A DNA stretch of 64,000 nucleotides from Candidatus Falkowbacteria bacterium S5_I03. Its GTDB lineage: Bacteria > Patescibacteriota > Patescibacteriia > Patescibacteriales > UBA12465. Under the pieces are notes generated by a model, which was not told the DNA's origin, made no database searches, and saw only the letters and a list, made by a program, of their open reading frames with translations. Both the position numbers and the translations under genes were made by a program. Location: NCBI GenBank assembly GCA_019248265.1, contig JAEHGX010000004.1, forward strand, positions 9,495 through 73,494, given 5' to 3'. Below, piece after piece: positions 1 to 64,000 of this stretch (its first letter is position 1; every line of letters starts with the position of its first letter).

Positions 1-1125
1 GGAGGCATTTAAAGTATGAACAAATTCATTTTTACCGGTAGCTGGGTTTTTATAACGAACTTGGCCGCGACGGGCCTGGTAATCGAGAGCATTGGAGGCG
101 CTGCTAACTTCTTTATAAATACCCATACTAGGAATATAAACCTCAATATCATAAGTCTTGGCCATGGCGGCACTCGAATCGCCGGCAGCTAATTTAGAAA
201 TTTGGAAATTAAGATTTAGACCTTCCATCAACTTTTGCGCATTATTTACCATCTCGGCAAACATCTTCCAACTTTCTTCCGGTTTGGAAAAAATAAACAT
301 TTCAATTTTATTGAACTGATGGCCGCGAATCATACCCCGTTCTTCTTGGCGATAACTGCCCGCTTCCCTTCTAAAACAAGCCGAGTAGGCAAAATATTTT
401 TTAGGCAATTCTTCAATCGGCAAAATTTCATCGCGATGGTAATTACCGAGCATCATTTCGCTAGTCGCGTTCAAACAGAGCGCGTCCTGGGTCCAAAATA
501 AATCATCACGAAATTTTGGTAAATGGCCGGAAGTATAAGCCGACTTTTCAGTTAGTAAAAATGGCGGAATCAAAAATTGATAACCATTCTTGGTGTGAAA
601 ATCAATAAAATAATTAAGCAAAGCCCATTCTAATTGCGCGCCGACTCCGGTATAGCACCAGAATCCGGAGCCGGACATTTTAGCTGCCCGCTCGTAGTCA
701 ATCAAACCCAAAGAGGTGGCTAGCTCAACATGATCTTTGGGCTCAAAATCAAATTTTGGTTTTTGACCATAAGTATGGATAACTTCGTTATTTTCTTTTC
801 CGCCAGGCAGAACATCAGCCGCCGGTATATTTGGTAATTCCGACATTGCTTCTAAAAACTCGGTTTCAGTCGCATTCAGCTCTTCTTCCAGCTTCTTAAT
901 TTTTTCACCCAAAGTTTTCATCTCCGCTATGGTTTCCGGGGTCGGTTTACTTTTAGAATTCCGATTACGTTCGGCTTTTAATTCTTCTGAGGCCGCGATC
1001 AGTTCGCGGCGCTTATCGTCAAGAGCAATCACTCCTTCCAAATTAAGCTTATCCGCCGGCATTCTTTTTAAAAGCCCAGTTTTAACTTCAGTCAAATTTT
1101 CTCTGATAAATTTAATATCCAACAT
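1..1125 (-). CDS. serS: seryl-tRNA synthetase; C-terminus cut by the window edge
   Basis: Absent from the ORF track because no stop lies in the window. Minus-strand translation from ATG at 1125 gives MLDIKFIRENLTEVK... with an N-terminal coiled-coil arm. Class II core strings include FRREAGSYRQEERGMIRGHQFNKIEMF and YKEVSSASNALDYQARRGQVRY..FVHTLNAS. Confidence 0.9.
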   Translation of the reverse strand, partial: MLDIKFIRENLTEVKTGLLKRMPADKLNLEGVIALDDKRRELIAASEELKAERNRNSKSKPTPETIAEMKTLGEKIKKLEEELNATETEFLEAMSELPNIPAADVLPGGKENNEVIHTYGQKPKFDFEPKDHVELATSLGLIDYERAAKMSGSGFWCYTGVGAQLEWALLNYFIDFHTKNGYQFLIPPFLLTEKSAYTSGHLPKFRDDLFWTQDALCLNATSEMMLGNYHRDEILPIEELPKKYFAYSACFRREAGSYRQEERGMIRGHQFNKIEMFIFSKPEESWKMFAEMVNNAQKLMEGLNLNFQISKLAAGDSSAAMAKTYDIEVYIPSMGIYKEVSSASNALDYQARRGQVRYKNPATGKNEFVHTLNAS

Positions 1126-1144
1126 ATTTTTAAGGGTTAATTAT

Positions 1145-2857
1145 TTAATTGATTACTTCGCCACCGAAAGCTTTGAGAAGATTATCCATCATTGCTCCGG
1201 AATCCTTTTTAATATCCGCCGCCCCGGCGGATGAAGGCGCTGAAGAACTGGAAATATTGCTCGTTTCTGAACTCACTGGCGCAGTCGGCACAATCGAATC
1301 AGTCATTACTCCAAAACCGGAAGCGCTCTGACTTTTTTTAATTTCTAAATTTTCATCTAAACGGGAATCAAGCGCTACCGCCCCACCAAATACTTCGGCC
1401 AATGTACTTTCTACAATACTTTTAATGCTATTATCATTAACCCGATCTTGATGAAACTTATACTTAAACAACAAGCACAAAATGCCATTATGGAGCGACT
1501 GCGGTTCGCAATTCTGCAATACGAAGGATAAAGAATGATTATGTTTTTTAATTTTTACCAAAAATTCCGGCCATTTTTCCAAAATATCAGATTGGTTTAA
1601 ATCGGCCGCCGGATTAGAAAGTTTAATTTTGGCAGTTTCTGTTTTTAGCGGACCGGGATTTAATTTTGGCGCCGGGGTCGAATTTAAATTAGAAGCAGTT
1701 GTCTTTTTAGAATCATAAACCGGGGCGCTAACTATTTCCTCGCTAACTAAACGCGAACTATTTTTTTCACCCAGACAAATTTCAATTACGGCCAACTCTA
1801 AAGGTAATTGGAGAATAAGCTGATTCTTTTCATTGTAGGCTTCCAGTAATCTTCGGGCGTAAAAAATTAAGTTATCAAGCGTCAATAATCCTAAAATTCC
1901 GTTAACTCTGATTTCTAGACTGTCGCCTAAATTTAAACCAAAGCTATCGGAAAGCTCCGGATTAACTTTACTCAGAATCATCTTGCGCAGCAAACTAATC
2001 AAGTCGCTGTTAAAGTTGCGGATGTTAGTTCCGCTGTCTATGAGCGAATTAATCAAACTGATAGCCTTGGCGGCATCTTTACGCGCTAAATGTTCTAACA
2101 AATCAACGCCTTCACTACTGTTGTAGTGTGGGATTACCAGCTCGGCCTGCTCTAATGTTATTCGTTTGTCGCCCAGAGAAAAAATCTGTCCCAATAGGCT
2201 TTCGGCATCGCGCAGATGCCCGCCGCTTTTTCGAGCCGCCGCCTCTAAAACTTCGTCATCAATTTCTATTTTTTCTTTATCGGAAATATAACGTAATTTC
2301 TTAACAATTTCGGAAATACTAATGCGTCGGAAATCAAAACGCTCGCAACGAGAAATAATTGTCAGCGGCACTTTATGAATTTCCGTCGTGCATAAGATAA
2401 AAATCACATAACTTGGCGGTTCCTCAATTGTCTTTAAAAGAGCATTAAAAGCGGAGGGTGAAAGCATGTGCACTTCATCGATAATAAAAACTTTATATTT
2501 AGTTACTGAGGGCGCCAATCTAGAAAAAGAGATAATATTTTCACGCACATTATCAACCCCGGTATTAGAGGCCGCGTCAATTTCAATGATATCCAAATTA
2601 TTACCGCTCGCAATTGATAAGCAATTAGCACAATGGCCGCAAGGCTCATACTCCCCGTCCTTTCTCTCTAAACAATTTACTGATTTAGCCAGAACTCGAG
2701 CCAAGGTAGTTTTTCCGACTGCACGGGGACCGCAAAACAAAAAGGCTTGCGCTAATTTGCCCGCGCCAATTTCATTTTGCAGAGTAATTTTGATGTGTTT
2801 CTGTCCCAGAACTTCGGAAAAATTTTGCGGACGATAATCACGATATAAAGTAGACAT
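1145..2857 (-). CDS. dnaX: DNA polymerase III subunit gamma/tau
   Basis: YRPQNFSEVLGQ start, Walker A GPRAVGKTT, Zn module CGHCANC, DEVHML, and the SRC motif IISRCERF. Confidence 0.9.
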   Translation of the reverse strand: MSTLYRDYRPQNFSEVLGQKHIKITLQNEIGAGKLAQAFLFCGPRAVGKTTLARVLAKSVNCLERKDGEYEPCGHCANCLSIASGNNLDIIEIDAASNTGVDNVRENIISFSRLAPSVTKYKVFIIDEVHMLSPSAFNALLKTIEEPPSYVIFILCTTEIHKVPLTIISRCERFDFRRISISEIVKKLRYISDKEKIEIDDEVLEAAARKSGGHLRDAESLLGQIFSLGDKRITLEQAELVIPHYNSSEGVDLLEHLARKDAAKAISLINSLIDSGTNIRNFNSDLISLLRKMILSKVNPELSDSFGLNLGDSLEIRVNGILGLLTLDNLIFYARRLLEAYNEKNQLILQLPLELAVIEICLGEKNSSRLVSEEIVSAPVYDSKKTTASNLNSTPAPKLNPGPLKTETAKIKLSNPAADLNQSDILEKWPEFLVKIKKHNHSLSFVLQNCEPQSLHNGILCLLFKYKFHQDRVNDNSIKSIVESTLAEVFGGAVALDSRLDENLEIKKSQSASGFGVMTDSIVPTAPVSSETSNISSSSAPSSAGAADIKKDSGAMMDNLLKAFGGEVIN

Positions 2858-2863
2858 GAATTT

Positions 2864-5332
2864 TTATAATTTAATTTCTGTGCGCCTAGCTATTTCAGCT
2901 TCCACTAAACGCGCATTCTGACCATATTTTAAGCGCGATAATGATCTAATTTTATCTTTCATCCCCTCACGCTTAACGCCGATTAGCGGCCAAACGGTAT
3001 GCAGAGAAAACGGCCGAGCAGCACTATTGTCAATTAATAATTTAATACAAGCTGTTCCTTTGTCAACATTTATCAAATCGTATTCGTTGAAAACAGGAGC
3101 AAATTCTTTAACTAAAAATTCTGCATCCTCAGAACCAATCTTAAAACTGACCATAGTGCCAACGTTACCAAACACCGCATCCTTAATTTCCGTATTATTA
3201 TTTTTGGATAACTGGCCGATATACTGATGGGCCACAATTAAATTAAGTGCGTATTTTCGCGCCTCGGATAGAATTTGGCAGATTGAATTGGTGGTGAAGT
3301 TTTGAAATTCATCAATATACAGATAAAAATCTTTACGCGCCTCGCTCGGCATATCGGTGCGCGATAAGGCGGCCATGAGAATTTTGCCGACCACAATCAT
3401 TCCCAGCAAATAAGCATTCATCTCGCCAACCGTTCCTTTAGGCAAGTCGATAAGTAATATCTTTTGCTTATCCATCACATCGCGCAAATTAAAGGCGCTG
3501 TGCTGTTGGCCGATAATCGGCCGCATCATATCATTGGAAATAAAAGAAGTCAGTTTGGAAGTAATATAAGGGACAATGTTAGCCAAGGCAGCCTCACCGC
3601 CAGCTTTTTCCGCCTCTTTAACCCAGAAATCAACGACTGTCTTGTTGCGGCAATTTTTAAGTTTTAAGCGGCGAAAATTTTCATCAGCCAAAACTTTAGG
3701 AATTTCCATTAAAGTTGAGCCGGTTTCTGGATCGTCCATAATGAGCAACATCGCGTTTCTCATATATTGCTCAAACATCGGTCCGCCAGTCGCCTTTAAA
3801 TCATAAAGCTTATCAAAGATACCAATCATTTCATTTATTACAAAACTCTTTTGTTCCGGATAACGCGGATCATACTCTAATAAGTTTAGGGCTAACGGCC
3901 GCTCTAAATCAGCCGGTGAAAATATAATAACGTCCTCAGCTCTCTCCGGTGGGATTCTCTCCAAAATATCGGTAATCAAATCACCATGCGGATCAAGTAC
4001 GCACACGCCTTCCCCGTTTTGAATATCTTGAATGGCCATATTGGCCAACAAAACTGATTTACCGACACCGGATTTACCGATAATATAAGTATGGCGTCTA
4101 CGGTCAGCGCGCTTAATTCTAATGTCCTTTTTGATACCACGATAAAGATTAGTGCCCAAAGAAATCCCCTCCTCAGGAACATTGGCCGGCGCGGGCGCCG
4201 ATTTGGCAGTCAACCACAAAATATTTGGTGTTTCGGTGGTACTTAGCGGAAAATGAAAAACACTGGCAAGCTCTTCACTATTTAATAAAAAACTTATATT
4301 TTCTCGAAAATGACGATAGATAAAATCTTTAACAATCCGGTCTTGATTATTTTTGCGAGCGCGGGAAAAAGAATTGCCATAACTAAAATTATTATATTCT
4401 GCAAACGCGCTAGCGATATTTTCTAAATAGAGATTAGCTCTCTCTTTGGTCTTGGCAAAACTCAAAACTCTAATATTAACATCTAAGCCCGCTTTTAAGT
4501 TTTTTTCTTCCATGGTTTTAACCATTTCTTCTTCAACGGCGCTCAACCTTTTCAGCGGCTTCCCCTGAGCGTTCATGCCCGATGGCCCGTCATTTTTAAA
4601 ATTAACATGGAACAGAGCGCGTATTGGATTGCTATATTTAAGTCCCAAGGCAACAGAATTTTTACGGTGAATCATAAAAACCACCTTGCGAACTTTGGCA
4701 TGCCAAGATCTTTTGGCGCTTCGAACTAAATATTGAATCGCTAAATTTTCGCCCTTTTCCAATTTGGACAAAACATTAATCAAAGAATTCATGGGGTCAA
4801 TGTCCATTTTTTGATAAGTCTTGAGCGGGAAAATAAAACTTTTAGTTGTTCTTAAATAAGCAGCCGCCACCGAACCGTTTAGTCCGAAAGAATTGTAATC
4901 TTCAACCTGTTCAATTACCGCCGCCGGATAATGAGCCTGGATTTGTTGCTCCAAATAGCGAACATCGTCTTGCGGGGAGGCGAAATAAAAAGTAATGTGT
5001 TTGGAATCGGCCACTATTTCAAAAGAAATATGATCATCGCGACCAAAAAGCCAGGATTTAAAACTTTTTTGGGCGCTCATGCCGCCAATGGAAGCAAAGA
5101 TTGTTTCCCCCTTGGCAATTTCTTCCTTTAAACTTTGCACCGATTGAGTTTTATCTTCTTCATTTGGTTTTTCTTTCGGCAATCTGACTGAAAAAACATG
5201 ATGTGAAGTATATTTACGCGAAGAAAAAATTAAACGTAAAATATTAAGAATCGCAAATACAAGAACGACCGTTAAAGAAACAGTTAGCAAAATCGGCATA
5301 ACTAAACTAAAACTTGTAACGTTGAAATCCAT
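2864..5332 (-). CDS. membrane-anchored P-loop ATPase, TraD/VirD4/HerA-FtsK-like (DUF87-type)
   Basis: N-terminal TM helix, Walker A YIIGKSGVGKSVLLANM and Walker B FYLYIDEFQNFTT. Size is 822 aa. Confidence 0.6.
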   Translation of the reverse strand: MDFNVTSFSLVMPILLTVSLTVVLVFAILNILRLIFSSRKYTSHHVFSVRLPKEKPNEEDKTQSVQSLKEEIAKGETIFASIGGMSAQKSFKSWLFGRDDHISFEIVADSKHITFYFASPQDDVRYLEQQIQAHYPAAVIEQVEDYNSFGLNGSVAAAYLRTTKSFIFPLKTYQKMDIDPMNSLINVLSKLEKGENLAIQYLVRSAKRSWHAKVRKVVFMIHRKNSVALGLKYSNPIRALFHVNFKNDGPSGMNAQGKPLKRLSAVEEEMVKTMEEKNLKAGLDVNIRVLSFAKTKERANLYLENIASAFAEYNNFSYGNSFSRARKNNQDRIVKDFIYRHFRENISFLLNSEELASVFHFPLSTTETPNILWLTAKSAPAPANVPEEGISLGTNLYRGIKKDIRIKRADRRRHTYIIGKSGVGKSVLLANMAIQDIQNGEGVCVLDPHGDLITDILERIPPERAEDVIIFSPADLERPLALNLLEYDPRYPEQKSFVINEMIGIFDKLYDLKATGGPMFEQYMRNAMLLIMDDPETGSTLMEIPKVLADENFRRLKLKNCRNKTVVDFWVKEAEKAGGEAALANIVPYITSKLTSFISNDMMRPIIGQQHSAFNLRDVMDKQKILLIDLPKGTVGEMNAYLLGMIVVGKILMAALSRTDMPSEARKDFYLYIDEFQNFTTNSICQILSEARKYALNLIVAHQYIGQLSKNNNTEIKDAVFGNVGTMVSFKIGSEDAEFLVKEFAPVFNEYDLINVDKGTACIKLLIDNSAARPFSLHTVWPLIGVKREGMKDKIRSLSRLKYGQNARLVEAEIARRTEIKL

Positions 5333-5339
5333 AGACGCT

Positions 5340-5834
5340 TTATTTTAGACGCATTATTTTGTCAGCTTTTATTTTTGCTTCTTGCTCCAAGAAAAATTTA
5401 TTAACCCCCGGAATAATCTTAAGCCACTTTTTAATGAGATCGATTATCTTGCTAATCTTAACCTTCCCTTTATCTAGCATGGCCACAATTTTAACGGTAG
5501 TTTCCTCGCCCACCCGTTTAAATTCTTTCTGTTCTTGCGGGTTCATCTTTAAAAAAACATCATGCAGACCGGCGGAAAGAATATTGTCAATTTCTTGAGC
5601 GCGTTGGTTATGAAAAGAAAGCGCTTGACCGCCAACTGGCGGCAAGTTGGAGTTAATTTTTTCGGTAGTTCCGCTTGTCTTGGATTCCAAACCTTTTTCC
5701 GATTCAACGTTCTTTTCCGGGAGTGACTCAAAACGCCGCTCCAAAGATACCGGAGCCTCCGGCTGCTTATTGGCAGTCGGCCTTTCCGGCAATTTATCTA
5801 AATCAATTTTACCGGCGATATTTTCGGTCGCCAT
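5340..5834 (-). CDS. hypothetical protein (charged N-terminal region, 164 aa)
   Basis: Long ORF 7 nt upstream of, and co-directional with, the ATPase gene. No motif recognised. Confidence 0.5.
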   Translation of the reverse strand: MATENIAGKIDLDKLPERPTANKQPEAPVSLERRFESLPEKNVESEKGLESKTSGTTEKINSNLPPVGGQALSFHNQRAQEIDNILSAGLHDVFLKMNPQEQKEFKRVGEETTVKIVAMLDKGKVKISKIIDLIKKWLKIIPGVNKFFLEQEAKIKADKIMRLK

Positions 5835-5844
5835 ATATTTATAA

Positions 5845-6015
5845 TTAAAGCGTTATTGCTTCTACGGGACAATTTTCCGCAGCATTTTTAGCACAATCAG
5901 TAACCGCGTCATTTAAAACCTCGCTTTTACCGTCGGCATTCATCTGGAAAGTTTCCGGGCATAAACCCGCGCACATCCCACAGCCGATACACTTATTTTC
6001 GTCAACTTTTACCAT
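5845..6015 (-). CDS. small 4Fe-4S ferredoxin (56 aa)
   Basis: Below the ORF-track size cut-off. Minus-strand ATG at 6015 gives MVKVDENKCIGCGMCAGLCPETFQMNADGKSEVLNDAVTDCAKNAAENCPVEAITL, with CxxCxxCxxxCP plus a distal ..CP motif. Confidence 0.8.
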   Translation of the reverse strand: MVKVDENKCIGCGMCAGLCPETFQMNADGKSEVLNDAVTDCAKNAAENCPVEAITL

Positions 6016-6118
6016 AAAATTAATAATTATTTTTTAATTATTTTATGTTCCTATTATAGCATATTATAAAAAAATTAAAACCACTTTTATTGCTAAAATA
6101 TAGCCAAATAAACGACAT

Positions 6119-6147
6119 TTGACAATTTAAGAAGCTTTTGTTATATT
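6119..6147 (+). promoter_or_regulatory. sigma70-type promoter for rpmA
   Basis: TTGACA (6119-6124), 17-nt spacer, TATATT (6142-6147), preceded by TGt (extended -10). Confidence 0.55.
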
Positions 6148-6175
6148 AAGTAAATAAAACCTAAGCTAATCACAA

Positions 6176-6207
6176 AAATACGAGCCTTAAGGCCAGCGTA
6201 TTTTTTA
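6176..6207 (+). promoter_or_regulatory. terminator-like hairpin plus U-run in the rpmA leader
   Basis: AAATACG..(GCC TTAA GGC)..CGTATTT stem followed by TTTTTT. It ends about 16 nt before the rpmA ATG. Confidence 0.4.
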
Positions 6208-6222
6208 TGAAAAAACACAAAT

Positions 6223-6633
6223 ATGGCACATAAGAAAGCCGCCGGCTCAACCTCTCTCGGACGCGAATCAGAGAGTAAGCGTCTTGGCGTAAAACTAACA
6301 GATGGCGAATGGGCAAAAACCGGCTCAATCATTATCAGACAACGTGGAACTAAATATCATCCTGGCGTTAATGTCAAAAAAGGCAATGATGATACTTTGT
6401 TTGCTATGCAGTCCGGTTTCGTTAAGTTCTCCACTAAAAAATTAAAGAAGTTCGACGGTAATTTAAAAACCACCAAAATTGTTGGTGTTTATCCAATGAC
6501 TGAAGCCAAGCGCGCTGAATTAAAGAAATTTGCCGAAGCTGCCTTAGAAAGAAAAAAGAAATCAGCCGTTAAAAATGCGGCCAAAAACAAAACTGTTAAA
6601 AAGGTTGTCAAAAAGAAGGCTGTTAAAAAATAA
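6223..6633 (+). CDS. rpmA: 50S ribosomal protein L27 with a Lys-rich C-terminal extension
   Basis: [37 protein letters not shown]. The ~45 extra C-terminal residues are rich in K/A/V. Confidence 0.9.
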
Positions 6634-6654
6634 ACCTCAATTATAGAATTATAG

Positions 6655-6683
6655 AAAAAGACCGGTATAACCGGTCTTTTTTG
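6655..6683. terminator. bidirectional intrinsic terminator (rpmA / pyrG)
   Basis: AAAAA-GACCGG-tataa-CCGGTC-TTTTTT. Confidence 0.7.
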
Positions 6684-6702
6684 TGTTTATTTTTAGCTAA
6701 GA

Positions 6703-8406
6703 TTATCGCTTTCCTTTACAAGTTTTAATAAACTCGACAAATAAAGGATGTGGGGCTAGCGGCCGAGAAATATATTCCGGATGGAATTGAACACCCACGA
6801 AGAAAGGATGATTTTTAATTTCAATCGCTTCTACAATTGTTCCATCCGGCGAAGTCCCGGCGACAATCAATCCCAGCTCGGCAAAACGGCTACGATAGTC
6901 ATTATTAAATTCATAGCGGTGGCGATGACGTTCAGAAACGGTTTTCTTATCGGTAAATTTAGCATAAGCTTTTTCTAATTTTGTCCCGGCTTGCAATTTA
7001 CAAGGCCAGCCGCCTAAACGGATAGTGCCGCCATAACCTTTTTCTTTAATTAATTTTTCCTGCCCGGGCATAATATGAATAACTGGGTCTGGTGTTTTGG
7101 GATTTACTTCAGCCGAATTAGCTTCTTTCAAACCGGCGACATTGCGGGCAAATTCAATTACGGCCATTTGCATGCCATAGCATAAACCAAAATAAGGCAC
7201 TCCTTTTTCACGGCAATACCTAATCGCCTCAATCTTGCCCTCGGCTCCGCGTCCACCCCAACCCTGAGGAATAATTAAGCCATCCAAGCCCTTAAAGGCT
7301 TTGGCTCCTTGTTTTTCGACATCCTCGGCTCCTAGCCAATGAGTTTTAACTTTGCATTTATTAAACGCAGCTGCATGTTTAATGGCTTCAATCACCGAAA
7401 TATAGGAATCACCAAGTGAAAAATCGCCGCTCGCAAAATACTTCCCGACAATACCAATATTTACTTCCGGGGTCTTAATTTTAGTGGCTTGGACCATTTT
7501 TTGCCACTCTTCATTATTGCTTTTCTTTTTTGGTAAATTGAACTTTTCTAAAATACGTTCGCTAAGATTATCTTTTTCAAAATTAAGCGGAATATCATAA
7601 ATAGAATCGGCGTCTGGGGCCGCGATTACGCTCTCTAAAGCAACATTGCAGTTAATCGAAAGTTTTTCACGGCGAGCCTGATCTATCATGCGTTCGCTGC
7701 GGGCGACTAAGAAATCCGGCTGAATACCGGCGCTTTGCAGATTACGAACGGCGTGTTGTGTCGGTTTGGTTTTCATTTCCCCAATTTTATTCGGAATCGG
7801 CAAATAAGAAACCATTACAAACAAAACGTCTTTGGGCTTATATAATTTCATTACCCGCGCCGCTTCTAAAAATAGCAAGTTTTCGTATTCACCAACCGTA
7901 CCGCCAATCTCAATAATCATAATTTCCGCCCCGGTTTTTTGAACGGCGCGCTCGATTCGATCTCTTATTTCCATCGGGATATGAGGAACTACTTGAACAC
8001 ATTTCCCTTTATATTCCAGATTTCTTTCCCGGGCGATTACTGTCTGATAAACGCGACCGGTGGTCATGTAATTTTCTTTATAAATATTTTTGTTCAGGAA
8101 GCGTTCATAATTGCCAATATCCTGGTCGGTCTCATCACCGTCTTCGGTTACAAAAACTTCACCATGCTCAATCGGATTCATGGTTCCGGCATCAACATTA
8201 ATATAGGGGTCCATTTTGATAGCGCTGACATTATATCCGCGAGCTTGTAAAATTTGACCGATGGAAGCGGTAGTTACTCCCTTCCCAACTCCAGACATTA
8301 CGCCACCGACCACAAAAATATATTTAGGATCAGGTTTTGAGTCTTTGATTTTTTTAGTTTTTGCTGGCAATTTTGACATAATAAGATATTTTAAAATAGG
8401 CGACAA
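6703..8406 (-). CDS. pyrG: CTP synthase
   Basis: GGVMSGVGKGVTTASIGQIL, and glutaminase motifs FGLCYGMQMAV and RHRHRYEFN. The true start may be the internal MSKLPAK. Confidence 0.9.
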   Translation of the reverse strand: MSPILKYLIMSKLPAKTKKIKDSKPDPKYIFVVGGVMSGVGKGVTTASIGQILQARGYNVSAIKMDPYINVDAGTMNPIEHGEVFVTEDGDETDQDIGNYERFLNKNIYKENYMTTGRVYQTVIARERNLEYKGKCVQVVPHIPMEIRDRIERAVQKTGAEIMIIEIGGTVGEYENLLFLEAARVMKLYKPKDVLFVMVSYLPIPNKIGEMKTKPTQHAVRNLQSAGIQPDFLVARSERMIDQARREKLSINCNVALESVIAAPDADSIYDIPLNFEKDNLSERILEKFNLPKKKSNNEEWQKMVQATKIKTPEVNIGIVGKYFASGDFSLGDSYISVIEAIKHAAAFNKCKVKTHWLGAEDVEKQGAKAFKGLDGLIIPQGWGGRGAEGKIEAIRYCREKGVPYFGLCYGMQMAVIEFARNVAGLKEANSAEVNPKTPDPVIHIMPGQEKLIKEKGYGGTIRLGGWPCKLQAGTKLEKAYAKFTDKKTVSERHRHRYEFNNDYRSRFAELGLIVAGTSPDGTIVEAIEIKNHPFFVGVQFHPEYISRPLAPHPLFVEFIKTCKGKR

Positions 8407-8426
8407 GAAACCTCGTCGCCTACAAG

Positions 8427-9662
8427 TTATTTTTTCTTAGGAATAATTAATTCAATCGCTTTCTGCATCTGAGGGTCTAAATCTTTATTTACATCATTTT
8501 CAGTTAATTCAACTTTTATTTCCGGCTCTATACCCTTGTCATTGATAGAATCTCCAGCCGGGGTGAGCCACTCAGCGACCGTCACTTTCAAAGAAGAACC
8601 ATCGCTTAAATCTTTAACGGTTTGGACAGAGCCCTTGCCAAAGCTTGTTTCTCCGACTAAAGTCGCCTTCTTATAATCTCTTAGGGCGCCGGCAACAATT
8701 TCTGAAGCCGAAGCACTTCCCTGATTTATTAAAACTATTGTTTTAAAATTTTTAAGTTTGGCGCTGCCGTTAGAAAAATGTTCTTCACGCTTATTTTCGC
8801 CGAATTGCTCAGCTACCACCGGTCCTTCAACTACCCATTCGCTAGCCATATTAACAGCCGCCTCTAAATAACCTCCCGGATTATTTCGTAAATCCAAAAT
8901 TAATCCCTTAGGCTGTTTGGCGACAATTTCCGCGACAGCTTTTTTCAGTAAATCATCGGTGTCGTTATTAAAACTACTAACCTTAATTACATAAATACCA
9001 TCCTTACGCATTTCCGTTTTAATACTGGCTACAAAAATTTGATCACGCGTAATTTTAATATCGGCCGGCTTGCTCTCTCCCCTGATAATAGTCAAGGTGA
9101 CTTCGGTTCCTTTAGGTCCCCTAATTTTTTTAACGGCATCATTAACAGTCAGGCCGATAGCTGATTCTCCGTTAATGGCATAAATTTTATCACCGGAACG
9201 CAGACCGGCTTTTTGGGCCGGCATGCCGTCTAGAGGCGCAATTACCGTAATAACATCATTTCTCATACCGATTTCGGCACCAATTCCTTCAAAAGTGCCA
9301 GATAAATCTCCATAAAATTCCTGGGTTGTGTCAGGATCCATAAAAACAGTATAAGAATCCTTAGTCGCTGCGGCTAAACCTTCTAAAGAACCATAGAATA
9401 AATCTTTATCAGATATCTGATTTTTATCGACATGATTGCTTTTTAGCGTATTCCAAACTTCGAAATAGAGATTGAAATCAAAGCTATCTTCTTGGCCGCC
9501 ATTAACTATATTTTTGGCGTCTTCGGAATAAGCAATGCCGGTTTTATTTATTTTATTTTGCTGGCCGCCGAAATACAGGCCGGCGGAGAAAATTCCGAGT
9601 GTTACTACCAAGAAAAAGGCGGCGCTAGTGATTTGTTGACGAGTATATTTCATTTTTATCAT
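8427..9662 (-). CDS. S41 family C-terminal processing peptidase
   Basis: N-terminal TM, PDZ-like GLRSGDKIYAINGES, and catalytic region NQGSASASEIVAGAL. Confidence 0.85.
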   Translation of the reverse strand: MIKMKYTRQQITSAAFFLVVTLGIFSAGLYFGGQQNKINKTGIAYSEDAKNIVNGGQEDSFDFNLYFEVWNTLKSNHVDKNQISDKDLFYGSLEGLAAATKDSYTVFMDPDTTQEFYGDLSGTFEGIGAEIGMRNDVITVIAPLDGMPAQKAGLRSGDKIYAINGESAIGLTVNDAVKKIRGPKGTEVTLTIIRGESKPADIKITRDQIFVASIKTEMRKDGIYVIKVSSFNNDTDDLLKKAVAEIVAKQPKGLILDLRNNPGGYLEAAVNMASEWVVEGPVVAEQFGENKREEHFSNGSAKLKNFKTIVLINQGSASASEIVAGALRDYKKATLVGETSFGKGSVQTVKDLSDGSSLKVTVAEWLTPAGDSINDKGIEPEIKVELTENDVNKDLDPQMQKAIELIIPKKK

Positions 9663-9663
9663 A

Positions 9664-10266
9664 TTATTTTCTAATTATTTTTAAACCCCCGCCTCGCAAG
9701 TCCACCAAGCGCGATGGCTTTTTTCTCCTAGCTACACCGGTATTGATTATTAAATCCGGTTTATTTTTTCCGAAAAAAATATTATCTAATTTATCAACCG
9801 CAATTAGCGGGGCTTCGCCGCTTAAATTTAAGCTGGTAGAAATGATAGGGAGATTGGCTTTCTTTATTATTTTAATTAAAAAATCAGATTTAGGCAAACG
9901 ACAAGAAAGTCCGCCAGAATCACTAATAATTTCTGCCGGCAAATTATTTTTCGCTCTTAAGATTACGGTGGTCGGCCGCGCCTTAGCGGACCATAATTTC
10001 TTTAAAAGTTCCGCCTCCGGTTTCACTAGTTGGACGTATCGCTTGGCCATGGCAACGCTGGAAACTAAAGTTATCAAAGGCTTGTGCCCTTCTCTTTTTT
10101 TTAATTTAAATATTTTTTTAATAGCCTCACGGTCAGTCGCCAAGCAACTAAGTCCGTAGATAGTATCAGTCGGCAAGACTAAAATTTTACCGGCATGAAG
10201 ATAAACGGAAATCAAATCAAAATCCGAGGGCTTAAAGTCAGCCAATTTTTTTTCTATTTTTATCAT
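9664..10266 (-). CDS. tsaC: L-threonylcarbamoyladenylate synthase (YrdC/Sua5 family)
   Basis: VLPTDTIYGLSC motif; 200 aa. Confidence 0.8.
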   Translation of the reverse strand: MIKIEKKLADFKPSDFDLISVYLHAGKILVLPTDTIYGLSCLATDREAIKKIFKLKKREGHKPLITLVSSVAMAKRYVQLVKPEAELLKKLWSAKARPTTVILRAKNNLPAEIISDSGGLSCRLPKSDFLIKIIKKANLPIISTSLNLSGEAPLIAVDKLDNIFFGKNKPDLIINTGVARRKKPSRLVDLRGGGLKIIRK

Positions 10267-10273
10267 GCTGCTT

Positions 10274-10789
10274 TTAAATAATTGACTTAAGCGCCTTTAA
10301 GGCTTCCGGCAAAACTGGCAGGATAATGTCCACAACTTTCAATAACCATGGGGCAATTACTGATTTAGTTAAACTATCACCCAATAAATTGCCGATGATT
10401 GCGTAGCGAGAAGCTACAAAAACTAGCAAACCCAAAAACAAAGAACCCTCCAGTAAACCGAGCAGGGCTCCTAAAATATTGTTGAGATAACGACTGCCGG
10501 GAATAATTGCCAGTAAATTAAAAACTTTTTCAATTAAAAAGAAGATTAAATTAGTCAAACTGCTGGCCACAATAAACAAAATAATAAAGGCGGCAATTTT
10601 GCCTCCCGCCTCATGGTTAGCGACCAATGAACGGCCCCATTCAAAAAAAGTTAAATAAAAATGACTGGCAACATAAGCGCCGATAATTAGACCGATTATT
10701 CTACCAACGGAGCGAATTAATCCTTTTTTTAAACCACTAAATACAAAGATTGCCAGAATAACGGCTAAAACGATGTCAAAAATTATCAT
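10274..10789 (-). CDS. CvpA family membrane protein
   Basis: Four TM segments and the typical start MIIFDIVLAVILAIFVFSGLKKGLIR. Confidence 0.7.
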   Translation of the reverse strand: MIIFDIVLAVILAIFVFSGLKKGLIRSVGRIIGLIIGAYVASHFYLTFFEWGRSLVANHEAGGKIAAFIILFIVASSLTNLIFFLIEKVFNLLAIIPGSRYLNNILGALLGLLEGSLFLGLLVFVASRYAIIGNLLGDSLTKSVIAPWLLKVVDIILPVLPEALKALKSII

Positions 10790-10793
10790 ATTT

Positions 10794-12233
10794 TTAAGTT
10801 AACCTCGGAAACAAAGCTGTTCCCTTGGTAATTTGTGAAGTTAAAAATTGTTTTTGAATTTTTTGCGCAGCCTCCGGAATAAAAGGTTCCAATAAATAAG
10901 CGAGATTTAAAATTGTTTGCGCCAATGGTTTTAAAGATTTAGCAATCTCTTGGCTATCGGTCATCTTCCAAGGCGTTTCCCGACTTAAAGTTTCATCGCT
11001 CGCTTTAATTTTTTCCCAAATTACTTGCAAGGCTTCATTAAATTTATAGGCGTTCATCGCCTCTTTAAAAGCCCCGATTGTTTTTTTAATATCTGAATTT
11101 TCAAGTTCAATTTTTAAATCAGTCTTAATGGCATTTTTTTCTAATAAATTAGAAACGCGCGCCGCCAGATTTCCTAAACCATTAGCTAAATCGGCATTAT
11201 AACGCGTACGAAATTTATCTTCCGAATAATCGCCATCTTCAAACGGAGACATCTCGGCAAGTAAATAATAACGCACGGCATCGCTACCATATTTCTCGAC
11301 CAATTCAAACGGATCAATCGTGTTGCCGGCGCTTTTACTGATTTTGGCGCCGTTAACCGTCAGGAAGCCAAAAACTAAAACTTGGGTAGAGTTGGCTAAA
11401 CCAGCCGACATCAACATTGCTTGCCACATAGCCGCCTGCGGACGCAGATTATCCTTACCGCAAACCTGTAATCCTGGCCAATATTCTTTAAAATTAGCTT
11501 CATCTTCCGGCCAACCAAGAGTAGAAATATAGTTAACTAAAGCATCAAACCAAACATACATTACCTGACTTTCATCTCCGGGAACAGGCACGCCATGCGG
11601 CATTTTTTCTTTCTGGCGAGAGATACTAAAATCTTGCAAACCGGAAGCGACAAAAGCTTCAATCTCCTTTAAACGGCTGGCCGGCAAAACAAAGTGTGGA
11701 TTATTTTTATAAAGCGCGCTTAACTGATCCTGGTATTTAGAGAAACGAAAAAAATAATTTTCTTCATCAATAATTTCCAAATCCATATTGGCATGCAGAG
11801 GACAGCGTCCATTTTCCAGTTCTGAATCCGTTTTTTCCATTTCACAGCCGACACAATATTTTACTTGATAGTTCTTTTTATAAATATCGCCATTTTTTTC
11901 ACAACGTCGCCAGAATTCTTGAGCGGCCGCGACATGGTGCTCATCAGTAGTGCGAATAAACTTATCATAACTCAAATTCAAAGCCTCCTTTAAAGGTTTA
12001 AATTTAGCCGAATACAAATCACAATATTCCTGGACCGGCATTTCCATTGCCTTGGCCTTCATAAATATTTTTAAACCGTGTTCATCAGTGCCGGTATTAA
12101 AAAATACCTCGTCGCCTAACTGGCGTCGATAACGGGCGATGACATCCGCCTTAATAATTTCCGCGGCAAATCCGATATGCGGCTCGGAATTAATATAAGG
12201 CAAAGTAGTTGTAATATAAAAATTTTTATTCAT
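10794..12233 (-). CDS. metG: methionyl-tRNA synthetase
   Basis: TTLPYINSEPHIGFAAE (HIGH region), Zn knuckles CVGCEM..CPLH, and KISKSAGN (KMSKS). Confidence 0.9.
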   Translation of the reverse strand: MNKNFYITTTLPYINSEPHIGFAAEIIKADVIARYRRQLGDEVFFNTGTDEHGLKIFMKAKAMEMPVQEYCDLYSAKFKPLKEALNLSYDKFIRTTDEHHVAAAQEFWRRCEKNGDIYKKNYQVKYCVGCEMEKTDSELENGRCPLHANMDLEIIDEENYFFRFSKYQDQLSALYKNNPHFVLPASRLKEIEAFVASGLQDFSISRQKEKMPHGVPVPGDESQVMYVWFDALVNYISTLGWPEDEANFKEYWPGLQVCGKDNLRPQAAMWQAMLMSAGLANSTQVLVFGFLTVNGAKISKSAGNTIDPFELVEKYGSDAVRYYLLAEMSPFEDGDYSEDKFRTRYNADLANGLGNLAARVSNLLEKNAIKTDLKIELENSDIKKTIGAFKEAMNAYKFNEALQVIWEKIKASDETLSRETPWKMTDSQEIAKSLKPLAQTILNLAYLLEPFIPEAAQKIQKQFLTSQITKGTALFPRLT

Positions 12234-12936
12234 ATTTATTTTTGGAGTTTGGTTTTTTAATAATCACCACAAATTCACCTTTTAAATTATTAGCGTCTTT
12301 GAGCAGTTCGGCTAAAATTTCCGCGGCACTGCCCTCATAAAGACTTTCAAACATTTTAGTGAGCTCGCGACCAACGCTTAACTGATAGGGATTTTTATGA
12401 TCATTAAAAGTTTCCAATTCTTCCAAAAGTTTAACAATCCGATGTTTTGATTCATAAACAATTACCGGATAGCTGCTGGCGCTAATTTCTTTGAGCATGG
12501 TCTGTCTTCCCTTCTTGTGTGGCAAAAATCCTAAGAATAAAAAGCGATCAAACCCTATGCCGGCAATAGAAATAGCTGTGGTCAGCGCGCTTGGTCCGGG
12601 GACGCTTTCTATTTTAACGCTCTCGCCTAACTTTTCCCTGACTATAGAGACTAGCTTACCTCCCGGATCAGAGATTCCGGGCGTACCCGCGTCAGTTACT
12701 AAAGATAAATTTTTTCCCTCTTCTAGAAGGGCTAGAATTTTATCGACTTTAAGTTCTCCGGAATGCTGGTGATAGGAAATAGTTGGAGTTTTAATTTCAT
12801 AATTATCCAAAAGTTTGCGGGTCACTCGCGTATCTTCGCATAAAATAAAATCCGACTCTTTAAAAATTCTTAAAGCGCGTAAACTGATATCCTCTAAATT
12901 TCCAATCGGGGTACCGACAACCCTTAATATCCCCAT
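12226..12936 (-). CDS. rsmI: 16S rRNA (cytidine1402-2'-O)-methyltransferase
   Basis: GTPIGNLEDISLRAL and CEDTRVTRKLL. Overlaps metG by 8 nt. Confidence 0.85.
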   Translation of the reverse strand: MGILRVVGTPIGNLEDISLRALRIFKESDFILCEDTRVTRKLLDNYEIKTPTISYHQHSGELKVDKILALLEEGKNLSLVTDAGTPGISDPGGKLVSIVREKLGESVKIESVPGPSALTTAISIAGIGFDRFLFLGFLPHKKGRQTMLKEISASSYPVIVYESKHRIVKLLEELETFNDHKNPYQLSVGRELTKMFESLYEGSAAEILAELLKDANNLKGEFVVIIKKPNSKNKYE

Positions 12937-12938
12937 AA

Positions 12939-14666
12939 TTATTCCATGTTATCGCGACGTTCACGGACATATTTAGTCCAGTCCTCAGCCACTTCCACCA
13001 AAATTTTAAATGGCGCTTCAATAATAAAATCGAAAATAAAGATAAAGATATTAACGCGTGACATATTATTTGACAACCAGCGTCCGACTAAAATAATCGG
13101 CATATAGAACAAATCGATAATAAAGGTGCCTAAATTTTCTTGACGCTCAATAATCATTAAATCCTTGACACCGCGGGAAACAATAATACTGAAGAAGCTC
13201 ACAAAGGCCAAAAAGAATAAGAAAATAGTAATACTTACCCAATTGAAACCAATAAAGCTTAGGCCCTTAATAATAATATAAAGCGAGAATAGAAATGAAG
13301 CCGAATAAATAAGATTAAAAATCGCGCTGGCCCAAAAACCTCTTTTGCGTTGCAGGCGTAAAATTAACGGCTGCTTCTTCTCACGGCCAATAAAAGAAAT
13401 TTCCTTGATACCCTCAACAATCATGTCAGTATTATTTTTCTGTGGCTTTTGCGTCATCAAAACAATAAAAAATAATAAAACGGCCGGAAAAGCAACATTA
13501 ATCGCCAGCGAAATTGGATTTAAAGGCTCCTTAAACCAGTGGATAGCCGGGACTTCAATCAAAAAGACGAAGATGGACTTGGTTAAGAAAATATAGATAA
13601 TACTACGCATCGCTGCCCGCCATAAACGTGATTTAGCTTTGCCATACTTTCTTTCACAGGTTTTGCGGACCAAGTTTAGAAAGCCTTTTTCGCCTTTTTG
13701 AATTTCGGCATAAACTTTAGCCGGGTCGCTTTCTACTGTTTCCAGGAGAACATTAAAATATAAAGAGTAACGTCTGACGATTTTATCCAGTTGTTTGGCC
13801 AGCGGATGAACTAACTGGGCCTCAATCTTATCATTAAGCTCTTTGATATTGGCGGCGATTTTCTGAATATTTTTCTCATCGTCGGCGCTAAATTTATCAT
13901 TATGCCCAATCTCCAGCCATGAGTCATTATAATATTTAAACAAAACAAAACTAAGCATTTCCTTATCAAATTTTAAAAACTTCCGACCAATACTCAAATA
14001 AATTTGAATTTCTAAATCATCCTCGTAAGGCAATTCTTTAGGCAGAACAATATCGCTTGATAAAATATCAAACATGTTACTGACAATCACCTGCTTAGTT
14101 TTATTGGGTGCTAAAATTTCCTCAATTTCACAAGCCGCCATATTAAGCAGCCAGCGAACCAGGCTATTTTTTTCGTTCAAATGATCCTTAGCCTCAACAA
14201 TATCGGAATGAATATTTAGAGATGGCACCAATTTAGCGGAAATTTTATTTTTTAAACTGATATATTTTTCCAACAATAAAGCTACTTCGAGAATTTTAGT
14301 TTCTGGAACTTTATTATTTGGTAAATATCCGCCTCTAATGAGTTCTACTAATAGATGATGAGATAGCGCTTCACTGCTGGCGTCTTTTAAGAAGCCCTCA
14401 ATTACCACCTGGCGGTGTAATATTCTAGCAATTGCGTTCTTGCGCAAGAGATGGTCTTCTTCGTAATCAACCGCATTTCTCACTTTTTCATAAACAAAGG
14501 CCAAGCGCGAAATTAATTGCGAAACTCTAATAACTGGGGCATCCTGATCCGGTTCCTCTTTGACATTTTGTTCGCTATAGATAACTTGAAAAAGCTTCTT
14601 AGTATTACTATTAATTTCCACGGGCTCATCGGCCTCTTTACGTCTAATCAAATTTGGGCTAACCAT
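12939..14666 (-). CDS. hypothetical membrane protein (soluble N-terminal ~350 aa plus 4-5 C-terminal TM helices)
   Basis: 575-aa ORF tightly packed with rsmI (2-nt gap). No family recognised. Confidence 0.6.
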   Translation of the reverse strand: MVSPNLIRRKEADEPVEINSNTKKLFQVIYSEQNVKEEPDQDAPVIRVSQLISRLAFVYEKVRNAVDYEEDHLLRKNAIARILHRQVVIEGFLKDASSEALSHHLLVELIRGGYLPNNKVPETKILEVALLLEKYISLKNKISAKLVPSLNIHSDIVEAKDHLNEKNSLVRWLLNMAACEIEEILAPNKTKQVIVSNMFDILSSDIVLPKELPYEDDLEIQIYLSIGRKFLKFDKEMLSFVLFKYYNDSWLEIGHNDKFSADDEKNIQKIAANIKELNDKIEAQLVHPLAKQLDKIVRRYSLYFNVLLETVESDPAKVYAEIQKGEKGFLNLVRKTCERKYGKAKSRLWRAAMRSIIYIFLTKSIFVFLIEVPAIHWFKEPLNPISLAINVAFPAVLLFFIVLMTQKPQKNNTDMIVEGIKEISFIGREKKQPLILRLQRKRGFWASAIFNLIYSASFLFSLYIIIKGLSFIGFNWVSITIFLFFLAFVSFFSIIVSRGVKDLMIIERQENLGTFIIDLFYMPIILVGRWLSNNMSRVNIFIFIFDFIIEAPFKILVEVAEDWTKYVRERRDNME

Positions 14667-14774
14667 ATTTAAATATTAAACTTAAGAAGAGAAATCAAAA
14701 AGACAGATTTCGCTTATATTTCTATTGTATATGGTTTAAAGGCAAAAGGCAATAAAACCAAGTCCCGGCAAGCC

Positions 14775-14803
14775 TTGACAAGTGTCACACTATTTTGTAT
14801 CAT
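14775..14803 (+). promoter_or_regulatory. sigma70-type promoter for secE-nusG-rplKA
   Basis: TTGACA (14775-14780), 17-nt spacer, TATCAT (14798-14803). Confidence 0.55.
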
Positions 14804-14860
14804 TTTAGTAGATAAAAAAGTGGCCAAAAGGCTATTTTTAATTACCTATTTTTAGTCAAT

Positions 14861-15040
14861 ATGAACAAATTAACCAATTATATCAAAGAGTCTATCTCCG
14901 AGATGAAAAAAGTGACTTGGCCAACCAAGAAAGAAACCTACAACTACACAATTCTAGTAATTGGGATTAGCTTAGCCGTTGCCGTCTTTTTAGGTGCGCT
15001 AGACTTCGTTTTCAATTTAGGTCTTCAACTCATCGTTTAA
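14861..15040 (+). CDS. secE: preprotein translocase subunit SecE (59 aa)
   Basis: Below the ORF-track cut-off. MNKLTNYIKESISEMKKVTWPTKKETYNYTILVIGISLAVAVFLGALDFVFNLGLQLIV carries the KVxWP motif and one TM helix, in the conserved position before nusG. Confidence 0.85.
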   Translation: MNKLTNYIKESISEMKKVTWPTKKETYNYTILVIGISLAVAVFLGALDFVFNLGLQLIV

Positions 15041-15071
15041 AAAAAATAAATAGTTCTTAAAGCAAAAATTT

Positions 15072-15617
15072 ATGGCCAAACAACTTTTAAACCAAGGCCG
15101 ACGCTGGTACGTTATCCACACTTATTCCGGTTATGAAGAAAACGTCGCGCAAAACCTAAAACAAAGGGTTGACTCCTTGGACATGGAAGATAAAATTTTC
15201 AACATTTTAATTCCAACCGAGAAAAAAATTAAAATCAAAAACGGCAAACGCAAGGTTACTGAAGAAAAAATCTTTCCCGGATATATTTTAGTAGAAATGG
15301 TAGTAACCGATGAATCTTGGTATATTGTCAGAAATACGCCGAATGTTACTGGCTTTATCGGTACCGGTACTATTCCTACCCCAATCGGCGAAGCCGAGGT
15401 TAAATCCTTGCAAAAGAGAATGGGCGTGGAAGATCCAAAATTCCAAATTGACGTGGTTGTCGGTTCCCCGGTTAAAATCAACGAAGGGCCATTTAAAAAT
15501 ATGGAAGGCAAAGTTACCGCCGTGGACGAGGCTAAGGGTAAAGTTAAGGTTTCTGTTTCCCTCTTCGGCCGCGAAACTCCGGTAGAACTTGATTTCTTGC
15601 AGATTAAAAAAGTTTAA
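15072..15617 (+). CDS. nusG: transcription termination/antitermination factor NusG
   Basis: RWYVIHTYSGYEENV and the KOW region GSPVKINEGPFKNMEGKV. Confidence 0.9.
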   Translation: MAKQLLNQGRRWYVIHTYSGYEENVAQNLKQRVDSLDMEDKIFNILIPTEKKIKIKNGKRKVTEEKIFPGYILVEMVVTDESWYIVRNTPNVTGFIGTGTIPTPIGEAEVKSLQKRMGVEDPKFQIDVVVGSPVKINEGPFKNMEGKVTAVDEAKGKVKVSVSLFGRETPVELDFLQIKKV

Positions 15618-15672
15618 TTAAGAAAATAATATAAATCCGGGCGGCGCTTCTACGTCCCAACAACACATTAAT

Positions 15673-16098
15673 ATGGCAAAAAAGATAAAAACAAAAATTA
15701 AATTACAGATTGCCGGCGGTCAAGCTAACCCAGCTCCTCCAGTCGGTCCGGCTTTAGGTCAACATGGCTTAAATATTGCCGAATTCTGCAAGCAATTCAA
15801 CGATAAAACTAAAGATAAAATGGGAGATATCGTCCCGGTAGAAATTACTGTTTACGAAGATCGAAGCTTTGATTTCATCTTAAAGACTTCCCCGGCGAGC
15901 GAATTAATTAAAAAAGCCGCTGGAATCAAGAAAGGCTCCGGCAAACCGTTAACTGAAAAGATTGGTTCCATTACTGAAAAGCAATTGGAAGAAATTGCCC
16001 TCGCTAAGATGCCTGACTTAAATGCTCGCGACATTGAGGCCGCTAAAAACATTATTGCCGGCACCGCCAGACAAATGGGCGTCGAAATTAAAAAATAA
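15673..16098 (+). CDS. rplK: 50S ribosomal protein L11
   Basis: [24 protein letters not shown]. Confidence 0.95.
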
Positions 16099-16107
16099 TA
16101 ATTAATT

Positions 16108-16154
16108 GTGGGAGTCAGGCTCTGTCGCTAAGACAGTCGCCGACGTTAAACCAC
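16108..16154 (+). promoter_or_regulatory. candidate L1-binding (autoregulatory) RNA structure in the rplK-rplA spacer
   Basis: GUGG GAGUCA GGC-U-CUGUC-GCUAA-GACAG-UC-GCC GACGUUAAA CCAC. Nested helices with GGGAG and GCCGA flanks resemble the L1 stalk and L1 mRNA operator architecture. Confidence 0.4.
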
Positions 16155-16162
16155 GAAAATAT

Positions 16163-16903
16163 ATGGCTAAAGAAAAAGCTGAAAAAGTTAAGAAAAGTTC
16201 AAAAAAAGCTGCTCCGATTGTTAAGGTGGTAGCTAAAAAGAAAGACTTCTCTGCTATTTATGACAAGAACCAGGCTTATAACATTAATGAGGCCTTGGAA
16301 ATTGTTAAAAAATTAAGTAAAACTAAATTTGACGCTTCCGTGGAAGTTCACTTCCGCTTAGGAATTAACACCAAAAAGGGTGATCAACAAGTTCGCGGTG
16401 CCGTTAGCTTGCCTAATGGAACCGGTAAAACTGTTAAAATTGCCGCTTTTGTTTCTCCGGAAAATGAAAAGGCGGTTAAGGCTGCCGGGGCTGATTTTGT
16501 CGGCGGTGAAGAATTAATCGCGGAAATCAAGAAAACTGAAAAAACTGATTTCGAAGTGGCTATTGCCGAACCAGGATTAATGAAAAATTTAGCAATTATT
16601 GCCAAAATCTTAGGAACCAGAGGTTTAATGCCTTCCCCTAAGAACGATACCGTTACCATGAACCCCGTAAAGGCCGTTGAGGAGCTCAAAAAGGGCAAAA
16701 TTAGCTTCAAAAATGACGATACCGGCAACTTACACGCCGTTATTGGTAAAATCAGTTTTGAGAGCTCAAAATTAGCTGAAAACTACCAAACTCTCTTAGA
16801 AACTGTCAGAAAAGCCAAACCAAGCTCTGCCAAAGGCAGCTTCCTAAAAAACATCAGTATTGCCGCCTCTATGACTCCAGGCGTTAAAGTCATTATTTCC
16901 TAA
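16163..16903 (+). CDS. rplA: 50S ribosomal protein L1 (Lys-rich N-terminal extension)
   Basis: VEVHFRLGINTKKGDQQVRGAVSLPNGTGK. I prefer the ATG at 16163 (MAKEKAEKVKK...); the track ORF starts at TTG 16106, inside the structured spacer. Confidence 0.85.
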   Translation: MAKEKAEKVKKSSKKAAPIVKVVAKKKDFSAIYDKNQAYNINEALEIVKKLSKTKFDASVEVHFRLGINTKKGDQQVRGAVSLPNGTGKTVKIAAFVSPENEKAVKAAGADFVGGEELIAEIKKTEKTDFEVAIAEPGLMKNLAIIAKILGTRGLMPSPKNDTVTMNPVKAVEELKKGKISFKNDDTGNLHAVIGKISFESSKLAENYQTLLETVRKAKPSSAKGSFLKNISIAASMTPGVKVIIS

Positions 16904-16905
16904 TC

Positions 16906-16934
16906 TTGACTTATCCCCATAAATAGGATATAAT
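16906..16934 (+). promoter_or_regulatory. consensus sigma70 promoter overlapping the rplA stop
   Basis: TTGACT (16906-16911), 17-nt spacer, TATAAT (16929-16934). Confidence 0.55.
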
Positions 16935-16963
16935 AGCCTATAGGTAAGCATTTTTTAAAGAAA

Positions 16964-16991
16964 GAGCGGATCCTAATCCGCCTTTTTCTTT
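16964..16991 (+). terminator. intrinsic terminator after rplA, which may also act as an attenuator in the RRM-gene leader
   Basis: GCGGAT-ccta-ATCCGC followed by CTTTTTCTTT. Confidence 0.6.
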
Positions 16992-17037
16992 AATCAAAGG
17001 TCGTCTTACATTTATAAAATAAGTATAGTCAAACAAG

Positions 17038-17295
17038 ATGAAAAAATTATTTATCGGTGGCTTGTCTTTCAAGACAACTGAAGAAGGTCTAGCTGAAGCT
17101 TTTGCTAAAGCCGGAAAAGTTCTCTCCGCCGTAATCATCACCGATCGCATGACCCATCGCTCTAAAGGCTTTGGTTTCGTCGAGATGGAAAATGACGCTG
17201 ACGCGGATGCCGCGATCGCGATGTACAACAATCAAGAATTAGACGGACGCCGTGTCGTTGTTAACGAAGCCCGCCCTCTAGAAAAGAGATTCTAA
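17038..17295 (+). CDS. RRM-type RNA-binding protein
   Basis: RNP2 KLFIGGLSF and RNP1 KGFGFVEM; 85 aa. Confidence 0.9.
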   Translation: MKKLFIGGLSFKTTEEGLAEAFAKAGKVLSAVIITDRMTHRSKGFGFVEMENDADADAAIAMYNNQELDGRRVVVNEARPLEKRF

Positions 17296-17320
17296 TAGAT
17301 CTAAATAGATTGGAAATACA

Positions 17321-17347
17321 AAAAACACCCCGTCAGGGGTGTTTTTG
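17321..17347. terminator. bidirectional intrinsic terminator (RRM gene / iscU)
   Basis: AAAA-ACACCCC-gtca-GGGGTGT-TTTT. Confidence 0.7.
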
Positions 17348-17824
17348 TTATTTCTTCTTTACTGGAGTTTTTTTCTTAATGGTTAAGTTCTTCTTGGGTG
17401 TCGGTTTCTGTTTACTGACTGCCCCTTTCTTTGAAGCCACAGGTTTAACGGTTAAACTCTTTTCATAATCAGCAATCGCTTTTTTCAGACCATCAACCGC
17501 CATAATCGAACAATGAACTTTTTGGTTAGGTAGACCGCCTAATTCGGCGACTACTTTCTGCCACGGATATTTTTTAGCTTCCGCAATTGTCATCCCCTTT
17601 ACCTTTTCCGTTAACACTGAGGCGGTAGCGATATTGGAAGCACAGCCAAAAGACAAAAATTTAACATCTTTTATTTTTCCCTTCTCTACTTTCAAGAAAA
17701 AATCTAATTGGTCGCCGCAAACCATATTGCCGATTTGCGCATAACCATCAGGTTTATTAATTTTACCGACGTTCTTTGGTTTAAGAAAGTTATCCAAAGT
17801 CTTTTTTGTATAATTTAAGGCCAT
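17348..17824 (-). CDS. iscU: Fe-S cluster scaffold (IscU/NifU N-terminal type) with a Lys-rich C-terminal tail
   Basis: VCGDQLDFFL, FGCASNIATAS and the tail KKGAVSKQKPTPKKNLTIKKKTPVKKK. Confidence 0.85.
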   Translation of the reverse strand: MALNYTKKTLDNFLKPKNVGKINKPDGYAQIGNMVCGDQLDFFLKVEKGKIKDVKFLSFGCASNIATASVLTEKVKGMTIAEAKKYPWQKVVAELGGLPNQKVHCSIMAVDGLKKAIADYEKSLTVKPVASKKGAVSKQKPTPKKNLTIKKKTPVKKK

Positions 17825-17835
17825 ATAATATTTAG

Positions 17836-18990
17836 TTAATTAATCGGTGAAAAGCTGCGTAAGCGTTTAACCGTTGCCTTTAAGGCGCGAATTGTATAAT
17901 CAATTCCCTCTTTGTTATTAAAACGACCAAGTGAAAAACGAATATTGCTGTTTAAAAAATTTTTATCCAGTCCCATTGATTTCAAAACATAGGAAGCGCG
18001 CAAATCCGAAGCTGAACAAGCGGAGCCGGTAGAAACATAAACCCCCTTATAAGACAGGTCCATCAAAATAGCTTCGCCTTCAATGTAGCCGAACATGATA
18101 TTTAAGTTGGCGGGAACGCGTTTTTTTAAGCTGCCATTAAGCTTCAATTCTGGAATTTCTTGTTGAATTTTCTGCCAAAAATAATCACGTAAAGCCGTCA
18201 CTTTTTTTAAATAAATATCTCTTTCTTTATAGGCCAGCTCCAAGGCCTCGGCCAAGCCGATAATGCCCGGTAAATTATAAGTTCCGGCTCGGAGACCGTC
18301 TTCTTGACCGCCGCCGATAATTTGCGGCTGGATTTTAATCTGCCGATTAACATAAGCAGCCCCTACGCCCTTAGGCCCATAGAATTTATGAGCCGACAAG
18401 CTTAAGAAATCAATGCCCATTTTTTTAACATCTAATTTTAAATATGGGATAGCTTGAACGGCGTCAGTATGAAAATAAGCGCCGTGGGCGTGCGCTATTT
18501 TAGCTAAAGCCGCGATATCTTGAATTGTGCCAATTTCATTATTAACCGCCATGACTGAAACTAAAATCGTCTCTTTATCAATTAATTTTTCTAATTCTTT
18601 TGCTTCAATCAACCCCTCGGAGTTAACTGGAATAAACTCCACTTTAAAACCGGCGCGGGCCAAAAATTTAGCCGACTCCATCACGCAAGGATGCTCAATG
18701 CTGGAAACAATAATTTTATTCTTTTTTTCGTTGCGGTTAGCTAGAGCAACGCCCTTGATAATTAGATTGTTAGCTTCAGTAGCGCCGGAAGTAAAAATCA
18801 CACCGTTTGTCTCGCCGCCGATTAACTTGGCGACTTTTTCTTTAGCCTTTATCAAGTCTTGAAAAGCATTCTGGCCTAAGTCATGGATAGAGGAAGCATT
18901 GCCATATTCTTTCATAAAATAGGGTTCCATCTTTTTTAAAACTCGCGGGTCCAGCTTAGTCGTGGCCGCGTTATCTAAATATACCTTCAT
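17836..18990 (-). CDS. nifS: cysteine desulfurase (NifS/IscS family)
   Basis: PLP lysine region LSAHKFYGPKGVGAAY and active-site STGSACSA. Confidence 0.9.
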   Translation of the reverse strand: MKVYLDNAATTKLDPRVLKKMEPYFMKEYGNASSIHDLGQNAFQDLIKAKEKVAKLIGGETNGVIFTSGATEANNLIIKGVALANRNEKKNKIIVSSIEHPCVMESAKFLARAGFKVEFIPVNSEGLIEAKELEKLIDKETILVSVMAVNNEIGTIQDIAALAKIAHAHGAYFHTDAVQAIPYLKLDVKKMGIDFLSLSAHKFYGPKGVGAAYVNRQIKIQPQIIGGGQEDGLRAGTYNLPGIIGLAEALELAYKERDIYLKKVTALRDYFWQKIQQEIPELKLNGSLKKRVPANLNIMFGYIEGEAILMDLSYKGVYVSTGSACSASDLRASYVLKSMGLDKNFLNSNIRFSLGRFNNKEGIDYTIRALKATVKRLRSFSPIN

Positions 18991-19055
18991 ATGTTAATCA
19001 TTAAATAATCTATAAGTAATTATATTATAGCTTTTTTAAGCAAAATTTCAAACCA

Positions 19056-19088
19056 AGAAAAAACCCGCCCTCAAAGAAGACGGGTCCA
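19056..19088 (-). terminator. intrinsic terminator after the 19109-19483 gene
   Basis: Minus-strand GACCCGTC..loop..GGCGGGT followed by TTTTTTC. Confidence 0.5.
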
Positions 19089-19108
19089 AAAATGACAAAA
19101 TTCAGATA

Positions 19109-19483
19109 TCACGCTGCTAACACCAATGCGTAATTTTTTTTCATCTGTTCAGGCATATGTCTGGAAAAATAATGCGGTTCTTTGTCTCTTTCGGACAAGA
19201 ACCATAAAACCTGCCCCTCCATATTATCTGGCGATTTACTTATTCCTAAACAGATGGACATAATCTCATCTTTGTCGATAAGTATATCACCAGGCGCGAA
19301 ATCAAAATCAGCTACGGGATAATCGCGGGCAATCTCACGATAATATCCATAGCACCTAATAATCATCATTTCAGAATTCATCGGTTTTTTCAATAAACCA
19401 TTTAATTTTTCGCGGAGGGCCTCAATGCGACCCCAAATTTTAGGGTCAATTTTCCCTACGATTTCATCTGTTCTGTCTTTCAT
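19109..19483 (-). CDS. hypothetical protein (124 aa)
   Basis: Stand-alone ORF flanked by terminators. No motif recognised. Confidence 0.5.
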   Translation of the reverse strand: MKDRTDEIVGKIDPKIWGRIEALREKLNGLLKKPMNSEMMIIRCYGYYREIARDYPVADFDFAPGDILIDKDEIMSICLGISKSPDNMEGQVLWFLSERDKEPHYFSRHMPEQMKKNYALVLAA

Positions 19484-19525
19484 TTTTATCCTTTTTTTAA
19501 AATGTACGTGGGTTTAAATATATAC

Positions 19526-19558
19526 TAAAAAACCGCTCCTGTCAATAGAAGGAGCGGC
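19526..19558 (-). terminator. intrinsic terminator after the O-antigen-ligase-like gene
   Basis: CCGCTCCT / AGGAGCGG 8-bp stem with a T-run on the minus strand. Confidence 0.65.
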
Positions 19559-19574
19559 TCTTTAAGGGATTTAT

Positions 19575-21800
19575 TTAGTTAGTTGGAAATAAGTCTTCAA
19601 TTTGTTTTTGATATTTGGCATCAATCGCAATTGTTTTTTCTGCTGCTACGGCCGCTTTATCAATATCGCCCACAATCAAGTAAAGCTTGGTTAAATTAAA
19701 CCAAACGTCAGCATTATCACCATAGCCTTCCGTTAGTTTCTCCACAACTTTTATTGCTCGCGCAAAATCTTTCTGCTCCACCAAATAAGAGGCAGCGCTC
19801 ATTAAAGAATTGCCGGAACCAAGCTGGCCGGCAGCCTCGCCATCAACGCATTTATCTAAGCTATCTTTAACTTGATCCATTTTGTCGCCCATAATATAAA
19901 CTTGGGCTAAACGACAATAAGTGTATGGGAAATTCGGATTTAAGCTGGCAGCATAATTTAAAACCTCGATTGCCTCATCAACCCGGCCGCTCAAAAAGAG
20001 GGACTGGGCTTTAGCAAAATAAACCGGAATTCGACCGGGACTGGCGTTAATTGCTTTCTCAACTTGAGCAATTGCTTTATTAAAATATTCCTGCCCCTTC
20101 GTTCCATCTTGATAAAAAATACGTCCACCTAAATCATAAACCTGGGCTAACTGCAAGTTAGCTAAGTTATCATGAGGATTATATTCTAAATTAGCCTCCG
20201 AAAGTGAAACAATATAGTTATAAGCCGCTTCAAGTTTATTAGGTTCTAGAGTTGATAAAAAATCAGGACTGCCTAGGGCTAAATTTATCAGAACTGAGCG
20301 TCCATCGCGATCCAATGGCGTACCCGTCAGACTTGCCTTAAAATCATTGATTCCTAATTCACTCTTACCGCGCAAAATTTCGGAATAACCGGTGATTACT
20401 CCGCTCATCATCTTCAAAGGCTTAACATTAAACTGAAAGATAGCAATTAAAGCGATAATTGATAGGCCAACTAAAGCTAGCCACTCCCGTTCTTCATTCT
20501 TTAAAAAACTCGACACTTGTATTTGATTTGATTCCTCTGCCGCCAGAGCCTCTTCTTTAGGCAGCCAATAAACAAACCCGAGAATTATCATTAAAGCAAT
20601 ATAAGTTACCAATGAATCAAAAACCGCAAGATTTTGGATGAAATAAGCTGCGAGTAGCCCCAGTATAAATACTATTTCTAAATTACGGCGACCGGCGGCC
20701 TCCTGGCTGATTTTAAAACCATTTTTCTTAAGTCCTAAATAAAGATAAAACAAGACAAACACAAAGATGCTCAAATAAGTAAGCAGCCCGATTATCCCAG
20801 TAGTGGAAACGATGTCAATCAAATTATTATGAGCTCTATCAAAATAAGTCTCTACCCGATCATAGTTAAGGAACTTGGGGTTAAATTGTTTGTCAAAAAT
20901 AATGGCATAATTGCCAAACCCGGTTCCTAACCAAGGATGATATTTAAAATCTCTAGCGGCCCCCTCCCAGGAAAGCAAGCGTGTCTGGAAGGTCGCTTTC
21001 TGCGCGGTTAAATTTCGTAAAAAGCTAGTCTCAAACCAAGCGGCGTGCTGCTGAGAAAATAGAAAAACTATGGCTATTACCCCTAAAGCAAAAACTCCTA
21101 ATAAACTATATTTAAGCTTCTTATTAACGGTCAAAATCCCGACGAGAAGAATAACTAAAAAGATGCTCGCCGCCAGGCCGATAATCGCACCAGACGTATG
21201 CATATTCTTAAATTGCAAAAACATCAATAACACCGGAGCTAAATAAGCAAAACGCCAATTAGAGCGGGTGCGTAAAAATAGCAGCGCGCTAAAAAATAAA
21301 TTAAAAATCAGATAGCCGCTCACATACGCGGTATTGCCGATAGTGCTATAAGAATTTTTACCCAACAATCCCCAAAGGCTGACCATCACCGCGACGACAA
21401 CTGATGAAAATAGGAGCGCGCGCCATTCCGGCCAGGTGCGAAAAACGGTAATTAAAATAAAGAAAAAAATTAGAAAATGGAAAATTTGAAAAAACCCAAG
21501 TAATCTTTCAATGTCTCCCCAAAAACTCAAATTAAAATCAACGCCGGTAAAACAAGAAAGTAGGATGGCGGCAAAATAGGCCAATAACCCATAAATCATT
21601 AAGTTAAGCCGCGGCCGAAACTCCGGATAACGCCAAATAAAAACTAACCAAATAGCGGCCAGCGCTTCCATTAAAATATTAAAAGGCAGCTGTTTGGAAC
21701 TAATGTAAGGAAACAGGAGTCCAGGAAAAACAAAGAGAACAAAAAATAATGAGGCTATCAAACCTCCCTGAAGTATGCGCAAATAAATTTTTGGAGACAT
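19575..21800 (-). CDS. O-antigen ligase (Wzy_C)-like polytopic membrane protein with a C-terminal TPR domain
   Basis: About 12 TM helices, RAHNNLIDIVSTTGIIGL, and C-terminal TPR-like repeats (..AQVY..G....A...). Confidence 0.75.
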   Translation of the reverse strand: MSPKIYLRILQGGLIASLFFVLFVFPGLLFPYISSKQLPFNILMEALAAIWLVFIWRYPEFRPRLNLMIYGLLAYFAAILLSCFTGVDFNLSFWGDIERLLGFFQIFHFLIFFFILITVFRTWPEWRALLFSSVVVAVMVSLWGLLGKNSYSTIGNTAYVSGYLIFNLFFSALLFLRTRSNWRFAYLAPVLLMFLQFKNMHTSGAIIGLAASIFLVILLVGILTVNKKLKYSLLGVFALGVIAIVFLFSQQHAAWFETSFLRNLTAQKATFQTRLLSWEGAARDFKYHPWLGTGFGNYAIIFDKQFNPKFLNYDRVETYFDRAHNNLIDIVSTTGIIGLLTYLSIFVFVLFYLYLGLKKNGFKISQEAAGRRNLEIVFILGLLAAYFIQNLAVFDSLVTYIALMIILGFVYWLPKEEALAAEESNQIQVSSFLKNEEREWLALVGLSIIALIAIFQFNVKPLKMMSGVITGYSEILRGKSELGINDFKASLTGTPLDRDGRSVLINLALGSPDFLSTLEPNKLEAAYNYIVSLSEANLEYNPHDNLANLQLAQVYDLGGRIFYQDGTKGQEYFNKAIAQVEKAINASPGRIPVYFAKAQSLFLSGRVDEAIEVLNYAASLNPNFPYTYCRLAQVYIMGDKMDQVKDSLDKCVDGEAAGQLGSGNSLMSAASYLVEQKDFARAIKVVEKLTEGYGDNADVWFNLTKLYLIVGDIDKAAVAAEKTIAIDAKYQKQIEDLFPTN

Positions 21801-21869
21801 AAAATAAATTTAAATATAAAAACTAAAGTTAAGCTTAATTATAGCAGATTTTAGGCTAAATTAAACCAC

Positions 21870-21903
21870 TTGACAAAAATTAAATAAATTGCTATTGTAT
21901 AAT
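21870..21903 (+). promoter_or_regulatory. sigma70-type promoter with no annotated gene downstream
   Basis: TTGACA (21870-21875), 17-nt spacer, TATTGT (21893-21898), overlapping TATAAT (21898-21903). Confidence 0.5.
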
Positions 21904-21907
21904 TAGT

Positions 21908-22190
21908 TCTTTCTAAAATATATATAGGGCAAACCAATGGCAGCAGCTAAAATTTGCTGGGGGTAAAAAGATATTAAATCTTTACCCCTAATCCTTAAAC
22001 ATATGTTTAAGAATTTTTTCGCTCTACTATTAGCCATTTTAGTACTCAGATGGTGTTTGCCTCCAGAGACAGTTAATCTTGCTAACGAAATTTTGGTCAA
22101 AATTTTGACTCTCATTTCCAATTCATTAGCAATGATTACACTGCCTCCTCAATAAAACAAAAAGGTATTCTTCTCAGAATACCTTTTTTA
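21908..22190 (+). ncRNA. candidate structured small transcript of ~280 nt (family unknown)
   Basis: Bounded by the promoter at 21870 and the terminator at 22159-22195. Nested helices: GGCAAAC/GUUUGCC enclosing AAUGGC/GCCAUU and hairpins GGGGUAAA..UUUACCCC and CUUAAACAUAUGUUUAAG, then AAUCUUGCUAA/UUAGCAAUGAUU enclosing GUCAAAAUUUUGAC. Confidence 0.35.
22003..22155 (+). CDS. candidate 50-aa hydrophobic peptide inside the same transcript
   Basis: MFKNFFALLLAILVLRWCLPPETVNLANEILVKILTLISNSLAMITLPPQ. The ATG lies in the middle of the perfect hairpin CUUAAACAUAUGUUUAAG. Below the ORF-track cut-off. Confidence 0.3.
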   Translation: MFKNFFALLLAILVLRWCLPPETVNLANEILVKILTLISNSLAMITLPPQ

Positions 22191-22195
22191 TTTTC
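22159..22195. terminator. bidirectional intrinsic terminator
   Basis: AAAAA-GGTATTC-ttctca-GAATACC-TTTTTTATTTT. Confidence 0.7.
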
Positions 22196-22212
22196 TAATT
22201 CTAATTCAATTT

Positions 22213-23082
22213 TTATTCCATAACTCCTTCAAGGATATCGCCGCCGCCATCTTCAACCATTAAGGCCTCAGTAGCGCTGGTGGAACTTCCGCAAACTTTG
22301 AGTTCATTAAGATAAGCGGTCCAAACCGTCTTATGGTTAGCGGCCGCCTTCTCTTTAACGCTATGAGCGCTTTCTTTAAAAGCCTGTAGGCAAAGTTGGA
22401 GTTCAGAGCGTTGCTGCTTTATTAAATCAGGAGTGGAAGTAGCTGCAACCGTAGCGTTAATTGCCGCCTCCTGACAAGTAGTGCGAGCGGAAATAGCGTT
22501 ATTAAAAGCTAAGGAAGTTGCTTCATTATTAGTTTTTAAAGCGGTGTCTTTGGTTTTAATGGCGCTAATAACACAAGCTGATTGAGCGGCCGTTATATAT
22601 TTTGGGGTAGAACTAGCCTTTTTCTGTTCTTGGTTTTTATCCATTTTCTTCAAACCCCAAAGAGCAGTCCCGACTTTTTTAATCTGTTCATACTGATTCA
22701 GCAACCAAGGGGCGGCAATCTTTTCAAATTGTCTTGATAAGTTATTGGCGTTGCCATTATTTTTTTCTAGAGTAGTACTGGCGGTGTGTTCAACTTCAGT
22801 GCTGCTAGCCATTTTTCTTACACCATAAAGGCTGTTTCCCTGTTTGACAATGTTGGTAAAATTCTTAATTTGCTCGGGTGTCAAAATTTTCTCCAAGCTA
22901 GACATTAATTGTCTGGTCTTAATGTCATTTGACTCTGGCTTAACAGTCGCAGTGGTTGTGGCTTCCCTCTCCCGCTCTTGCTCTTGCTCCTGTTCCTGAT
23001 TCTGCTCCGCTAAAATAGGAGATAAGGCGACAAAGGAAAAAATCATTACGGCCGCTAATGAAATAGCGATTAGTTTTTTCAT
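22213..23082 (-). CDS. secreted hypothetical protein with an (EQ)n/(ER)n low-complexity tract
   Basis: Signal peptide MKKLIAISLAAVMIFSFVALSPILA, then EQNQEQEQEQEREREA. Internal duplication: ..IKNFTNIVKQGNSLYGVRKM / ..YEQIKKVGTALWGLKKM. Confidence 0.6.
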   Translation of the reverse strand: MKKLIAISLAAVMIFSFVALSPILAEQNQEQEQEQEREREATTTATVKPESNDIKTRQLMSSLEKILTPEQIKNFTNIVKQGNSLYGVRKMASSTEVEHTASTTLEKNNGNANNLSRQFEKIAAPWLLNQYEQIKKVGTALWGLKKMDKNQEQKKASSTPKYITAAQSACVISAIKTKDTALKTNNEATSLAFNNAISARTTCQEAAINATVAATSTPDLIKQQRSELQLCLQAFKESAHSVKEKAAANHKTVWTAYLNELKVCGSSTSATEALMVEDGGGDILEGVME

Positions 23083-23123
23083 ATTTTTTATAATTAATAA
23101 TTATATATAAATTTAACTTTTTA

Positions 23124-24263
23124 TTATTCAAAGATGGCCCGTGCGACTGCGAGCGCGACCTCTTTATCAAAGGGGTCTGGTAAAATTAGTTCCCGACTCG
23201 GGGCAGCGACCAAAGCGGCTAAATTTTCGGCAGCCCTAACAAGCATTAGATCAGTAATCTGTTTAACTTTATTATCAAGCGCTCCTCGAAAAATTCCCGG
23301 AAAAGCCAAGACATTATTGATTTGATTTTTAAAATCACTGCGTCCGGTGGCTACAATAAAAGCGCCGGCAGCCTCAGCCACGTCAGGCATAATTTCTGGA
23401 ACCGGATTAGCAAGCGCAAAAATAATTGGTTTTTCCGCCATTGTTTTTACCATTTCCGGACTCAAAATTCCCGGGGCGCTTACGCCAATAAAAACATGGG
23501 CATTTTTAATAACTTCTTCTAAGTGGCCGGACTTTTTCTCGCGATTGGTGAAGGAGGCTAATTTAATTTTTGCTTCATTCAAGCCAGGGCGATCTTCATA
23601 AATCGCGCCCTCCCGATCAATTGCAATAATATTTACAAAACCATAATCATATAAGAGTTTAGTAATAGCATCGCCAGCCGCCCCCGCGCCACTAATAACC
23701 AGCCGTGCCTCAGTTTTACTCAGACCTCGTAATTTTAAAGAATTTATTAAACCCGCCAAAACTACGGTAGCGGTTCCATGCTGATCATCATGCATGACTG
23801 GAATATCTAATTCCGCTTTTAAACGCGCCTCAATATTAAAACAACGGGGCGCAGAAATATCCTCCAGATTAATGCCGCCAAAATTAGGCGCAATCAATTT
23901 AACTGTTTTAATTATTTCTTCCTCATCCTGGGTCGCCAAACAAATTGGAAAAGCATCAACTCCGGCAAATTCTTTAAAAAGCACGCATTTACCTTCCATA
24001 ACCGGCAAAGCGGCCTCAGGACCTAGGTTGCCTAAACCTAGAATGGCACTACCATCGCTAACAACGGCCACGGTATTACCTTTCAGGGTCAGGGTCGCGG
24101 CTAAGGATTTGTCTGCGGCGATTGCTCGAGAAATTTCGGCTACTCCAGGGCTATAAGCCAAAGAAAGTTCGGAGCGGCTGCCAAGTGGCACTTTGCTCCG
24201 AACTTCCAATTTTCCTCGATATTTTTTATGAAGCGCTAATGACTCCTGATAAATATCCATCAA
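23124..24263 (-). CDS. NAD(P)-dependent malic enzyme (short form)
   Basis: AYSPGVAEISRAI, SDGSAILGLGNLGP and Rossmann VISGAGAAGDAITKLL. Confidence 0.9.
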   Translation of the reverse strand: MMDIYQESLALHKKYRGKLEVRSKVPLGSRSELSLAYSPGVAEISRAIAADKSLAATLTLKGNTVAVVSDGSAILGLGNLGPEAALPVMEGKCVLFKEFAGVDAFPICLATQDEEEIIKTVKLIAPNFGGINLEDISAPRCFNIEARLKAELDIPVMHDDQHGTATVVLAGLINSLKLRGLSKTEARLVISGAGAAGDAITKLLYDYGFVNIIAIDREGAIYEDRPGLNEAKIKLASFTNREKKSGHLEEVIKNAHVFIGVSAPGILSPEMVKTMAEKPIIFALANPVPEIMPDVAEAAGAFIVATGRSDFKNQINNVLAFPGIFRGALDNKVKQITDLMLVRAAENLAALVAAPSRELILPDPFDKEVALAVARAIFE

Positions 24264-24274
24264 TATATTTTATA

Positions 24275-24706
24275 TTATTCGCTAGTAATCCCGGCTGGGG
24301 TTGCGACATTAAGGCCGGAAGGAATTTCCGCCGTAGTGGCGCCTAAGCAATATTTAAGAGTATAAGAGGTTTGATCACCGCTGACAGTTTGCATGGCATA
24401 TGTATACTGAGTTGAACCGGAACAACCGTCATCAGGGATTGGCGGTGCCGGAATAAGCGCCATGTAAACAACGCCATTATAGCTTATAGACGCACCCGGA
24501 GTGATACTGGCAGTTGCCGGATAAGACTGGGCATCATGCTCATACAAACCGAGAGCCGTTTGTAATTGTTTGACATCGCTCAAACGTTTAGCGTCGCGCG
24601 CTCTGGCTCGGGACGATTGCAGAGCCAAAACAGACATGGTTGTTAATAGTCCGATGATAGCAATTACCACCAAAAGTTCTATTAAGGTAAAACCCTTTTT
24701 GTTCAT
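24275..24706 (-). CDS. type IV pilin-like protein (prepilin N-terminal methylation domain)
   Basis: MNKKGFTLIELLVVIAIIGLL. Confidence 0.85.
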   Translation of the reverse strand: MNKKGFTLIELLVVIAIIGLLTTMSVLALQSSRARARDAKRLSDVKQLQTALGLYEHDAQSYPATASITPGASISYNGVVYMALIPAPPIPDDGCSGSTQYTYAMQTVSGDQTSYTLKYCLGATTAEIPSGLNVATPAGITSE

Positions 24707-24757
24707 ACTTTTTTTATTTTTTAGTTTAATATTAACTACTATAATTTTAATACTTTT

Positions 24758-25228
24758 TTAAGATAACGACAAGTTTTTTCCCCAAAGAGCGGCGCGCTCT
24801 CTCTCGCCGTCCTTAAGCGCTCCCTTCTTACCCTGAACAATAAACCCTTCTGGGGATGAGGCAGCATCCCCACCTTTAGAAACTAAGATTTTTAAAATTC
24901 GCGGAGCGGCATAACCGATTGTTTTCATTAAAATCCGCAAACCAAAGTTTTGTTCTTTAGCCAGAAACCTGGTATCAAAGGCGGCCACTCTCTTGCCACT
25001 TAAAGCGGAGCCTGGAATCATATCTAAAAATGCCTGCGTTTCTTGTTTGGGGCGGCCACCATAAGTTGGCGAACCAACAATTAACAGTTTGACTTCCAAC
25101 AAATCGGCAACCTTTACCTCTTTAACATTAAGCAAGCGTGTATCTTCCGGAGAAAAAGCCTTAGCGATATCGCGAGCGATTATTTCTGTATTCCCGTACA
25201 TTGAATCAAAAATAATTAAGGTTTTCAT
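24758..25228 (-). CDS. flavodoxin
   Basis: LIIFDSMYGNTEIIA, GSPTYGG. Confidence 0.8.
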   Translation of the reverse strand: MKTLIIFDSMYGNTEIIARDIAKAFSPEDTRLLNVKEVKVADLLEVKLLIVGSPTYGGRPKQETQAFLDMIPGSALSGKRVAAFDTRFLAKEQNFGLRILMKTIGYAAPRILKILVSKGGDAASSPEGFIVQGKKGALKDGERERAALWGKNLSLS

Positions 25229-25659
25229 ATTTTTTTATTTATTTTCTTAAAATCACCAGGTAATATTTTATTAATATTATCGTCATTAATTTCTACCCAA
25301 ATTGCCTCAAACTCCTCGCTACTATCAATAATTTTAAAGCTTTCTTGTTGATAAAGATTCTTGTCGACGAATTCCGCTACATAAACAAACGAAATCTCGT
25401 GGCCAGCTTTACCATTATAATTAAAAATATTTTCCACTACTTCTAATAATCTAATATGTTCTAATTCCGCCCCTAGTTCTTCATAGATTTCCCTTTTTAC
25501 TGCTTCCAAACTAGTTTCTCCAAATTCAATTCCCCCACCAGGCAGGCGGTAAAAATTTGTTCCCTGAACATCGTCGTGGCCCGGAGATACTAAAACCTGA
25601 TTACCTCGCTTAATTATAACGACTGATAAACCCCTAACTTCACCTTCATGTACTGGCAT
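25225..25659 (-). CDS. NUDIX hydrolase
   Basis: Nudix box GGGIEFGETSLEAVKREIYEELG. Confidence 0.85.
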   Translation of the reverse strand: MPVHEGEVRGLSVVIIKRGNQVLVSPGHDDVQGTNFYRLPGGGIEFGETSLEAVKREIYEELGAELEHIRLLEVVENIFNYNGKAGHEISFVYVAEFVDKNLYQQESFKIIDSSEEFEAIWVEINDDNINKILPGDFKKINKKI

Positions 25660-25690
25660 AAACTTAAATTAAACTAAAACAATTTTAAAC

Positions 25691-25720
25691 TAAAAACCGC
25701 CCCTTTAAAGGAACGGTTTT
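25691..25720 (-). terminator. intrinsic terminator after the helicase gene
   Basis: Minus-strand AAACCGTTCC-tttaaa-GGGGCGGTTT (two G-U pairs) followed by TTTAGTTT. Confidence 0.5.
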
Positions 25721-25732
25721 ATTTTAGCATAT

Positions 25733-27202
25733 TTATCTGCTTCTTTTAAATTTCGGTGCCACCGCTTTTCCAAAAAAAGGCTGGCCGGTCGGACGTCTAT
25801 TAGCCGCCGGACGCCCACTACCAGATGTTGGGTGGCTGCGTCGAGCCGCCGCGCTGGCTGAAAGCTTGGGGCGAAATGGTTTGGCATCTGCGCTTCGTTC
25901 GCGAAATGGTTTGGCGTCAGCACTACGACTACGAAATTGTTGTGCTCCTCCAGTTTTATGGCTAACAAATGGCTTGCCGGAAAAAGATTTTCTTCTTACT
26001 TGGCTGGAATTATTGGAACCAGAAACGGCCGCTCTTTCCTTGGAAAAAGCGACAAACTCTGTTCGTTTAATACTTTTATTAATCAATTTTTCAATCGCCA
26101 TAATTTCTTTGCGCTCATCCATTGTCGCGAAACTGATGGCCTTACCCGACTTCCCGGCCCTAGCCGTTCGTCCGATACGATGAACATAATCTTCAGAATT
26201 ATCGGGTAGATTATAATTAACTACCAGCTCAATTCCGTTAACATCCAATCCGCGAGCAGCCACATCGGTTGCTACTAAGATGCGCTCTCTTTGAGATTTA
26301 AAGGCATCAAGCGCAGCGCGACGACGGCTTAAGGATAAATTGGAATGAATCTCGGTCGCTCGTTGTCCTAATGCTTTTAATTTCGTGGTTAATGTTTTAA
26401 CTCCGTGCTTAGTCCGAACAAAAACTAAAACTGAACCGGAATAAGTAGTCAAAACTTTTACCAAATGTTCAAAGCGTTCATCGCCTCTGATAATAAAAAT
26501 TTCTTGATCAATTTGAGCGGCGGTAGTGCCCTGAGGAGCGACTTCAATGCTAATCGGCAATTTCATATAGTTAGCGGCAATTTTTACAATTGCGGCCGGC
26601 ATGGTTGCGGAAAATAACATCGTTTGGCGAACTGTTGGCATCTGATCTAAAATTTCTTTGATTTGCGGCGCAAATCCCATATCAAGCATCATGTCCGCTT
26701 CATCGAGCACTAACACATTTACTTGGTCCAACTTAAAAGTATGTCGCTTTAAATGGTCGATTAAACGTCCGGGAGTGGCTACCACAATATGCGGTTTCTT
26801 GCGCAGATGAAAAAGCTGGCGGTCTAGAGATTCGCCGCCAATTAAAACCGCGGTTCTCAACCCCAAAGACTGTCCTAATTTTTTAATACTTTCCTCAACT
26901 TGCAAAGCTAATTCGCGAGTTGGCGCTATAATTAAGCCCTGGCCTTTAAGCTTACCGAGTCTTTCTAGCATCGGAATGCCAAAAGCAAAAGTCTTACCAG
27001 TTCCAGTCTGGGCGATACCAATAATATCCTGGCCAGAAATAGCGGCTGGGATAGTTTTAGCCTGAATCGGGGTTGGAGTATCCAAATTAAGTTTTTTGAG
27101 GATTTCCAAGATTGAATTACTGATTCCTAAATCAGCAAATGATTGTTCTTCTTTAAAAGAAGAAGCAACCGTTTGACGCTGAGCGTCATCGTTTTTTGTC
27201 AT
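25733..27202 (-). CDS. DEAD-box ATP-dependent RNA helicase with a basic repeat tail
   Basis: AQTGTGKT, DEAD, SAT and HRIGRTARAG. C-terminal RSRSADAKPFRERSADAKPFRPK. Confidence 0.9.
   Translation of the reverse strand: MTKNDDAQRQTVASSFKEEQSFADLGISNSILEILKKLNLDTPTPIQAKTIPAAISGQDIIGIAQTGTGKTFAFGIPMLERLGKLKGQGLIIAPTRELALQVEESIKKLGQSLGLRTAVLIGGESLDRQLFHLRKKPHIVVATPGRLIDHLKRHTFKLDQVNVLVLDEADMMLDMGFAPQIKEILDQMPTVRQTMLFSATMPAAIVKIAANYMKLPISIEVAPQGTTAAQIDQEIFIIRGDERFEHLVKVLTTYSGSVLVFVRTKHGVKTLTTKLKALGQRATEIHSNLSLSRRRAALDAFKSQRERILVATDVAARGLDVNGIELVVNYNLPDNSEDYVHRIGRTARAGKSGKAISFATMDERKEIMAIEKLINKSIKRTEFVAFSKERAAVSGSNNSSQVRRKSFSGKPFVSHKTGGAQQFRSRSADAKPFRERSADAKPFRPKLSASAAARRSHPTSGSGRPAANRRPTGQPFFGKAVAPKFKRSR
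25871..25930. repeat. 2 x 30-bp tandem repeat within the helicase tail coding region
   Basis: gcgaaatggtttggcatctgcgcttcgttc / gcgaaatggtttggcgtcagcactacgact. Confidence 0.8.
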
Positions 27203-27368
27203 AAAAAAAATAAGTGACCCGATTATCTTTCAGGCCACTTAATATATGACAGAAATACTTGATATTCGAATCTTGATTTAATAACTTAATAATAGCACAT
27301 AATTTAAATTAAGTCAAGATATTTATCTAGAGTAATTTTGGCTTATATTAGCCCCTAAATCGCAAAAT

Positions 27369-28295
27369 TTAAATTATTTTTTTCTTTCGCAAGAAAATCA
27401 ATAAAACGCCGATTAAAATAACGATTGAAGTGATTATTCCCCAATAAGCCTCTGGGCTCTGATCATAAGGCAGACGAACATTCATACCATAAAAACTGGT
27501 AATCATAGTTGGCAAAGCCAGAATAACTGTGGAAACGGTCAAAACTTTCATAACTCTATTTAAACGGTTAGTAGAAATAACTTCGTGCGCCTGGCGAATA
27601 TTGACGATATTAGTAAGATTGCTTTTAGAGCGTTCGATTAGCTGTTCATTATTAAGCTGTAAATCTTCAACTAGCTCTTTATCGTCTTGATATAGCTCTA
27701 AAGTTTTTCCTCCCAGAATATTAGTCAAAACATGACGCAAAGGTAAAAGCGCGTTAATAAAATCATTCAAGACCACTTCGTAGTTAACAAAATTGATGAT
27801 ATCTTGATCTTTGAAATTACCGACATTGAGGGAAAAATAATTTATTCGTTTATTTATTTTGTTCAATAAGTCGCTATATAGACCTTCCATTTCGGAAAAC
27901 AAACGTAAAAATAATTTAGTCCTCTGAGTTGTAAAATACTTTTTGCGCTTATCAACTACGGAAATTAAAAAATCGGGGTTCTTACGCGACACAATCATTA
28001 AAAAATCCTTACCGACGCAAAACATTACCGGGAAAGTGGAAATTTGCCGCAGACTCTCTTTGAGTTCAGGAATACGCGAAAAAATATAAGCGGCATTTTT
28101 CTTAATTTCCATGCGCGGCGATTCGTAAGGGTCAAGCGCATCCATAATCAGGCCTTCTTCCAGGGAAAATTTTTTAGAAATTAATTTCACCTCATCTTCG
28201 CTGGGATCACTAACATATACTAAACTGCCGATTTGAAACTCGGCCAATTTTTTAAGCTTATTGTCTTTAACGGTGCGTTGGTAATATTTAATCAT
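27369..28295 (-). CDS. corA: CorA family magnesium/cobalt transporter
   Basis: FYGMNVRLP (GMN motif) followed by two C-terminal TM helices. Confidence 0.85.
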   Translation of the reverse strand: MIKYYQRTVKDNKLKKLAEFQIGSLVYVSDPSEDEVKLISKKFSLEEGLIMDALDPYESPRMEIKKNAAYIFSRIPELKESLRQISTFPVMFCVGKDFLMIVSRKNPDFLISVVDKRKKYFTTQRTKLFLRLFSEMEGLYSDLLNKINKRINYFSLNVGNFKDQDIINFVNYEVVLNDFINALLPLRHVLTNILGGKTLELYQDDKELVEDLQLNNEQLIERSKSNLTNIVNIRQAHEVISTNRLNRVMKVLTVSTVILALPTMITSFYGMNVRLPYDQSPEAYWGIITSIVILIGVLLIFLRKKKII

Positions 28296-28421
28296 AAAAT
28301 TGCTATAAAAATATTTACAAATTTATTATAACTCTAAATAAACAGAAATACTAATAAAAAATAAAAGCGGCCTCTAAATAAATAAAGACCGCTCAAAAAT
28401 TTTAAAAATTACATTACAATA

Positions 28422-29117
28422 TTAACGCATCATTTGATTGATAATTTTAGCCACCTCCGCTTTATTGGCGTCGGCGGTTATAATTATGGAAGTAACTTTG
28501 GGATAAATTTTCCCATTGTTTTCTTTGCGCCTAACAGACTGGACACAATACGTGCCCCCGATAACTTGAATAGTCGCTTCACTAATCGGGCAGAATTTGC
28601 CGCGGGGATGCTTGCCAAAGACTTGGCGCCGCAATTCCGCGATGTTTCCGTCAGTAGCATAGGAATAGCAATAATCACCAGCACGTGAATGCTCGCACAG
28701 ATTACCGCCCTCATAAACTTTAACATCGATTTCAGCGACTGTCTGTAAAAAATTTGAAGGTAGTTCGTGAGACCATAGAGAAATCAAAATCGGATCGCTA
28801 ACATTTTTTAATAAATGCCAAACGCCGCGATGCGCACTGCCGTAAGAAGTAGCCCATAAACCTTTTCCGGGTTTCAAAATAAAACCTTTCTGGCGGCTTC
28901 TTTTTAAATTCCGGATTTTTTGAACGTTCTCATTAGGGCCGAGAGTGATCAGCGCGATAAACGGTTGGCGACTCCACCAAATTTTTTTGGCAAAGTAGCT
29001 GATAAAATCACCGATGCCAAAAATAGTATTTGGCTCTATCCGCTGATAAACATCCCCATTTTCTTTTCGCAACACGAAGGCTTCGCCTTCGTAGCTGCCA
29101 TGTAACAGGACTCGCAT
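28422..29117 (-). CDS. hypothetical protein (231 aa, Cys/His-containing, no recognised family)
   Basis: Long ORF with its own terminator-like hairpin at about 28356-28394. Adjacent to a lipoprotein gene (2-nt gap). Confidence 0.55.
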   Translation of the reverse strand: MRVLLHGSYEGEAFVLRKENGDVYQRIEPNTIFGIGDFISYFAKKIWWSRQPFIALITLGPNENVQKIRNLKRSRQKGFILKPGKGLWATSYGSAHRGVWHLLKNVSDPILISLWSHELPSNFLQTVAEIDVKVYEGGNLCEHSRAGDYCYSYATDGNIAELRRQVFGKHPRGKFCPISEATIQVIGGTYCVQSVRRKENNGKIYPKVTSIIITADANKAEVAKIINQMMR

Positions 29118-29119
29118 GA

Positions 29120-29449
29120 CTAATACTTTTTAATGATGACAGCGCGATTATAGGTAGCTCCGGAAAGCAGGCGCTGATAAGGCGTGTTGGTTTTAGTCCA
29201 AATAAAAACTTTCTTTAAGCGCTGCTGCGATTCCCTTTTGGTAACAATTCGGCGCTCTTCTTGGCGATAATTATCGGAATAATTGAACCAGTAATATTCC
29301 ACGATACACGTATCGCGGAGTGAGAGGTTAAGGCGGTTTTCTAAACGTGGAATAGTGTCATTGCTGTCCACTAATTTTACGTCAACTTGTCCGGAGGAGC
29401 AGCTTAATAAGCTCCCCGCTAATAAAAGCAGAAATACAAGAATTTTCAT
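29120..29449 (-). CDS. putative lipoprotein (109 aa)
   Basis: MKILVFLLLLAGSLLSCSS: signal peptide with a lipobox-like L-L-S-C. Confidence 0.6.
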   Translation of the reverse strand: MKILVFLLLLAGSLLSCSSGQVDVKLVDSNDTIPRLENRLNLSLRDTCIVEYYWFNYSDNYRQEERRIVTKRESQQRLKKVFIWTKTNTPYQRLLSGATYNRAVIIKKY

Positions 29450-29557
29450 TGCTAAAGATTTATCGGTAAATGTTTAAATTATTAAAGGTCTAATAGCCAA
29501 AAATTATCATAAAGATATAATTATGTCAATACTAGCTCAATTATGACTATTGCGCGC

Positions 29558-29585
29558 TTGCAAATAATTTAATATTTGCTAAAAT
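29558..29585 (+). promoter_or_regulatory. sigma70-type promoter with an extended -10
   Basis: TTGCAA (29558-29563), 16-nt spacer, TGcTAAAAT (-10 at 29580-29585). Confidence 0.5.
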
Positions 29586-29591
29586 AGCTTT

Positions 29592-29672
29592 ATGTTTAAT
29601 TTATCGCTGAACAACTACTACAATAATCAATTTAATTTCTGGAGCAATCTCCGGCAAATTTTTATTGATTAA
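29592..29672 (+). CDS. candidate leaderless 26-codon ORF (leader peptide or micropeptide)
   Basis: MFNLSLNNYYNNQFNFWSNLRQIFID. The ATG lies 7 nt after the -10 element. Codon run: AAC AAC TAC TAC AAT AAT. Confidence 0.3.
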   Translation: MFNLSLNNYYNNQFNFWSNLRQIFID

Positions 29673-29718
29673 ACCTGTTGAATAAACATCCCAAAAATAA
29701 AAAAAATCAATAAATAAC

Positions 29719-29757
29719 GACCGGATTCACTACCAGAATCCGGTCTTTATTTGTTTT
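29719..29757 (+). terminator. strong intrinsic terminator closing a ~160-nt stand-alone transcript
   Basis: GACCGGATTC-actacca-GAATCCGGTC (10 bp) followed by TTTATTTGTTTT. Confidence 0.7.
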
Positions 29758-29807
29758 AATAGAACTTTAATAATTAAATATTTGTTTCACTCTTAAAATT
29801 AAGATTT

Positions 29808-30533
29808 ATGAAAAGTAAAAATCAAAACTCCGGAAGAAAAGTAAAGTTTGTAAGTTCCAACAACATTATGGAATTAGACGACTTCCATGCCGTCAAGGCT
29901 AATGAACTGGTGGCAAAGTTGCGAACCAATGTTAAGGAAAGTATTTTTGTGGAAATTGATTGCGCGCCCAATGGCAGTTTGAATGCTTTCAACTATGGTA
30001 ACGGGCTAAACTCGGTAAAAATTATCAAAGAAATCGGTCTGCCTTTACTGCGCAATGAACTCGCCGAATGGGAAAGAAAAATTAAAGCCGCATCCAATTC
30101 CTCCTTTCAAACCGATTTTGCTTTAGGGGAAATTGCCGGCCTCTGGAAAAGAATAAGCATGGCTAATTATTCAGAAATGCTTGATTGGAACCAGCCATTT
30201 TGCCTTAAAAACGAAAAAGGATTAACAAGGATCTGGCATCCCGAATGGCGGCTCTTAGGATTTAAAAACGGCTTCTCTACCCGCAGTGCGATAATGAAAT
30301 TCATTGCCGCCGGAAATGTTTACTGGCAAAAATTTTACATGCCCCTTTCCACACCAGAATGCGGTTTAAATTGGCGCATGTATTATCGCTTGGTGTTTTT
30401 TTCTCCGGCCGACAGTTTCGATTTGGAACTGATGGGCGGATTATGGATTAGTCGTCCGGGATATAAAATTTATCCCGAAGAAAACGCTTTAGTCGGCTTG
30501 GTGTCGCCCCTAACAACGGCGGAATTTATTTAG
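29808..30533 (+). CDS. hypothetical protein (241 aa, Trp-rich, no recognised family)
   Basis: Long ORF followed by the terminator at 30570-30603. Confidence 0.55.
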   Translation: MKSKNQNSGRKVKFVSSNNIMELDDFHAVKANELVAKLRTNVKESIFVEIDCAPNGSLNAFNYGNGLNSVKIIKEIGLPLLRNELAEWERKIKAASNSSFQTDFALGEIAGLWKRISMANYSEMLDWNQPFCLKNEKGLTRIWHPEWRLLGFKNGFSTRSAIMKFIAAGNVYWQKFYMPLSTPECGLNWRMYYRLVFFSPADSFDLELMGGLWISRPGYKIYPEENALVGLVSPLTTAEFI

Positions 30534-30569
30534 GAGTGAAATCGCTCTTTACTAAAGAACCTAAAAACA

Positions 30570-30603
30570 AAAAAGACGGGAAACAAAATCCCGTCTTTTT
30601 CAT
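30570..30603. terminator. bidirectional intrinsic terminator
   Basis: AAAAA-AGACGGG-aaacaaaat-CCCGTCT-TTTTT. Confidence 0.7.
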
Positions 30604-30622
30604 TTATCTCCAACTTTTAATT

Positions 30623-32074
30623 TTAAAATTTTCCTAAATCTAACTCATCGGTGAATTTAATCTGAGCAACAAATTCGGGCATATGGCTAACCATCATAAT
30701 TGTTCCCGGAAATTTGTTAATTGCTTCGGCTAACACCGGCAAATGGCGGAAATTAATATGATTGGTCGGTTCATCTAAAATCAACAAGCTGGGCTGCATC
30801 AAAGTTAATCTCGCAAATGCCAATAAACCTTTCTGACCCTCGGAAAGAGCGCCTATTTTTTGACCCATCAATTCACCGGTAATTAAAAATCCGGCAGCGG
30901 TAGCACGCATTTCCTGTTCGCCCAAGCCATCAGCCAAACAACCCATCAAGGAATCAAAAACTGTTTGTTCAAAGTCTAAATTAGAAAAATCCTGGCTATA
31001 ATAACCGACCTTAGCTCCAGGGAGAATCGTCTGTCCTTCCTGCTTGCCGGAAACCAGCGAACGCAAGAGCGTACTTTTGCCAATCCCGTTAGGCCCGGTA
31101 ACAAGTAAGCGGTCTTTCTTTCTCAAAGAAAAATTAATTTCCTTGGTGGCCGGTTCATGATTTTTAATGATTTTTATCTTTTTTAAACTGACAATTTCAC
31201 CGGTAATATCTTGCATCGGTATTTCAAAATTGCGGATAGTTTTGTCTTCACGGCGGACATCAACTTTGTTTTCTTCAAGCTCTTCAGTTTCCTCTTTCAT
31301 CTTCGCCGCTAACTTACGCATCTTGCCGCCCTTATGGGCAAAGAAGTTAACTTTTTCCTTGCGATCTTTAATCTGTTTTTCCATTTGCGCATTTTGGCGC
31401 TGCTCCCTTTCCACCCGGCGGGAAATTTCTTCCACCACCGAATAATAATCACCGACGTACATTTCCGTCTTATGAGTGAAGCTATCCAAATAAATAACTC
31501 CTTCGGTAAAACAATTCAAGAAGTCGGCATCATGCGAAATTACCAAAACAGTTTTATCATAAGTCAATAAGAAACCGATTAAATGATCGATCCCGTCTTT
31601 ATCTAAATTATTAGTCGGCTCGTCAAGCAACAAAATATCCGGATTTTCTACCAAGGAATAAGCGAGCAGAATTCGCGCTTGTTGGCCGCCGGAAAGATCG
31701 CCGACTTTTCTATCAAGCGGAATAGAAAAATTAACCGCGTCCAAAGCCTTGGCAATCAGACTTTTGATATTTCCCGGAACTTCGTGAAAACTTTTAGAAA
31801 AATATTGTTCCACGTTTAAATCTAAATCTTCACGAGCGATTGTTTGTCGCGCGGTGCCGATAGTTGCTCCCGAAGACACAGAGATAGTTCCTTTTTGCGG
31901 GCTCAACTCTTTTTTAATTAAACCAAAAATTGTGCTCTTACCGGCACCATTCTGGCCCATTAAAGTTATTTTTGCCCCCTTGCGCACACTGAAAGAAGCC
32001 TCGTCTAGAACGGGCTTCTTATGGATATATTCAAATTTAACGTCATCAAATCTCAAGACTACTTCTTCGGCCAT
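30623..32074 (-). CDS. ABC-F family ATPase (two ABC domains, no TM domain)
   Basis: GQNGAGKST / LSGGQQARILLA and GPNGIGKSTLL / LSEGQKGLLAFA, with a charged inter-domain linker. The start is taken at MAEEVV (the track ORF extends to 32101). Confidence 0.85.
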   Translation of the reverse strand: MAEEVVLRFDDVKFEYIHKKPVLDEASFSVRKGAKITLMGQNGAGKSTIFGLIKKELSPQKGTISVSSGATIGTARQTIAREDLDLNVEQYFSKSFHEVPGNIKSLIAKALDAVNFSIPLDRKVGDLSGGQQARILLAYSLVENPDILLLDEPTNNLDKDGIDHLIGFLLTYDKTVLVISHDADFLNCFTEGVIYLDSFTHKTEMYVGDYYSVVEEISRRVEREQRQNAQMEKQIKDRKEKVNFFAHKGGKMRKLAAKMKEETEELEENKVDVRREDKTIRNFEIPMQDITGEIVSLKKIKIIKNHEPATKEINFSLRKKDRLLVTGPNGIGKSTLLRSLVSGKQEGQTILPGAKVGYYSQDFSNLDFEQTVFDSLMGCLADGLGEQEMRATAAGFLITGELMGQKIGALSEGQKGLLAFARLTLMQPSLLILDEPTNHINFRHLPVLAEAINKFPGTIMMVSHMPEFVAQIKFTDELDLGKF

Positions 32075-32078
32075 ACGC

Positions 32079-32666
32079 TTATTTCTTTTTTTTCTTAGCA
32101 ACCGGCTTAGCTTTAGCGGCTACTGATTTTTTAATAATCTTTTTAGCTTCCTTTTTTATTTCTTTAACAATCGGATTAACTTTAATTTCTATTTTCTTCG
32201 CCGCCTCTTTTAATGTCTCACTAATCTGAGCTGCTTTTGGAGCGAAATTTGTCGGCGCAGAACTTAAGGCGCGTAAAATTTTATCGAGCTTGGCATTTAA
32301 AGTTTCAAACTGTTCATTAGAAAAGTTGTTGTTAACAACTGGTTTGCTAAACTCGTGTTTTTCTGGACGGCCATCAAAACGGCTTTCGGCACGATGTTCA
32401 TGTCTATCATCGCGTCTAGGAGCGCCTTCGTCTCTATTCTTAAAACAATTGCTGCAATAAACCGGTCTTTCGCCAGTCGGCTTAAATGGCACTTCGCAAC
32501 TTTGGCCACATTCGGCGCAAGTAGCTTGATGCATGGCTGGACGATCAAAACCGCCGCCACTACCACCACGGTTAAAACCACCGCCACGGCTACCGGAATC
32601 TCGGCGTTCAAAACCGCCGCCGCCTCTTTTATCTCTAAAACCTCCCCCACGATTAAAATCTTTCAT
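32079..32666 (-). CDS. RGG-rich CxxC-x17-CxxC zinc-ribbon protein with a Lys-rich tail
   Basis: N-terminal RGGGF repeats, CAECGQSCEVPFKPTGERPVYCSNCF, and tail ..AAKAKPVAKKKKK. Confidence 0.75.
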   Translation of the reverse strand: MKDFNRGGGFRDKRGGGGFERRDSGSRGGGFNRGGSGGGFDRPAMHQATCAECGQSCEVPFKPTGERPVYCSNCFKNRDEGAPRRDDRHEHRAESRFDGRPEKHEFSKPVVNNNFSNEQFETLNAKLDKILRALSSAPTNFAPKAAQISETLKEAAKKIEIKVNPIVKEIKKEAKKIIKKSVAAKAKPVAKKKKK

Positions 32667-32729
32667 AATAATTTTATAGTTTAATAATATCTAATTTTTT
32701 AATATTTCAATTTAAAACTTATCGGCTTC

Positions 32730-32765
32730 CAAAGAAAACCCCGCCGCAATAGAATCGGGCGGGGC
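32730..32765 (-). terminator. intrinsic terminator after the csp gene
   Basis: CCCCGCC / GGCGGGG stem with TTTTCTTT on the minus strand. Confidence 0.65.
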
Positions 32766-32788
32766 CCTCTTTAATTCAGGAGTTGGTA

Positions 32789-32986
32789 TTAAGCGCGTTG
32801 AACATTAACGGCATTCATACCCTTAGGGGACATTTCTGTTTCGAAAGAAACAGTGTCGCCCTCACGTAATTCACTGAATTGAACACCAACTAAAGCATTG
32901 CTGTGGAAGAATAAATCCTTCTCTTGGCCTTCAGCGGTGATGAAACCAAAACCCTTATCGGTTAAAGTTTTAATAGTACCAGTCAT
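32789..32986 (-). CDS. cold-shock protein (CspA family)
   Basis: GTIKTLTDKGFGFITAEG..DLFFHSNAL. Confidence 0.95.
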   Translation of the reverse strand: MTGTIKTLTDKGFGFITAEGQEKDLFFHSNALVGVQFSELREGDTVSFETEMSPKGMNAVNVQRA

Positions 32987-33107
32987 AATTTAAGACTTAG
33001 TTTATAAGATTGCAATTTAATAAAGAGTTTAAAAATCGACCACTTTTTTGACACACGATATCGTTGCCCCCTTAGTTTGACATATAAAAATAAAAATGTC
33101 AATGATT

Positions 33108-33147
33108 TAAAAAAACCGTCAACTGAAAGCTGACGGTTCTAAAAAAA
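33108..33147 (-). terminator. intrinsic terminator after the 33157-33888 gene
   Basis: AACCGTCA-loop-TGACGGTT, flanked by A/T runs. Confidence 0.65.
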
Positions 33148-33156
33148 CAAAATTTT

Positions 33157-33888
33157 CTATTTATAAATCGCGTAGTTTTTTAAATCTTTAGACGATTTAT
33201 TGACTAAATCATAGGAGAATCTCTTATGATACTTAACTTCCGGAAATAAAATCATTTTGGTCATAATATTAGCTCCCGGATCAACTAAAAGATTAACCGC
33301 CAAATCATCAGGACGATAAAGAGCAAACGCTCTAGTATCTTCCACGGTCCAACTTTTTGGCATCAGATTCCAAACTAATTCCCCGGTCTGAGCAATAAAC
33401 CAAGATTCTTTAACAAAGTTGCTTTGTAAATCGCGATGCCTATTTTTTACCGCTTTCCTGGTTAAGCTAACCCAAAGCATAATAAATTGGTCGCGCTCTA
33501 AATCCTTAAGACTATCGCCAAACAAACAGACTGCCACTCCCTCAGCTAAATGGGCTACACGTTGGGCGGCTTTCTTTTCAGTTAGGGTGAGCGGGTATTC
33601 ATGGTTAGTTTTTTTCCGCCAGTCATCAAGTTCTTCACAAAGGAAAAATCCTTCTGGCTGAGTAATTGTCGGCTCGCTGTCCATAAATTTTTGGAAAGTA
33701 ACGGTTCTCACCGGATTCTTTTCCAAAAAATTAGTCCCCAAACTAAGAGCCTTGGCTCTAATGTTCAAACAGTCTTTTCCATTAACCTGAGTAATCTTCA
33801 AATAATCATACTTATTCTGACTATCTTGAGCAGATACTCCAAGAACAAAAAGAATTAATACTCCGAAAACAAACAGATTTTTTTTCAT
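33157..33888 (-). CDS. secreted hypothetical protein (243 aa)
   Basis: Signal peptide MKKNLFVFGVLILFVLGVSAQ. Overlaps the upstream gene by 4 nt. Confidence 0.55.
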   Translation of the reverse strand: MKKNLFVFGVLILFVLGVSAQDSQNKYDYLKITQVNGKDCLNIRAKALSLGTNFLEKNPVRTVTFQKFMDSEPTITQPEGFFLCEELDDWRKKTNHEYPLTLTEKKAAQRVAHLAEGVAVCLFGDSLKDLERDQFIMLWVSLTRKAVKNRHRDLQSNFVKESWFIAQTGELVWNLMPKSWTVEDTRAFALYRPDDLAVNLLVDPGANIMTKMILFPEVKYHKRFSYDLVNKSSKDLKNYAIYK

Positions 33889-34745
33889 GCTGAATTCTTT
33901 TTAGCGCGCGGTGATTCTTTAAGAGAAATTGTACACTGCAATTTTTCAGAAATTGCTTTGATATTAACCCCATCTTTACCAATAACGAGGCCCCGAAATT
34001 TTTCCGGAACCTTGATATAGACAATCGAGTGGTCCTGAGTGCGGCTCGTATTTAACAATACAAGCTGGTAGGTAGAGCTCAAATTTTGGCGGCTGTCGCG
34101 AGAATAATAAAGCAAGCGCCGACCAAGTTCTAAAAAATGCGAGGGGATGTCTTCCATTTCAAAACCGGTTTCTCCGCCGACATCCATGACGGCACTAATG
34201 CCGAAATCAAGAGATTTCTGAAAAAATAAATCCTTGAAACACTCTTGAAGCCGGCGCTTCCATTCGCTATGGGCGACTTCGATGGTTTCCTTTGCTTCCT
34301 GGGTTTCCTTCTCAGAAACTATTTGGCCGGTATATTCTTCGCCGGTTTCCACAATAAAACGATCATGGAAATAAAGTTTCTTTTCCAAGCCGAGAGCTTC
34401 TTTTTGGCGACCGCGTAAAGCCCCAACAATTAGGAGCGGCGCGCGAAACTCAACAGTTTCCGGATTAGGTTTCCTAACAACATAATGGTTATGGCATTCA
34501 AAGGCGGAATTGCCTTGATGCTCTACTTCATAACCATATTCTTGTAGAACGGAGGCGAGTCCGCCTTTATCAGCGGTAATTAGCGGCCAGGCGACTATCG
34601 CCGGTTCTACCTGGAATTTCTCTTTGAGGTATCCAAGCACCGGCTTGCCAACCGGTAAGACTTGCCAGGGGCCATCGGTGTTTAAACACTGGAGCTGTAT
34701 CCAATACAGTTTTCCAGCTACTTCGGTTACGGTTTTGCTTTCCAT
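33885..34745 (-). CDS. hypothetical protein with a C-terminal KH domain
   Basis: ..IYIKVPEKFRGLVIGKDGVNIKAISEKL (GxxG loop GKDG). The N-terminal ~220 aa are unrecognised. Confidence 0.6.
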   Translation of the reverse strand: MESKTVTEVAGKLYWIQLQCLNTDGPWQVLPVGKPVLGYLKEKFQVEPAIVAWPLITADKGGLASVLQEYGYEVEHQGNSAFECHNHYVVRKPNPETVEFRAPLLIVGALRGRQKEALGLEKKLYFHDRFIVETGEEYTGQIVSEKETQEAKETIEVAHSEWKRRLQECFKDLFFQKSLDFGISAVMDVGGETGFEMEDIPSHFLELGRRLLYYSRDSRQNLSSTYQLVLLNTSRTQDHSIVYIKVPEKFRGLVIGKDGVNIKAISEKLQCTISLKESPRAKKNSA

Positions 34746-34866
34746 TTTTCTCCATTTTTAATGATTTTGGTTATTATTTATTATTTTTAAAGTTCTTAAT
34801 TCACAATTAACTAAACTACTATAAAATTTGTGGTTAGTCAAATAAAAATAGGCAATTAAACAAAGC

Positions 34867-35121
34867 CTATTTTAAATAACCCTCTTTTTTTAAAATCTTA
34901 ACTTTTTCACCAGCCAGACCATTATACCCGCCTGTCTTCCCGTCTGAACGAATAACCCGATGGCAAGGTATTTGAGGATTATTATTTTTATTAAGAATAT
35001 TTCCGACGGCGCGATAAGCATTCGGTCTACCGGCTAAAGCGGCGACTTGTTTATAGCTTAAAACTTGACCAGCTGGAATCTGGCTTACTATTTGATAAAC
35101 TCGGACGCTGAAATTAGTCAT
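34867..35121 (-). CDS. MGMT family protein (methylated-DNA-protein-cysteine methyltransferase, DNA-binding/active-site domain only)
   Basis: IPCHRVIRSDG; 84 aa. Confidence 0.8.
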   Translation of the reverse strand: MTNFSVRVYQIVSQIPAGQVLSYKQVAALAGRPNAYRAVGNILNKNNNPQIPCHRVIRSDGKTGGYNGLAGEKVKILKKEGYLK

Positions 35122-35151
35122 ATAATTATTATTGCTACATTATAACTCTGT

Positions 35152-35180
35152 TTGACAAAAAACCAAAAAAATCATAATAT
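35152..35180 (+). promoter_or_regulatory. sigma70-type promoter for the PNP gene
   Basis: TTGACA (35152-35157), 17-nt spacer, TAATAT (35175-35180). Confidence 0.5.
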
Positions 35181-35232
35181 TGGGGGAAACAAAAAAGTAC
35201 ATTTACAAGTTTAAACCTAAAAAATAGAAATC

Positions 35233-36117
35233 ATGAACAAAAAAAGAATGAAAGCGGCTTGGGCTGTTGTAAATTTTATTAACAACGTCCGCAAGATTGA
35301 AGAGTTGCCAATTGGTATTATACTAGGCACTGGCTGGGGCGACACTCTAGAATTTGAAGAGAAAATTGAAATCCCTTTTACGGATATTCCTGGATTCAAA
35401 AATCTGCCGACTGTCGTTGAGGGTCATAAAAGGACTTTAATTATTGGCAAAATTGCCGGCAAGCAAGTTCTTGCTTTAAACGGACGTCTCCATCTCTACG
35501 AAAAACCATTCAGCAAAAGTTGGTTAAAAATGGTTCGCTTGCAAACCGAAATGTTAATTCAATTGGGAGTTAAAGAATTAATTATTACTAGTGCTGTGGG
35601 AACCTTAAAATGCTTACCGGAAAAATTCTCTCAATTAGCTGATGAATTTTGGAAAGCTGGCGGGACATTTCCTTTCCCCAATCCCGAACTTCAAGTTGGC
35701 GACATCGCTGTAATTGATGGCTTCGTAAGCGTTTTCGCGCCAGTAATGTCTTTATGGGGTGACGAATTTTGTTCGGCTGACGATGCTATCAGTAAAGACT
35801 TGATTGATCTTGCTCTTAAATCCCAGGGTGATTTAGTTATCGCTAAAAAAACTGGACACGTCATGTTGCGCGGCCCTCAATTTGAGGGCAACAAATATGA
35901 TAAGGAAATTTTAAGCCGAACTGGTGCTGGCGTTGCCGGCATGAGCATGCTCCCGGAGGCATATATTGCCTCCCTATACGGAGCAGAGATACTGGGTCTG
36001 GGGTTTGTAACTAACGACTACAAGGAGAAGCACTCGCATGAAGAAAATTTAGCTCGCGCTAAAGAAGCTTCCGCTCATTTGGGCGAATACTTAAAAAGTA
36101 TAATTTCTCAAATGTAA
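35233..36117 (+). CDS. purine nucleoside / methylthioadenosine phosphorylase family protein
   Basis: ILGTGWGD.., EGHKRTLIIGKIAGKQVLALNGRLHLYE, ..VAGMSMLPEA. Trimeric PNP/MTAP-like pattern. Confidence 0.7.
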   Translation: MNKKRMKAAWAVVNFINNVRKIEELPIGIILGTGWGDTLEFEEKIEIPFTDIPGFKNLPTVVEGHKRTLIIGKIAGKQVLALNGRLHLYEKPFSKSWLKMVRLQTEMLIQLGVKELIITSAVGTLKCLPEKFSQLADEFWKAGGTFPFPNPELQVGDIAVIDGFVSVFAPVMSLWGDEFCSADDAISKDLIDLALKSQGDLVIAKKTGHVMLRGPQFEGNKYDKEILSRTGAGVAGMSMLPEAYIASLYGAEILGLGFVTNDYKEKHSHEENLARAKEASAHLGEYLKSIISQM

Positions 36118-36135
36118 AAACAAAACGTACATTTC

Positions 36136-36169
36136 AAAAAATCGTCTCCAAACAGGAGGCGATTTTTTA
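36136..36169. terminator. bidirectional intrinsic terminator
   Basis: AAAAA-ATCGTCTCC-aaaca-GGAGGCGAT-TTTTT (9-bp stem). Confidence 0.7.
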
Positions 36170-36179
36170 TTTTCTTTAA

Positions 36180-36734
36180 TTAGATATATTGACTAATTAT
36201 TTTATCAAAATCTTGAGTATAATTATGACCCGCTTCGGCAGCTTCAATGACTTTTATTCCCCGCGCCTTTAAGCTTTCGCCAATCGCCTTGTCATAAAGA
36301 TGGTGGTCGTGGGCGCCGTAGATAATTGTTAAATTTTCAGGAGATAACCCCTTTAAAATATCGACTGCAGGAATTTTTAAAATTTTATTCAAATTAAATA
36401 AAGCGGGGATGATAGCTAAAATGGGTAACGCTTTTTTAAATGGGGCCGGGAGTCCTTCCTGAAAACAATATCGTAACCAGTGCCAAAATAATTTTTGATT
36501 GGATAAAACCGGATTAATTAAAATGATTTTAAAATTACGATGTAAATGCCAATTATAAAGTGCAACCATCGCTCCCAAGCTATGAGCAATAACCGTCTCT
36601 ACTTGAAAATCCTTATTAATATCAGTTCTTGACCGCCAAATATCTAAATAATTAACATAGCCAAGTCGACGACCGCTATCCAGCCAGCCGGGAATAAATA
36701 AAATTTTATTACTTTCTTTAAAATTTTCCATCAA
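36180..36734 (-). CDS. alpha/beta hydrolase (184 aa)
   Basis: Nucleophile elbow IAHSLGAMVA. Confidence 0.65.
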   Translation of the reverse strand: MMENFKESNKILFIPGWLDSGRRLGYVNYLDIWRSRTDINKDFQVETVIAHSLGAMVALYNWHLHRNFKIILINPVLSNQKLFWHWLRYCFQEGLPAPFKKALPILAIIPALFNLNKILKIPAVDILKGLSPENLTIIYGAHDHHLYDKAIGESLKARGIKVIEAAEAGHNYTQDFDKIISQYI

Positions 36735-36739
36735 TCAAT

Positions 36740-37282
36740 TTATAAATTTTTACTTAATTCTATTAAAATAGTTTTACTAAAATCTAAGGTGTAAGGAATG
36801 AAGCGGGATTTTTCTTCATCATTTAAATCCATTAACTTATCAATCGCCCAAGTTTCAAAACCAACCGCCTTACCGGCCTCAACTTTTAAATCATTGGCAT
36901 CTCCCTTAAATATATAAGCATAGCTCTCACCAAAAACATTATTTATTTTGCCGGTGGCCGGATCTTCGGAGTGACGCCGAGTTTTGTTGATAAAAATAAA
37001 ATCTTCCGGTTTTAAATTTAAACCGGTTTCTTCCCTAGTTTCTTTAATGGCGGTTTCTAAATAAGAATCACCAATTTCCACGTGGCCACCAACAGTCGCA
37101 TCTAACAAATCGGGGTAGGAATCTTTATCAGGCGCGCGATGTTGAAAAATAAATTTTTTATCCGGCGTCAAAAAATAAACATGGATTTCGCGATGCAGCA
37201 AACCGCGGCGATGAATTTCTTCCCGCTCCTCTGTCCCGATTATTTCGTCATTCTCATTAACGATGTTGAGCAAAGATTTCAT
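36740..37282 (-). CDS. NUDIX hydrolase
   Basis: GGHVEIGDSYLETAIKETREETGL. Confidence 0.85.
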   Translation of the reverse strand: MKSLLNIVNENDEIIGTEEREEIHRRGLLHREIHVYFLTPDKKFIFQHRAPDKDSYPDLLDATVGGHVEIGDSYLETAIKETREETGLNLKPEDFIFINKTRRHSEDPATGKINNVFGESYAYIFKGDANDLKVEAGKAVGFETWAIDKLMDLNDEEKSRFIPYTLDFSKTILIELSKNL

Positions 37283-37769
37283 AAGCTTCTTTTAAGAATA
37301 AGGAATCACGAATTTTAATAAATTGGCCTTCATAATCTTCCGGATTATCAGCATCCAATAATCTAATTGCCTCTTCAAAGCTGACCCATTTTATTTTAAA
37401 ACCATTAGCAAGTTCATCTGGGGTAAAATCCGGCTTGCCTTTAGCGCCAACGACCTTAGCTAAAAAACAAAAAGAGTCATTTCGTAAAGACCACTTATCG
37501 CGATATTCAATAATTTCTCCGACTTCGGCAAATTGTTCTACTTGGCAACCAATTTCTTCCTGACATTCTCGAATTAAAGCCTCATTAATAGTCTCGCCCT
37601 CATCAACTCCGCCACCCGGTAATTTATGCCGGTTATGTTTAGCAACATAAAGCAAGGCGACATTTTTATCATCATCGAAAACTACCGCTCGCGCCGCGGC
37701 GCGTTTTTCAAATTTCTCTAATTCCTCAGCCGGCAAATCTTTAAACTGAATGGTTTTTAGGAGCTTCAT
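37257..37769 (-). CDS. NUDIX hydrolase
   Basis: PGGGVDEGETINEALIRECQEEIG. The start is taken at MKLLKTIQ (the track ORF extends to 37841). Confidence 0.8.
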   Translation of the reverse strand: MKLLKTIQFKDLPAEELEKFEKRAAARAVVFDDDKNVALLYVAKHNRHKLPGGGVDEGETINEALIRECQEEIGCQVEQFAEVGEIIEYRDKWSLRNDSFCFLAKVVGAKGKPDFTPDELANGFKIKWVSFEEAIRLLDADNPEDYEGQFIKIRDSLFLKEAYEIFAQHR

Positions 37770-38646
37770 ATTGATTTTGATGTTTATAATTTCTATTTTT
37801 AAGCTTGGAAATGATAAAGCGATAAATGACGATAAAAACAAAAACAGAACTGGTGCTGATATAGACCAAGCGCATAGCTAATGTCTGGGAATCGGTTCCG
37901 AGAAATAAACCATGAACGAAAGAAAAGGTAAATAAAACATAAACAAAATAGTGAACACTGCGCCAAGCGCGCTTATACTTTAAGCGGAACCAGATAGAGG
38001 TAAAGATAACCGCCAACAAAATATAAAAGCCAAGAATCCCTAAACTTAAAAGCCAAGGGCTGAAATCTGAATAAAAAGGAATTAAAATATCTTTAAGATG
38101 AAGATTAATAAAATTATCAAATAGCAAGGCGGTCATATGAGCTAAAAGCACCAAAAACATCGCCAAACTCAAATATTTATGAGTAATCCAGGAGCGCACG
38201 GGGTTAAGATATTTATATAGATAGCCGGTAGTCATGCCAGCGCCTAGAACTACTATTAAAAACATCAAAATATAGGCAGAAATGCCGGCGGCGCGCGTAA
38301 TATACCAAGGGATACTGCTGGGCGCCTCATTTTCTTCCGACTCGGAGTTTTGCTTAACTAAACTAGCAGCGGGATCAGAAGAATTAAGAACATCACTACC
38401 GCTTAAAACTTCCGCCGCATCCAGATAGCCATCACCATCAGTATCCACCTTCAGCGGATCGCTGTGATAAGTATTAGTCTCCACTTGATCGGATAAACCG
38501 TCATAATCACTATCTTTAGTATAGTCCCCGACAGAGTTTGTTTGAGCAGTCGCAATCAAAGTATATCCCCAAAAAGCTAAGCTGAATATTATGAGCCCCC
38601 AGCCCCAAAAGCGAATTTTTTTCACTTTTTTAGTATTTTGAATCAT
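37741..38646 (-). CDS. ferric-reductase-type (MsrQ/NOX-like) di-heme transmembrane domain protein with N-terminal DxDxDG repeats
   Basis: TM core with paired His residues (THKY../LLAHM.., SVHYF../FVHGL). N-terminal DSDYDGLSD and DTDGDGYLD. Confidence 0.7.
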   Translation of the reverse strand: MIQNTKKVKKIRFWGWGLIIFSLAFWGYTLIATAQTNSVGDYTKDSDYDGLSDQVETNTYHSDPLKVDTDGDGYLDAAEVLSGSDVLNSSDPAASLVKQNSESEENEAPSSIPWYITRAAGISAYILMFLIVVLGAGMTTGYLYKYLNPVRSWITHKYLSLAMFLVLLAHMTALLFDNFINLHLKDILIPFYSDFSPWLLSLGILGFYILLAVIFTSIWFRLKYKRAWRSVHYFVYVLFTFSFVHGLFLGTDSQTLAMRLVYISTSSVFVFIVIYRFIISKLKNRNYKHQNQYEAPKNHSV

Positions 38647-38650
38647 ATGT

Positions 38651-39598
38651 TTATTTCTTTAAATAATTATTGGCACGCGAAGATATAAGCGTTCCTTGAT
38701 CTTTAGTAAATATTATACAGGCTGAATCTTTTTCATTTTCAATAAACTCTAAACCTTTTTCTGTTCCTAAAATTAAAACCGTTTTAGCATAGATGTCGGC
38801 TTTAACGGCATCGGCGGAAATAACCGTCACCGACAAAATATTATTTTCTACCGGCAAACCTGAACCGGGGTCAATAATATGATGGGCTTCAAAATTACCT
38901 CTCTTCCAAGTTCTTTCTAAAATTCCAGAAGTAGCAATTCCTAAACGTTTACCGCGCGTGTTAAGAAAAAAAATATTTTCTTCCGGAGTAAGCGGATTTT
39001 GTACGGCTACATCCCAACCCTGAGCGCCTTCCTGATTACCGACCGCCCAAATATCACCACCGGCGGAAATAAGAAAATTTTTCACTCTTTGAAAGATTGT
39101 AGCTCCCAGTAAGTCAACGATATAACCTTTGGCAAAACCGCCTAAATCAACTCTAAATTCGCGAGGCCGATAAATTATACGGCCGACAACTTTTAAAGTT
39201 TCCATTTTGGGACGCGCCGCAAATTCCGTCTGAATTTTTTTTAAATTAATTTTATCAGATTCTGCCTGGATATTATTAGCTCCTAAATCAAGAAAGTTTT
39301 TATCATATCCGATTCCTTCCAGACTACTGATAACCGTCGGGTCAAACTTGCCTCCAGTTTTTAAATAATAGTATTTGGCCAAGCGCAACAGCTCAGCCAT
39401 AGTTTCGGTGACTTCGATTTCCGTCTCCGGCGAAGCGTTGAAATTATCAAGTTCATTGCCGGAAATAAAACGACTGAATCTTTTTTCAAAGTCCAATACC
39501 GCTTTCTCCGCTGCCGCTAATATTTTATCGGATTCCGACACTTCCGGCAGAAAGAAAATAATATCGGTTCCTAGAGCTTTAAATTCGCGCCACATCAT
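38651..39598 (-). CDS. apbE: FAD:protein FMN transferase (ApbE family)
   Basis: FDPTV, DLGGFAKGYIVD, ATSGILERTW and HHIIDPGSGLP. No obvious signal peptide (starts MMWREFKALGTD). Confidence 0.85.
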   Translation of the reverse strand: MMWREFKALGTDIIFFLPEVSESDKILAAAEKAVLDFEKRFSRFISGNELDNFNASPETEIEVTETMAELLRLAKYYYLKTGGKFDPTVISSLEGIGYDKNFLDLGANNIQAESDKINLKKIQTEFAARPKMETLKVVGRIIYRPREFRVDLGGFAKGYIVDLLGATIFQRVKNFLISAGGDIWAVGNQEGAQGWDVAVQNPLTPEENIFFLNTRGKRLGIATSGILERTWKRGNFEAHHIIDPGSGLPVENNILSVTVISADAVKADIYAKTVLILGTEKGLEFIENEKDSACIIFTKDQGTLISSRANNYLKK

Positions 39599-39603
39599 TC
39601 AAA

Positions 39604-40032
39604 TTATTTTAATAATTTTTCTAAATCGTCGCCAACCCCATTTTTATTTTTATCTATCAAAAAATAGGCAAAGTCATCTTCACTGGGATATTTATCGTAC
39701 GAATCTATAACGCCGTCCTGATCAGAATCTACCAAGGCAGCCAAGTTAAAAACTCCGCTAACGGCATTGGTAATTGTTGGGGTCTGAATAATATTTTCAG
39801 TGTCTGACTCTTCCCACTTATCTTCATCCTCGTCCTCATATTCTTCACGATCTTCTTCGTCATCCTCCCATTCGTCTTCTTCCCTTTCTTCTCTTCCTAA
39901 AAACCAAAAACGCTCGCCATCTTCTTCATCATCTTCGGCATGACTCAAAGAGGCGAAAGAAAAGGCGGAAATAAATAGCATTAATATTATAAAAAATGGC
40001 AGTAATATTTTTTTGAAATTAATCTTTTTCAT
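39604..40032 (-). CDS. secreted, highly acidic protein with DxDxDG-type motifs
   Basis: Signal peptide, an E/D-rich tract (EDEWEDDEEDREEYEDEDEDKWEE), DSDQDGVIDSYD and DKNKNGVGDD. Confidence 0.6.
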   Translation of the reverse strand: MKKINFKKILLPFFIILMLFISAFSFASLSHAEDDEEDGERFWFLGREEREEDEWEDDEEDREEYEDEDEDKWEESDTENIIQTPTITNAVSGVFNLAALVDSDQDGVIDSYDKYPSEDDFAYFLIDKNKNGVGDDLEKLLK

Positions 40033-40052
40033 AAATAAAGTAATTAATTAAA

Positions 40053-41177
40053 TTATCTCGCTCGGCTAACACCGGTAGTGGGAGTTGGCGATGTTTTTGG
40101 GGGCGTATAAACCGGGGCCGGAACATAAACGGTGGCTGGAGTGTAGACCGGAGTGGCTGCTGGCGTGCTCGAAGAACTTGCCACCGGCGTAGTAGCTGAA
40201 TTTGTGGCTGCACTTTTAGCCGCTAAAATTTGCTGATTCAAATCAGACAGCGCCTTGTTCTTGGAATCATAAATAGTAATCATCCGTTCATAAGTTGCTG
40301 AATTTATCATCGCTAGTTGATTGGCATCGTAGTTCTTCTTAGCAGTCTTGGGGGTCGGTTCATAAATAAAACTAAAAAAGATAATGGCCGCGACTAAGGC
40401 GGAGAAGGCTAAAGCATAAGAAATGTTTTTTAAACGCGCCCCCCATGATTTATCGGGAATCATGGAAAATTCTTCCATCTTAATCTGCGCGCGCGATACC
40501 CCCAATCTTAGGAGATTGGCAACCATGGAGGCCATAAACAAGCTGGGACCACAGATAAAAAAAGTTTTGCCGCTAACATCACCGACAAAATTTTTAATTT
40601 GCTCGGCGCTAATTCTAGTATTTATTACATTAGTCTCAGTCGCTCCGGTTTCTTCCGTAAAAGAAAAAAGAGTCCTTAGATTAGAATTTCTGGTTTGCAA
40701 ACTTCTTATTTCCGGATAAAAAGTAGCCCCCGATTTGGTGCGGGCACTATAAATGAGCGCCAACTTATTACTGAGCTTAAGATCGTTAGCATAATTCAAG
40801 GCGCTAAAAAAAGGCGTAATGCCAATCCCGCCGGCAATCATTACGGCATCCGGATATTTATTAGCTTGATAGCAAAAATTTCCATAAGGACCAAATACCC
40901 GCAATTCATCTCCGACTTGCAAATTTAAAAGACCATGCGTAAAAGCGCCTTCAATTTTAATACCGAAAGAAATGCTTTGGGAGCCAGTCGGAGAGCTAGC
41001 CAAAGAAAAGGCGTGCTTATCCTCCATCTGCCCTAACCGATTACGATACGAAATCATGGCGTACTGCCCTGGTTGATAGTTAAAAACTGGACGTTCTGAT
41101 TTATCGCCAGCCTCAATAATCACTTGATTCGGGGCTGGTTGAAAAATTTTCTTGATATAGTACTTATACTCAGACAT
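40053..41177 (-). CDS. FNR-type FAD/NAD(P)-binding oxidoreductase with one TM helix and a Thr/Pro-rich C-terminal tail
   Basis: YQPGQYAMISY, HAFSLASSP and MIAGGIGITPF. TM ISYALAFSALVAAIIFFSFIY. Tail ..TPVYTPATVYVPAPVYTPPKTSPTPTTG. Confidence 0.75.
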   Translation of the reverse strand: MSEYKYYIKKIFQPAPNQVIIEAGDKSERPVFNYQPGQYAMISYRNRLGQMEDKHAFSLASSPTGSQSISFGIKIEGAFTHGLLNLQVGDELRVFGPYGNFCYQANKYPDAVMIAGGIGITPFFSALNYANDLKLSNKLALIYSARTKSGATFYPEIRSLQTRNSNLRTLFSFTEETGATETNVINTRISAEQIKNFVGDVSGKTFFICGPSLFMASMVANLLRLGVSRAQIKMEEFSMIPDKSWGARLKNISYALAFSALVAAIIFFSFIYEPTPKTAKKNYDANQLAMINSATYERMITIYDSKNKALSDLNQQILAAKSAATNSATTPVASSSSTPAATPVYTPATVYVPAPVYTPPKTSPTPTTGVSRAR

Positions 41178-41185
41178 AGGCTTGC

Positions 41186-42022
41186 TTATGGTTTTTCTTT
41201 ATTATAACTGTTATTACTACGTTTGTCAGCTTCATTATCTTCTTGATCGCCCCCATTAGCCCGCCCGCGATGATTATCGCGATTGTCATCTTGATTATTA
41301 TCTTGTTTGCCATCCGACTCATCCTTTTCTTCTTCATCATCCAGGTCCTCACCTTGATATTTATACTTTTGATTATTAATTATGTTTTGCGCCTGATTAA
41401 CAAGTTCTAATATTTGATTATCTTCACTTAATTCCGCATATTCGGCAATTTTATCCAGGTATTCACTCTTAGCTTTATCCGCCTCCTTAGCCTGAAGCGC
41501 GGCGGCGCTGGCTTTTTGGTAATCGCCTAATTTATTAATAGACTCAAGAACCGCCTGTTGATTATTAACCACCTCCGAAATATTTTTCTCTATATTATTA
41601 CTAACGCTTGTTTTGACGTTCTTGGTGGCCGGGGTGGTGCTAGAATTCTTCTGGCTTAAATTGACGGCTTCTTCCAAGCGGCGGACGGACTGCTTCTCGT
41701 AAGCGGCAATTTTAGCAGTTTTATTCGGCGCGATATTCTGTTCTATTTTTTCAACTGCTTTTTTTAAAGGATAAATAATATTTCCAGGAACTACGCTGTC
41801 ACTGGCATAGGCAAAAATAGAGGTCGCACTAAAAATAAGCACTAAGACCATGGCGGCCACTAATCCCTTGTTGAGAAAGCTCAATTCATGATTAAAGACA
41901 AACAATCTTTTTAGATAAGCAAAAACCATTAAGCGATAAAGCTGGAATCTTATTTTTAAGTCAGCGCGACGGCTTAACTTATTTTTAGGCAGATTGTTTA
42001 AAATTTTTTCTAAATTGTCCAT
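41186..42022 (-). CDS. putative anti-sigma factor (single-pass membrane protein)
   Basis: Follows the ECF sigma gene by 11 nt. Short cytoplasmic N-terminus, TM GLVAAMVLVLIFSATSIFAYA, helical ectodomain and an acidic/basic tail. Confidence 0.55.
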   Translation of the reverse strand: MDNLEKILNNLPKNKLSRRADLKIRFQLYRLMVFAYLKRLFVFNHELSFLNKGLVAAMVLVLIFSATSIFAYASDSVVPGNIIYPLKKAVEKIEQNIAPNKTAKIAAYEKQSVRRLEEAVNLSQKNSSTTPATKNVKTSVSNNIEKNISEVVNNQQAVLESINKLGDYQKASAAALQAKEADKAKSEYLDKIAEYAELSEDNQILELVNQAQNIINNQKYKYQGEDLDDEEEKDESDGKQDNNQDDNRDNHRGRANGGDQEDNEADKRSNNSYNKEKP

Positions 42023-42033
42023 ATTTATTTTTC

Positions 42034-42531
42034 TTATATCTTCTTTAATTTTTGACGCAACTTCTCTAAACTGCGACTGACCTGCGTCCGAACTGCACCC
42101 TCTTCCTTACACAAAATATCCGCAATCTCGCGATAATCAAGTTCATCCACAAAGCGGAAACGGAGGATATCGCGATCACTAGCGGCCATTTCATCAATTA
42201 CTTGCAAGACTTGTTCCGCTTCGTATTTTTCCTCAAACTGATTGTTGTTAGTATCCGGAATAAAATCCTCTAATTCTTCCAAAGGGACTGTGGTTCTGCC
42301 GGCGCGCACATAATGATTTATTAAATGATTATGAGCAATCGCGTAAATCCAAGACTGAAATTTTTGATTCTCGTCAAAACTGGCGAAAGCCTTCAAAGCC
42401 TTAATAAAAACCTCGGAAGTCAAATCTTCAGCAAGAGCTTTATCAAAACCAACTCGATATAAAAAATAATTAAAAATTTTATCCTTGAATTGGTTGTAAT
42501 AAGCAAGAAAATTGTCTTGTTTTGTAGCCAT
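42034..42531 (-). CDS. ECF-type RNA polymerase sigma-70 family factor
   Basis: 165 aa. Region 2 is like ..FQSWIYAIAHNHLINHY and region 4 HTH is YREIADILCKEEGAVRTQVSRSLEKLR. Confidence 0.85.
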   Translation of the reverse strand: MATKQDNFLAYYNQFKDKIFNYFLYRVGFDKALAEDLTSEVFIKALKAFASFDENQKFQSWIYAIAHNHLINHYVRAGRTTVPLEELEDFIPDTNNNQFEEKYEAEQVLQVIDEMAASDRDILRFRFVDELDYREIADILCKEEGAVRTQVSRSLEKLRQKLKKI

Positions 42532-42603
42532 GTCTACTTATAACTATTAATACCCCGGATTATGGAAACCGTTACAAAATTGTTTATATATTATATCTGG
42601 AGA

Positions 42604-42643
42604 TGTAACAAAAAACAATCTAACTGGTACTAGTATGTGTAAG
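42604..42643 (-). promoter_or_regulatory. copy S of the shared promoter motif, upstream of the ECF sigma operon
   Basis: Minus strand: CTTACA (42643-42638), N17, GATTGT (42620-42615), then TTTTTGTTAC. The 15-mer ATTGTTTTTTGTTAC is identical to copy A. Confidence 0.5.
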
Positions 42644-42663
42644 TTGGAATTTTAAAAATTAAT

Positions 42664-42692
42664 TTGACGAATTTATTAAATTGTTTTATTAA
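42664..42692 (+). promoter_or_regulatory. sigma70-type promoter for the FN3-repeat gene
   Basis: TTGACG (42664-42669), 17-nt spacer, TATTAA (42687-42692). Confidence 0.5.
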
Positions 42693-42712
42693 ATCTCGTC
42701 TCCAATAAACAT

Positions 42713-43813
42713 ATGACAAAAAATAACAAAATTATTTCTGGAGTCATTGCCCTGTTTCTAGTGGCAACTCCAATTTTTGCTCTTAGAGCCTTAGCGGTCA
42801 CAGATACCACGCCGCCTAGCCAGCCCAATGGTTTAACGGCCGCACTTAATGTCGGTAACCAAGTAATTCTCTCTTGGAATCCGGCGACTGACAATACTGG
42901 CGTTATCGGTTACACTATTATAAGAAATACAGACATTCTCGCTAATGCTGCAAATACTAGCTATATTGATATCAATGTTCTCGCCAGCACTAATTATTCT
43001 TATTCCGTTCTGGCTTATGACGCTGCCGGAAATGTTTCTTCTTTATCCAGTTCGGTTTCTATAAATACGGCGAGCTCAAGCGATGTGACTGCACCGAGCG
43101 CCCCTAGCAATTTAAGTGCCAATGTTATTTCTTCAAACCAAGTGAACCTAAATTGGACCGCCGCTACCGATAATGTCGCGGTTGTCGGGTATACTATTCT
43201 AAGAAACAATGTAATTATTGCCAACTCGGCCACCAACAGCTTCTCGGATTTATCGGTTTCTCCAAATACTAGTTATTCCTACGCAGTATTAGCCTATGAT
43301 GCCGCCGGTAATCTTTCTCTACAATCGAATACGGCAGCGGCTACTACTCCAGCAACCGCAACCGACACCACTATTCCCAGCACTCCCGGAGACTTATTAG
43401 CAACCGCCATTTCTCCCAGCCGAATAAATCTTTCATGGTCAGTCGCTAACGATAACGTCGGCGTTACCGGCTACAACATTTATCGCAATAATGTTTTAAT
43501 CGCTACTTCCAGTGTTAACAGTTTTGCAAACATCGGTTTAAGCGCCTCAACTTCATATACCTTTTACGTGAAGGCTTACGATGCTGCCGGCAATATCTCC
43601 GCGCAGTCAAATGTTGCCACTGCAACAACCTTAGCCATTCCTAGCCATCGCGATGATGATGAGGATGAGGATGAAGATGTCAACTGTCATGAGGACAACG
43701 GCAAACATCTTGGACAATTAAAAGAACATGAAAATAACGGCAAGCATCTCGGACAACTAAAGCTTCGCCTTAACGCTCAGGTTGGACGCGATCATGGTCA
43801 TAAGAATAAATAA
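42713..43813 (+). CDS. secreted protein with three fibronectin type III repeats and an acidic/His-rich tail
   Basis: Signal peptide, then three ~95-aa repeats (..LSWNPATDNTGVIGYTIIRN..YSYSVLAYDAAGN..). Tail DDDEDEDEDVNCHEDNGKHLGQLKEHENNGKHLGQLK. Confidence 0.8.
   Translation: MTKNNKIISGVIALFLVATPIFALRALAVTDTTPPSQPNGLTAALNVGNQVILSWNPATDNTGVIGYTIIRNTDILANAANTSYIDINVLASTNYSYSVLAYDAAGNVSSLSSSVSINTASSSDVTAPSAPSNLSANVISSNQVNLNWTAATDNVAVVGYTILRNNVIIANSATNSFSDLSVSPNTSYSYAVLAYDAAGNLSLQSNTAAATTPATATDTTIPSTPGDLLATAISPSRINLSWSVANDNVGVTGYNIYRNNVLIATSSVNSFANIGLSASTSYTFYVKAYDAAGNISAQSNVATATTLAIPSHRDDDEDEDEDVNCHEDNGKHLGQLKEHENNGKHLGQLKLRLNAQVGRDHGHKNK
42830..43630 (+). repeat. three tandem ~285-bp coding repeats (FN3 modules)
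   Basis: The recurring protein blocks TDN.(G/A)V.GY.I.RN and AYDAAGN(V/L/I)S are visible at DNA level (gcttatgacgctgccggaaat / gcctatgatgccgccggtaat / gcttacgatgctgccggcaat). Confidence 0.75.
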
Positions 43814-43850
43814 CAAGTGATTTGAAATTGATCACCCGCAAAGTGAATCT

Positions 43851-43880
43851 AAAAAACTCGGTCAGACGATCGAGTTTTTT
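43851..43880 (+). terminator. intrinsic terminator after the FN3 gene
   Basis: AACTCGGTC-agac-GATCGAGTT followed by TTTT. Confidence 0.65.
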
Positions 43881-43954
43881 AGTTAAATATTTATTGATTT
43901 TTTGGTAAATAAATGGTATTTTAATAATGATTTTATTATTAAGCGTTAAATAAA

Positions 43955-44695
43955 ATGGCCAACAAAATAAAAGAAGATTTAAGCAGAAGGCTGAAAGAGA
44001 TTCAAAAAAACTTAGAAACCAGCAAGGACGTCCGCATCAAAAAATTAGAAGAATGGAGTGAAGAAGTTAAAAAGTCTTTTGATAATGCCATTAACTCGCT
44101 TGATTTTAAAATAAATATTTTACAAGAGTTAAAAGCGCAAGCCAATAATCTAAGGGCCTGGAAACTGAGCTCGCTAAAAACTCTTTTTCCTCTTAACTTT
44201 AAATATATCTTAAGCATGCCTTTCATCTATGGCATGATAATCCCGGGCTTCTTTTTCCATCTTTGTCTAGAAATATATCATCAGGTTTGTTTTCGAATTT
44301 ATGGCATTCCGCGGGTTAGACCGGGTGATTACTTTATTTATAATCGCCGCCTGCTTCCCTACTTAAATTGGATAGAAAAATTAAACTGCGTCTACTGCAG
44401 TTATTTCAATAATCTCTTGCAATACGCCGTGGAAATATCCGGCCGCACTGAACGCTATTGGTGCCCGATTAAATATGCGACCAGGGTCGAAAAAACTCAT
44501 TCCCAATACAATAAATTTGTGGACTATTTGGATGCTAAAAACTTCCGCGAAAAATGGGAAGACTTAAGAGATTTTTCTGACATTGAAAAAGCAGAAGCGC
44601 AAATCGCGGCTAGAAAAAAAGAACTGCTAAAAGACGAATGCTCGGAATGCGATTTTATAAACAAAAAAAACGAGGAGCCTAAAAAGAGAGCCTAA
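43955..44695 (+). CDS. hypothetical protein (coiled-coil N-terminus, hydrophobic hairpin, Cys-rich core)
   Basis: 246 aa, with ..LNCVYCSYFNNLLQYAVEISGRTERYWCPIKYA.. and C-terminal CSECDF. No family recognised. Confidence 0.55.
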   Translation: MANKIKEDLSRRLKEIQKNLETSKDVRIKKLEEWSEEVKKSFDNAINSLDFKINILQELKAQANNLRAWKLSSLKTLFPLNFKYILSMPFIYGMIIPGFFFHLCLEIYHQVCFRIYGIPRVRPGDYFIYNRRLLPYLNWIEKLNCVYCSYFNNLLQYAVEISGRTERYWCPIKYATRVEKTHSQYNKFVDYLDAKNFREKWEDLRDFSDIEKAEAQIAARKKELLKDECSECDFINKKNEEPKKRA

Positions 44696-44698
44696 TTT

Positions 44699-45226
44699 TT
44701 ATATTTTATAAAAATATATTTTTTTATTCTTAACGGCTATGGTCTTCTCGGGAACAAATTGAGGAATCGGAAAACTGCGACTGATAATCTGAGTGCCTGG
44801 ACGGCACTCTTTTTTGAACTTATCTCCTAATTTCCGCATGGTTTCATTATTCAAGTAACAATAAATCAAATCGGCGTCTTGCAGATTAAGCGTCAAAAAA
44901 TCTTTTTTCCATAATTTTATTTTACTTAAAGAAAGCTTTAGCCTTAACCAGTTAATGTAATAGAGGCTGGCTAAATTTTCTACGCCGATTAATTTAAGGC
45001 CTGGAAAAGTTTTCTCGGCGATTCTTAAAAATCGAGCGCGGCCACAACCGAGTTCATAGATTAGTAAAGGTGGATTAATGGAACTGGCCGCCAAGATAGT
45101 TTTAATAGTTTCTCTATCGGTAGAAATAAAGGGGGCATATCCTTTAAAAAAAACATTATAAAATTGAGAAACAAAAAAGACAAAATAAATAAGCAGGGCT
45201 AAAACGATGATAAGTAATAAATACAT
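44699..45226 (-). CDS. class I SAM-dependent methyltransferase with an N-terminal TM anchor
   Basis: Motif I IYELGCGRARF. Confidence 0.65.
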   Translation of the reverse strand: MYLLLIIVLALLIYFVFFVSQFYNVFFKGYAPFISTDRETIKTILAASSINPPLLIYELGCGRARFLRIAEKTFPGLKLIGVENLASLYYINWLRLKLSLSKIKLWKKDFLTLNLQDADLIYCYLNNETMRKLGDKFKKECRPGTQIISRSFPIPQFVPEKTIAVKNKKIYFYKI

Positions 45227-45295
45227 ATTTTAATATTATATTAGTAATTATAGCCTGGCGAGAAAATAAAAAGAAGCTTTGGACTGGCAAGCGCT

Positions 45296-45889
45296 ATGAG
45301 CCTTTGCTATACTATATATATGAAAACTAATTATCAAAGCTCAAAGTTAACCGCTATTATTAAATATTTTATCGCTCCCGTAATTACCGGACTGTTTATC
45401 TATATGCTCTTTTTGGTTGCTCGCGGCGGCGATTTGGAAGATTTTTCTTTAGCCGAACTGCCGCTGATGGCCTGGGCGGTCGGGATGGCGGTCGCGAGCG
45501 CCATTTATTTTAAGGCCGTAAATATAAGCGAACAAAATATTACAGTTGGTCACGGTATTAATAAAAAAATTATAGACTATAAGAATATCTCTTGGGTAGC
45601 CCAAACTTATATCGGTCGAACATCGGTATTTTTTAAATATCTAAATCCGGAAACTAAGCGCACGCAGATTATCAGCTTCATCCCTGAAATCTACACCGAC
45701 ACTCAATTCCCTAAAATTATCCGCCATCCTTATAGCGAATTAGAGGTCACTGATTTTATTAGAGCTCAAATCAAACTAGCCAAGGGAGAATATAATTCTC
45801 AGGCAGAGCCTTCGCAATGGACATTTCTGTGGTTAATTTTATTATCAATCCTTCCTTTTGCCTTAATTTCAATTTGGCTCATAAAATAA
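45296..45889 (+). CDS. hypothetical membrane protein
   Basis: Three to four TM helices. The likely true start is MKTNYQ at 45320. The stop abuts the next gene. Confidence 0.55.
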   Translation: MSLCYTIYMKTNYQSSKLTAIIKYFIAPVITGLFIYMLFLVARGGDLEDFSLAELPLMAWAVGMAVASAIYFKAVNISEQNITVGHGINKKIIDYKNISWVAQTYIGRTSVFFKYLNPETKRTQIISFIPEIYTDTQFPKIIRHPYSELEVTDFIRAQIKLAKGEYNSQAEPSQWTFLWLILLSILPFALISIWLIK

Positions 45890-46732
45890 ATGAAAAAATC
45901 TCTGTTAATTATTATTGTTTTAATTGCTGCCAGTGCCTTTTTATTTTACACCAAAAAAGAAACACAAATTATTATTGAAGAGCCTAAAAAGTTAGAGACG
46001 GACGAAATAATATTAGCCAGTAGCACTGAACCTATTGTTTCAGAAACCGACGAAGAAGAACCCGCGCTAGAACCAATCGCCGCAAGCACAGAGACCGCAA
46101 CTACAACCACGACCAAAACGGAAAAAGAAACAGAAATCAAAACTACGGAAATTAATTTAGATGTGCCCTTTTCTTCACAGGCTCCATTTAGTGACTGGTC
46201 CGAGCCTTATCAAAATGCCTGCGAAGAAACGGCTAGTCTAATGGTTGCTAAATATTATCAAAAAGCCACACTGACGCCAGCAATCGCCAAACAAGAAATC
46301 CTGGATTTAGTCGCCTGGGAAAATAAAACTTTCGGCTATTACGAAGATACAACCGCCCAGGAAACGGCTCAAATTTTACAGGACTATTATAATTTTAAGC
46401 GCGTAGATGTCATCTATGATTTCAGCCTGAATGACCTTAAGGCGCAGCTTCTGGCCGGCCGACCAATAATCATTCCCGCCTCTGGACAGATGTTAAAAAA
46501 TCCTAATTTCAAGCAACCGGGACCGATTTACCACATGCTAGTTATAAAGGGCATAACAAAAACTGGTGACTTTATCACTAATGATAATGGCACCAGAAAA
46601 GGTCATAACTATATTTATAAGCCGGACATTCTTTACGCGGCAATTCATGACGCGCCTCAAGGCGGACACTCAATCAACAAGGCAGACTTAGATAGCAATC
46701 GGAAAGCAATGATTGTCGTTTATCCCAATTAA
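45890..46732 (+). CDS. secreted C39-like (papain-fold) peptidase domain protein
   Basis: Signal/TM, acidic Thr-rich linker, then DVPFSSQAPFSDWSEPYQNACEETASLMVAKYY (Cys nucleophile context) and a distal ..HMLVIKG. Confidence 0.5.
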   Translation: MKKSLLIIIVLIAASAFLFYTKKETQIIIEEPKKLETDEIILASSTEPIVSETDEEEPALEPIAASTETATTTTTKTEKETEIKTTEINLDVPFSSQAPFSDWSEPYQNACEETASLMVAKYYQKATLTPAIAKQEILDLVAWENKTFGYYEDTTAQETAQILQDYYNFKRVDVIYDFSLNDLKAQLLAGRPIIIPASGQMLKNPNFKQPGPIYHMLVIKGITKTGDFITNDNGTRKGHNYIYKPDILYAAIHDAPQGGHSINKADLDSNRKAMIVVYPN

Positions 46733-46747
46733 GGAATTTAACAAAGT

Positions 46748-47182
46748 TTATTTTATCTTAGAAGCTAAGGAAATAATTTTAGCCGATAAAGACTTGATTT
46801 CCGAAGCTGTTAATATTTTTCGCGGAATTCCGTGAGCATCAACATCACCAATACGGATATTCGGTATTAAATGATAATGCAGATGTTTGATGCTTTTATC
46901 AGAATCCGGCCCCTCTCTAACTAAAATTGAGAAACTGTCATATTTCAATTTTTTTAATATCTGTGCCCCGATTTTTACCAAAGCGGCAATATCTTTATCT
47001 TCCTGGGCGCTGAGATTAAAAAAAGAAACAACATGTCTTTTAGGAATAACCAGCAAATGATGTGAGTGATAAGGCGCCTTGGAATAAGTTAAATAAGCGC
47101 TTTCATTATCAATAAACATGCGCTTCTTGGCTTTGCAAAATGGGCAGGACTTAATCTTTTTTAAATAATCGTGGTAGAACAT
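46748..47182 (-). CDS. HIT family protein
   Basis: IKHLHYHLIP histidine triad and N-terminal CPFC. Confidence 0.75.
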   Translation of the reverse strand: MFYHDYLKKIKSCPFCKAKKRMFIDNESAYLTYSKAPYHSHHLLVIPKRHVVSFFNLSAQEDKDIAALVKIGAQILKKLKYDSFSILVREGPDSDKSIKHLHYHLIPNIRIGDVDAHGIPRKILTASEIKSLSAKIISLASKIK

Positions 47183-47235
47183 ATAATTTTTTAATACTTA
47201 AATATTATCATTAATAAAACGGAAAGTAAAAAAAT

Positions 47236-47268
47236 AAAAAAAACGGGTCTGGTTGAGATCCGTTTTTT
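47236..47268. terminator. bidirectional intrinsic terminator
   Basis: AAAAAA-AACGGGTCT-ggttg-AGATCCGTT-TTTT. Confidence 0.7.
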
Positions 47269-47297
47269 ATTATCCTTGAAGGCGGATAACTTGCCTT

Positions 47298-47909
47298 TTA
47301 ACAGTTCACATCAAATTCGCCAATCTCAGTCCAACCCCCTATTTCATCAGGGTTCATTTTTTGAAAATCTTCACGGCTGACAATTGTTCCTCGCTTCTTT
47401 TCTGGGTCAGAATAAAATATCTTCCCCAAGTCCTCCTTACAAATTTTCATTTCTCTTAGAAGACGCTTAGTCGAACCAAAGCTGTCTAATTTCATGTCCA
47501 ATAGCTGCCAGTTTTGCAGTGGCGGTTCTTGCGGATTTTGCAAAATTGCCATAACTGCTCCGGCATACAAAATGTCAGCTATTTCTTTTTTCTTTGGAGT
47601 GTCTGGCCCGCCAACAGCTTCATAAATCTTATTCATTAACAAATTAAGATTGAGCTTATCGCAGGGTAAGTTGGCATCTAATAAATCGTTGCCAGCTTTA
47701 AGATCATAGAGGACTAAAGCGCTGTACCGTTCTCTTTCGGGAAACCTCCTAATAAGTTCCAGAGTTTGAACCAAAACTTCGTGTGGGTCGGTTGATTCAA
47801 ATTGAATCAGGGTGCAGCGCTCGCCGAGCCAAATCTTTATTCTGAGCAAGGACTCAAAATCTTCTCCGGTTACTTCGGAGCCTAAAACAAAAATAATTCT
47901 TTTTTCCAT
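47298..47909 (-). CDS. hypothetical protein (203 aa)
   Basis: Last gene of the unit-A operon; no terminator lies between 47910 and 47983. No motif recognised. Confidence 0.5.
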   Translation of the reverse strand: MEKRIIFVLGSEVTGEDFESLLRIKIWLGERCTLIQFESTDPHEVLVQTLELIRRFPERERYSALVLYDLKAGNDLLDANLPCDKLNLNLLMNKIYEAVGGPDTPKKKEIADILYAGAVMAILQNPQEPPLQNWQLLDMKLDSFGSTKRLLREMKICKEDLGKIFYSDPEKKRGTIVSREDFQKMNPDEIGGWTEIGEFDVNC

Positions 47910-47983
47910 GACTAATTGATTTTACTAACGTTTCTTTTGTTTATTCCATACCGATTTTAAATTTTGCCTCAACGCTAAAATCC

Positions 47984-48520
47984 TTAAAACACTGTTCGCA
48001 AAAAATTTGCAATCTTAGCCCAAGTAATTCGCCAACGCTTGGCGTAGACATAAATTTCCGCGTTAACGTTATCGTGGTCGTAATGCCCGCGATAAACAAA
48101 ACCGGAGTTTTGCAAATTTTTAACTGGCTGATTATTCCCGTCTTTAACTAAAGTGCGGATTTTAAACAAACCATTTTGCAGGCAAAATTTAAGGCGATGC
48201 TCAATTAATATCCGATGATATCCGCGCTGGCGAAAATTCGGAAAAACATAAGCATTGGTCAAAACCGCCACCTCAGCTTTAAAATAAAAAGCTTGATTGC
48301 CATCCTGGTCGTAGAAACTAAGACCGCCTAAAGCTGCCAACTGACCATTCTTGATAACGGCAAAAAACTTACTGCCTTTTTTCTGCCACTCGCAACAATC
48401 GTGAATATTGTTCTGATAAAAGAACTCTCGATCATGAGCGGCAAAGAAGGCTAGGGTCCGTCTTAGCTCGCCGAGGCTTAGCTCGGAAATTTCTGAAGCT
48501 CGGACATTAGAGGTGTTCAT
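47984..48520 (-). CDS. GNAT family N-acetyltransferase
   Basis: ..YVFPNFRQRGYHRILIE.. (acetyl-CoA loop). Overlaps the upstream gene by 4 nt. Confidence 0.7.
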   Translation of the reverse strand: MNTSNVRASEISELSLGELRRTLAFFAAHDREFFYQNNIHDCCEWQKKGSKFFAVIKNGQLAALGGLSFYDQDGNQAFYFKAEVAVLTNAYVFPNFRQRGYHRILIEHRLKFCLQNGLFKIRTLVKDGNNQPVKNLQNSGFVYRGHYDHDNVNAEIYVYAKRWRITWAKIANFLRTVF

Positions 48521-49431
48521 TGTTTTCGGAAATTAAAATCCGATTCTAACACCGGCTCGATGGCCATCAAAGTAATGTAGGTTGTTTCTTCGCCATCGAT
48601 TGCGGCCAACATGATGCTCATGGAATTTAGGCCGAGAAAATATTCCCGCCCCTCAAAAGTGACTACCGCCGAACCGCCATACATGCCGATTATTTCTTCA
48701 GACATAATATTGGGGATACGGACAACATACATCCCTGATTTTGATTTAGCATTTTCTTCGGCGCCTTCGTAAGGATAGCGAGCAGAACGCTGAATGAGTT
48801 TTTGATCATGCGGATTAAGATAATAGACCGTCCCTCTAATTGTGTAGCGATAGACTTGTTTATCTCCGCGAAAACAATTAAGCAACTTAATTGTGCAAGG
48901 AGAATCATCCAGCCTGGGATTAACTTTTTCCAGGAGCGGATAAGAAATCGGAGTCTGTTCAAAATTATTAGCAGCAAACATGATTAGGTCTCCCTTAGAA
49001 AAAATTTTAAATTCATTTTGCTTTAAAGCGTCTCCTAAATCTAAATTTTCGCCACGCATGCGTTTAGGCATAACGGCGTAAGCGGAGCTATCAACTGCCA
49101 ACAAAGTTAGGTTGCAATGATTCATCAGATTCCAAATACTATCCTGTCCTTGGGATAAGCTCCTGAGATTAGGAATAGCCGTCAAAGCCTTATTATCTTC
49201 CGGCCAAGTGACCGCAAAAACTAGACTTCCAGGAAAATCCTGAATCATTTCCTCGTTCAAAACTTCCTTAGCGATTGAAGCTTCGGAAAAGTTAGTAATT
49301 CGGTTGATGCTCTCCAGAGAGAATTGGGGCACAATCTTTTCTGTCAAAGAAAACATGAAAATAACTATGGCGATGATTAAGCACACGCCAGTAATCATAG
49401 CTAAAGGACGTAAAGGTTTTTTTGCTTCCAT
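48517..49431 (-). CDS. hypothetical membrane-anchored protein (304 aa)
   Basis: N-terminal TM PLAMITGVCLIIAIVIFMF. First gene behind promoter module A. Confidence 0.55.
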   Translation of the reverse strand: MEAKKPLRPLAMITGVCLIIAIVIFMFSLTEKIVPQFSLESINRITNFSEASIAKEVLNEEMIQDFPGSLVFAVTWPEDNKALTAIPNLRSLSQGQDSIWNLMNHCNLTLLAVDSSAYAVMPKRMRGENLDLGDALKQNEFKIFSKGDLIMFAANNFEQTPISYPLLEKVNPRLDDSPCTIKLLNCFRGDKQVYRYTIRGTVYYLNPHDQKLIQRSARYPYEGAEENAKSKSGMYVVRIPNIMSEEIIGMYGGSAVVTFEGREYFLGLNSMSIMLAAIDGEETTYITLMAIEPVLESDFNFRKQ

Positions 49432-49510
49432 TTTAGAGAATTTTTATTGGTGAATATTAATTTTTTAAGGTAACAAAAAACAATACCACAATGTATTGTT
49501 TTTGTAAATA
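49432..49510 (-). promoter_or_regulatory. copy A of the shared promoter/leader module
   Basis: Minus strand: TTTACA (49508-49503), N17, TGgTATTGT (-10 at 49485-49480), then TTTTTTGTTACCTTAAAAAATTAATATTCACCAA..ATG. Confidence 0.6.
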
Positions 49511-49567
49511 GATATTTAATAAGCGGCTAGGGAGACAAAAAACAATAATTTATGCTAAAATATTTAT

Positions 49568-50029
49568 ATGCTTAATCAAAAGAATAACAAAAGGCTATCT
49601 GCACTAATAAAAATAAGGTCTGGTAACCAGGCTGATTTCCGTTTTATTTGTGCCTTAAGCAGGCGCAACATGGAAAAATACACTAAGGAAATTTGGGGCA
49701 ACTGGGATGGTTCAAGGTTCAAAGCGAATCTTAATCCAAAGCGGCTAAAATTAGTAATAAAAAACGGCAGACGAGCAGGCTTCTTCGATATAGAGACTAA
49801 AGGAGCAGAATCTTATCTGCATAATATTCAGCTATCGCGCCCTCTACAAGGCAAGGGATTGGGAAAAATGTTAATGTCAAAAATAGAGGCGGCTGAAAAA
49901 AAAGCGGGCGCCAAAAAAATCACAGCCAACGTCTTTAAAAACAACCCCGCTAAAGAATTTTATAAAAAAATCGGCTACAAGATAATAAAACAAAAAGGGG
50001 CCGTCCTAACTATCGGCAAAGATTTATAA
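49568..50029 (+). CDS. GNAT family N-acetyltransferase
   Basis: ..LQGKGLGKMLM.. acetyl-CoA loop; 153 aa. Confidence 0.75.
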   Translation: MLNQKNNKRLSALIKIRSGNQADFRFICALSRRNMEKYTKEIWGNWDGSRFKANLNPKRLKLVIKNGRRAGFFDIETKGAESYLHNIQLSRPLQGKGLGKMLMSKIEAAEKKAGAKKITANVFKNNPAKEFYKKIGYKIIKQKGAVLTIGKDL

Positions 50030-50617
50030 ATTTTTAAAGAAAATGGATTTAGCGGCGTTCACTAGTCCCTTTCTTATTTCAACATCATAAATAGCAAAAA
50101 ATTTAGATTTAATTCCTTGAAAAGATTTTTGATTATGATAGTTTAGCTTGTTAACTGCTACACAAACGGACGAAACCTTAATTCCTAACTTATCAAAAAC
50201 TTTTACGGCTGCCTCGATACTGCCGCCCGTAGAATAAAGACAATCAACAATCGCGACTTTTCTCACTTTAAGATTATCCAAAGAAAAAAATACATCCCGG
50301 CTATAATAACCGGTTTTTTGTTTAAACTTAATAATTTTCTTAAGATTATAGTGAAAAGGTTTTGCGCAGACAAATGGCTTACCAAGCAAAGCGGCAACTT
50401 TATAAGCCAAAAAGGCGCCATCCATTTCAAAAGAAAAAATTAAATCCGCTTCCCCGCCTATCTTTTTAGCCATCTGCTTGGCCAAATAATCTAGCTCCTT
50501 TGGGTTAGTGGGCACTAATCCCTTATAAGGATAAACGAAATATTCGTAAGCGTTATCGGTTTTATAAACCGGCGCACGCTCTAAATTCTTTCTTATTGTT
50601 TCAAAAGTATTAGCCAT
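50024..50617 (-). CDS. phosphoribosyltransferase (type I PRTase fold) family protein
   Basis: PRPP-binding-like loop VAIVDCLYSTGGS. The start is taken at MANTFE (50617), 1 nt after the upstream stop. Confidence 0.65.
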   Translation of the reverse strand: MANTFETIRKNLERAPVYKTDNAYEYFVYPYKGLVPTNPKELDYLAKQMAKKIGGEADLIFSFEMDGAFLAYKVAALLGKPFVCAKPFHYNLKKIIKFKQKTGYYSRDVFFSLDNLKVRKVAIVDCLYSTGGSIEAAVKVFDKLGIKVSSVCVAVNKLNYHNQKSFQGIKSKFFAIYDVEIRKGLVNAAKSIFFKNL

Positions 50618-50618
50618 A

Positions 50619-51401
50619 TTATTTTTTAATATTTTGCTTATAATAATCAACCAGAGCGCCCAAAACTAAAGGCAAGATAATACTAAAAGCGGCCTCTAAT
50701 TTCTGTCGATGATCACGACGAGTCGGAACACCTTTTAAATCGTCTTCACCTTTTTCATGCGCCGGCAAATCTACCGGAATATTAACCGCAGCAACTGGAA
50801 TTTTTCTAAATTGACAGACAGAAAAGATGGCCGCCGTATCCATTTCAATAGTTAACACGCCAAGTTGGGCGAGTTCTCGTAAAAGGGCGGGATTTTCACG
50901 CCAGCGCCCGTCAGTGGTAACTGTAATACCGAATTGAAAAGGGAGATTATTTTTTTTAAAAGAAGTGGCTAAAGCGGCATTCAATCCTGCATCGGAAATA
51001 ATCGGAAAACCGGCCGGCAGATAATGCTTAGATGTTCCTTCATCACTAAAACAAGCGGTACTAATAACCGGATGAAATAATTTTAAATTAGCAGAAAGTC
51101 CGCCGCAAGTTCCAACACGAACAATCGCCTTGGCTCCATAAACCCGCAAACGCTCGGTTATGCAGGCCGACATGCTTGCGCCCCGATCGGCAATACAAGC
51201 AATATCTAAACCGCCGAGGTTGATATGTAAAACCTCATCTTGACTATGATCATAAGAAATACGAAGACTTTTCGGATATAAGCGCTGTAATAAATCAAGC
51301 CAAAAAGGAGTTTCTAAAACCAAACCGATATCTGTTTTCCTTTTTACTTCAATACCATTTTTACGCATAATTTTATTTTTAAAATAAAAGGCGCCAAACA
51401 A
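50619..51401 (-). CDS. nucleoside phosphorylase-fold (PNP_UDP_1 family) protein
   Basis: RVGTCGGLS, IEMDTAA. An alternative start is MRKNG at 51368. Confidence 0.65.
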   Translation of the reverse strand: MFGAFYFKNKIMRKNGIEVKRKTDIGLVLETPFWLDLLQRLYPKSLRISYDHSQDEVLHINLGGLDIACIADRGASMSACITERLRVYGAKAIVRVGTCGGLSANLKLFHPVISTACFSDEGTSKHYLPAGFPIISDAGLNAALATSFKKNNLPFQFGITVTTDGRWRENPALLRELAQLGVLTIEMDTAAIFSVCQFRKIPVAAVNIPVDLPAHEKGEDDLKGVPTRRDHRQKLEAAFSIILPLVLGALVDYYKQNIKK

Positions 51402-51413
51402 ACAGCGCCCTTT

Positions 51414-52400
51414 TTAAGTTATTAATTTAATCGCATTCTGAAAAAAAATTGCATTACGATTATAATCGCTATCAGCCCCAGAGGCTTGCAAGGCGGCTCT
51501 AATCGCCGAGAGAGATTGCAGAAAAACCATGTTTCCTGGCTTTAGTGCCAATTTAGAAAACCTAGAATCAAGCCAGGGCCAAGCAAATCCCGGTAAAAAC
51601 AAGGTTTGTTCTTCGTGTCTGATAAATTCCCCCCTTAAATACCCGAAGGGGGCGTCACTCCCAAATATAATTCTCTTACAGCCAATAATCTTAACTGCCG
51701 CCAAAACCGACTCGGGGTCAGTAACCATGGCGGTATCAAAGAAAACATTGCTAAAGGGTCGGAGTGTTTCCAGCGCAGACGGCAACTGTTCATTAAATAA
51801 GAAAGCGCCGCCCAAATGAGCAATAATAAAATTAATCCATCGGTATTTATTAGCTAAAAATGCCAACTCCGAGGCGTTCTGCCAAACATTCTGCGGCAGA
51901 TGAATAATAAGAAACCGGTTCCCAAAATTAAGCCATTCCCAGGTCTCTTTAGAAAAATGCTTAGAAATTTCATCGTTCCCTCCCTGTGTTCGGATTTTTG
52001 TCTTAATTCCGTTAACATTTCGGAAGGGCTGCCAGTCAACCTGGTTTACCAAAGAAGATGTTAAACAAGGAATAGGATAAATTTCCATCGGCCTTGGTCT
52101 GAGACGATAAAGATTAAAATTATTCTGACTTTCATCAGGAGAAAATGGTAAGCCGAAAGCCACCGCCTGATAAAAAGATGGAACAAAATCAAACTTTTCT
52201 AACACTAATCGATGAGTATTAAGATCAAACCAATTAAATGTCTGCCCCGGATTTTTGGCTGAATGATTAAATATATCCAACCCGTCATTATTAAGATGAA
52301 GATGAAAATGACAATCAATAATACGATGAGGCAACCAATTCTTTAAACCGGCAAACAATTCTAAATCGTTCGCCATCGGCAATAATTTTGATACATCCAT
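51414..52400 (-). CDS. amidohydrolase-fold (TIM-barrel metal-dependent hydrolase) protein
   Basis: IIDCHFHLHL (HxH), ..IIAHLGG.., ..FGSDAPF. Confidence 0.65.
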   Translation of the reverse strand: MDVSKLLPMANDLELFAGLKNWLPHRIIDCHFHLHLNNDGLDIFNHSAKNPGQTFNWFDLNTHRLVLEKFDFVPSFYQAVAFGLPFSPDESQNNFNLYRLRPRPMEIYPIPCLTSSLVNQVDWQPFRNVNGIKTKIRTQGGNDEISKHFSKETWEWLNFGNRFLIIHLPQNVWQNASELAFLANKYRWINFIIAHLGGAFLFNEQLPSALETLRPFSNVFFDTAMVTDPESVLAAVKIIGCKRIIFGSDAPFGYLRGEFIRHEEQTLFLPGFAWPWLDSRFSKLALKPGNMVFLQSLSAIRAALQASGADSDYNRNAIFFQNAIKLIT

Positions 52401-52434
52401 GATTATTTTGTTTTTAAAGAAATTACTATTTAAA

Positions 52435-53487
52435 TTACTTACTATACTTCCAACAATAAGGATCTTCAGCTAACAAATCATTATTAATAAGCAAGGCTCT
52501 AGCTCGACAACCGCCGCAGATAAAACGATCGCAACAAGAACCGCAGTGGCCGGAGTATTCCCGGCTCAAGAGCTGTTTTACTCCTTTAATTTTTTCTCGG
52601 TCATTCCAAATATCAACTAATGACTGCTGATAAAAATCACCTAAAACTATATCCTGGAGAAAAGTACAAATTCCAATTTTACCGTCACATCTAACATGAA
52701 TCATGTCCTGGCCAGCTGTACAGCCACTAATCACTTTACCAGAATAAACATCGCCGAACTCTTTTAATTTAGCCATAATCTTAGGATCAGCCAAATGATA
52801 AAGAGGGTCCTGGCAATTTATTACCATCTTAATTTTTCTTTTTTCCCTCTGAACGCTCAGCTCTTCTAAGAATTTGCGATATTCTTCCGGTGTAATAACA
52901 AAAATTGGATTGGCGCCATTGGCGCGCCCGGTAAAAATAGCCGCTCTGGCTAGGAAAGTATCTACTCCAAGTTCCTCTAACATGTCTAAGGTTGAGGATA
53001 AATCATTCATATTAAGCCGAGTGACCGTGAATTCCACATGGACTTTTATACCCAGCTTCTTTAAGATTTTTATAGAATTAATTGCTTTCTGCAAGGCGCC
53101 ATCTAAATTTCTGATTTTATCGCTTATTTCCGGCTTGGAGCCATCCAGACCAACGCCGAAAGAATAGAGGCCGGCATCTTTAAGTTTCTTAGCCAAGTCC
53201 TCAGTAAGTAATAAGGAATTACTTTGAATTCTAACCTTAATCCCTTGTTTAGTTGCTTCCTTAACAATCTCTACAATATCAGGTCGCAAAAGAGGCTCAC
53301 CGCCAGTAAGGGCGAGAGTCGGACAGCCAAGCTCTTTCAATTCTCGAATGAGCCTAACCATGTCCTTCCCTTTTATTAAATTATTCTCTAAAGTCTGAGG
53401 CGAAGCGGCTGCACGACAATGGATACAACACAAATTACATCTTTGAGTAAGTTCCCAAAGAGCGTAGTGCAAATTATTATTTGCCAT
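52435..53487 (-). CDS. radical SAM enzyme with a C-terminal SPASM-type auxiliary-cluster domain
   Basis: WELTQRCNLCCIHC (CX3CX2C), GGEPLL, and C-terminal GCTAG..CDGKIGIC.. and CGSCCDRFICGGCRA. Confidence 0.85.
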   Translation of the reverse strand: MANNNLHYALWELTQRCNLCCIHCRAAASPQTLENNLIKGKDMVRLIRELKELGCPTLALTGGEPLLRPDIVEIVKEATKQGIKVRIQSNSLLLTEDLAKKLKDAGLYSFGVGLDGSKPEISDKIRNLDGALQKAINSIKILKKLGIKVHVEFTVTRLNMNDLSSTLDMLEELGVDTFLARAAIFTGRANGANPIFVITPEEYRKFLEELSVQREKRKIKMVINCQDPLYHLADPKIMAKLKEFGDVYSGKVISGCTAGQDMIHVRCDGKIGICTFLQDIVLGDFYQQSLVDIWNDREKIKGVKQLLSREYSGHCGSCCDRFICGGCRARALLINNDLLAEDPYCWKYSK

Positions 53488-53503
53488 ATTAAATTATACA
53501 AAA

Positions 53504-53531
53504 ATGACTTATTAATTTCTTAATAAGTCAT
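53504..53531 (-). terminator. intercistronic hairpin plus U-run between the peptide gene and the rSAM gene (probably a leaky terminator)
   Basis: Minus strand: ATGACTTATTAA-gaaa-TTAATAAGTCAT (12-bp perfect stem) followed by TTTTGT. Confidence 0.55.
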
Positions 53532-53537
53532 CGCTAT

Positions 53538-53651
53538 TTAGTCAAACAGACAGGAGCATTCTCTAACAACAATAGTGGAGGTGTCTTTATCAGACTCAGT
53601 TGTTGTGCCCAGCCATTCTTGCTGAACAGTTGTTGCTTGAACTTCTTGCAT
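53538..53651 (-). CDS. candidate RiPP-type precursor peptide (37 aa)
   Basis: Below the ORF-track cut-off. ATG at 53651, TAA at 53540-53538: MQEVQATTVQQEWLGTTTESDKDTSTIVVRECSCLFD. Own promoter upstream, rSAM/SPASM gene 50 nt downstream. Confidence 0.55.
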   Translation of the reverse strand: MQEVQATTVQQEWLGTTTESDKDTSTIVVRECSCLFD

Positions 53652-53676
53652 ATATTTTTTATTAAATTATAATTTT

Positions 53677-53704
53677 ATTTTAATACTTGCAATATTTTTG
53701 TCAA
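53677..53704 (-). promoter_or_regulatory. sigma70-type promoter for the peptide-rSAM operon
   Basis: Minus strand: TTGACA (53704-53699), 16-nt spacer, TAAAAT (53682-53677). Confidence 0.55.
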
Positions 53705-53705
53705 G

Positions 53706-53734
53706 TTGACAGAAACATTAAATAATTATAAAAT
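53706..53734 (+). promoter_or_regulatory. sigma70-type promoter for the PheS-like gene
   Basis: TTGACA (53706-53711), 17-nt spacer, TAAAAT (53729-53734). The two -35 boxes form the palindrome TGTCAAgTTGACA. Confidence 0.55.
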
Positions 53735-53780
53735 AATTTGAATATTTAAATTTGGACATTAACAATAAAAAACCATAATC

Positions 53781-54890
53781 ATGCAAGAGGTAATCAAAAA
53801 AAGCTTGGAGCTGAGAGACTTATCAGATCCTGCTCAAGGAAAACACGCGATCAACCTAATGATTGATCTTATCTACCAGAAGTTGGAAGAAATTCCCGAT
53901 TGTCCTAAGCCGGAAATAAGGCGTTCCAGCCCCATAACAACGGTGGCTGATAACTTTGACCGGCTCTACTTCCCGCCAGACAATTTAAGCCGTTCTAAGA
54001 CTTATACCAGATATCTGGACGAGAAAACACTTCTGCGAACTCACACCACTGCGCAAATTCCAGAAATTTTGGAAGAATTAAGCTTATCACGGCCGGATGA
54101 TTTCTTGGTTATGTGCCCAGGAATTTGTTTCCGACGCGATGTCATTGACCGAAAACATGTCGGCGAGCCGCACCAAATGGATATTTGGCGCATAAAAAAA
54201 GGGCTTCCCCGTATAACCAGAGAAACCTTGTTGACATTCGTCCAATCGGTAGTAGAAGCAATAAAACCTGGAGCGAAATTCCGCGCCAACGAAGTTGAGC
54301 ACCCTTACACCGATCGAGGATTAGAAATCGAAATCCTCATCAACGGCGACTGGCTGGAAATAATGGAATGCGGCGAAATTAAAAGCCGCCTACTCTCTGA
54401 TTCCGGATTAAATCCGGAAGAATATTCAGGCCTGGCAATGGGCTTGGGCTTAGACAGGCTGGTAATGATTATCAAACGGATAGACGATATCAGATTACTA
54501 AGAGCCTCTAATCCTAAAATTAAGGCTCAGATGGAAGACTTATTAGTCTATCGCCCAGTTTCAAAATTCCCGCCGATTAAACGCGACATTTCAATCTCTG
54601 TAGACGAAAATCAAACCGAAGAAGATGTCTGCGAATCAGCCAGAGAAACCCTGCAAAACCGGATAGAGGCTTTGGAAGAATTACAAATAATTTCTACAAC
54701 TGCCTACACCGAGCTTCCGCCGCAAGCGATTGAAAGATTAAAAATCTCTCCCGGACAAAAAAATCTCCTGTTGAGATTAACTTTCCGCTCGCACGAAAAA
54801 ACGCTTTCCCAAGAAGAAGCTAATGAAATGCGGGATGCAATCTATCGCGCCCTGGATCAAACCGAAGGCGGCGGATATATTAAAAAATAA
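53781..54890 (+). CDS. PheS-like class II aminoacyl-tRNA synthetase catalytic core fused to an FDX-ACB-like C-terminal domain
   Basis: LRTHTTAQIPE, motif-2-like ICFRRDVIDRKHVGEPHQMDIW and motif-3-like GLAMGLGLDRLVMI. C-terminal SKFPPIKRDISISV...LTFRSHEKTLSQEEAN resembles the ferredoxin-fold anticodon-binding domain. Confidence 0.65.
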   Translation: MQEVIKKSLELRDLSDPAQGKHAINLMIDLIYQKLEEIPDCPKPEIRRSSPITTVADNFDRLYFPPDNLSRSKTYTRYLDEKTLLRTHTTAQIPEILEELSLSRPDDFLVMCPGICFRRDVIDRKHVGEPHQMDIWRIKKGLPRITRETLLTFVQSVVEAIKPGAKFRANEVEHPYTDRGLEIEILINGDWLEIMECGEIKSRLLSDSGLNPEEYSGLAMGLGLDRLVMIIKRIDDIRLLRASNPKIKAQMEDLLVYRPVSKFPPIKRDISISVDENQTEEDVCESARETLQNRIEALEELQIISTTAYTELPPQAIERLKISPGQKNLLLRLTFRSHEKTLSQEEANEMRDAIYRALDQTEGGGYIKK

Positions 54891-54906
54891 AAAACACTTT
54901 CTTTTG

Positions 54907-54937
54907 AAAAAGCTAACCAGAATGGTTAGCTTTTTTA
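54907..54937 (+). terminator. intrinsic terminator after the PheS-like gene
   Basis: AAGCTAACC-agaat-GGTTAGCTT followed by TTTT. Confidence 0.7.
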
Positions 54938-55061
54938 ATATGACATCATGGCTAATTATTCTTATATTAAATTTTAACCAAAACAAAAAGGGCCTTTAAA
55001 TTAAGACCCTTTTTTAAAAGTACGATTGAAATAATAGGTGGCAAACACATAATGTCCAAAA

Positions 55062-55808
55062 TCAGATGATATGCATCATTTGATAAATGGTGCCCTCGAC
55101 GACAATCAAGCCCCGGGCTTGCAAGTAGAGTACAACAGGAACGGTATTAACAACAATGTTATCGCCCGGGAAATCCACACAAATGAATATTTTTCCGGTT
55201 TCATTTATGACTAAACAGCGATCAAGAATTTCTTTGCCATTCTCCTTAAAATACACCTGAATACATTCACCCAAATTTTCAAAACGCCCAAATGTCAATC
55301 CGAGCAGATGGCAAATAAATGCTAAATCTTCCTCATTGATTTCATCAACCTTGATAACTCTCTTGTCCGCAGTTTCCGTTTCCGCCGCTTCTGCCGATTC
55401 TTTATTAAGACCAAGAGACAAAAAGATGCCCACCATTTCCTCAACAGTGTTATCGCTGCCCCAGCTCTTTTTATAAAAACCGTCGATGTGTTCCGGTCGG
55501 GGATCATACATGGAGAACACATAAACTTTAGCTGCGGGGTTAATCTTCTTAATTTCTTCCGCCAGCTTAGAACCATCCTTTTCCTGATCGGAAAATTTTA
55601 CATTACGCTCATCATGGAACTGATCGCTAGTGATAACCACCAGCTCGCAATCTTTCGGAACCTCATTTAGAGTATTCTCGAAATCTCGCTGATAAGAGAT
55701 GACGTCATTTAATTCCGGAAAAACGGTCCGCAGTTTCTCGCGAATAAGCTTCAACGCCTCGGGGTTAGATTGAACAATAATAATTTTTCGCATTGTTAAC
55801 TCCTCCAA
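55062..55808 (-). CDS. hypothetical protein with a degenerate receiver (CheY-like)-looking N-terminal half
   Basis: KIIIVQSNPEALKLIREKL.. has a flavodoxin-like beta-alpha pattern but lacks the acidic pocket (QS instead of DD). Second gene of unit B. Confidence 0.45.
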   Translation of the reverse strand: MEELTMRKIIIVQSNPEALKLIREKLRTVFPELNDVISYQRDFENTLNEVPKDCELVVITSDQFHDERNVKFSDQEKDGSKLAEEIKKINPAAKVYVFSMYDPRPEHIDGFYKKSWGSDNTVEEMVGIFLSLGLNKESAEAAETETADKRVIKVDEINEEDLAFICHLLGLTFGRFENLGECIQVYFKENGKEILDRCLVINETGKIFICVDFPGDNIVVNTVPVVLYLQARGLIVVEGTIYQMMHII

Positions 55809-55811
55809 ATT

Positions 55812-56294
55812 TTAAGGTAAATCAAAAATCTTTTCTTCATCAGCCAGAGGGCCGGTTCTGGTCCAAGTGTTATTATAACGAATTAAAAGTGACTTATTGT
55901 CATCAAGTAACTTGAGATAACGGATTGTAACCGCATTAAACTTATAAGAAGCGACGCGACGGTAATCTTTCAAGATAATTAATTCGGTACAACTCAAACC
56001 AGATTGGCCGATAATAATAATTTGCATATCCGGCTTAAGTTTGCCAAAAAATATTTTGGTTTTAACTAAACCGCCGCCATATGAATACGAATCATAAAGC
56101 CAATTATAAACCAGGGTTTCCGGATGTAAATAAATAACCGTGGCTTTCTTGGTTATATCGTCAGCAAAAACAATCGGCGTCGGAACCGCGCGGGCATCAA
56201 TAAAAGGAATGATTTTCCCTTCCGGCTCGAAGTCAATGCGCTCGCAACTATTAAAAATAGCGGCCAGCAAAAGCAATAAAATAAATTTTTTCAT
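55812..56294 (-). CDS. putative lipoprotein (160 aa)
   Basis: MKKFILLLLLAAIFNSCE (lipobox-like). First gene behind promoter module B. Confidence 0.6.
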   Translation of the reverse strand: MKKFILLLLLAAIFNSCERIDFEPEGKIIPFIDARAVPTPIVFADDITKKATVIYLHPETLVYNWLYDSYSYGGGLVKTKIFFGKLKPDMQIIIIGQSGLSCTELIILKDYRRVASYKFNAVTIRYLKLLDDNKSLLIRYNNTWTRTGPLADEEKIFDLP

Positions 56295-56373
56295 GACATT
56301 TCTCCTTTGTTGGTTAATATTTGATTTTTAAGGTAATAAAAAATAATACCACAAGGCATTGTTTTTGTAAATA
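56295..56373 (-). promoter_or_regulatory. copy B of the shared promoter/leader module
   Basis: Minus strand: TTTACA (56371-56366), N17, TGgTATTAT (-10 at 56348-56343), then TTTTTTATTACCTTAAAAATCAAATATTAACCAA..ATG. Confidence 0.6.
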
Positions 56374-56381
56374 TACCATCA

Positions 56382-56410
56382 TTGACGACCAAATAATTTT
56401 ATCATATATT
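56382..56410 (+). promoter_or_regulatory. sigma70-type promoter for the 56445 gene
   Basis: TTGACG (56382-56387), 17-nt spacer, TATATT (56405-56410). Confidence 0.5.
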
Positions 56411-56444
56411 ATCTAGAATATTGTTTAACCCTTAAACACAACCC

Positions 56445-56741
56445 ATGAAAGACAAGGATGGCTGGAAATTTGTTTTCAAAATTGAAATTGAAGGCGAAGA
56501 TTCCATAGGAGAGGGGTTTAACCATGACGGAAACGTCTCTATTCCCCTGTTGGCACAAACTGCCGACGAAGCACGCATTGAATCCGAAAAACATATTGAG
56601 CGTTTAAAGAATGCTGATTTGGAAGATTTGCGAATGCTTAATAAGCACATTAACAGCGAAGACGTTGTTTCATTAAGTAATTTCCGGCTGGTCTATACAG
56701 AAAAAATACAGCAGGAAAAAATCGTTAGGGGCGGAATATAA
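56445..56741 (+). CDS. hypothetical protein (98 aa, acidic)
   Basis: ORF with its own promoter and the terminator at 56761-56790. Confidence 0.5.
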   Translation: MKDKDGWKFVFKIEIEGEDSIGEGFNHDGNVSIPLLAQTADEARIESEKHIERLKNADLEDLRMLNKHINSEDVVSLSNFRLVYTEKIQQEKIVRGGI

Positions 56742-56760
56742 AAAATTATTATTCCCCGCT

Positions 56761-56790
56761 AAAAAAGCTTGGCCAAACCAAGCTTTTTTA
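56761..56790. terminator. bidirectional intrinsic terminator
   Basis: AAAA-AAGCTTGG-ccaaa-CCAAGCTT-TTTT. Confidence 0.75.
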
Positions 56791-56832
56791 TTTGAAAATA
56801 TTTATCTTTCCCCTACTTAAAGTCAAACCAAC

Positions 56833-59322
56833 CTAAACGTAGACATCCATAATTTCTAACAATCGTTTCTTTTGTTTTAAAGTAGAGTTTTCCCAAAGCT
56901 GCATAATTCTCTCCACTGCCGGATCGCTGGCCACTCTTTTCTCCTGCCATTCTGTACTGACTTTCTTTAAATATTGATCAATCTCGGAAGTCGTTGGTGT
57001 GGTTATCATCGCTTTCACAAATCCGCGATTCTTAGTGCTGGTTAAGTCATTAGCTAAATTATATTTGAATTGAATCAAATCAGCGTCAAATTCATTTATT
57101 GAGCCGCCGCCTTCATTAGAATAATAGGCGTCAAAATCGCCTTTCTTATAGCCTCCCAGAAAACTGGTCAGCGTATCTTGATAGGCATTCATATCTGCTT
57201 TCAGGTTCATACTTGGATAAGCATGCTGTAACACATGCTTCATTTCATGAGCCGCGGCGACTTCCGGCACCATGCCGGATGTCCGAGCGGAGAAATTAGC
57301 AACATTTGTTTCCGCTAACTTAGAGACATCAATGCCTCCCATCTGTAAAATATCAATCGGAACCGACATCGCGGCATCCAAGGGCACACCTAAGCGATAA
57401 TTACCAACAATCTTGCCAATTGGACTTCTAAGCAATTGTTCAATCTGACAATCGCGTAAATAAGTATACTCTCTTAAAACATTCTGATATTCACCCCATT
57501 TCGGGTCATTACCAAACTTCGGTGTTATGGAGTCCAAATATTCCTCGCCGCGATGACGGGCAATTAACTTGGTAACATAACGCGGGTCTTTCATATAGCT
57601 GAGCATTTCATCTCTCACTTTATAATCACTCTCCAAAGCATCGGCTTTAAACATTTCCGTATTAATAACTTTCATATCTTCCGCCGTTAATTTTTGTTTA
57701 GCGACAAAATCTTGCAGGGTTTTACCTTTTTCACTAAAAGGAATCATTTCCGAACCTTCATATAAACCGCTAAAAAGCGAAGGGACCCTGTCCATCATTT
57801 TTTCTAAAGGCGTTTCATCTAATTTAAAAATAGTCGGATATTTCCCCGCTTTTATTTTCTCAACTAAAGTTTTAATCTGCGGGCGATAATCGGGATTTTC
57901 CGGATATTTTTTATATTCTAAGTCCAATTCTTTATTTTGGTTATAGCCTTCACGCTTATTAACCGGATAAGTACAGGTGATATATTTAGCGCCTTTAGCA
58001 ATTTCAGATTGAATCAGCTTGATAACTTCAGCCTCTTTTTTGTCTATTTCTTCCCGTGAACTATGCTCATAATCAAGACCTAGGCCCATGCACACCGACA
58101 TAAAAAGGCCGGTGCCGGGTCCGCCATTCTGATCTAAAGGTATACCATCATAGATTAACGGGATGTCCTGTTTAATGTCCCCTGTTATTCCGGCCTTATC
58201 CTTCAACCATTGCGGCAAACAAGCTATTTCATCCATACTTAAACCCTGTTTTGCTTCTCGGCCATTAGTCTGATTTCTTAAAACGCCTAAATTATTCATA
58301 TCAGCATATTTAGGCAGGCGGCCAAGCGTTTTCCAATGGACAGCAACTCGGGGATCAAGTACCAGTTCCGTGCGTTTGTCCAACAAGTTAAAATCATACA
58401 AGGTATTTTTATAAACTTTGGCATCAACACTTTCGTTGTCCGGCAATTCTCCATTCATTACTTTTTCATCCTGCATTGCATATTTGCGCAAAGTTCGACC
58501 GGCAACATCATATACTGTTTCATGTCCCTTAACTTTTGGCATTAAACCCTCTTGAGAAGTTAAGATTTTTTTAGCTAAACTTTCTTTGGCAACTTCCGGA
58601 GCTGATTTTTTATCTAAATTCAACATCTCCGAATCTATCTTTGGTATTCGCCCCTGTTTATAAGGCAGATAACTTTCAACGAATAGAGCGGCCTTCTCCC
58701 GGGCACTCATATTTTCAAAACCATCTTTAGAAAAATCAAGCGTCGGCAAGTTATTCCACATCAAATCTTTCTGGGTATAGCTATATCCGGAAAAATCTCT
58801 CATCGGTATTTCATAAGCCGGCTCAAAATCAGGCATGTCCTCTGGATTTACCGGCTCGTTATTCTCCACCTTCCATTGCCAATTATAATACTTTTCACGA
58901 TCCAGTTCGCCCATGGTCGGGATTCTCTCTCCGGGTTGCTGAGGATTACTTTCAGCAGAAACTTTTTGCTTATCATCAATTTTTGGTTCTCGGGCTTCTG
59001 CTTTTTGGGCGACAGTCGCCACCAAGCCCAAGCCAACCATAAACTTGGAGACGAGTTTGTTCTGTGCCAGATTATTTAAAAATCCTTTTGGTTTTTCCGC
59101 AACAACAATGGGCTTAGTTTCCGGAACAGCATTAAAATCAGCTATCTCGCTTTGAATTTTGGCAATTTGCGAAGCTTCTTCAATTTTTATTTGCTTAACT
59201 TGCTCGGGAGTTATTTCTTCTGTTTTTGAAGATTTAAAAGCAAGCGATTCATCTGCTGAAATCTTTTTATCCTTGGTTTTGATTAATTCCTGACTAGCAA
59301 AATCAGGTTTTTCAATTTTCAT
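56833..59322 (-). CDS. large (829 aa) membrane-anchored hypothetical protein with a C-terminal HExxH motif
   Basis: One TM near residue 95 (FMVGLGLVATVAQKA) and AAAHEMKHVLQH near residue 690. Otherwise unrecognised. Confidence 0.55.
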   Translation of the reverse strand: MKIEKPDFASQELIKTKDKKISADESLAFKSSKTEEITPEQVKQIKIEEASQIAKIQSEIADFNAVPETKPIVVAEKPKGFLNNLAQNKLVSKFMVGLGLVATVAQKAEAREPKIDDKQKVSAESNPQQPGERIPTMGELDREKYYNWQWKVENNEPVNPEDMPDFEPAYEIPMRDFSGYSYTQKDLMWNNLPTLDFSKDGFENMSAREKAALFVESYLPYKQGRIPKIDSEMLNLDKKSAPEVAKESLAKKILTSQEGLMPKVKGHETVYDVAGRTLRKYAMQDEKVMNGELPDNESVDAKVYKNTLYDFNLLDKRTELVLDPRVAVHWKTLGRLPKYADMNNLGVLRNQTNGREAKQGLSMDEIACLPQWLKDKAGITGDIKQDIPLIYDGIPLDQNGGPGTGLFMSVCMGLGLDYEHSSREEIDKKEAEVIKLIQSEIAKGAKYITCTYPVNKREGYNQNKELDLEYKKYPENPDYRPQIKTLVEKIKAGKYPTIFKLDETPLEKMMDRVPSLFSGLYEGSEMIPFSEKGKTLQDFVAKQKLTAEDMKVINTEMFKADALESDYKVRDEMLSYMKDPRYVTKLIARHRGEEYLDSITPKFGNDPKWGEYQNVLREYTYLRDCQIEQLLRSPIGKIVGNYRLGVPLDAAMSVPIDILQMGGIDVSKLAETNVANFSARTSGMVPEVAAAHEMKHVLQHAYPSMNLKADMNAYQDTLTSFLGGYKKGDFDAYYSNEGGGSINEFDADLIQFKYNLANDLTSTKNRGFVKAMITTPTTSEIDQYLKKVSTEWQEKRVASDPAVERIMQLWENSTLKQKKRLLEIMDVYV

Positions 59323-59390
59323 ATAATCTAGTTGGTTATTTTATCTCTATTGCTTTATTATAACAAAAAATAAGCTAATCTAAAAAAAAT

Positions 59391-59933
59391 CTATTCAAAC
59401 AATTCCGGCTTCTTAAAGCGCGACAAAGCACAGATAGTAGGATTTTTGAAAGATTCCTCGCGGTCAATTAGGTTGTCGGTAAAATAACCGACACAGCCTT
59501 CATGTTGTTTGCTATTCGTTACTCCGCGCAACTCATCCATCACTTCCCCTAGTTCTTTGCCACTTTCCTTAACCGCCCGAACGATCTTATCCGGCATATA
59601 AAGTCCCTCGCCGCCTGAATAACCCCATTTTCCTGCCTTATCAACAATCGCCACAAAACCCATGAGTAAAGTTCCAATATTCGTCTCATTTAGGCCGCCC
59701 TCCAAACCAACGCCATAATCAGCCTCCCCGACTTGAAGTGCCGCTAGTGCCCGATTTTTCGCCCCCTGGGTAATCTCCATAAAAGACATCGGCATATCAG
59801 AAACTCCCGAAGGCACAGAAAAACCAAGAACTTCGCATTCTCCCAGCATGGCTGTAAAAGCTGATTTCACCGCGTTTACTTTAACCGGATTCAAAGACCC
59901 GACGGCAACTTTAAGCATATGGCTATTATTCAA
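59391..59933 (-). CDS. inosine/xanthosine triphosphatase (YjjX / DUF84 NTPase family)
   Basis: KVAVGSLNPVKVNAV.., ..GVGLEGG..; 180 aa. Confidence 0.7.
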   Translation of the reverse strand: MNNSHMLKVAVGSLNPVKVNAVKSAFTAMLGECEVLGFSVPSGVSDMPMSFMEITQGAKNRALAALQVGEADYGVGLEGGLNETNIGTLLMGFVAIVDKAGKWGYSGGEGLYMPDKIVRAVKESGKELGEVMDELRGVTNSKQHEGCVGYFTDNLIDREESFKNPTICALSRFKKPELFE

Positions 59934-59964
59934 ATATTTATATCTTAATTCTATTAGAATCTAA

Positions 59965-60001
59965 GAAAAAAAGAAACCCCGAAACTAACAGCTTCGGGGT
60001 T
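59965..60001 (-). terminator. intrinsic terminator after the repeat-protein gene
   Basis: AACCCCGAA-loop-TTCGGGGTT with TCTTTTTTTC on the minus strand. Confidence 0.7.
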
Positions 60002-60021
60002 AAAACAAGATTTTTAAACAC

Positions 60022-61677
60022 TTAGGCGATTGCCAGGCTCTTAACAGCCGCTATCCGTTCCGGCCGAAATTTAGCCCTTTGAATTCGGTCATGCAAACGA
60101 TTGGCAAGAACTTTAACATCAGGATTACGTTCATGGAAGCGACAAGTAAATATTTTGTCGGAATAGCGCTTCAGCTTCTTAGCATCCCAATACATAATAG
60201 CTCTTAAAGCCAACAAAGAATGAAGTCCAAAATAGCCACTGAGCTCAAACATTCTTTCCGGGTTAAACTTATTGGGCTTAATCCGAAAAGCCAGCGTCTT
60301 TAAATACTGATATTTATCAGGATCACAATGGTCATCAACCAATTTTCGCAAATCTAATAAAAGTTCATCGGCCTGAATTTTAAAACATAAGGCCAAGCTC
60401 ATGTGCCTAAGATTAAATTCGGGAACCTGGGAGGCAAAGGCTCTTTGAACTATCTTTATAGCCTTTCCTTTTAAATCTCGCCTCTTAATGGAGCGAGCCA
60501 ACTTTTTAGCTTGCGCCTGGATATACGGGTCTGAATGGTTATGACAAGTAAAAATAGCCTGGATGTTGGCTGACAACGAGCTTGAATTCAAGGCGCTCAG
60601 TAATTTCATCTTCAACTCCAGGGTCAAAAAAGAAAAATAGTAGCCGGATAAATTGGAGAGTTCAGCCATAATGGCATCGATTTTCCGCTCCCAAACTTCC
60701 AATTCTGAAACTTTGATAGACAAAGCTAAACGCTTAGCCTGCGGTCGCAGTTTCGGAAAATCCTGGCAAGCGATTAGGGCATCGACATATTCGGCTAATT
60801 GAGCCGTTGGTAAAGGCGCAATAATCTTAAGAATAAGTTTAAGCGCCTGTTCAGCATCTTCGTTTAAACGCCAACACTTTAGCAAATAAGCGAGATGAAG
60901 TTTTTGCTCCTCATCCGGAAGAGACGCAATAACACGCATTGCCAGTTTTGTGGAGCCATTCATCGGCCAGTCATGAACACTGTCCCGACAAGCAAGCAGA
61001 TAATTAAAATGGGGCTTAATTTTTTCAGCGGGCCAAAAATACATTGCCTTAAAAGACAATTCCTTGGCGCGACCAAATTTATCATCTTCCAAAGCGCAAT
61101 TCATAATGAAATCGAAGCGAGATTCAAGCTCTTCATTCTTTACAAAATGCTGACCTAGGGCCCCAATAGCTCGACTACGCGCAAAAGTACGCACATTGGC
61201 ATTGCCATCCTGCGCCCAAATTACCAAGGAATCAAGATAAGGATAATACAGAGCGTAATCAATGCCATCCACCAAATAATCGGCTTGCTTGCGTTTTTTT
61301 TCATCTGGCGAACGATAGCAAGCGATTAAATAATCAATTTTATCCAAACGATACTTGCGATCCTTATTTTGTATCGCTTGATAAAGCAGGGTTTCAGCCA
61401 ACTTTACGACTTGGGCGTTTTCCGAATGCTCACATTCAAGCAAATAATCAAAATTTTGCCAAAGCAAATCTTTTCTGATTTCATCAATCGCCAGTTCCCA
61501 GGCCAAATCACGAACCTTGGAACTTTTAGATTTTTGGCAATCCAGAAAATAGCGCAGGAACTTTTCATCATCGCGAGCCTCTAAACTTTTAAAAGCTTGT
61601 TTAATCTCGGCGGCGGAATAATTTTTTGCCAAACAGGCACTTAAAAAATCAGTACTTACAGGTTTCGGGTTTTTCAT
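60022..61677 (-). CDS. alpha-helical repeat protein (about 11 x 38-45 aa units, HEAT-like) with a conserved Cys per unit
   Basis: Recurring unit starts: YFLDCQKS, YLLECEHS, YLIACYRS, FIMNCALE, YLLACRDS, YLLKCWRL, ALIACQDF, IFTCHNHS, IFTCRFHE. Confidence 0.6.
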   Translation of the reverse strand: MKNPKPVSTDFLSACLAKNYSAAEIKQAFKSLEARDDEKFLRYFLDCQKSKSSKVRDLAWELAIDEIRKDLLWQNFDYLLECEHSENAQVVKLAETLLYQAIQNKDRKYRLDKIDYLIACYRSPDEKKRKQADYLVDGIDYALYYPYLDSLVIWAQDGNANVRTFARSRAIGALGQHFVKNEELESRFDFIMNCALEDDKFGRAKELSFKAMYFWPAEKIKPHFNYLLACRDSVHDWPMNGSTKLAMRVIASLPDEEQKLHLAYLLKCWRLNEDAEQALKLILKIIAPLPTAQLAEYVDALIACQDFPKLRPQAKRLALSIKVSELEVWERKIDAIMAELSNLSGYYFSFLTLELKMKLLSALNSSSLSANIQAIFTCHNHSDPYIQAQAKKLARSIKRRDLKGKAIKIVQRAFASQVPEFNLRHMSLALCFKIQADELLLDLRKLVDDHCDPDKYQYLKTLAFRIKPNKFNPERMFELSGYFGLHSLLALRAIMYWDAKKLKRYSDKIFTCRFHERNPDVKVLANRLHDRIQRAKFRPERIAAVKSLAIA

Positions 61678-61756
61678 TTTTTCGTGTGTTTATGGTTAAT
61701 ATTCAATTTTCAAAGTAATAAAAAACAATACCACAAAGGTATTGTTTTAGTCAACA
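61678..61756 (-). promoter_or_regulatory. copy C of the shared promoter/leader module
   Basis: Minus strand: TTGACT (61754-61749), N18, TGgTATTGT (-10 at 61730-61725), then TTTTTTATTACTTTGAAAATTGAATATTAACCAT..ATG. Confidence 0.6.
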
Positions 61757-61771
61757 GATATCCGATGGGGC

Positions 61772-62206
61772 TTATTTCAAATCTTTAGCCACGAAAAAGG
61801 CAATTTCCCGTCCCTGATTATCATAATAGCGGTCATTGAAGCCGCAGATTCGGAAATTGTTTTTTAAATATAAAGTTAAGACGCCGCTAAGCGATGGGGC
61901 TTCGGCGATAATCGCCCGCGCTTTAGTCAGCCGCACCTGGCTAATTATTTTCTTAACTAGCTTATCGCCATATCCACGGCCACGAAGCTTGGGATGGATA
62001 AAAATATCAATAATAGAAGCGGTATTATTCCAAGCATAATAATGAAAACCACTGAAGCCAATTACTTTTTCATTTTGGGTGGCCACATAAAAATAATCAT
62101 TCGGGCCGGTAATCACTTTAGCAAAATCTCGCACTTCTTTAAAATAAGTTTTATTTAATTTATTTATTTCCGGTAAATGTTTAGTTGTGGCTTTAACGAT
62201 TTTCAT
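61772..62206 (-). CDS. GNAT family N-acetyltransferase
   Basis: ..LRGRGYGDKLVKK.. acetyl-CoA loop; 144 aa. Confidence 0.75.
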   Translation of the reverse strand: MKIVKATTKHLPEINKLNKTYFKEVRDFAKVITGPNDYFYVATQNEKVIGFSGFHYYAWNNTASIIDIFIHPKLRGRGYGDKLVKKIISQVRLTKARAIIAEAPSLSGVLTLYLKNNFRICGFNDRYYDNQGREIAFFVAKDLK

Positions 62207-62321
62207 AAAGATAATTTTATTTTATCCTAATTTTATAATCCCATAAAAACGGCCTAAAGTCAAAATAAAAAGCAGACAGAATGTCTTCTGAATGCTTTGT
62301 GTTCTTGGATGATTCCGTTTA

Positions 62322-62609
62322 TTAAAGATTAATAATAATCGGAACATCTTCCTCTTGCATAATCACAATCTGATCGGTTTGCATGGAAAATATTTTTCCA
62401 AAATGACCGTAGCTAATCACTTTCTGGCTTTTGTCTTGGCAGTTTTGAAGGACAACCTTCATTTCTTGGCGGCCAAGATCGAGCACGACTTTCCAATAGG
62501 AATTGGCAGGGATTACTGCCGTCGTTTGGCTTGAAAAAATAAAGTGTTCAGTTAGCTCAAAGCCAGCGGCGAAAAATATCACCATTTTGTTTAAAGGGAT
62601 TGATTTCAT
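62322..62609 (-). CDS. hypothetical protein (95 aa)
   Basis: Own promoter (minus strand TTGACA-17-TATTAT at about 62655-62683). No motif recognised. Confidence 0.45.
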   Translation of the reverse strand: MKSIPLNKMVIFFAAGFELTEHFIFSSQTTAVIPANSYWKVVLDLGRQEMKVVLQNCQDKSQKVISYGHFGKIFSMQTDQIVIMQEEDVPIIINL

Positions 62610-62694
62610 CTATATCGATTTTATGATTTTAAAGGACTTTGGTGTTCAAAGTATAATATCATAAAAACTTGATTGTGTCAATACAAGCAAAAGC

Positions 62695-62726
62695 AAAAAG
62701 ACTGTCCCCAAAAGGATAGTCTTTTC
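62695..62726. terminator. intrinsic terminator after the HIT gene
   Basis: AGACTGTCC-ccaaaa-GGATAGTCT, flanked by A/T runs. Confidence 0.65.
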
Positions 62727-62742
62727 ATTTTGTGAAGTATAT

Positions 62743-63135
62743 TTAATAAGCAATACTAGGCCTTTTATTTGTTTCCTGCTTGAAAGCGTATCTAATCCCC
62801 TTGCCCCTTAACGGCTCGTCAGAAAATCTGGCAATTACATGAAGATGGACATGATTTACATTCTGTCCGGCGTCATCACCAATATTCCAACCTATATTAT
62901 ACCCGGAAGGATTATACTTATCTAAAATCTCTTTAACTTCTCTAAGAAGATTTTTCATAGACAGCCATTCTTCATCACTAAGCTCAAACGGCGTTAAAAC
63001 ATGTCTATAAGTTATTATCATTCCGGCGTGCTTTATAACAGGATCGATACTTTCGACAAAATAACAAAGATCATTTTTTGCTAAAATTTCCCCTTTAAGT
63101 GTATTATTTTCTAAACAAAAATTGCAATTTTCCAT
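62743..63135 (-). CDS. HIT family protein
   Basis: NVNHVHLHVIARF histidine triad. Confidence 0.8.
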   Translation of the reverse strand: MENCNFCLENNTLKGEILAKNDLCYFVESIDPVIKHAGMIITYRHVLTPFELSDEEWLSMKNLLREVKEILDKYNPSGYNIGWNIGDDAGQNVNHVHLHVIARFSDEPLRGKGIRYAFKQETNKRPSIAY

Positions 63136-63199
63136 ATTTTTTATATTATCATCTATAATAATTAAAAAATAACAATAAAGTCAAACTAGCGATGTTTTG

Positions 63200-63556
<357 letters not shown>

Positions 63557-63562
63557 TTAAAA

Positions 63563-64000
63563 TTAATCAATTCCTTTTGGAGAGGCGACGTGAGCGCCGG
63601 CCGTGACTTTGCTAGTTTCGTGATCCAGACAATATGTCAAAGTATAATCTTTTTCATTTTTATATGCATATTTATATTCATAATCCGTAGCACAAATATC
63701 CGTTTCCCCTTTTCGAGCCGCCGGAATCTTAGAAATAAATGTATTACCATTAGCAACAACAGGACTGCCGGTGACAATACTTTCCGGGTACTTACCAACT
63801 TCATTATAATATAATTCAAGAACAGTTTGTATAATTCTAACATCTGAAAGAGTGACCGCGTCCCTATCTACAGGCTTATTTTCATCCGCTATTTCTTCTT
63901 CAAGCTCTTTACATTCATCGTCTAATTCAGGATAATCATTCCCCATTACTTGGCAGGGCTTTAAATTCCCTTTTTTATACGCCACTCCAACCAAACATTG
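63563..64000 (-). CDS. pilin-like protein, paralog of 24275-24706; the 5' end may lie beyond the window
   Basis: RDAVTLSDVRIIQTVLELYYNEVGKYP...YTLTYCLDHETSKVTAGAHVASPKGI aligns with RDAKRLSDVKQLQTALGLYEHDAQSYP...YTLKYCLGATTAEIPSGLNVATPAGI. The frame is open to position 64000. Confidence 0.6.
   Translation of the reverse strand, partial: QCLVGVAYKKGNLKPCQVMGNDYPELDDECKELEEEIADENKPVDRDAVTLSDVRIIQTVLELYYNEVGKYPESIVTGSPVVANGNTFISKIPAARKGETDICATDYEYKYAYKNEKDYTLTYCLDHETSKVTAGAHVASPKGID

What the first reader, a model, noticed from the sequence alone, without database searches (positions are those of the whole stretch)
53781..54890. Stand-alone PheS-like catalytic core fused to an FDX-ACB-like domain (mitochondrial-type architecture) next to the peptide operon
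The 369-aa protein shows class II PheS-like signatures (LRTHTTAQ, FRRDVID..H..PHQMD, GLGLDRLVM) but lacks the usual bacterial PheS N-terminal coiled coil. It ends in about 95 aa resembling the ferredoxin-fold anticodon-binding domain (SKFPPIKRDISISV ... LTFRSHEKTLSQEEAN). Established knowledge: bacterial PheRS is an (alpha-beta)2 enzyme and the FDX-ACB domain sits on the beta subunit (PheT). Fusion of a catalytic core directly to FDX-ACB is the architecture of monomeric mitochondrial PheRS. Inference: there are two readings. It may be the organism's only, minimal PheRS, which would be notable for a bacterium. Or it may be an aaRS paralog recruited to the adjacent peptide pathway for tRNA-dependent amino-acid addition, precursor tailoring or self-resistance, as seen with other aaRS paralogs in biosynthetic clusters.
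Basis: partly seen in the sequence, partly recalled or inferred. Interest (0 to 1): 0.65.

Follow-up and report, generated by a model that had tools for sequence, protein, structure and literature searches.

The report
PheRS-like mystery ligase by peptide operon
This gene encodes a compact, mitochondrial-style relative of phenylalanyl-tRNA synthetase from an already catalogued family of unknown function (SrmL); it is an extra copy rather than the cell's main enzyme, and it repeatedly sits beside small-peptide maturation genes, which suggests a role in making or handling a modified peptide.

Summary
ORF 53781-54890 (+) encodes a 369-aa PheS-type class II core fused to an FDX-ACB domain, with no coiled-coil N-terminus. 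Its best sequence and fold match is human mitochondrial PheRS (TM 0.80). It is not new as a family: it passes NCBIfam equivalog NF051887, "PheS-related mystery ligase SrmL" (449.5 bits, cutoff 300), for which no paper was found.

It is not the sole PheRS. A 67%-identical relative has canonical pheS-pheT 2 kb away, and the family also occurs in Pseudomonas, cyanobacteria, plasmids and a jumbo phage. The essential G34-reading Asp of PheRS anticodon-binding domains is absent throughout the family.

The catalytic motifs are invariant in 183 homologs, so it is probably an active enzyme.

The link to the peptide operon is real but not universal. The window holds a seven-gene cluster (49568-54890): a 37-aa peptide ending C-x-F-D, rSAM/SPASM, amidohydrolase, PNP, PRT, GNAT and srmL. 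It recurs in at least four rearranged layouts. Pseudomonas SrmL also diverges from a small peptide gene, there paired with a CgnB/E-like RiPP-binding protein.

Best reading (about 0.4): a tailoring ligase for peptide pathways. Rivals are an immunity or back-up PheRS, or an uncoupled function.

The parts
53781..54890 (+). srmL: 369-aa PheS-related 'mystery ligase' (class II catalytic core plus FDX-ACB domain)
   Evidence: ORF. NF051887 449.5 bits against a cutoff of 300. Pfam domains. AF2 model and Foldseek match to 3CMQ.
53916..54527 (+). Class II (PheS-type) catalytic domain, aa 46-249. Motif 2 is FRRDVIDRKHVGEPHQMD, the pocket strand is EHPYTDRG, and motif 3 is GLAMGLGLDRL.
   Evidence: PF01409 E 2e-33. 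R118 R119 D120 H126 E129 P130 H131 Q132 D134 H174 Y176 T177 E196 C197 G198 G217-R226 are conserved in at least 95% of 183 homologs.
54561..54860 (+). FDX-ACB-like C-terminal domain, aa 261-360. Its anticodon-site hairpin is remodelled (S305-T306-T307, helix insertion 311-325, Q326, N328).
   Evidence: PF03147 48.4 bits. Alignment to human mtPheRS. Family conservation. G34-binding residues taken from PMC7540514.
53652..53780 (.). Divergent intergenic region with back-to-back sigma70-like promoters (minus 53704->53677, plus 53706->53734) around the palindrome TTGTCAAGTTGACA
   Evidence: Both sites match 11/12, the best in the region. The core and the -10 boxes are invariant in four loci. These are consensus matches only, not proof of function.
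53538..53651 (-). 37-aa precursor-like peptide MQEVQATTVQQEWLGTTTESDKDTSTIVVRECSCLFD
   Evidence: Conserved in all rSAM-orthologous loci. It has TVQxEWxGxT at the N-terminus and invariant Cys(-4), Phe(-2), Asp/Asn(-1) at the C-terminus. It is called as a gene on public contigs.
53498..53537 (-). Hairpin (13 perfect bp) followed by a U-run between the peptide stop and the rSAM start; attenuator-like
   Evidence: dG -14.8 kcal/mol, z -5.99, 0 of 200 shuffles fold as well.
52435..53487 (-). Radical SAM/SPASM enzyme (350 aa), the probable peptide maturase
   Evidence: PF04055 plus PF13186. Below all NCBIfam cutoffs; nearest are AhbD and TIGR04053. Nearest PDB hits are SkfB, BlsE and PqqE. Orthologs always follow the peptide gene.
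51414..52400 (-). Amidohydro_2-family metal hydrolase/decarboxylase (328 aa)
   Evidence: PF04909 E 2e-7. Conserved in the cluster in L073/L083/L084, L001 and L074; a distant counterpart is present in L088.
50619..51401 (-). PNP_UDP_1-family nucleoside phosphorylase/nucleosidase (the relatives' length of 249 aa suggests the true start is the internal ATG, giving MRKNG...)
   Evidence: PF01048 E 4e-30. Conserved in L073, L074 and L088.
50024..50650 (-). Type I phosphoribosyltransferase (208 aa)
   Evidence: PF00156, and adenine/hypoxanthine PRT models below cutoff. Conserved in L073, L074 and L088.
49568..50029 (+). GNAT acetyltransferase (153 aa). In other lineages it is translationally coupled directly after the rSAM gene.
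   Evidence: PF13508/PF00583. The order pep-rSAM-GNAT is contiguous in L086-L091 and L105.

Best explanation
The gene is a member of the SrmL family (NCBIfam NF051887). This is a monomeric, catalytically competent class II ligase built like mitochondrial PheRS, with a PheS-type core fused to an FDX-ACB domain. It is an accessory paralog that coexists with the housekeeping alpha/beta PheRS.

In this genome it belongs to a conserved 5.3-kb, seven-gene cluster (49568-54890). One promoter region drives two divergent transcripts. One transcript carries a 37-aa precursor-like peptide (attenuator hairpin after it), then an rSAM/SPASM maturase, an Amidohydro_2 enzyme, a PNP-type nucleosidase and a PRT. 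The other transcript is srmL. A GNAT gene closes the cluster.

Proposed mechanism:
1. SrmL binds ATP and a free alpha-amino acid and forms an aminoacyl-adenylate, as PheRS does.
2. Its remodelled FDX-ACB domain docks an acceptor that is not tRNA-Phe read through G34. The acceptor could be the precursor peptide (or a complex that presents it) or a different RNA.
3. The aminoacyl group is transferred as a tailoring or building step of the peptide-derived product.

Shown: family identity, fold, conservation of catalytic residues, coexistence with canonical PheST in relatives, recurrent rearranged synteny with peptide-plus-maturase genes, and loss of the G34-reading residues.

Inferred: catalytic activity, the nature of the amino acid and of the acceptor, and the tailoring role.

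My sub-confidences: family identity 0.95; not housekeeping 0.9; functional member of the peptide cluster 0.7; tailoring-ligase mechanism about 0.4.
For: **Identity and fold.** NF051887 scores 449.5 bits against a cutoff of 300, full length. Homologs from Pseudomonas, cyanobacteria, an actinomycete MAG and L088 score 398-471 bits. The AF2 model has pLDDT 94.4, and its best PDB match is human mtPheRS 3CMQ, TMq 0.80.

**Active enzyme.** Motif 2 (R118 R119 D120 ... H126 E129 P130 H131 Q132 D134), motif 3 (G217 L218 A219 G221 G223 L224 D225 R226) and family-specific pocket residues (H174 Y176 T177, E196 C197 G198) are conserved in at least 95% of 183 sequences from distant phyla.

**Not housekeeping.** Canonical pheS and pheT are on the same contig as a 67%-identical SrmL. 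pheT lies near srmL in L077/78 and L082. The protein is below the TIGR00468 and TIGR00469 cutoffs.

**Acceptor site changed.** Human mtPheRS D364 (D364G is inactive), F366 and S375 (PMC7540514) align to S305, T307 and N328. No family member has Asp there. Q326, N328, A316 and R319 and a helix insertion are invariant.

**Cluster link.** Orthologous peptide-plus-rSAM lies next to SrmL in the layouts of the window/L073/L001/L074, L007, L088 (all seven genes reshuffled, unrelated flanks) and L091/L105. L104 has a different 35-aa peptide plus rSAM/SPASM cluster convergent with SrmL. The divergent promoter core is conserved.

**Independent parallel in Pseudomonas.** In 26 of 30 Pseudomonas loci, SrmL diverges from a Lys-rich 33-39-aa ORF followed by a PF26231 CgnB/E-family protein (PDB 6zsv E 3e-12, CgnE 6zsu E 2e-9), on a low-GC three-gene island. 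CgnB/E are RiPP precursor-binding proteins that present the peptide to a partner enzyme (PMC10070186). SrmL is the only other enzyme on that island.
Against: - Many SrmL genes are solo. Cyanobacteria, L006, L008, L102 and L103 have no conserved neighbour or small ORF. On plasmids it sits among IS, TA and resistance genes, and a 635-kb phage record has one among phage hypotheticals. A tailoring enzyme without its substrate gene nearby is odd, whereas a self-sufficient enzyme fits better.
- Some peptide-rSAM-GNAT loci show no SrmL within the sequence available (L089, L090, L092).
- The alpha-amino-binding residues are kept, so the substrate is probably a free amino acid, but the acceptor is pure inference.
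- No transporter or protease is present in the cluster.
- The 'HPY for FPF' pocket change cannot be read as non-Phe specificity, because 119 of 120 Patescibacteria canonical PheS also lack FPF (YYPEVEPG).
- The alignment around the anticodon hairpin has only moderate posterior probability.
- No activity data exist, and no paper on the family was found.
Confidence: 0.42

Rival explanations
1. Self-resistance or back-up synthetase. SrmL is a fully functional, monomeric, alternative PheRS ('PheRS type 2', analogous to the mupirocin-insensitive IleRS2) whose altered pocket makes it insensitive to a PheRS-directed toxin. In this window it would protect the producer from the product of the adjacent peptide cluster. 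Elsewhere it spreads horizontally as a stand-alone resistance or fitness gene.
For: - It has the complete aaRS architecture with all class II catalytic residues conserved.
- It occurs solo on plasmids next to IS elements, TA modules and a cmx exporter, and in a jumbo phage, which is the profile of a self-sufficient mobile gene.
- The Pseudomonas module is a low-GC island at varying chromosomal sites.
- Divergent transcription from the precursor operon is typical of immunity genes.
- Most aaRS paralogs in biosynthetic clusters are resistance copies (own knowledge).
- Functional Patescibacteria PheS also lack the FPF pocket motif, so HPY does not exclude Phe.
- srmL lies within 2-7 kb of pheS/pheT in L076, L077/78 and L082.
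Against: - The Asp that reads G34 of tRNA-Phe is absent from every family member. Its D364G mutation abolishes aminoacylation in human mtPheRS. The stacking aromatic is Thr in the window's subfamily.
- At least three unrelated peptide-cluster types (AhbD-like rSAM, the L104 rSAM cluster, CgnB/E-type) would all have to make PheRS inhibitors.
- No exporter is present in either the window cluster or the three-gene Pseudomonas island.
- No lineage was seen in which SrmL has replaced PheST.
- The protein is below both PheRS equivalog cutoffs.
Confidence: 0.2
2. Uncoupled function. SrmL has a general cellular role unrelated to the neighbouring peptide genes, for example charging or modifying some tRNA or other RNA, or aminoacylating a protein as EpmA/PoxA does. 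Its adjacency to peptide/rSAM genes in Patescibacteria and Pseudomonas would reflect island structure or shared vertical synteny rather than a shared pathway.
For: - Most sampled lineages have no conserved neighbour.
- rSAM genes are abundant in Patescibacteria, and the rSAMs next to SrmL in L077, L079 and L082 are only distant relatives of the window's (below 91 bits).
- The FDX-ACB surface has family-invariant residues of its own (Q326, N328, R319), which suggests one universal ligand.
Against: - The same seven genes occur in two different orders with unrelated flanks (window against L088). The minimal trio peptide-rSAM-SrmL occurs in four layouts over 45-93% SrmL identity.
- There is an independent pairing with a peptide plus a RiPP-binding protein in Pseudomonas.
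- The divergent promoter core is conserved and shared.
- No dedicated tRNA gene is nearby and no riboswitch or T-box was found.
Confidence: 0.2
3. Sole housekeeping PheRS. The organism has lost pheS/pheT, and this minimal monomeric enzyme charges tRNA-Phe for all translation.
For: The mitochondrial enzyme with the same architecture is a complete PheRS. No pheS or pheT was found among the large ORFs of the 64-kb window. Patescibacteria have reduced genomes (own knowledge).
Against: - Close and more distant Patescibacteria relatives carry canonical pheS/pheT together with srmL.
- The family is an extra gene in Pseudomonas and cyanobacteria.
- G34-recognition residues are missing.
- Scores are far below the PheRS equivalog cutoffs.
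- 64 kb is only a small part of the genome.
Confidence: 0.03

Closest known systems
NCBIfam NF051887 'PheS-related mystery ligase SrmL' (equivalog)
   Same: There is a full-length match well above the curated cutoff (449.5 against 300 bits). The same architecture and the same invariant residues are found in Pseudomonas, cyanobacterial, actinobacterial and Patescibacteria members.
   Different: Nothing differs in sequence terms; this is the family. The family itself has no assigned function and no paper in the searched library. The peptide-cluster context documented here is not part of the model's name.
Human mitochondrial PheRS (FARS2; PDB 3CMQ closed form, 3TUP tRNA-bound form)
   Same: Both are monomeric, with a PheS-type class II core fused at the same junction to an FDX-ACB domain. 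FARS2 is the best sequence hit (E 2e-26) and the best fold hit (TMq 0.80). The model resembles the closed form.
   Different: - Identity is only about 24-25%, and TIGR00469 scores 148.8 bits against a cutoff of 258.
- The pocket strand is HPYT instead of FPFT, ECG replaces GCG, and PHQMD replaces FHQLE.
- The G34-reading residues D364/F366/S375 are replaced by S/T/N, and a 12-16-aa helix is inserted in that hairpin.
- The catalytic core is no closer to FARS2 than to bacterial PheS (100 against 94-108 bits), so common descent of the fusion is unresolved.
Bacterial PheS (alpha subunit of (alpha-beta)2 PheRS), TIGR00468
   Same: The class IIc catalytic fold matches (rmsd about 2.0 A to P. aeruginosa and E. 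coli PheS cores). Motifs 2 and 3 and the LRTHT strand are present.
   Different: There is no N-terminal coiled coil. It carries its own FDX-ACB domain in place of PheT's B8. It scores 114.8 bits against a cutoff of 237. It coexists with genuine PheS/PheT.
aaRS paralogs in natural-product clusters, such as resistance copies (mupirocin IleRS MupM, borrelidin ThrRS) and the biosynthetic SerRS VlmL of valanimycin (own knowledge, not tested here)
   Same: An aaRS-like gene is embedded in or adjacent to a biosynthetic cluster and is additional to the housekeeping enzyme.
   Different: Those paralogs are close relatives of the housekeeping enzyme and keep its tRNA recognition. SrmL is a deep, distinct family with a remodelled acceptor-binding site, and it also circulates as a solo gene.
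Crocagin-type RiPP systems (CgnA precursor with CgnB/CgnE peptide-binding proteins; PMC10070186)
   Same: The Pseudomonas SrmL islands contain a CgnB/E-family protein (PF26231; PDB 6zsv, 6zsu) and a small ORF with a positively charged leader.
   Different: The window itself has no CgnB/E homolog; its peptide partner is an rSAM/SPASM enzyme. The crocagin paper does not mention any aaRS-like enzyme.
Other class IIc or aaRS-derived enzymes with non-canonical substrates or acceptors: PylRS, SepRS, EpmA/PoxA (own knowledge)
   Same: They are precedents showing that this fold can evolve a new amino-acid specificity (PylRS, SepRS) or transfer to a protein acceptor (EpmA).
   Different: There is only weak similarity (PylS_Cterm 14 bits, sepS 11 bits). 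No dedicated tRNA gene accompanies SrmL.

Membership tests
SrmL (NCBIfam NF051887) | Whole-protein score above the curated equivalog cutoff, with a full-length match | tested here: met
   449.5 bits against 300; protein residues 11-360 align to model positions 1-348 of 349.
SrmL (NCBIfam NF051887) | PheS-type core plus C-terminal FDX-ACB in one polypeptide of about 370 aa | tested here: met
   PF01409 at 46-249 and PF03147 at 261-360. The top 120 homologs have the same domains and lengths.
Class II aminoacyl-tRNA synthetase catalytic core | Motif 2 Arg and motif 3 Arg (ATP binding) and the antiparallel-sheet fold | tested here: met
   R118/R119 and R226 are invariant in 183 sequences. The fold matches PheS cores at about 2.0 A. 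Activity itself was not tested.
Bacterial PheS (TIGR00468) | Score above the equivalog cutoff | tested here: not met
   114.8 bits against 237.45. The genuine PheS of L076 scores 246.
Bacterial PheS (TIGR00468) | N-terminal coiled-coil domain (PF02912), and function as a heterotetramer with PheT | tested here: not met
   No PF02912; the N-terminus has only two short helices. Oligomeric state is not testable here.
Bacterial PheS (TIGR00468) | Phe-ring pocket strand F-P-F-[TV]-E-P-[SG] | tested here: inconclusive
   SrmL has H-P-Y-T (invariant H174, Y176, T177). However, 119 of 120 Patescibacteria canonical PheS have YYPEVEPG, so the motif is not universal in functional PheS.
Mitochondrial-type monomeric PheRS (TIGR00469) | Score above the equivalog cutoff | tested here: not met
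   148.8 bits against 258.35.
Mitochondrial-type monomeric PheRS (TIGR00469) | Architecture and fold: a catalytic core fused to an FDX-ACB anticodon-binding domain | tested here: met
   Sequence alignment over both domains. Foldseek TMq 0.80 to 3CMQ.
Mitochondrial-type monomeric PheRS (TIGR00469) | G34 recognition residues (human Asp364, Phe366, Ser375; Asp364 is essential) | tested here: not met
   These align to S305, T307 and N328. The family carries S-E-T-x-Y or G-R-W at this site and never Asp. Alignment confidence in this region is moderate.
Mitochondrial-type monomeric PheRS (TIGR00469) | Aminoacylation of tRNA-Phe with Phe | not testable with these tools
   Needs a biochemical assay.
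RiPP-like peptide gene cluster (as a component of it) | A short conserved precursor gene next to a maturase, with a conserved leader and core | tested here: met
   The 37-aa ORF is conserved in 14 or more loci, with TVQxEWxGxT and C-x-F-[DN] termini, and always lies directly upstream of the rSAM/SPASM ortholog. An attenuator hairpin follows it.
RiPP-like peptide gene cluster (as a component of it) | srmL co-inherited with the precursor and maturase beyond simple vertical synteny | tested here: met
   Four gene orders over 45-93% SrmL identity, and seven genes reshuffled in L088 with unrelated flanks. The link is not universal: L089, L090 and L092 show no SrmL in the available sequence.
RiPP-like peptide gene cluster (as a component of it) | A modified peptide product that depends on srmL | not testable with these tools
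   Needs expression and mass spectrometry.
Self-resistance aaRS copy | Retains the cognate tRNA charging function of the housekeeping enzyme while being inhibitor-insensitive | tested here: inconclusive
   The catalytic residues are kept but the anticodon-reading residues are not. No inhibitor is known, and no exporter is present in the cluster.

The most novel reading that the evidence does not exclude
SrmL is a new kind of peptide-pathway enzyme: an aaRS-derived, ATP-dependent ligase that has swapped tRNA-Phe for a different acceptor. It would aminoacylate a ribosomal precursor peptide (directly, or as presented by a partner such as a CgnB/E-type binding protein or the rSAM complex), or charge a non-Phe tRNA for a peptide-tailoring step. 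That would make it a fourth functional specificity in aaRS subclass IIc (after Phe, Pyl and Sep) and a previously unrecognised marker gene for several RiPP-like cluster types in Patescibacteria and Pseudomonas.
Probability: 0.3. Interest if true: 0.85.

Novelty: new member of a known kind. Interest (0 to 1): 0.58.

Why it matters
The family is large, phylogenetically scattered (Patescibacteria, Pseudomonas, cyanobacteria, actinobacteria, plasmids, a jumbo phage) and under strong purifying selection at its catalytic site, yet its own curators label it a 'mystery'.

This analysis turns the mystery into testable propositions:
1. It is not a housekeeping PheRS.
2. Its anticodon-reading site has been rebuilt in a family-specific way.
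3. In two unrelated lineages it is wired to small-peptide genes and their maturation or recognition proteins.

If it proves to be a peptide-directed or new-specificity ligase, it would add a new enzymology to RiPP biosynthesis and a new genome-mining handle. It would also give a rare view of secondary metabolism in ultra-small Patescibacteria. If it proves to be a drug-insensitive PheRS, it would be a mobile resistance determinant relevant to PheRS inhibitors in development. Either outcome also bears on the origin of the mitochondrial PheRS architecture.

Tried and rejected
1. **Sole minimal PheRS.** Rejected: canonical pheS/pheT accompany srmL in relatives.
2. **A dedicated tRNA next to srmL.** None in the 64-kb window, and none linked in 41 loci or near the phage copy.
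3. **A T-box or riboswitch upstream of srmL that would name the amino acid.** None found. There was only a sub-threshold sRNA hit over the peptide gene and hairpin.
4. **A known anti-phage defence system.** There were no PADLOC hits for SrmL or the Pseudomonas partner. The rSAM gave only generic viperin-like similarity.
5. **Other 'Srm' system genes among the neighbours.** None in NCBIfam. The name most likely abbreviates 'pheS-related mystery ligase' (my inference).
6. **Using HPYT against FPFT as proof of non-Phe specificity.** Withdrawn after finding that Patescibacteria canonical PheS also lack FPF.
7. **Specific sisterhood of SrmL and mitochondrial PheRS.** Profile scores do not separate FARS2 from bacterial PheS for the catalytic core, so this is unresolved.
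8. **A conserved small ORF beside cyanobacterial or other solo SrmL genes.** None was convincing. The one recurrent 'ORF' overlaps the srmL 5' end on the opposite strand.
9. **The Pseudomonas partner in the window or in Patescibacteria loci.** Absent.
10. **Literature on SrmL or a bacterial mitochondrial-type PheRS paralog.** Nothing found.
11. **Pocket geometry from the AF2 model.** The coordinates are not exposed to scripts.
12. One Rfam call failed on its size limit and was repeated with fewer loci.
Full report
**1.

The window has an ATG-initiated ORF at 53781..54890 (+) of 369 aa with the quoted motifs. Pfam places a PheS-type class II core at residues 46-249 (E 2e-33) and an FDX-ACB domain at 261-360 (48.4 bits, cutoff 31.1). 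The bacterial PheS N-terminal coiled coil is absent.

The nearest solved protein by sequence is human mitochondrial PheRS, aligned across both domains (E about 2e-26). An AlphaFold2 model built on 50 homologs is very confident (pLDDT 94.4, pTM 0.90). Its best PDB match is 3CMQ, the closed form of human mtPheRS (TMq 0.80, E 6e-31). Bacterial PheS alpha chains match only the catalytic domain (rmsd about 2.0 A). The 'mitochondrial-type architecture' is therefore real.

**2. The family is already catalogued, but only as a mystery.**

NCBIfam's equivalog NF051887, 'PheS-related mystery ligase SrmL', matches full length at 449.5 bits (cutoff 300). The PheRS equivalogs are failed by a wide margin: pheS_mito 148.8 against 258, and pheS 114.8 against 237. 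Homologs from Pseudomonas, Scytonema, a Micromonosporaceae MAG and a distant Patescibacteria contig all pass the same model at 398-471 bits.

Three literature searches found no paper on SrmL or on a bacterial mitochondrial-type PheRS paralog.

**3. It is an accessory gene, not the housekeeping PheRS.**

The window is a low-GC (about 39%) bacterial chromosome with dnaX, pyrG, metG and ctp. Its closest public relative is a Candidatus Falkowbacteria contig (L001, 75% identity), so the organism is most likely a Patescibacterium.

Evidence that canonical PheRS coexists with SrmL:
- On contig L076, whose SrmL is 67% identical, a canonical pheS (Phe_tRNA-synt_N plus core; TIGR00468 246 bits against 237) and a pheT follow 2 kb downstream.
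- On L077/L078 and L082, pheT lies six genes from srmL.
- Several canonical Patescibacteria PheS proteins come from contigs of exactly the same length as SrmL contigs.
- The family is present in about 55 Pseudomonas species and in heterocystous cyanobacteria. These organisms have PheST (established knowledge; P. aeruginosa PheS is in the PDB).

I could not search the remainder of this particular genome.

**4. It looks catalytically alive, with its own fixed active site.**

Across 183 SrmL sequences from distant phyla, the following are conserved at 95% or more:
- motif 2: R118 R119 D120, D123, H126, E129 P130 H131 Q132, D134
- motif 3: G217 L218 A219 G221 G223 L224 D225 R226
- family-specific pocket residues: H174 Y176 T177 on the strand that is F-P-F-T in PheS, and E196 C197 G198 where PheS has G-C/A-G

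The residues that hold the substrate's alpha-amino group in PheRS (His/Gln88, Thr/Ser90, Gln132, Asp134 for Glu) are retained. This argues for a free alpha-amino acid substrate (inference from PheRS structural knowledge).

I first read HPYT as evidence against Phe, and that needs a caveat. Among the 120 closest Patescibacteria canonical PheS, 119 carry YYPEVEPG and most carry FHHYQG and LRTQTS, instead of FPFTEPS, FHQ.EG and LRTHTS. The 'universal' Phe-pocket motif is therefore not universal, and SrmL's amino-acid specificity cannot be called from sequence.

**5. The anticodon-reading site is rebuilt.**

In human mtPheRS, G34 of tRNA-Phe is read by Asp364, Phe366 (equivalent to Tyr-beta731 in Thermus), Ser375 and Arg414. 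D364G abolishes aminoacylation, and these residues are described as conserved in bacterial PheRS anticodon-binding domains (PMC7540514).

The 3CMQ chain numbering coincides with that paper (hinge Ser322-Lys323). Through the alignment, Asp364, Phe366 and Ser375 fall on SrmL S305, T307 and N328. Across the family the site reads S-E-T-x-Y (Patescibacteria, cyanobacteria) or G-R-W (Pseudomonas), and it is never Asp. Q326 and N328 are invariant, as is an inserted helix (residues about 311-325, with invariant A316 and R319) that mtPheRS lacks.

By eye, the canonical PheT of L076 keeps a D-x-Y ('VDVY') near its C-terminus. SrmL's C-terminal domain is therefore conserved for binding something, but not G34 in the PheRS manner. 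The alignment posterior in this stretch is only moderate, so a structure is needed to confirm this.

**6. The neighbourhood in the window is a peptide cluster.**

Upstream and divergent from srmL lies a 37-aa ORF (53538..53651, -). It is followed by a perfect 13-bp hairpin plus U-run (z -6.0) and then these genes:
- an rSAM/SPASM gene (52435..53487)
- an Amidohydro_2 gene
- a PNP_UDP_1 gene
- a type I PRT gene
- a convergent GNAT gene

The rSAM is below every curated cutoff. Its nearest PDB relatives are the peptide maturases SkfB and PqqE and the nucleoside enzyme BlsE.

The 129-bp divergent spacer holds the two best promoter-like matches of the region, back-to-back on a palindrome. That core and both -10 boxes are invariant in four loci at 73-93% protein identity.

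The peptide is clearly under selection. In 14 or more loci it keeps TVQxEWxGxT near the N-terminus, and an invariant Cys(-4), Phe(-2) and terminal Asp/Asn.

**7. The link between srmL and the peptide genes is recurrent but not obligatory.**

I searched from both sides. Orthologs of the window's rSAM (over 450 bits) always follow the peptide gene and usually precede the GNAT. SrmL sits beside them in four different layouts:
- (A) The window, L073/L083/L084, L001 and L074/75: srmL is divergent from the peptide, with differing outer flanks.
- (B) L007/L085: srmL is convergent with rSAM-peptide, at only 45% SrmL identity.
- (C) L088: peptide, rSAM, GNAT and amidohydrolase run one way, and srmL, PRT and PNP run the other. 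All seven window genes are reshuffled between unrelated flanks.
- (D) L091/L105: peptide, an N-terminally truncated rSAM and GNAT, with a convergent srmL.

L104 has a different 35-aa peptide (ending FSSCGD) with another rSAM/SPASM, a second rSAM, a kinase and a carbamoyltransferase, again convergent with srmL.

Counter-examples:
- L089 and L090 (peptide-rSAM-GNAT plus an RlmN-like rSAM; the upstream side is cut by the contig end) and L092 show no SrmL.
- L006, L076, L102 and L103, and the cyanobacterial and actinobacterial loci, show no peptide genes.

**8. An independent parallel in Pseudomonas.**

There, srmL is divergent from a conserved protein of about 310 aa, with an apparent 400-bp gap. 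In 26 of 30 loci that gap encodes a 33-39-aa ORF with a Lys-rich N-terminus and a conserved NFGWAPLAW core, on the partner's strand. The three-gene unit has 47-50% GC against about 60% in flanks that differ between species.

The partner belongs to PF26231, 'Crocagin biosynthetic protein CgnE/B domain'. It matches the crocagin-paper structures 6zsv (E 3e-12) and CgnE 6zsu (E 2e-9).

CgnB/E are the founding members of a RiPP precursor-binding family. They bind a positively charged leader and present the peptide to a partner enzyme. Single-copy homologs next to predicted precursors were noted in Gammaproteobacteria (PMC10070186). On the Pseudomonas island, the only candidate partner enzyme is SrmL.

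Two unrelated peptide systems therefore share the same topology: srmL diverging from a precursor followed by a peptide-handling protein.

**9. Evidence pulling the other way.**

SrmL also travels alone:
- on an Azotobacter plasmid among IS and TA genes
- on a Glutamicibacter plasmid beside a cmx chloramphenicol exporter
- partially on a C. diphtheriae plasmid
- on a 635-kb uncultured-phage record among phage hypotheticals, with no tRNA within 10 kb

That is the behaviour of a self-sufficient gene. It keeps alive the reading that SrmL is an alternative, perhaps inhibitor-insensitive, synthetase serving as immunity or back-up.

Against that reading: the G34-reading residues are lost, several unrelated peptide clusters would all have to target PheRS, and neither the window cluster nor the Pseudomonas island has an exporter.

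No dedicated tRNA, T-box or riboswitch or defence-system signature helps to decide.

**10. Relationship to mitochondrial PheRS.**

The architecture and the fusion junction are shared. However, a profile of the SrmL catalytic core scores the human mitochondrial core (100 bits) no better than S. haemolyticus or P. aeruginosa PheS (108 and 94.5 bits). Only the FDX-ACB profile links SrmL weakly to the human domain (25 bits). Whether the fusion arose once or twice is unresolved.

**11. Verdict.**

The finding is a correctly described member of a catalogued but functionally unknown family.
- The 'only PheRS' reading is rejected.
- The 'recruited paralog' reading is supported at the level of gene clustering, in this genome and independently in Pseudomonas. 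The choice between tailoring ligase (my best estimate, about 0.4), immunity/back-up synthetase (about 0.2) and an uncoupled general function (about 0.2) needs biochemistry.
- Novelty: a new member of a known kind.
- The interesting residue is the recurrent wiring of SrmL to small-peptide systems and its rebuilt acceptor-binding site. Neither is reflected in the family's current annotation.

Noticed in passing
L076:5569-6603 and proteins P0241-P0360: Canonical PheS of Patescibacteria carries a clade-wide variant active site: YYPEVEPG (119/120) instead of FPFTEPS, FHHYQG (83/120) instead of FHQ.EG, and LRTQTS (107/120) instead of LRTHTS. Three substrate-contacting positions differ from textbook PheS, yet the protein passes the pheS equivalog cutoff.
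   Followed up: partly
L010-L072 (Pseudomonas loci), e.g. L022:8578-11113: A three-gene low-GC island (47-50% against about 60%) sits at variable chromosomal sites. It holds a 33-39-aa Lys-rich ORF (…KEKLNRITSGPENFGWAPLAWAHTEE), a CgnB/E-family (PF26231) protein and a divergent SrmL. It is a candidate minimal RiPP-like system that seems undescribed.
   Followed up: partly
L104:7159-13113: A second kind of peptide cluster is convergent with SrmL. It has a 35-aa ORF ending …SWQFSSCGD, an rSAM/SPASM (398 aa), a second rSAM, an APH-type kinase and a carbamoyltransferase. The rSAMs are only distant relatives of the window's.
   Followed up: partly
L076:2441-8557; L077:8001-17134; L082:256-9392: In three Patescibacteria contigs (two distinct arrangements), srmL lies within 2-7 kb of pheS and/or pheT. 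In L077 and L082, four rSAM genes and an epimerase lie between them. This is more often than expected for a genome of about 1000 genes, by rough estimate only.
   Followed up: no
L091:695-1474 and L105:5618-6397: In this lineage the rSAM ortholog lacks its N-terminal roughly 90 aa, including the CxxxCxxC radical-SAM motif, while the peptide, GNAT and SrmL remain intact. This may be a decaying or re-purposed cluster.
   Followed up: no
L089:1964-2914 and L090:2086-3024: In peptide-rSAM-GNAT loci without a visible SrmL, the next gene is an RlmN/Cfr-like radical SAM enzyme (312-316 aa). That family normally methylates rRNA or tRNA.
   Followed up: no
L107 (Glutamicibacter plasmid pGnB68) 5974-7092; L106 (Azotobacter plasmid) 5983-7095; L108 (uncultured phage LR745206) 9995-11074: Solo SrmL genes on mobile elements are annotated 'hypothetical protein' or not annotated at all. 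One is next to a Cmx/CmrA chloramphenicol exporter, one sits among IS630/IS3 and VapC/Phd genes, and one is in a 635-kb phage record.
   Followed up: partly
window 46748..47182 (-) and 62743..63135 (-): Two small HIT-family-looking proteins are present (HxHxHxx motifs HLHYHLI and HVHLHVI, read from the sequence only). HIT hydrolases act on aminoacyl-adenylates and nucleotide phosphoramidates. One lies 2.4 kb beyond the GNAT end of the cluster, and a HIT gene also lies about 5 kb from srmL in L080. A connection is untested.
   Followed up: no
window 53498..53604 (-): A sub-threshold Rfam hit to Streptococcus sRNA SSRC10 (30.9 bits against gathering 56, E 0.012) overlaps the 3' part of the peptide gene and the attenuator hairpin. 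It is most likely driven by the hairpin.
   Followed up: no
window 55062..56294 (-) and 47298..49431 (-): The proteins flanking the cluster (248, 160, 304 and 203 aa) have no Pfam or NCBIfam hits and no counterparts in any related locus. They mark the cluster boundaries at about 49568 and 54890.
   Followed up: partly
window 2864..5332 (-): An 822-aa ORF has weak similarity to the conjugative coupling protein TraD (51 bits, far below cutoff), next to dnaX. It may be a remnant of a mobile element or a type IV secretion-like ATPase.
   Followed up: no
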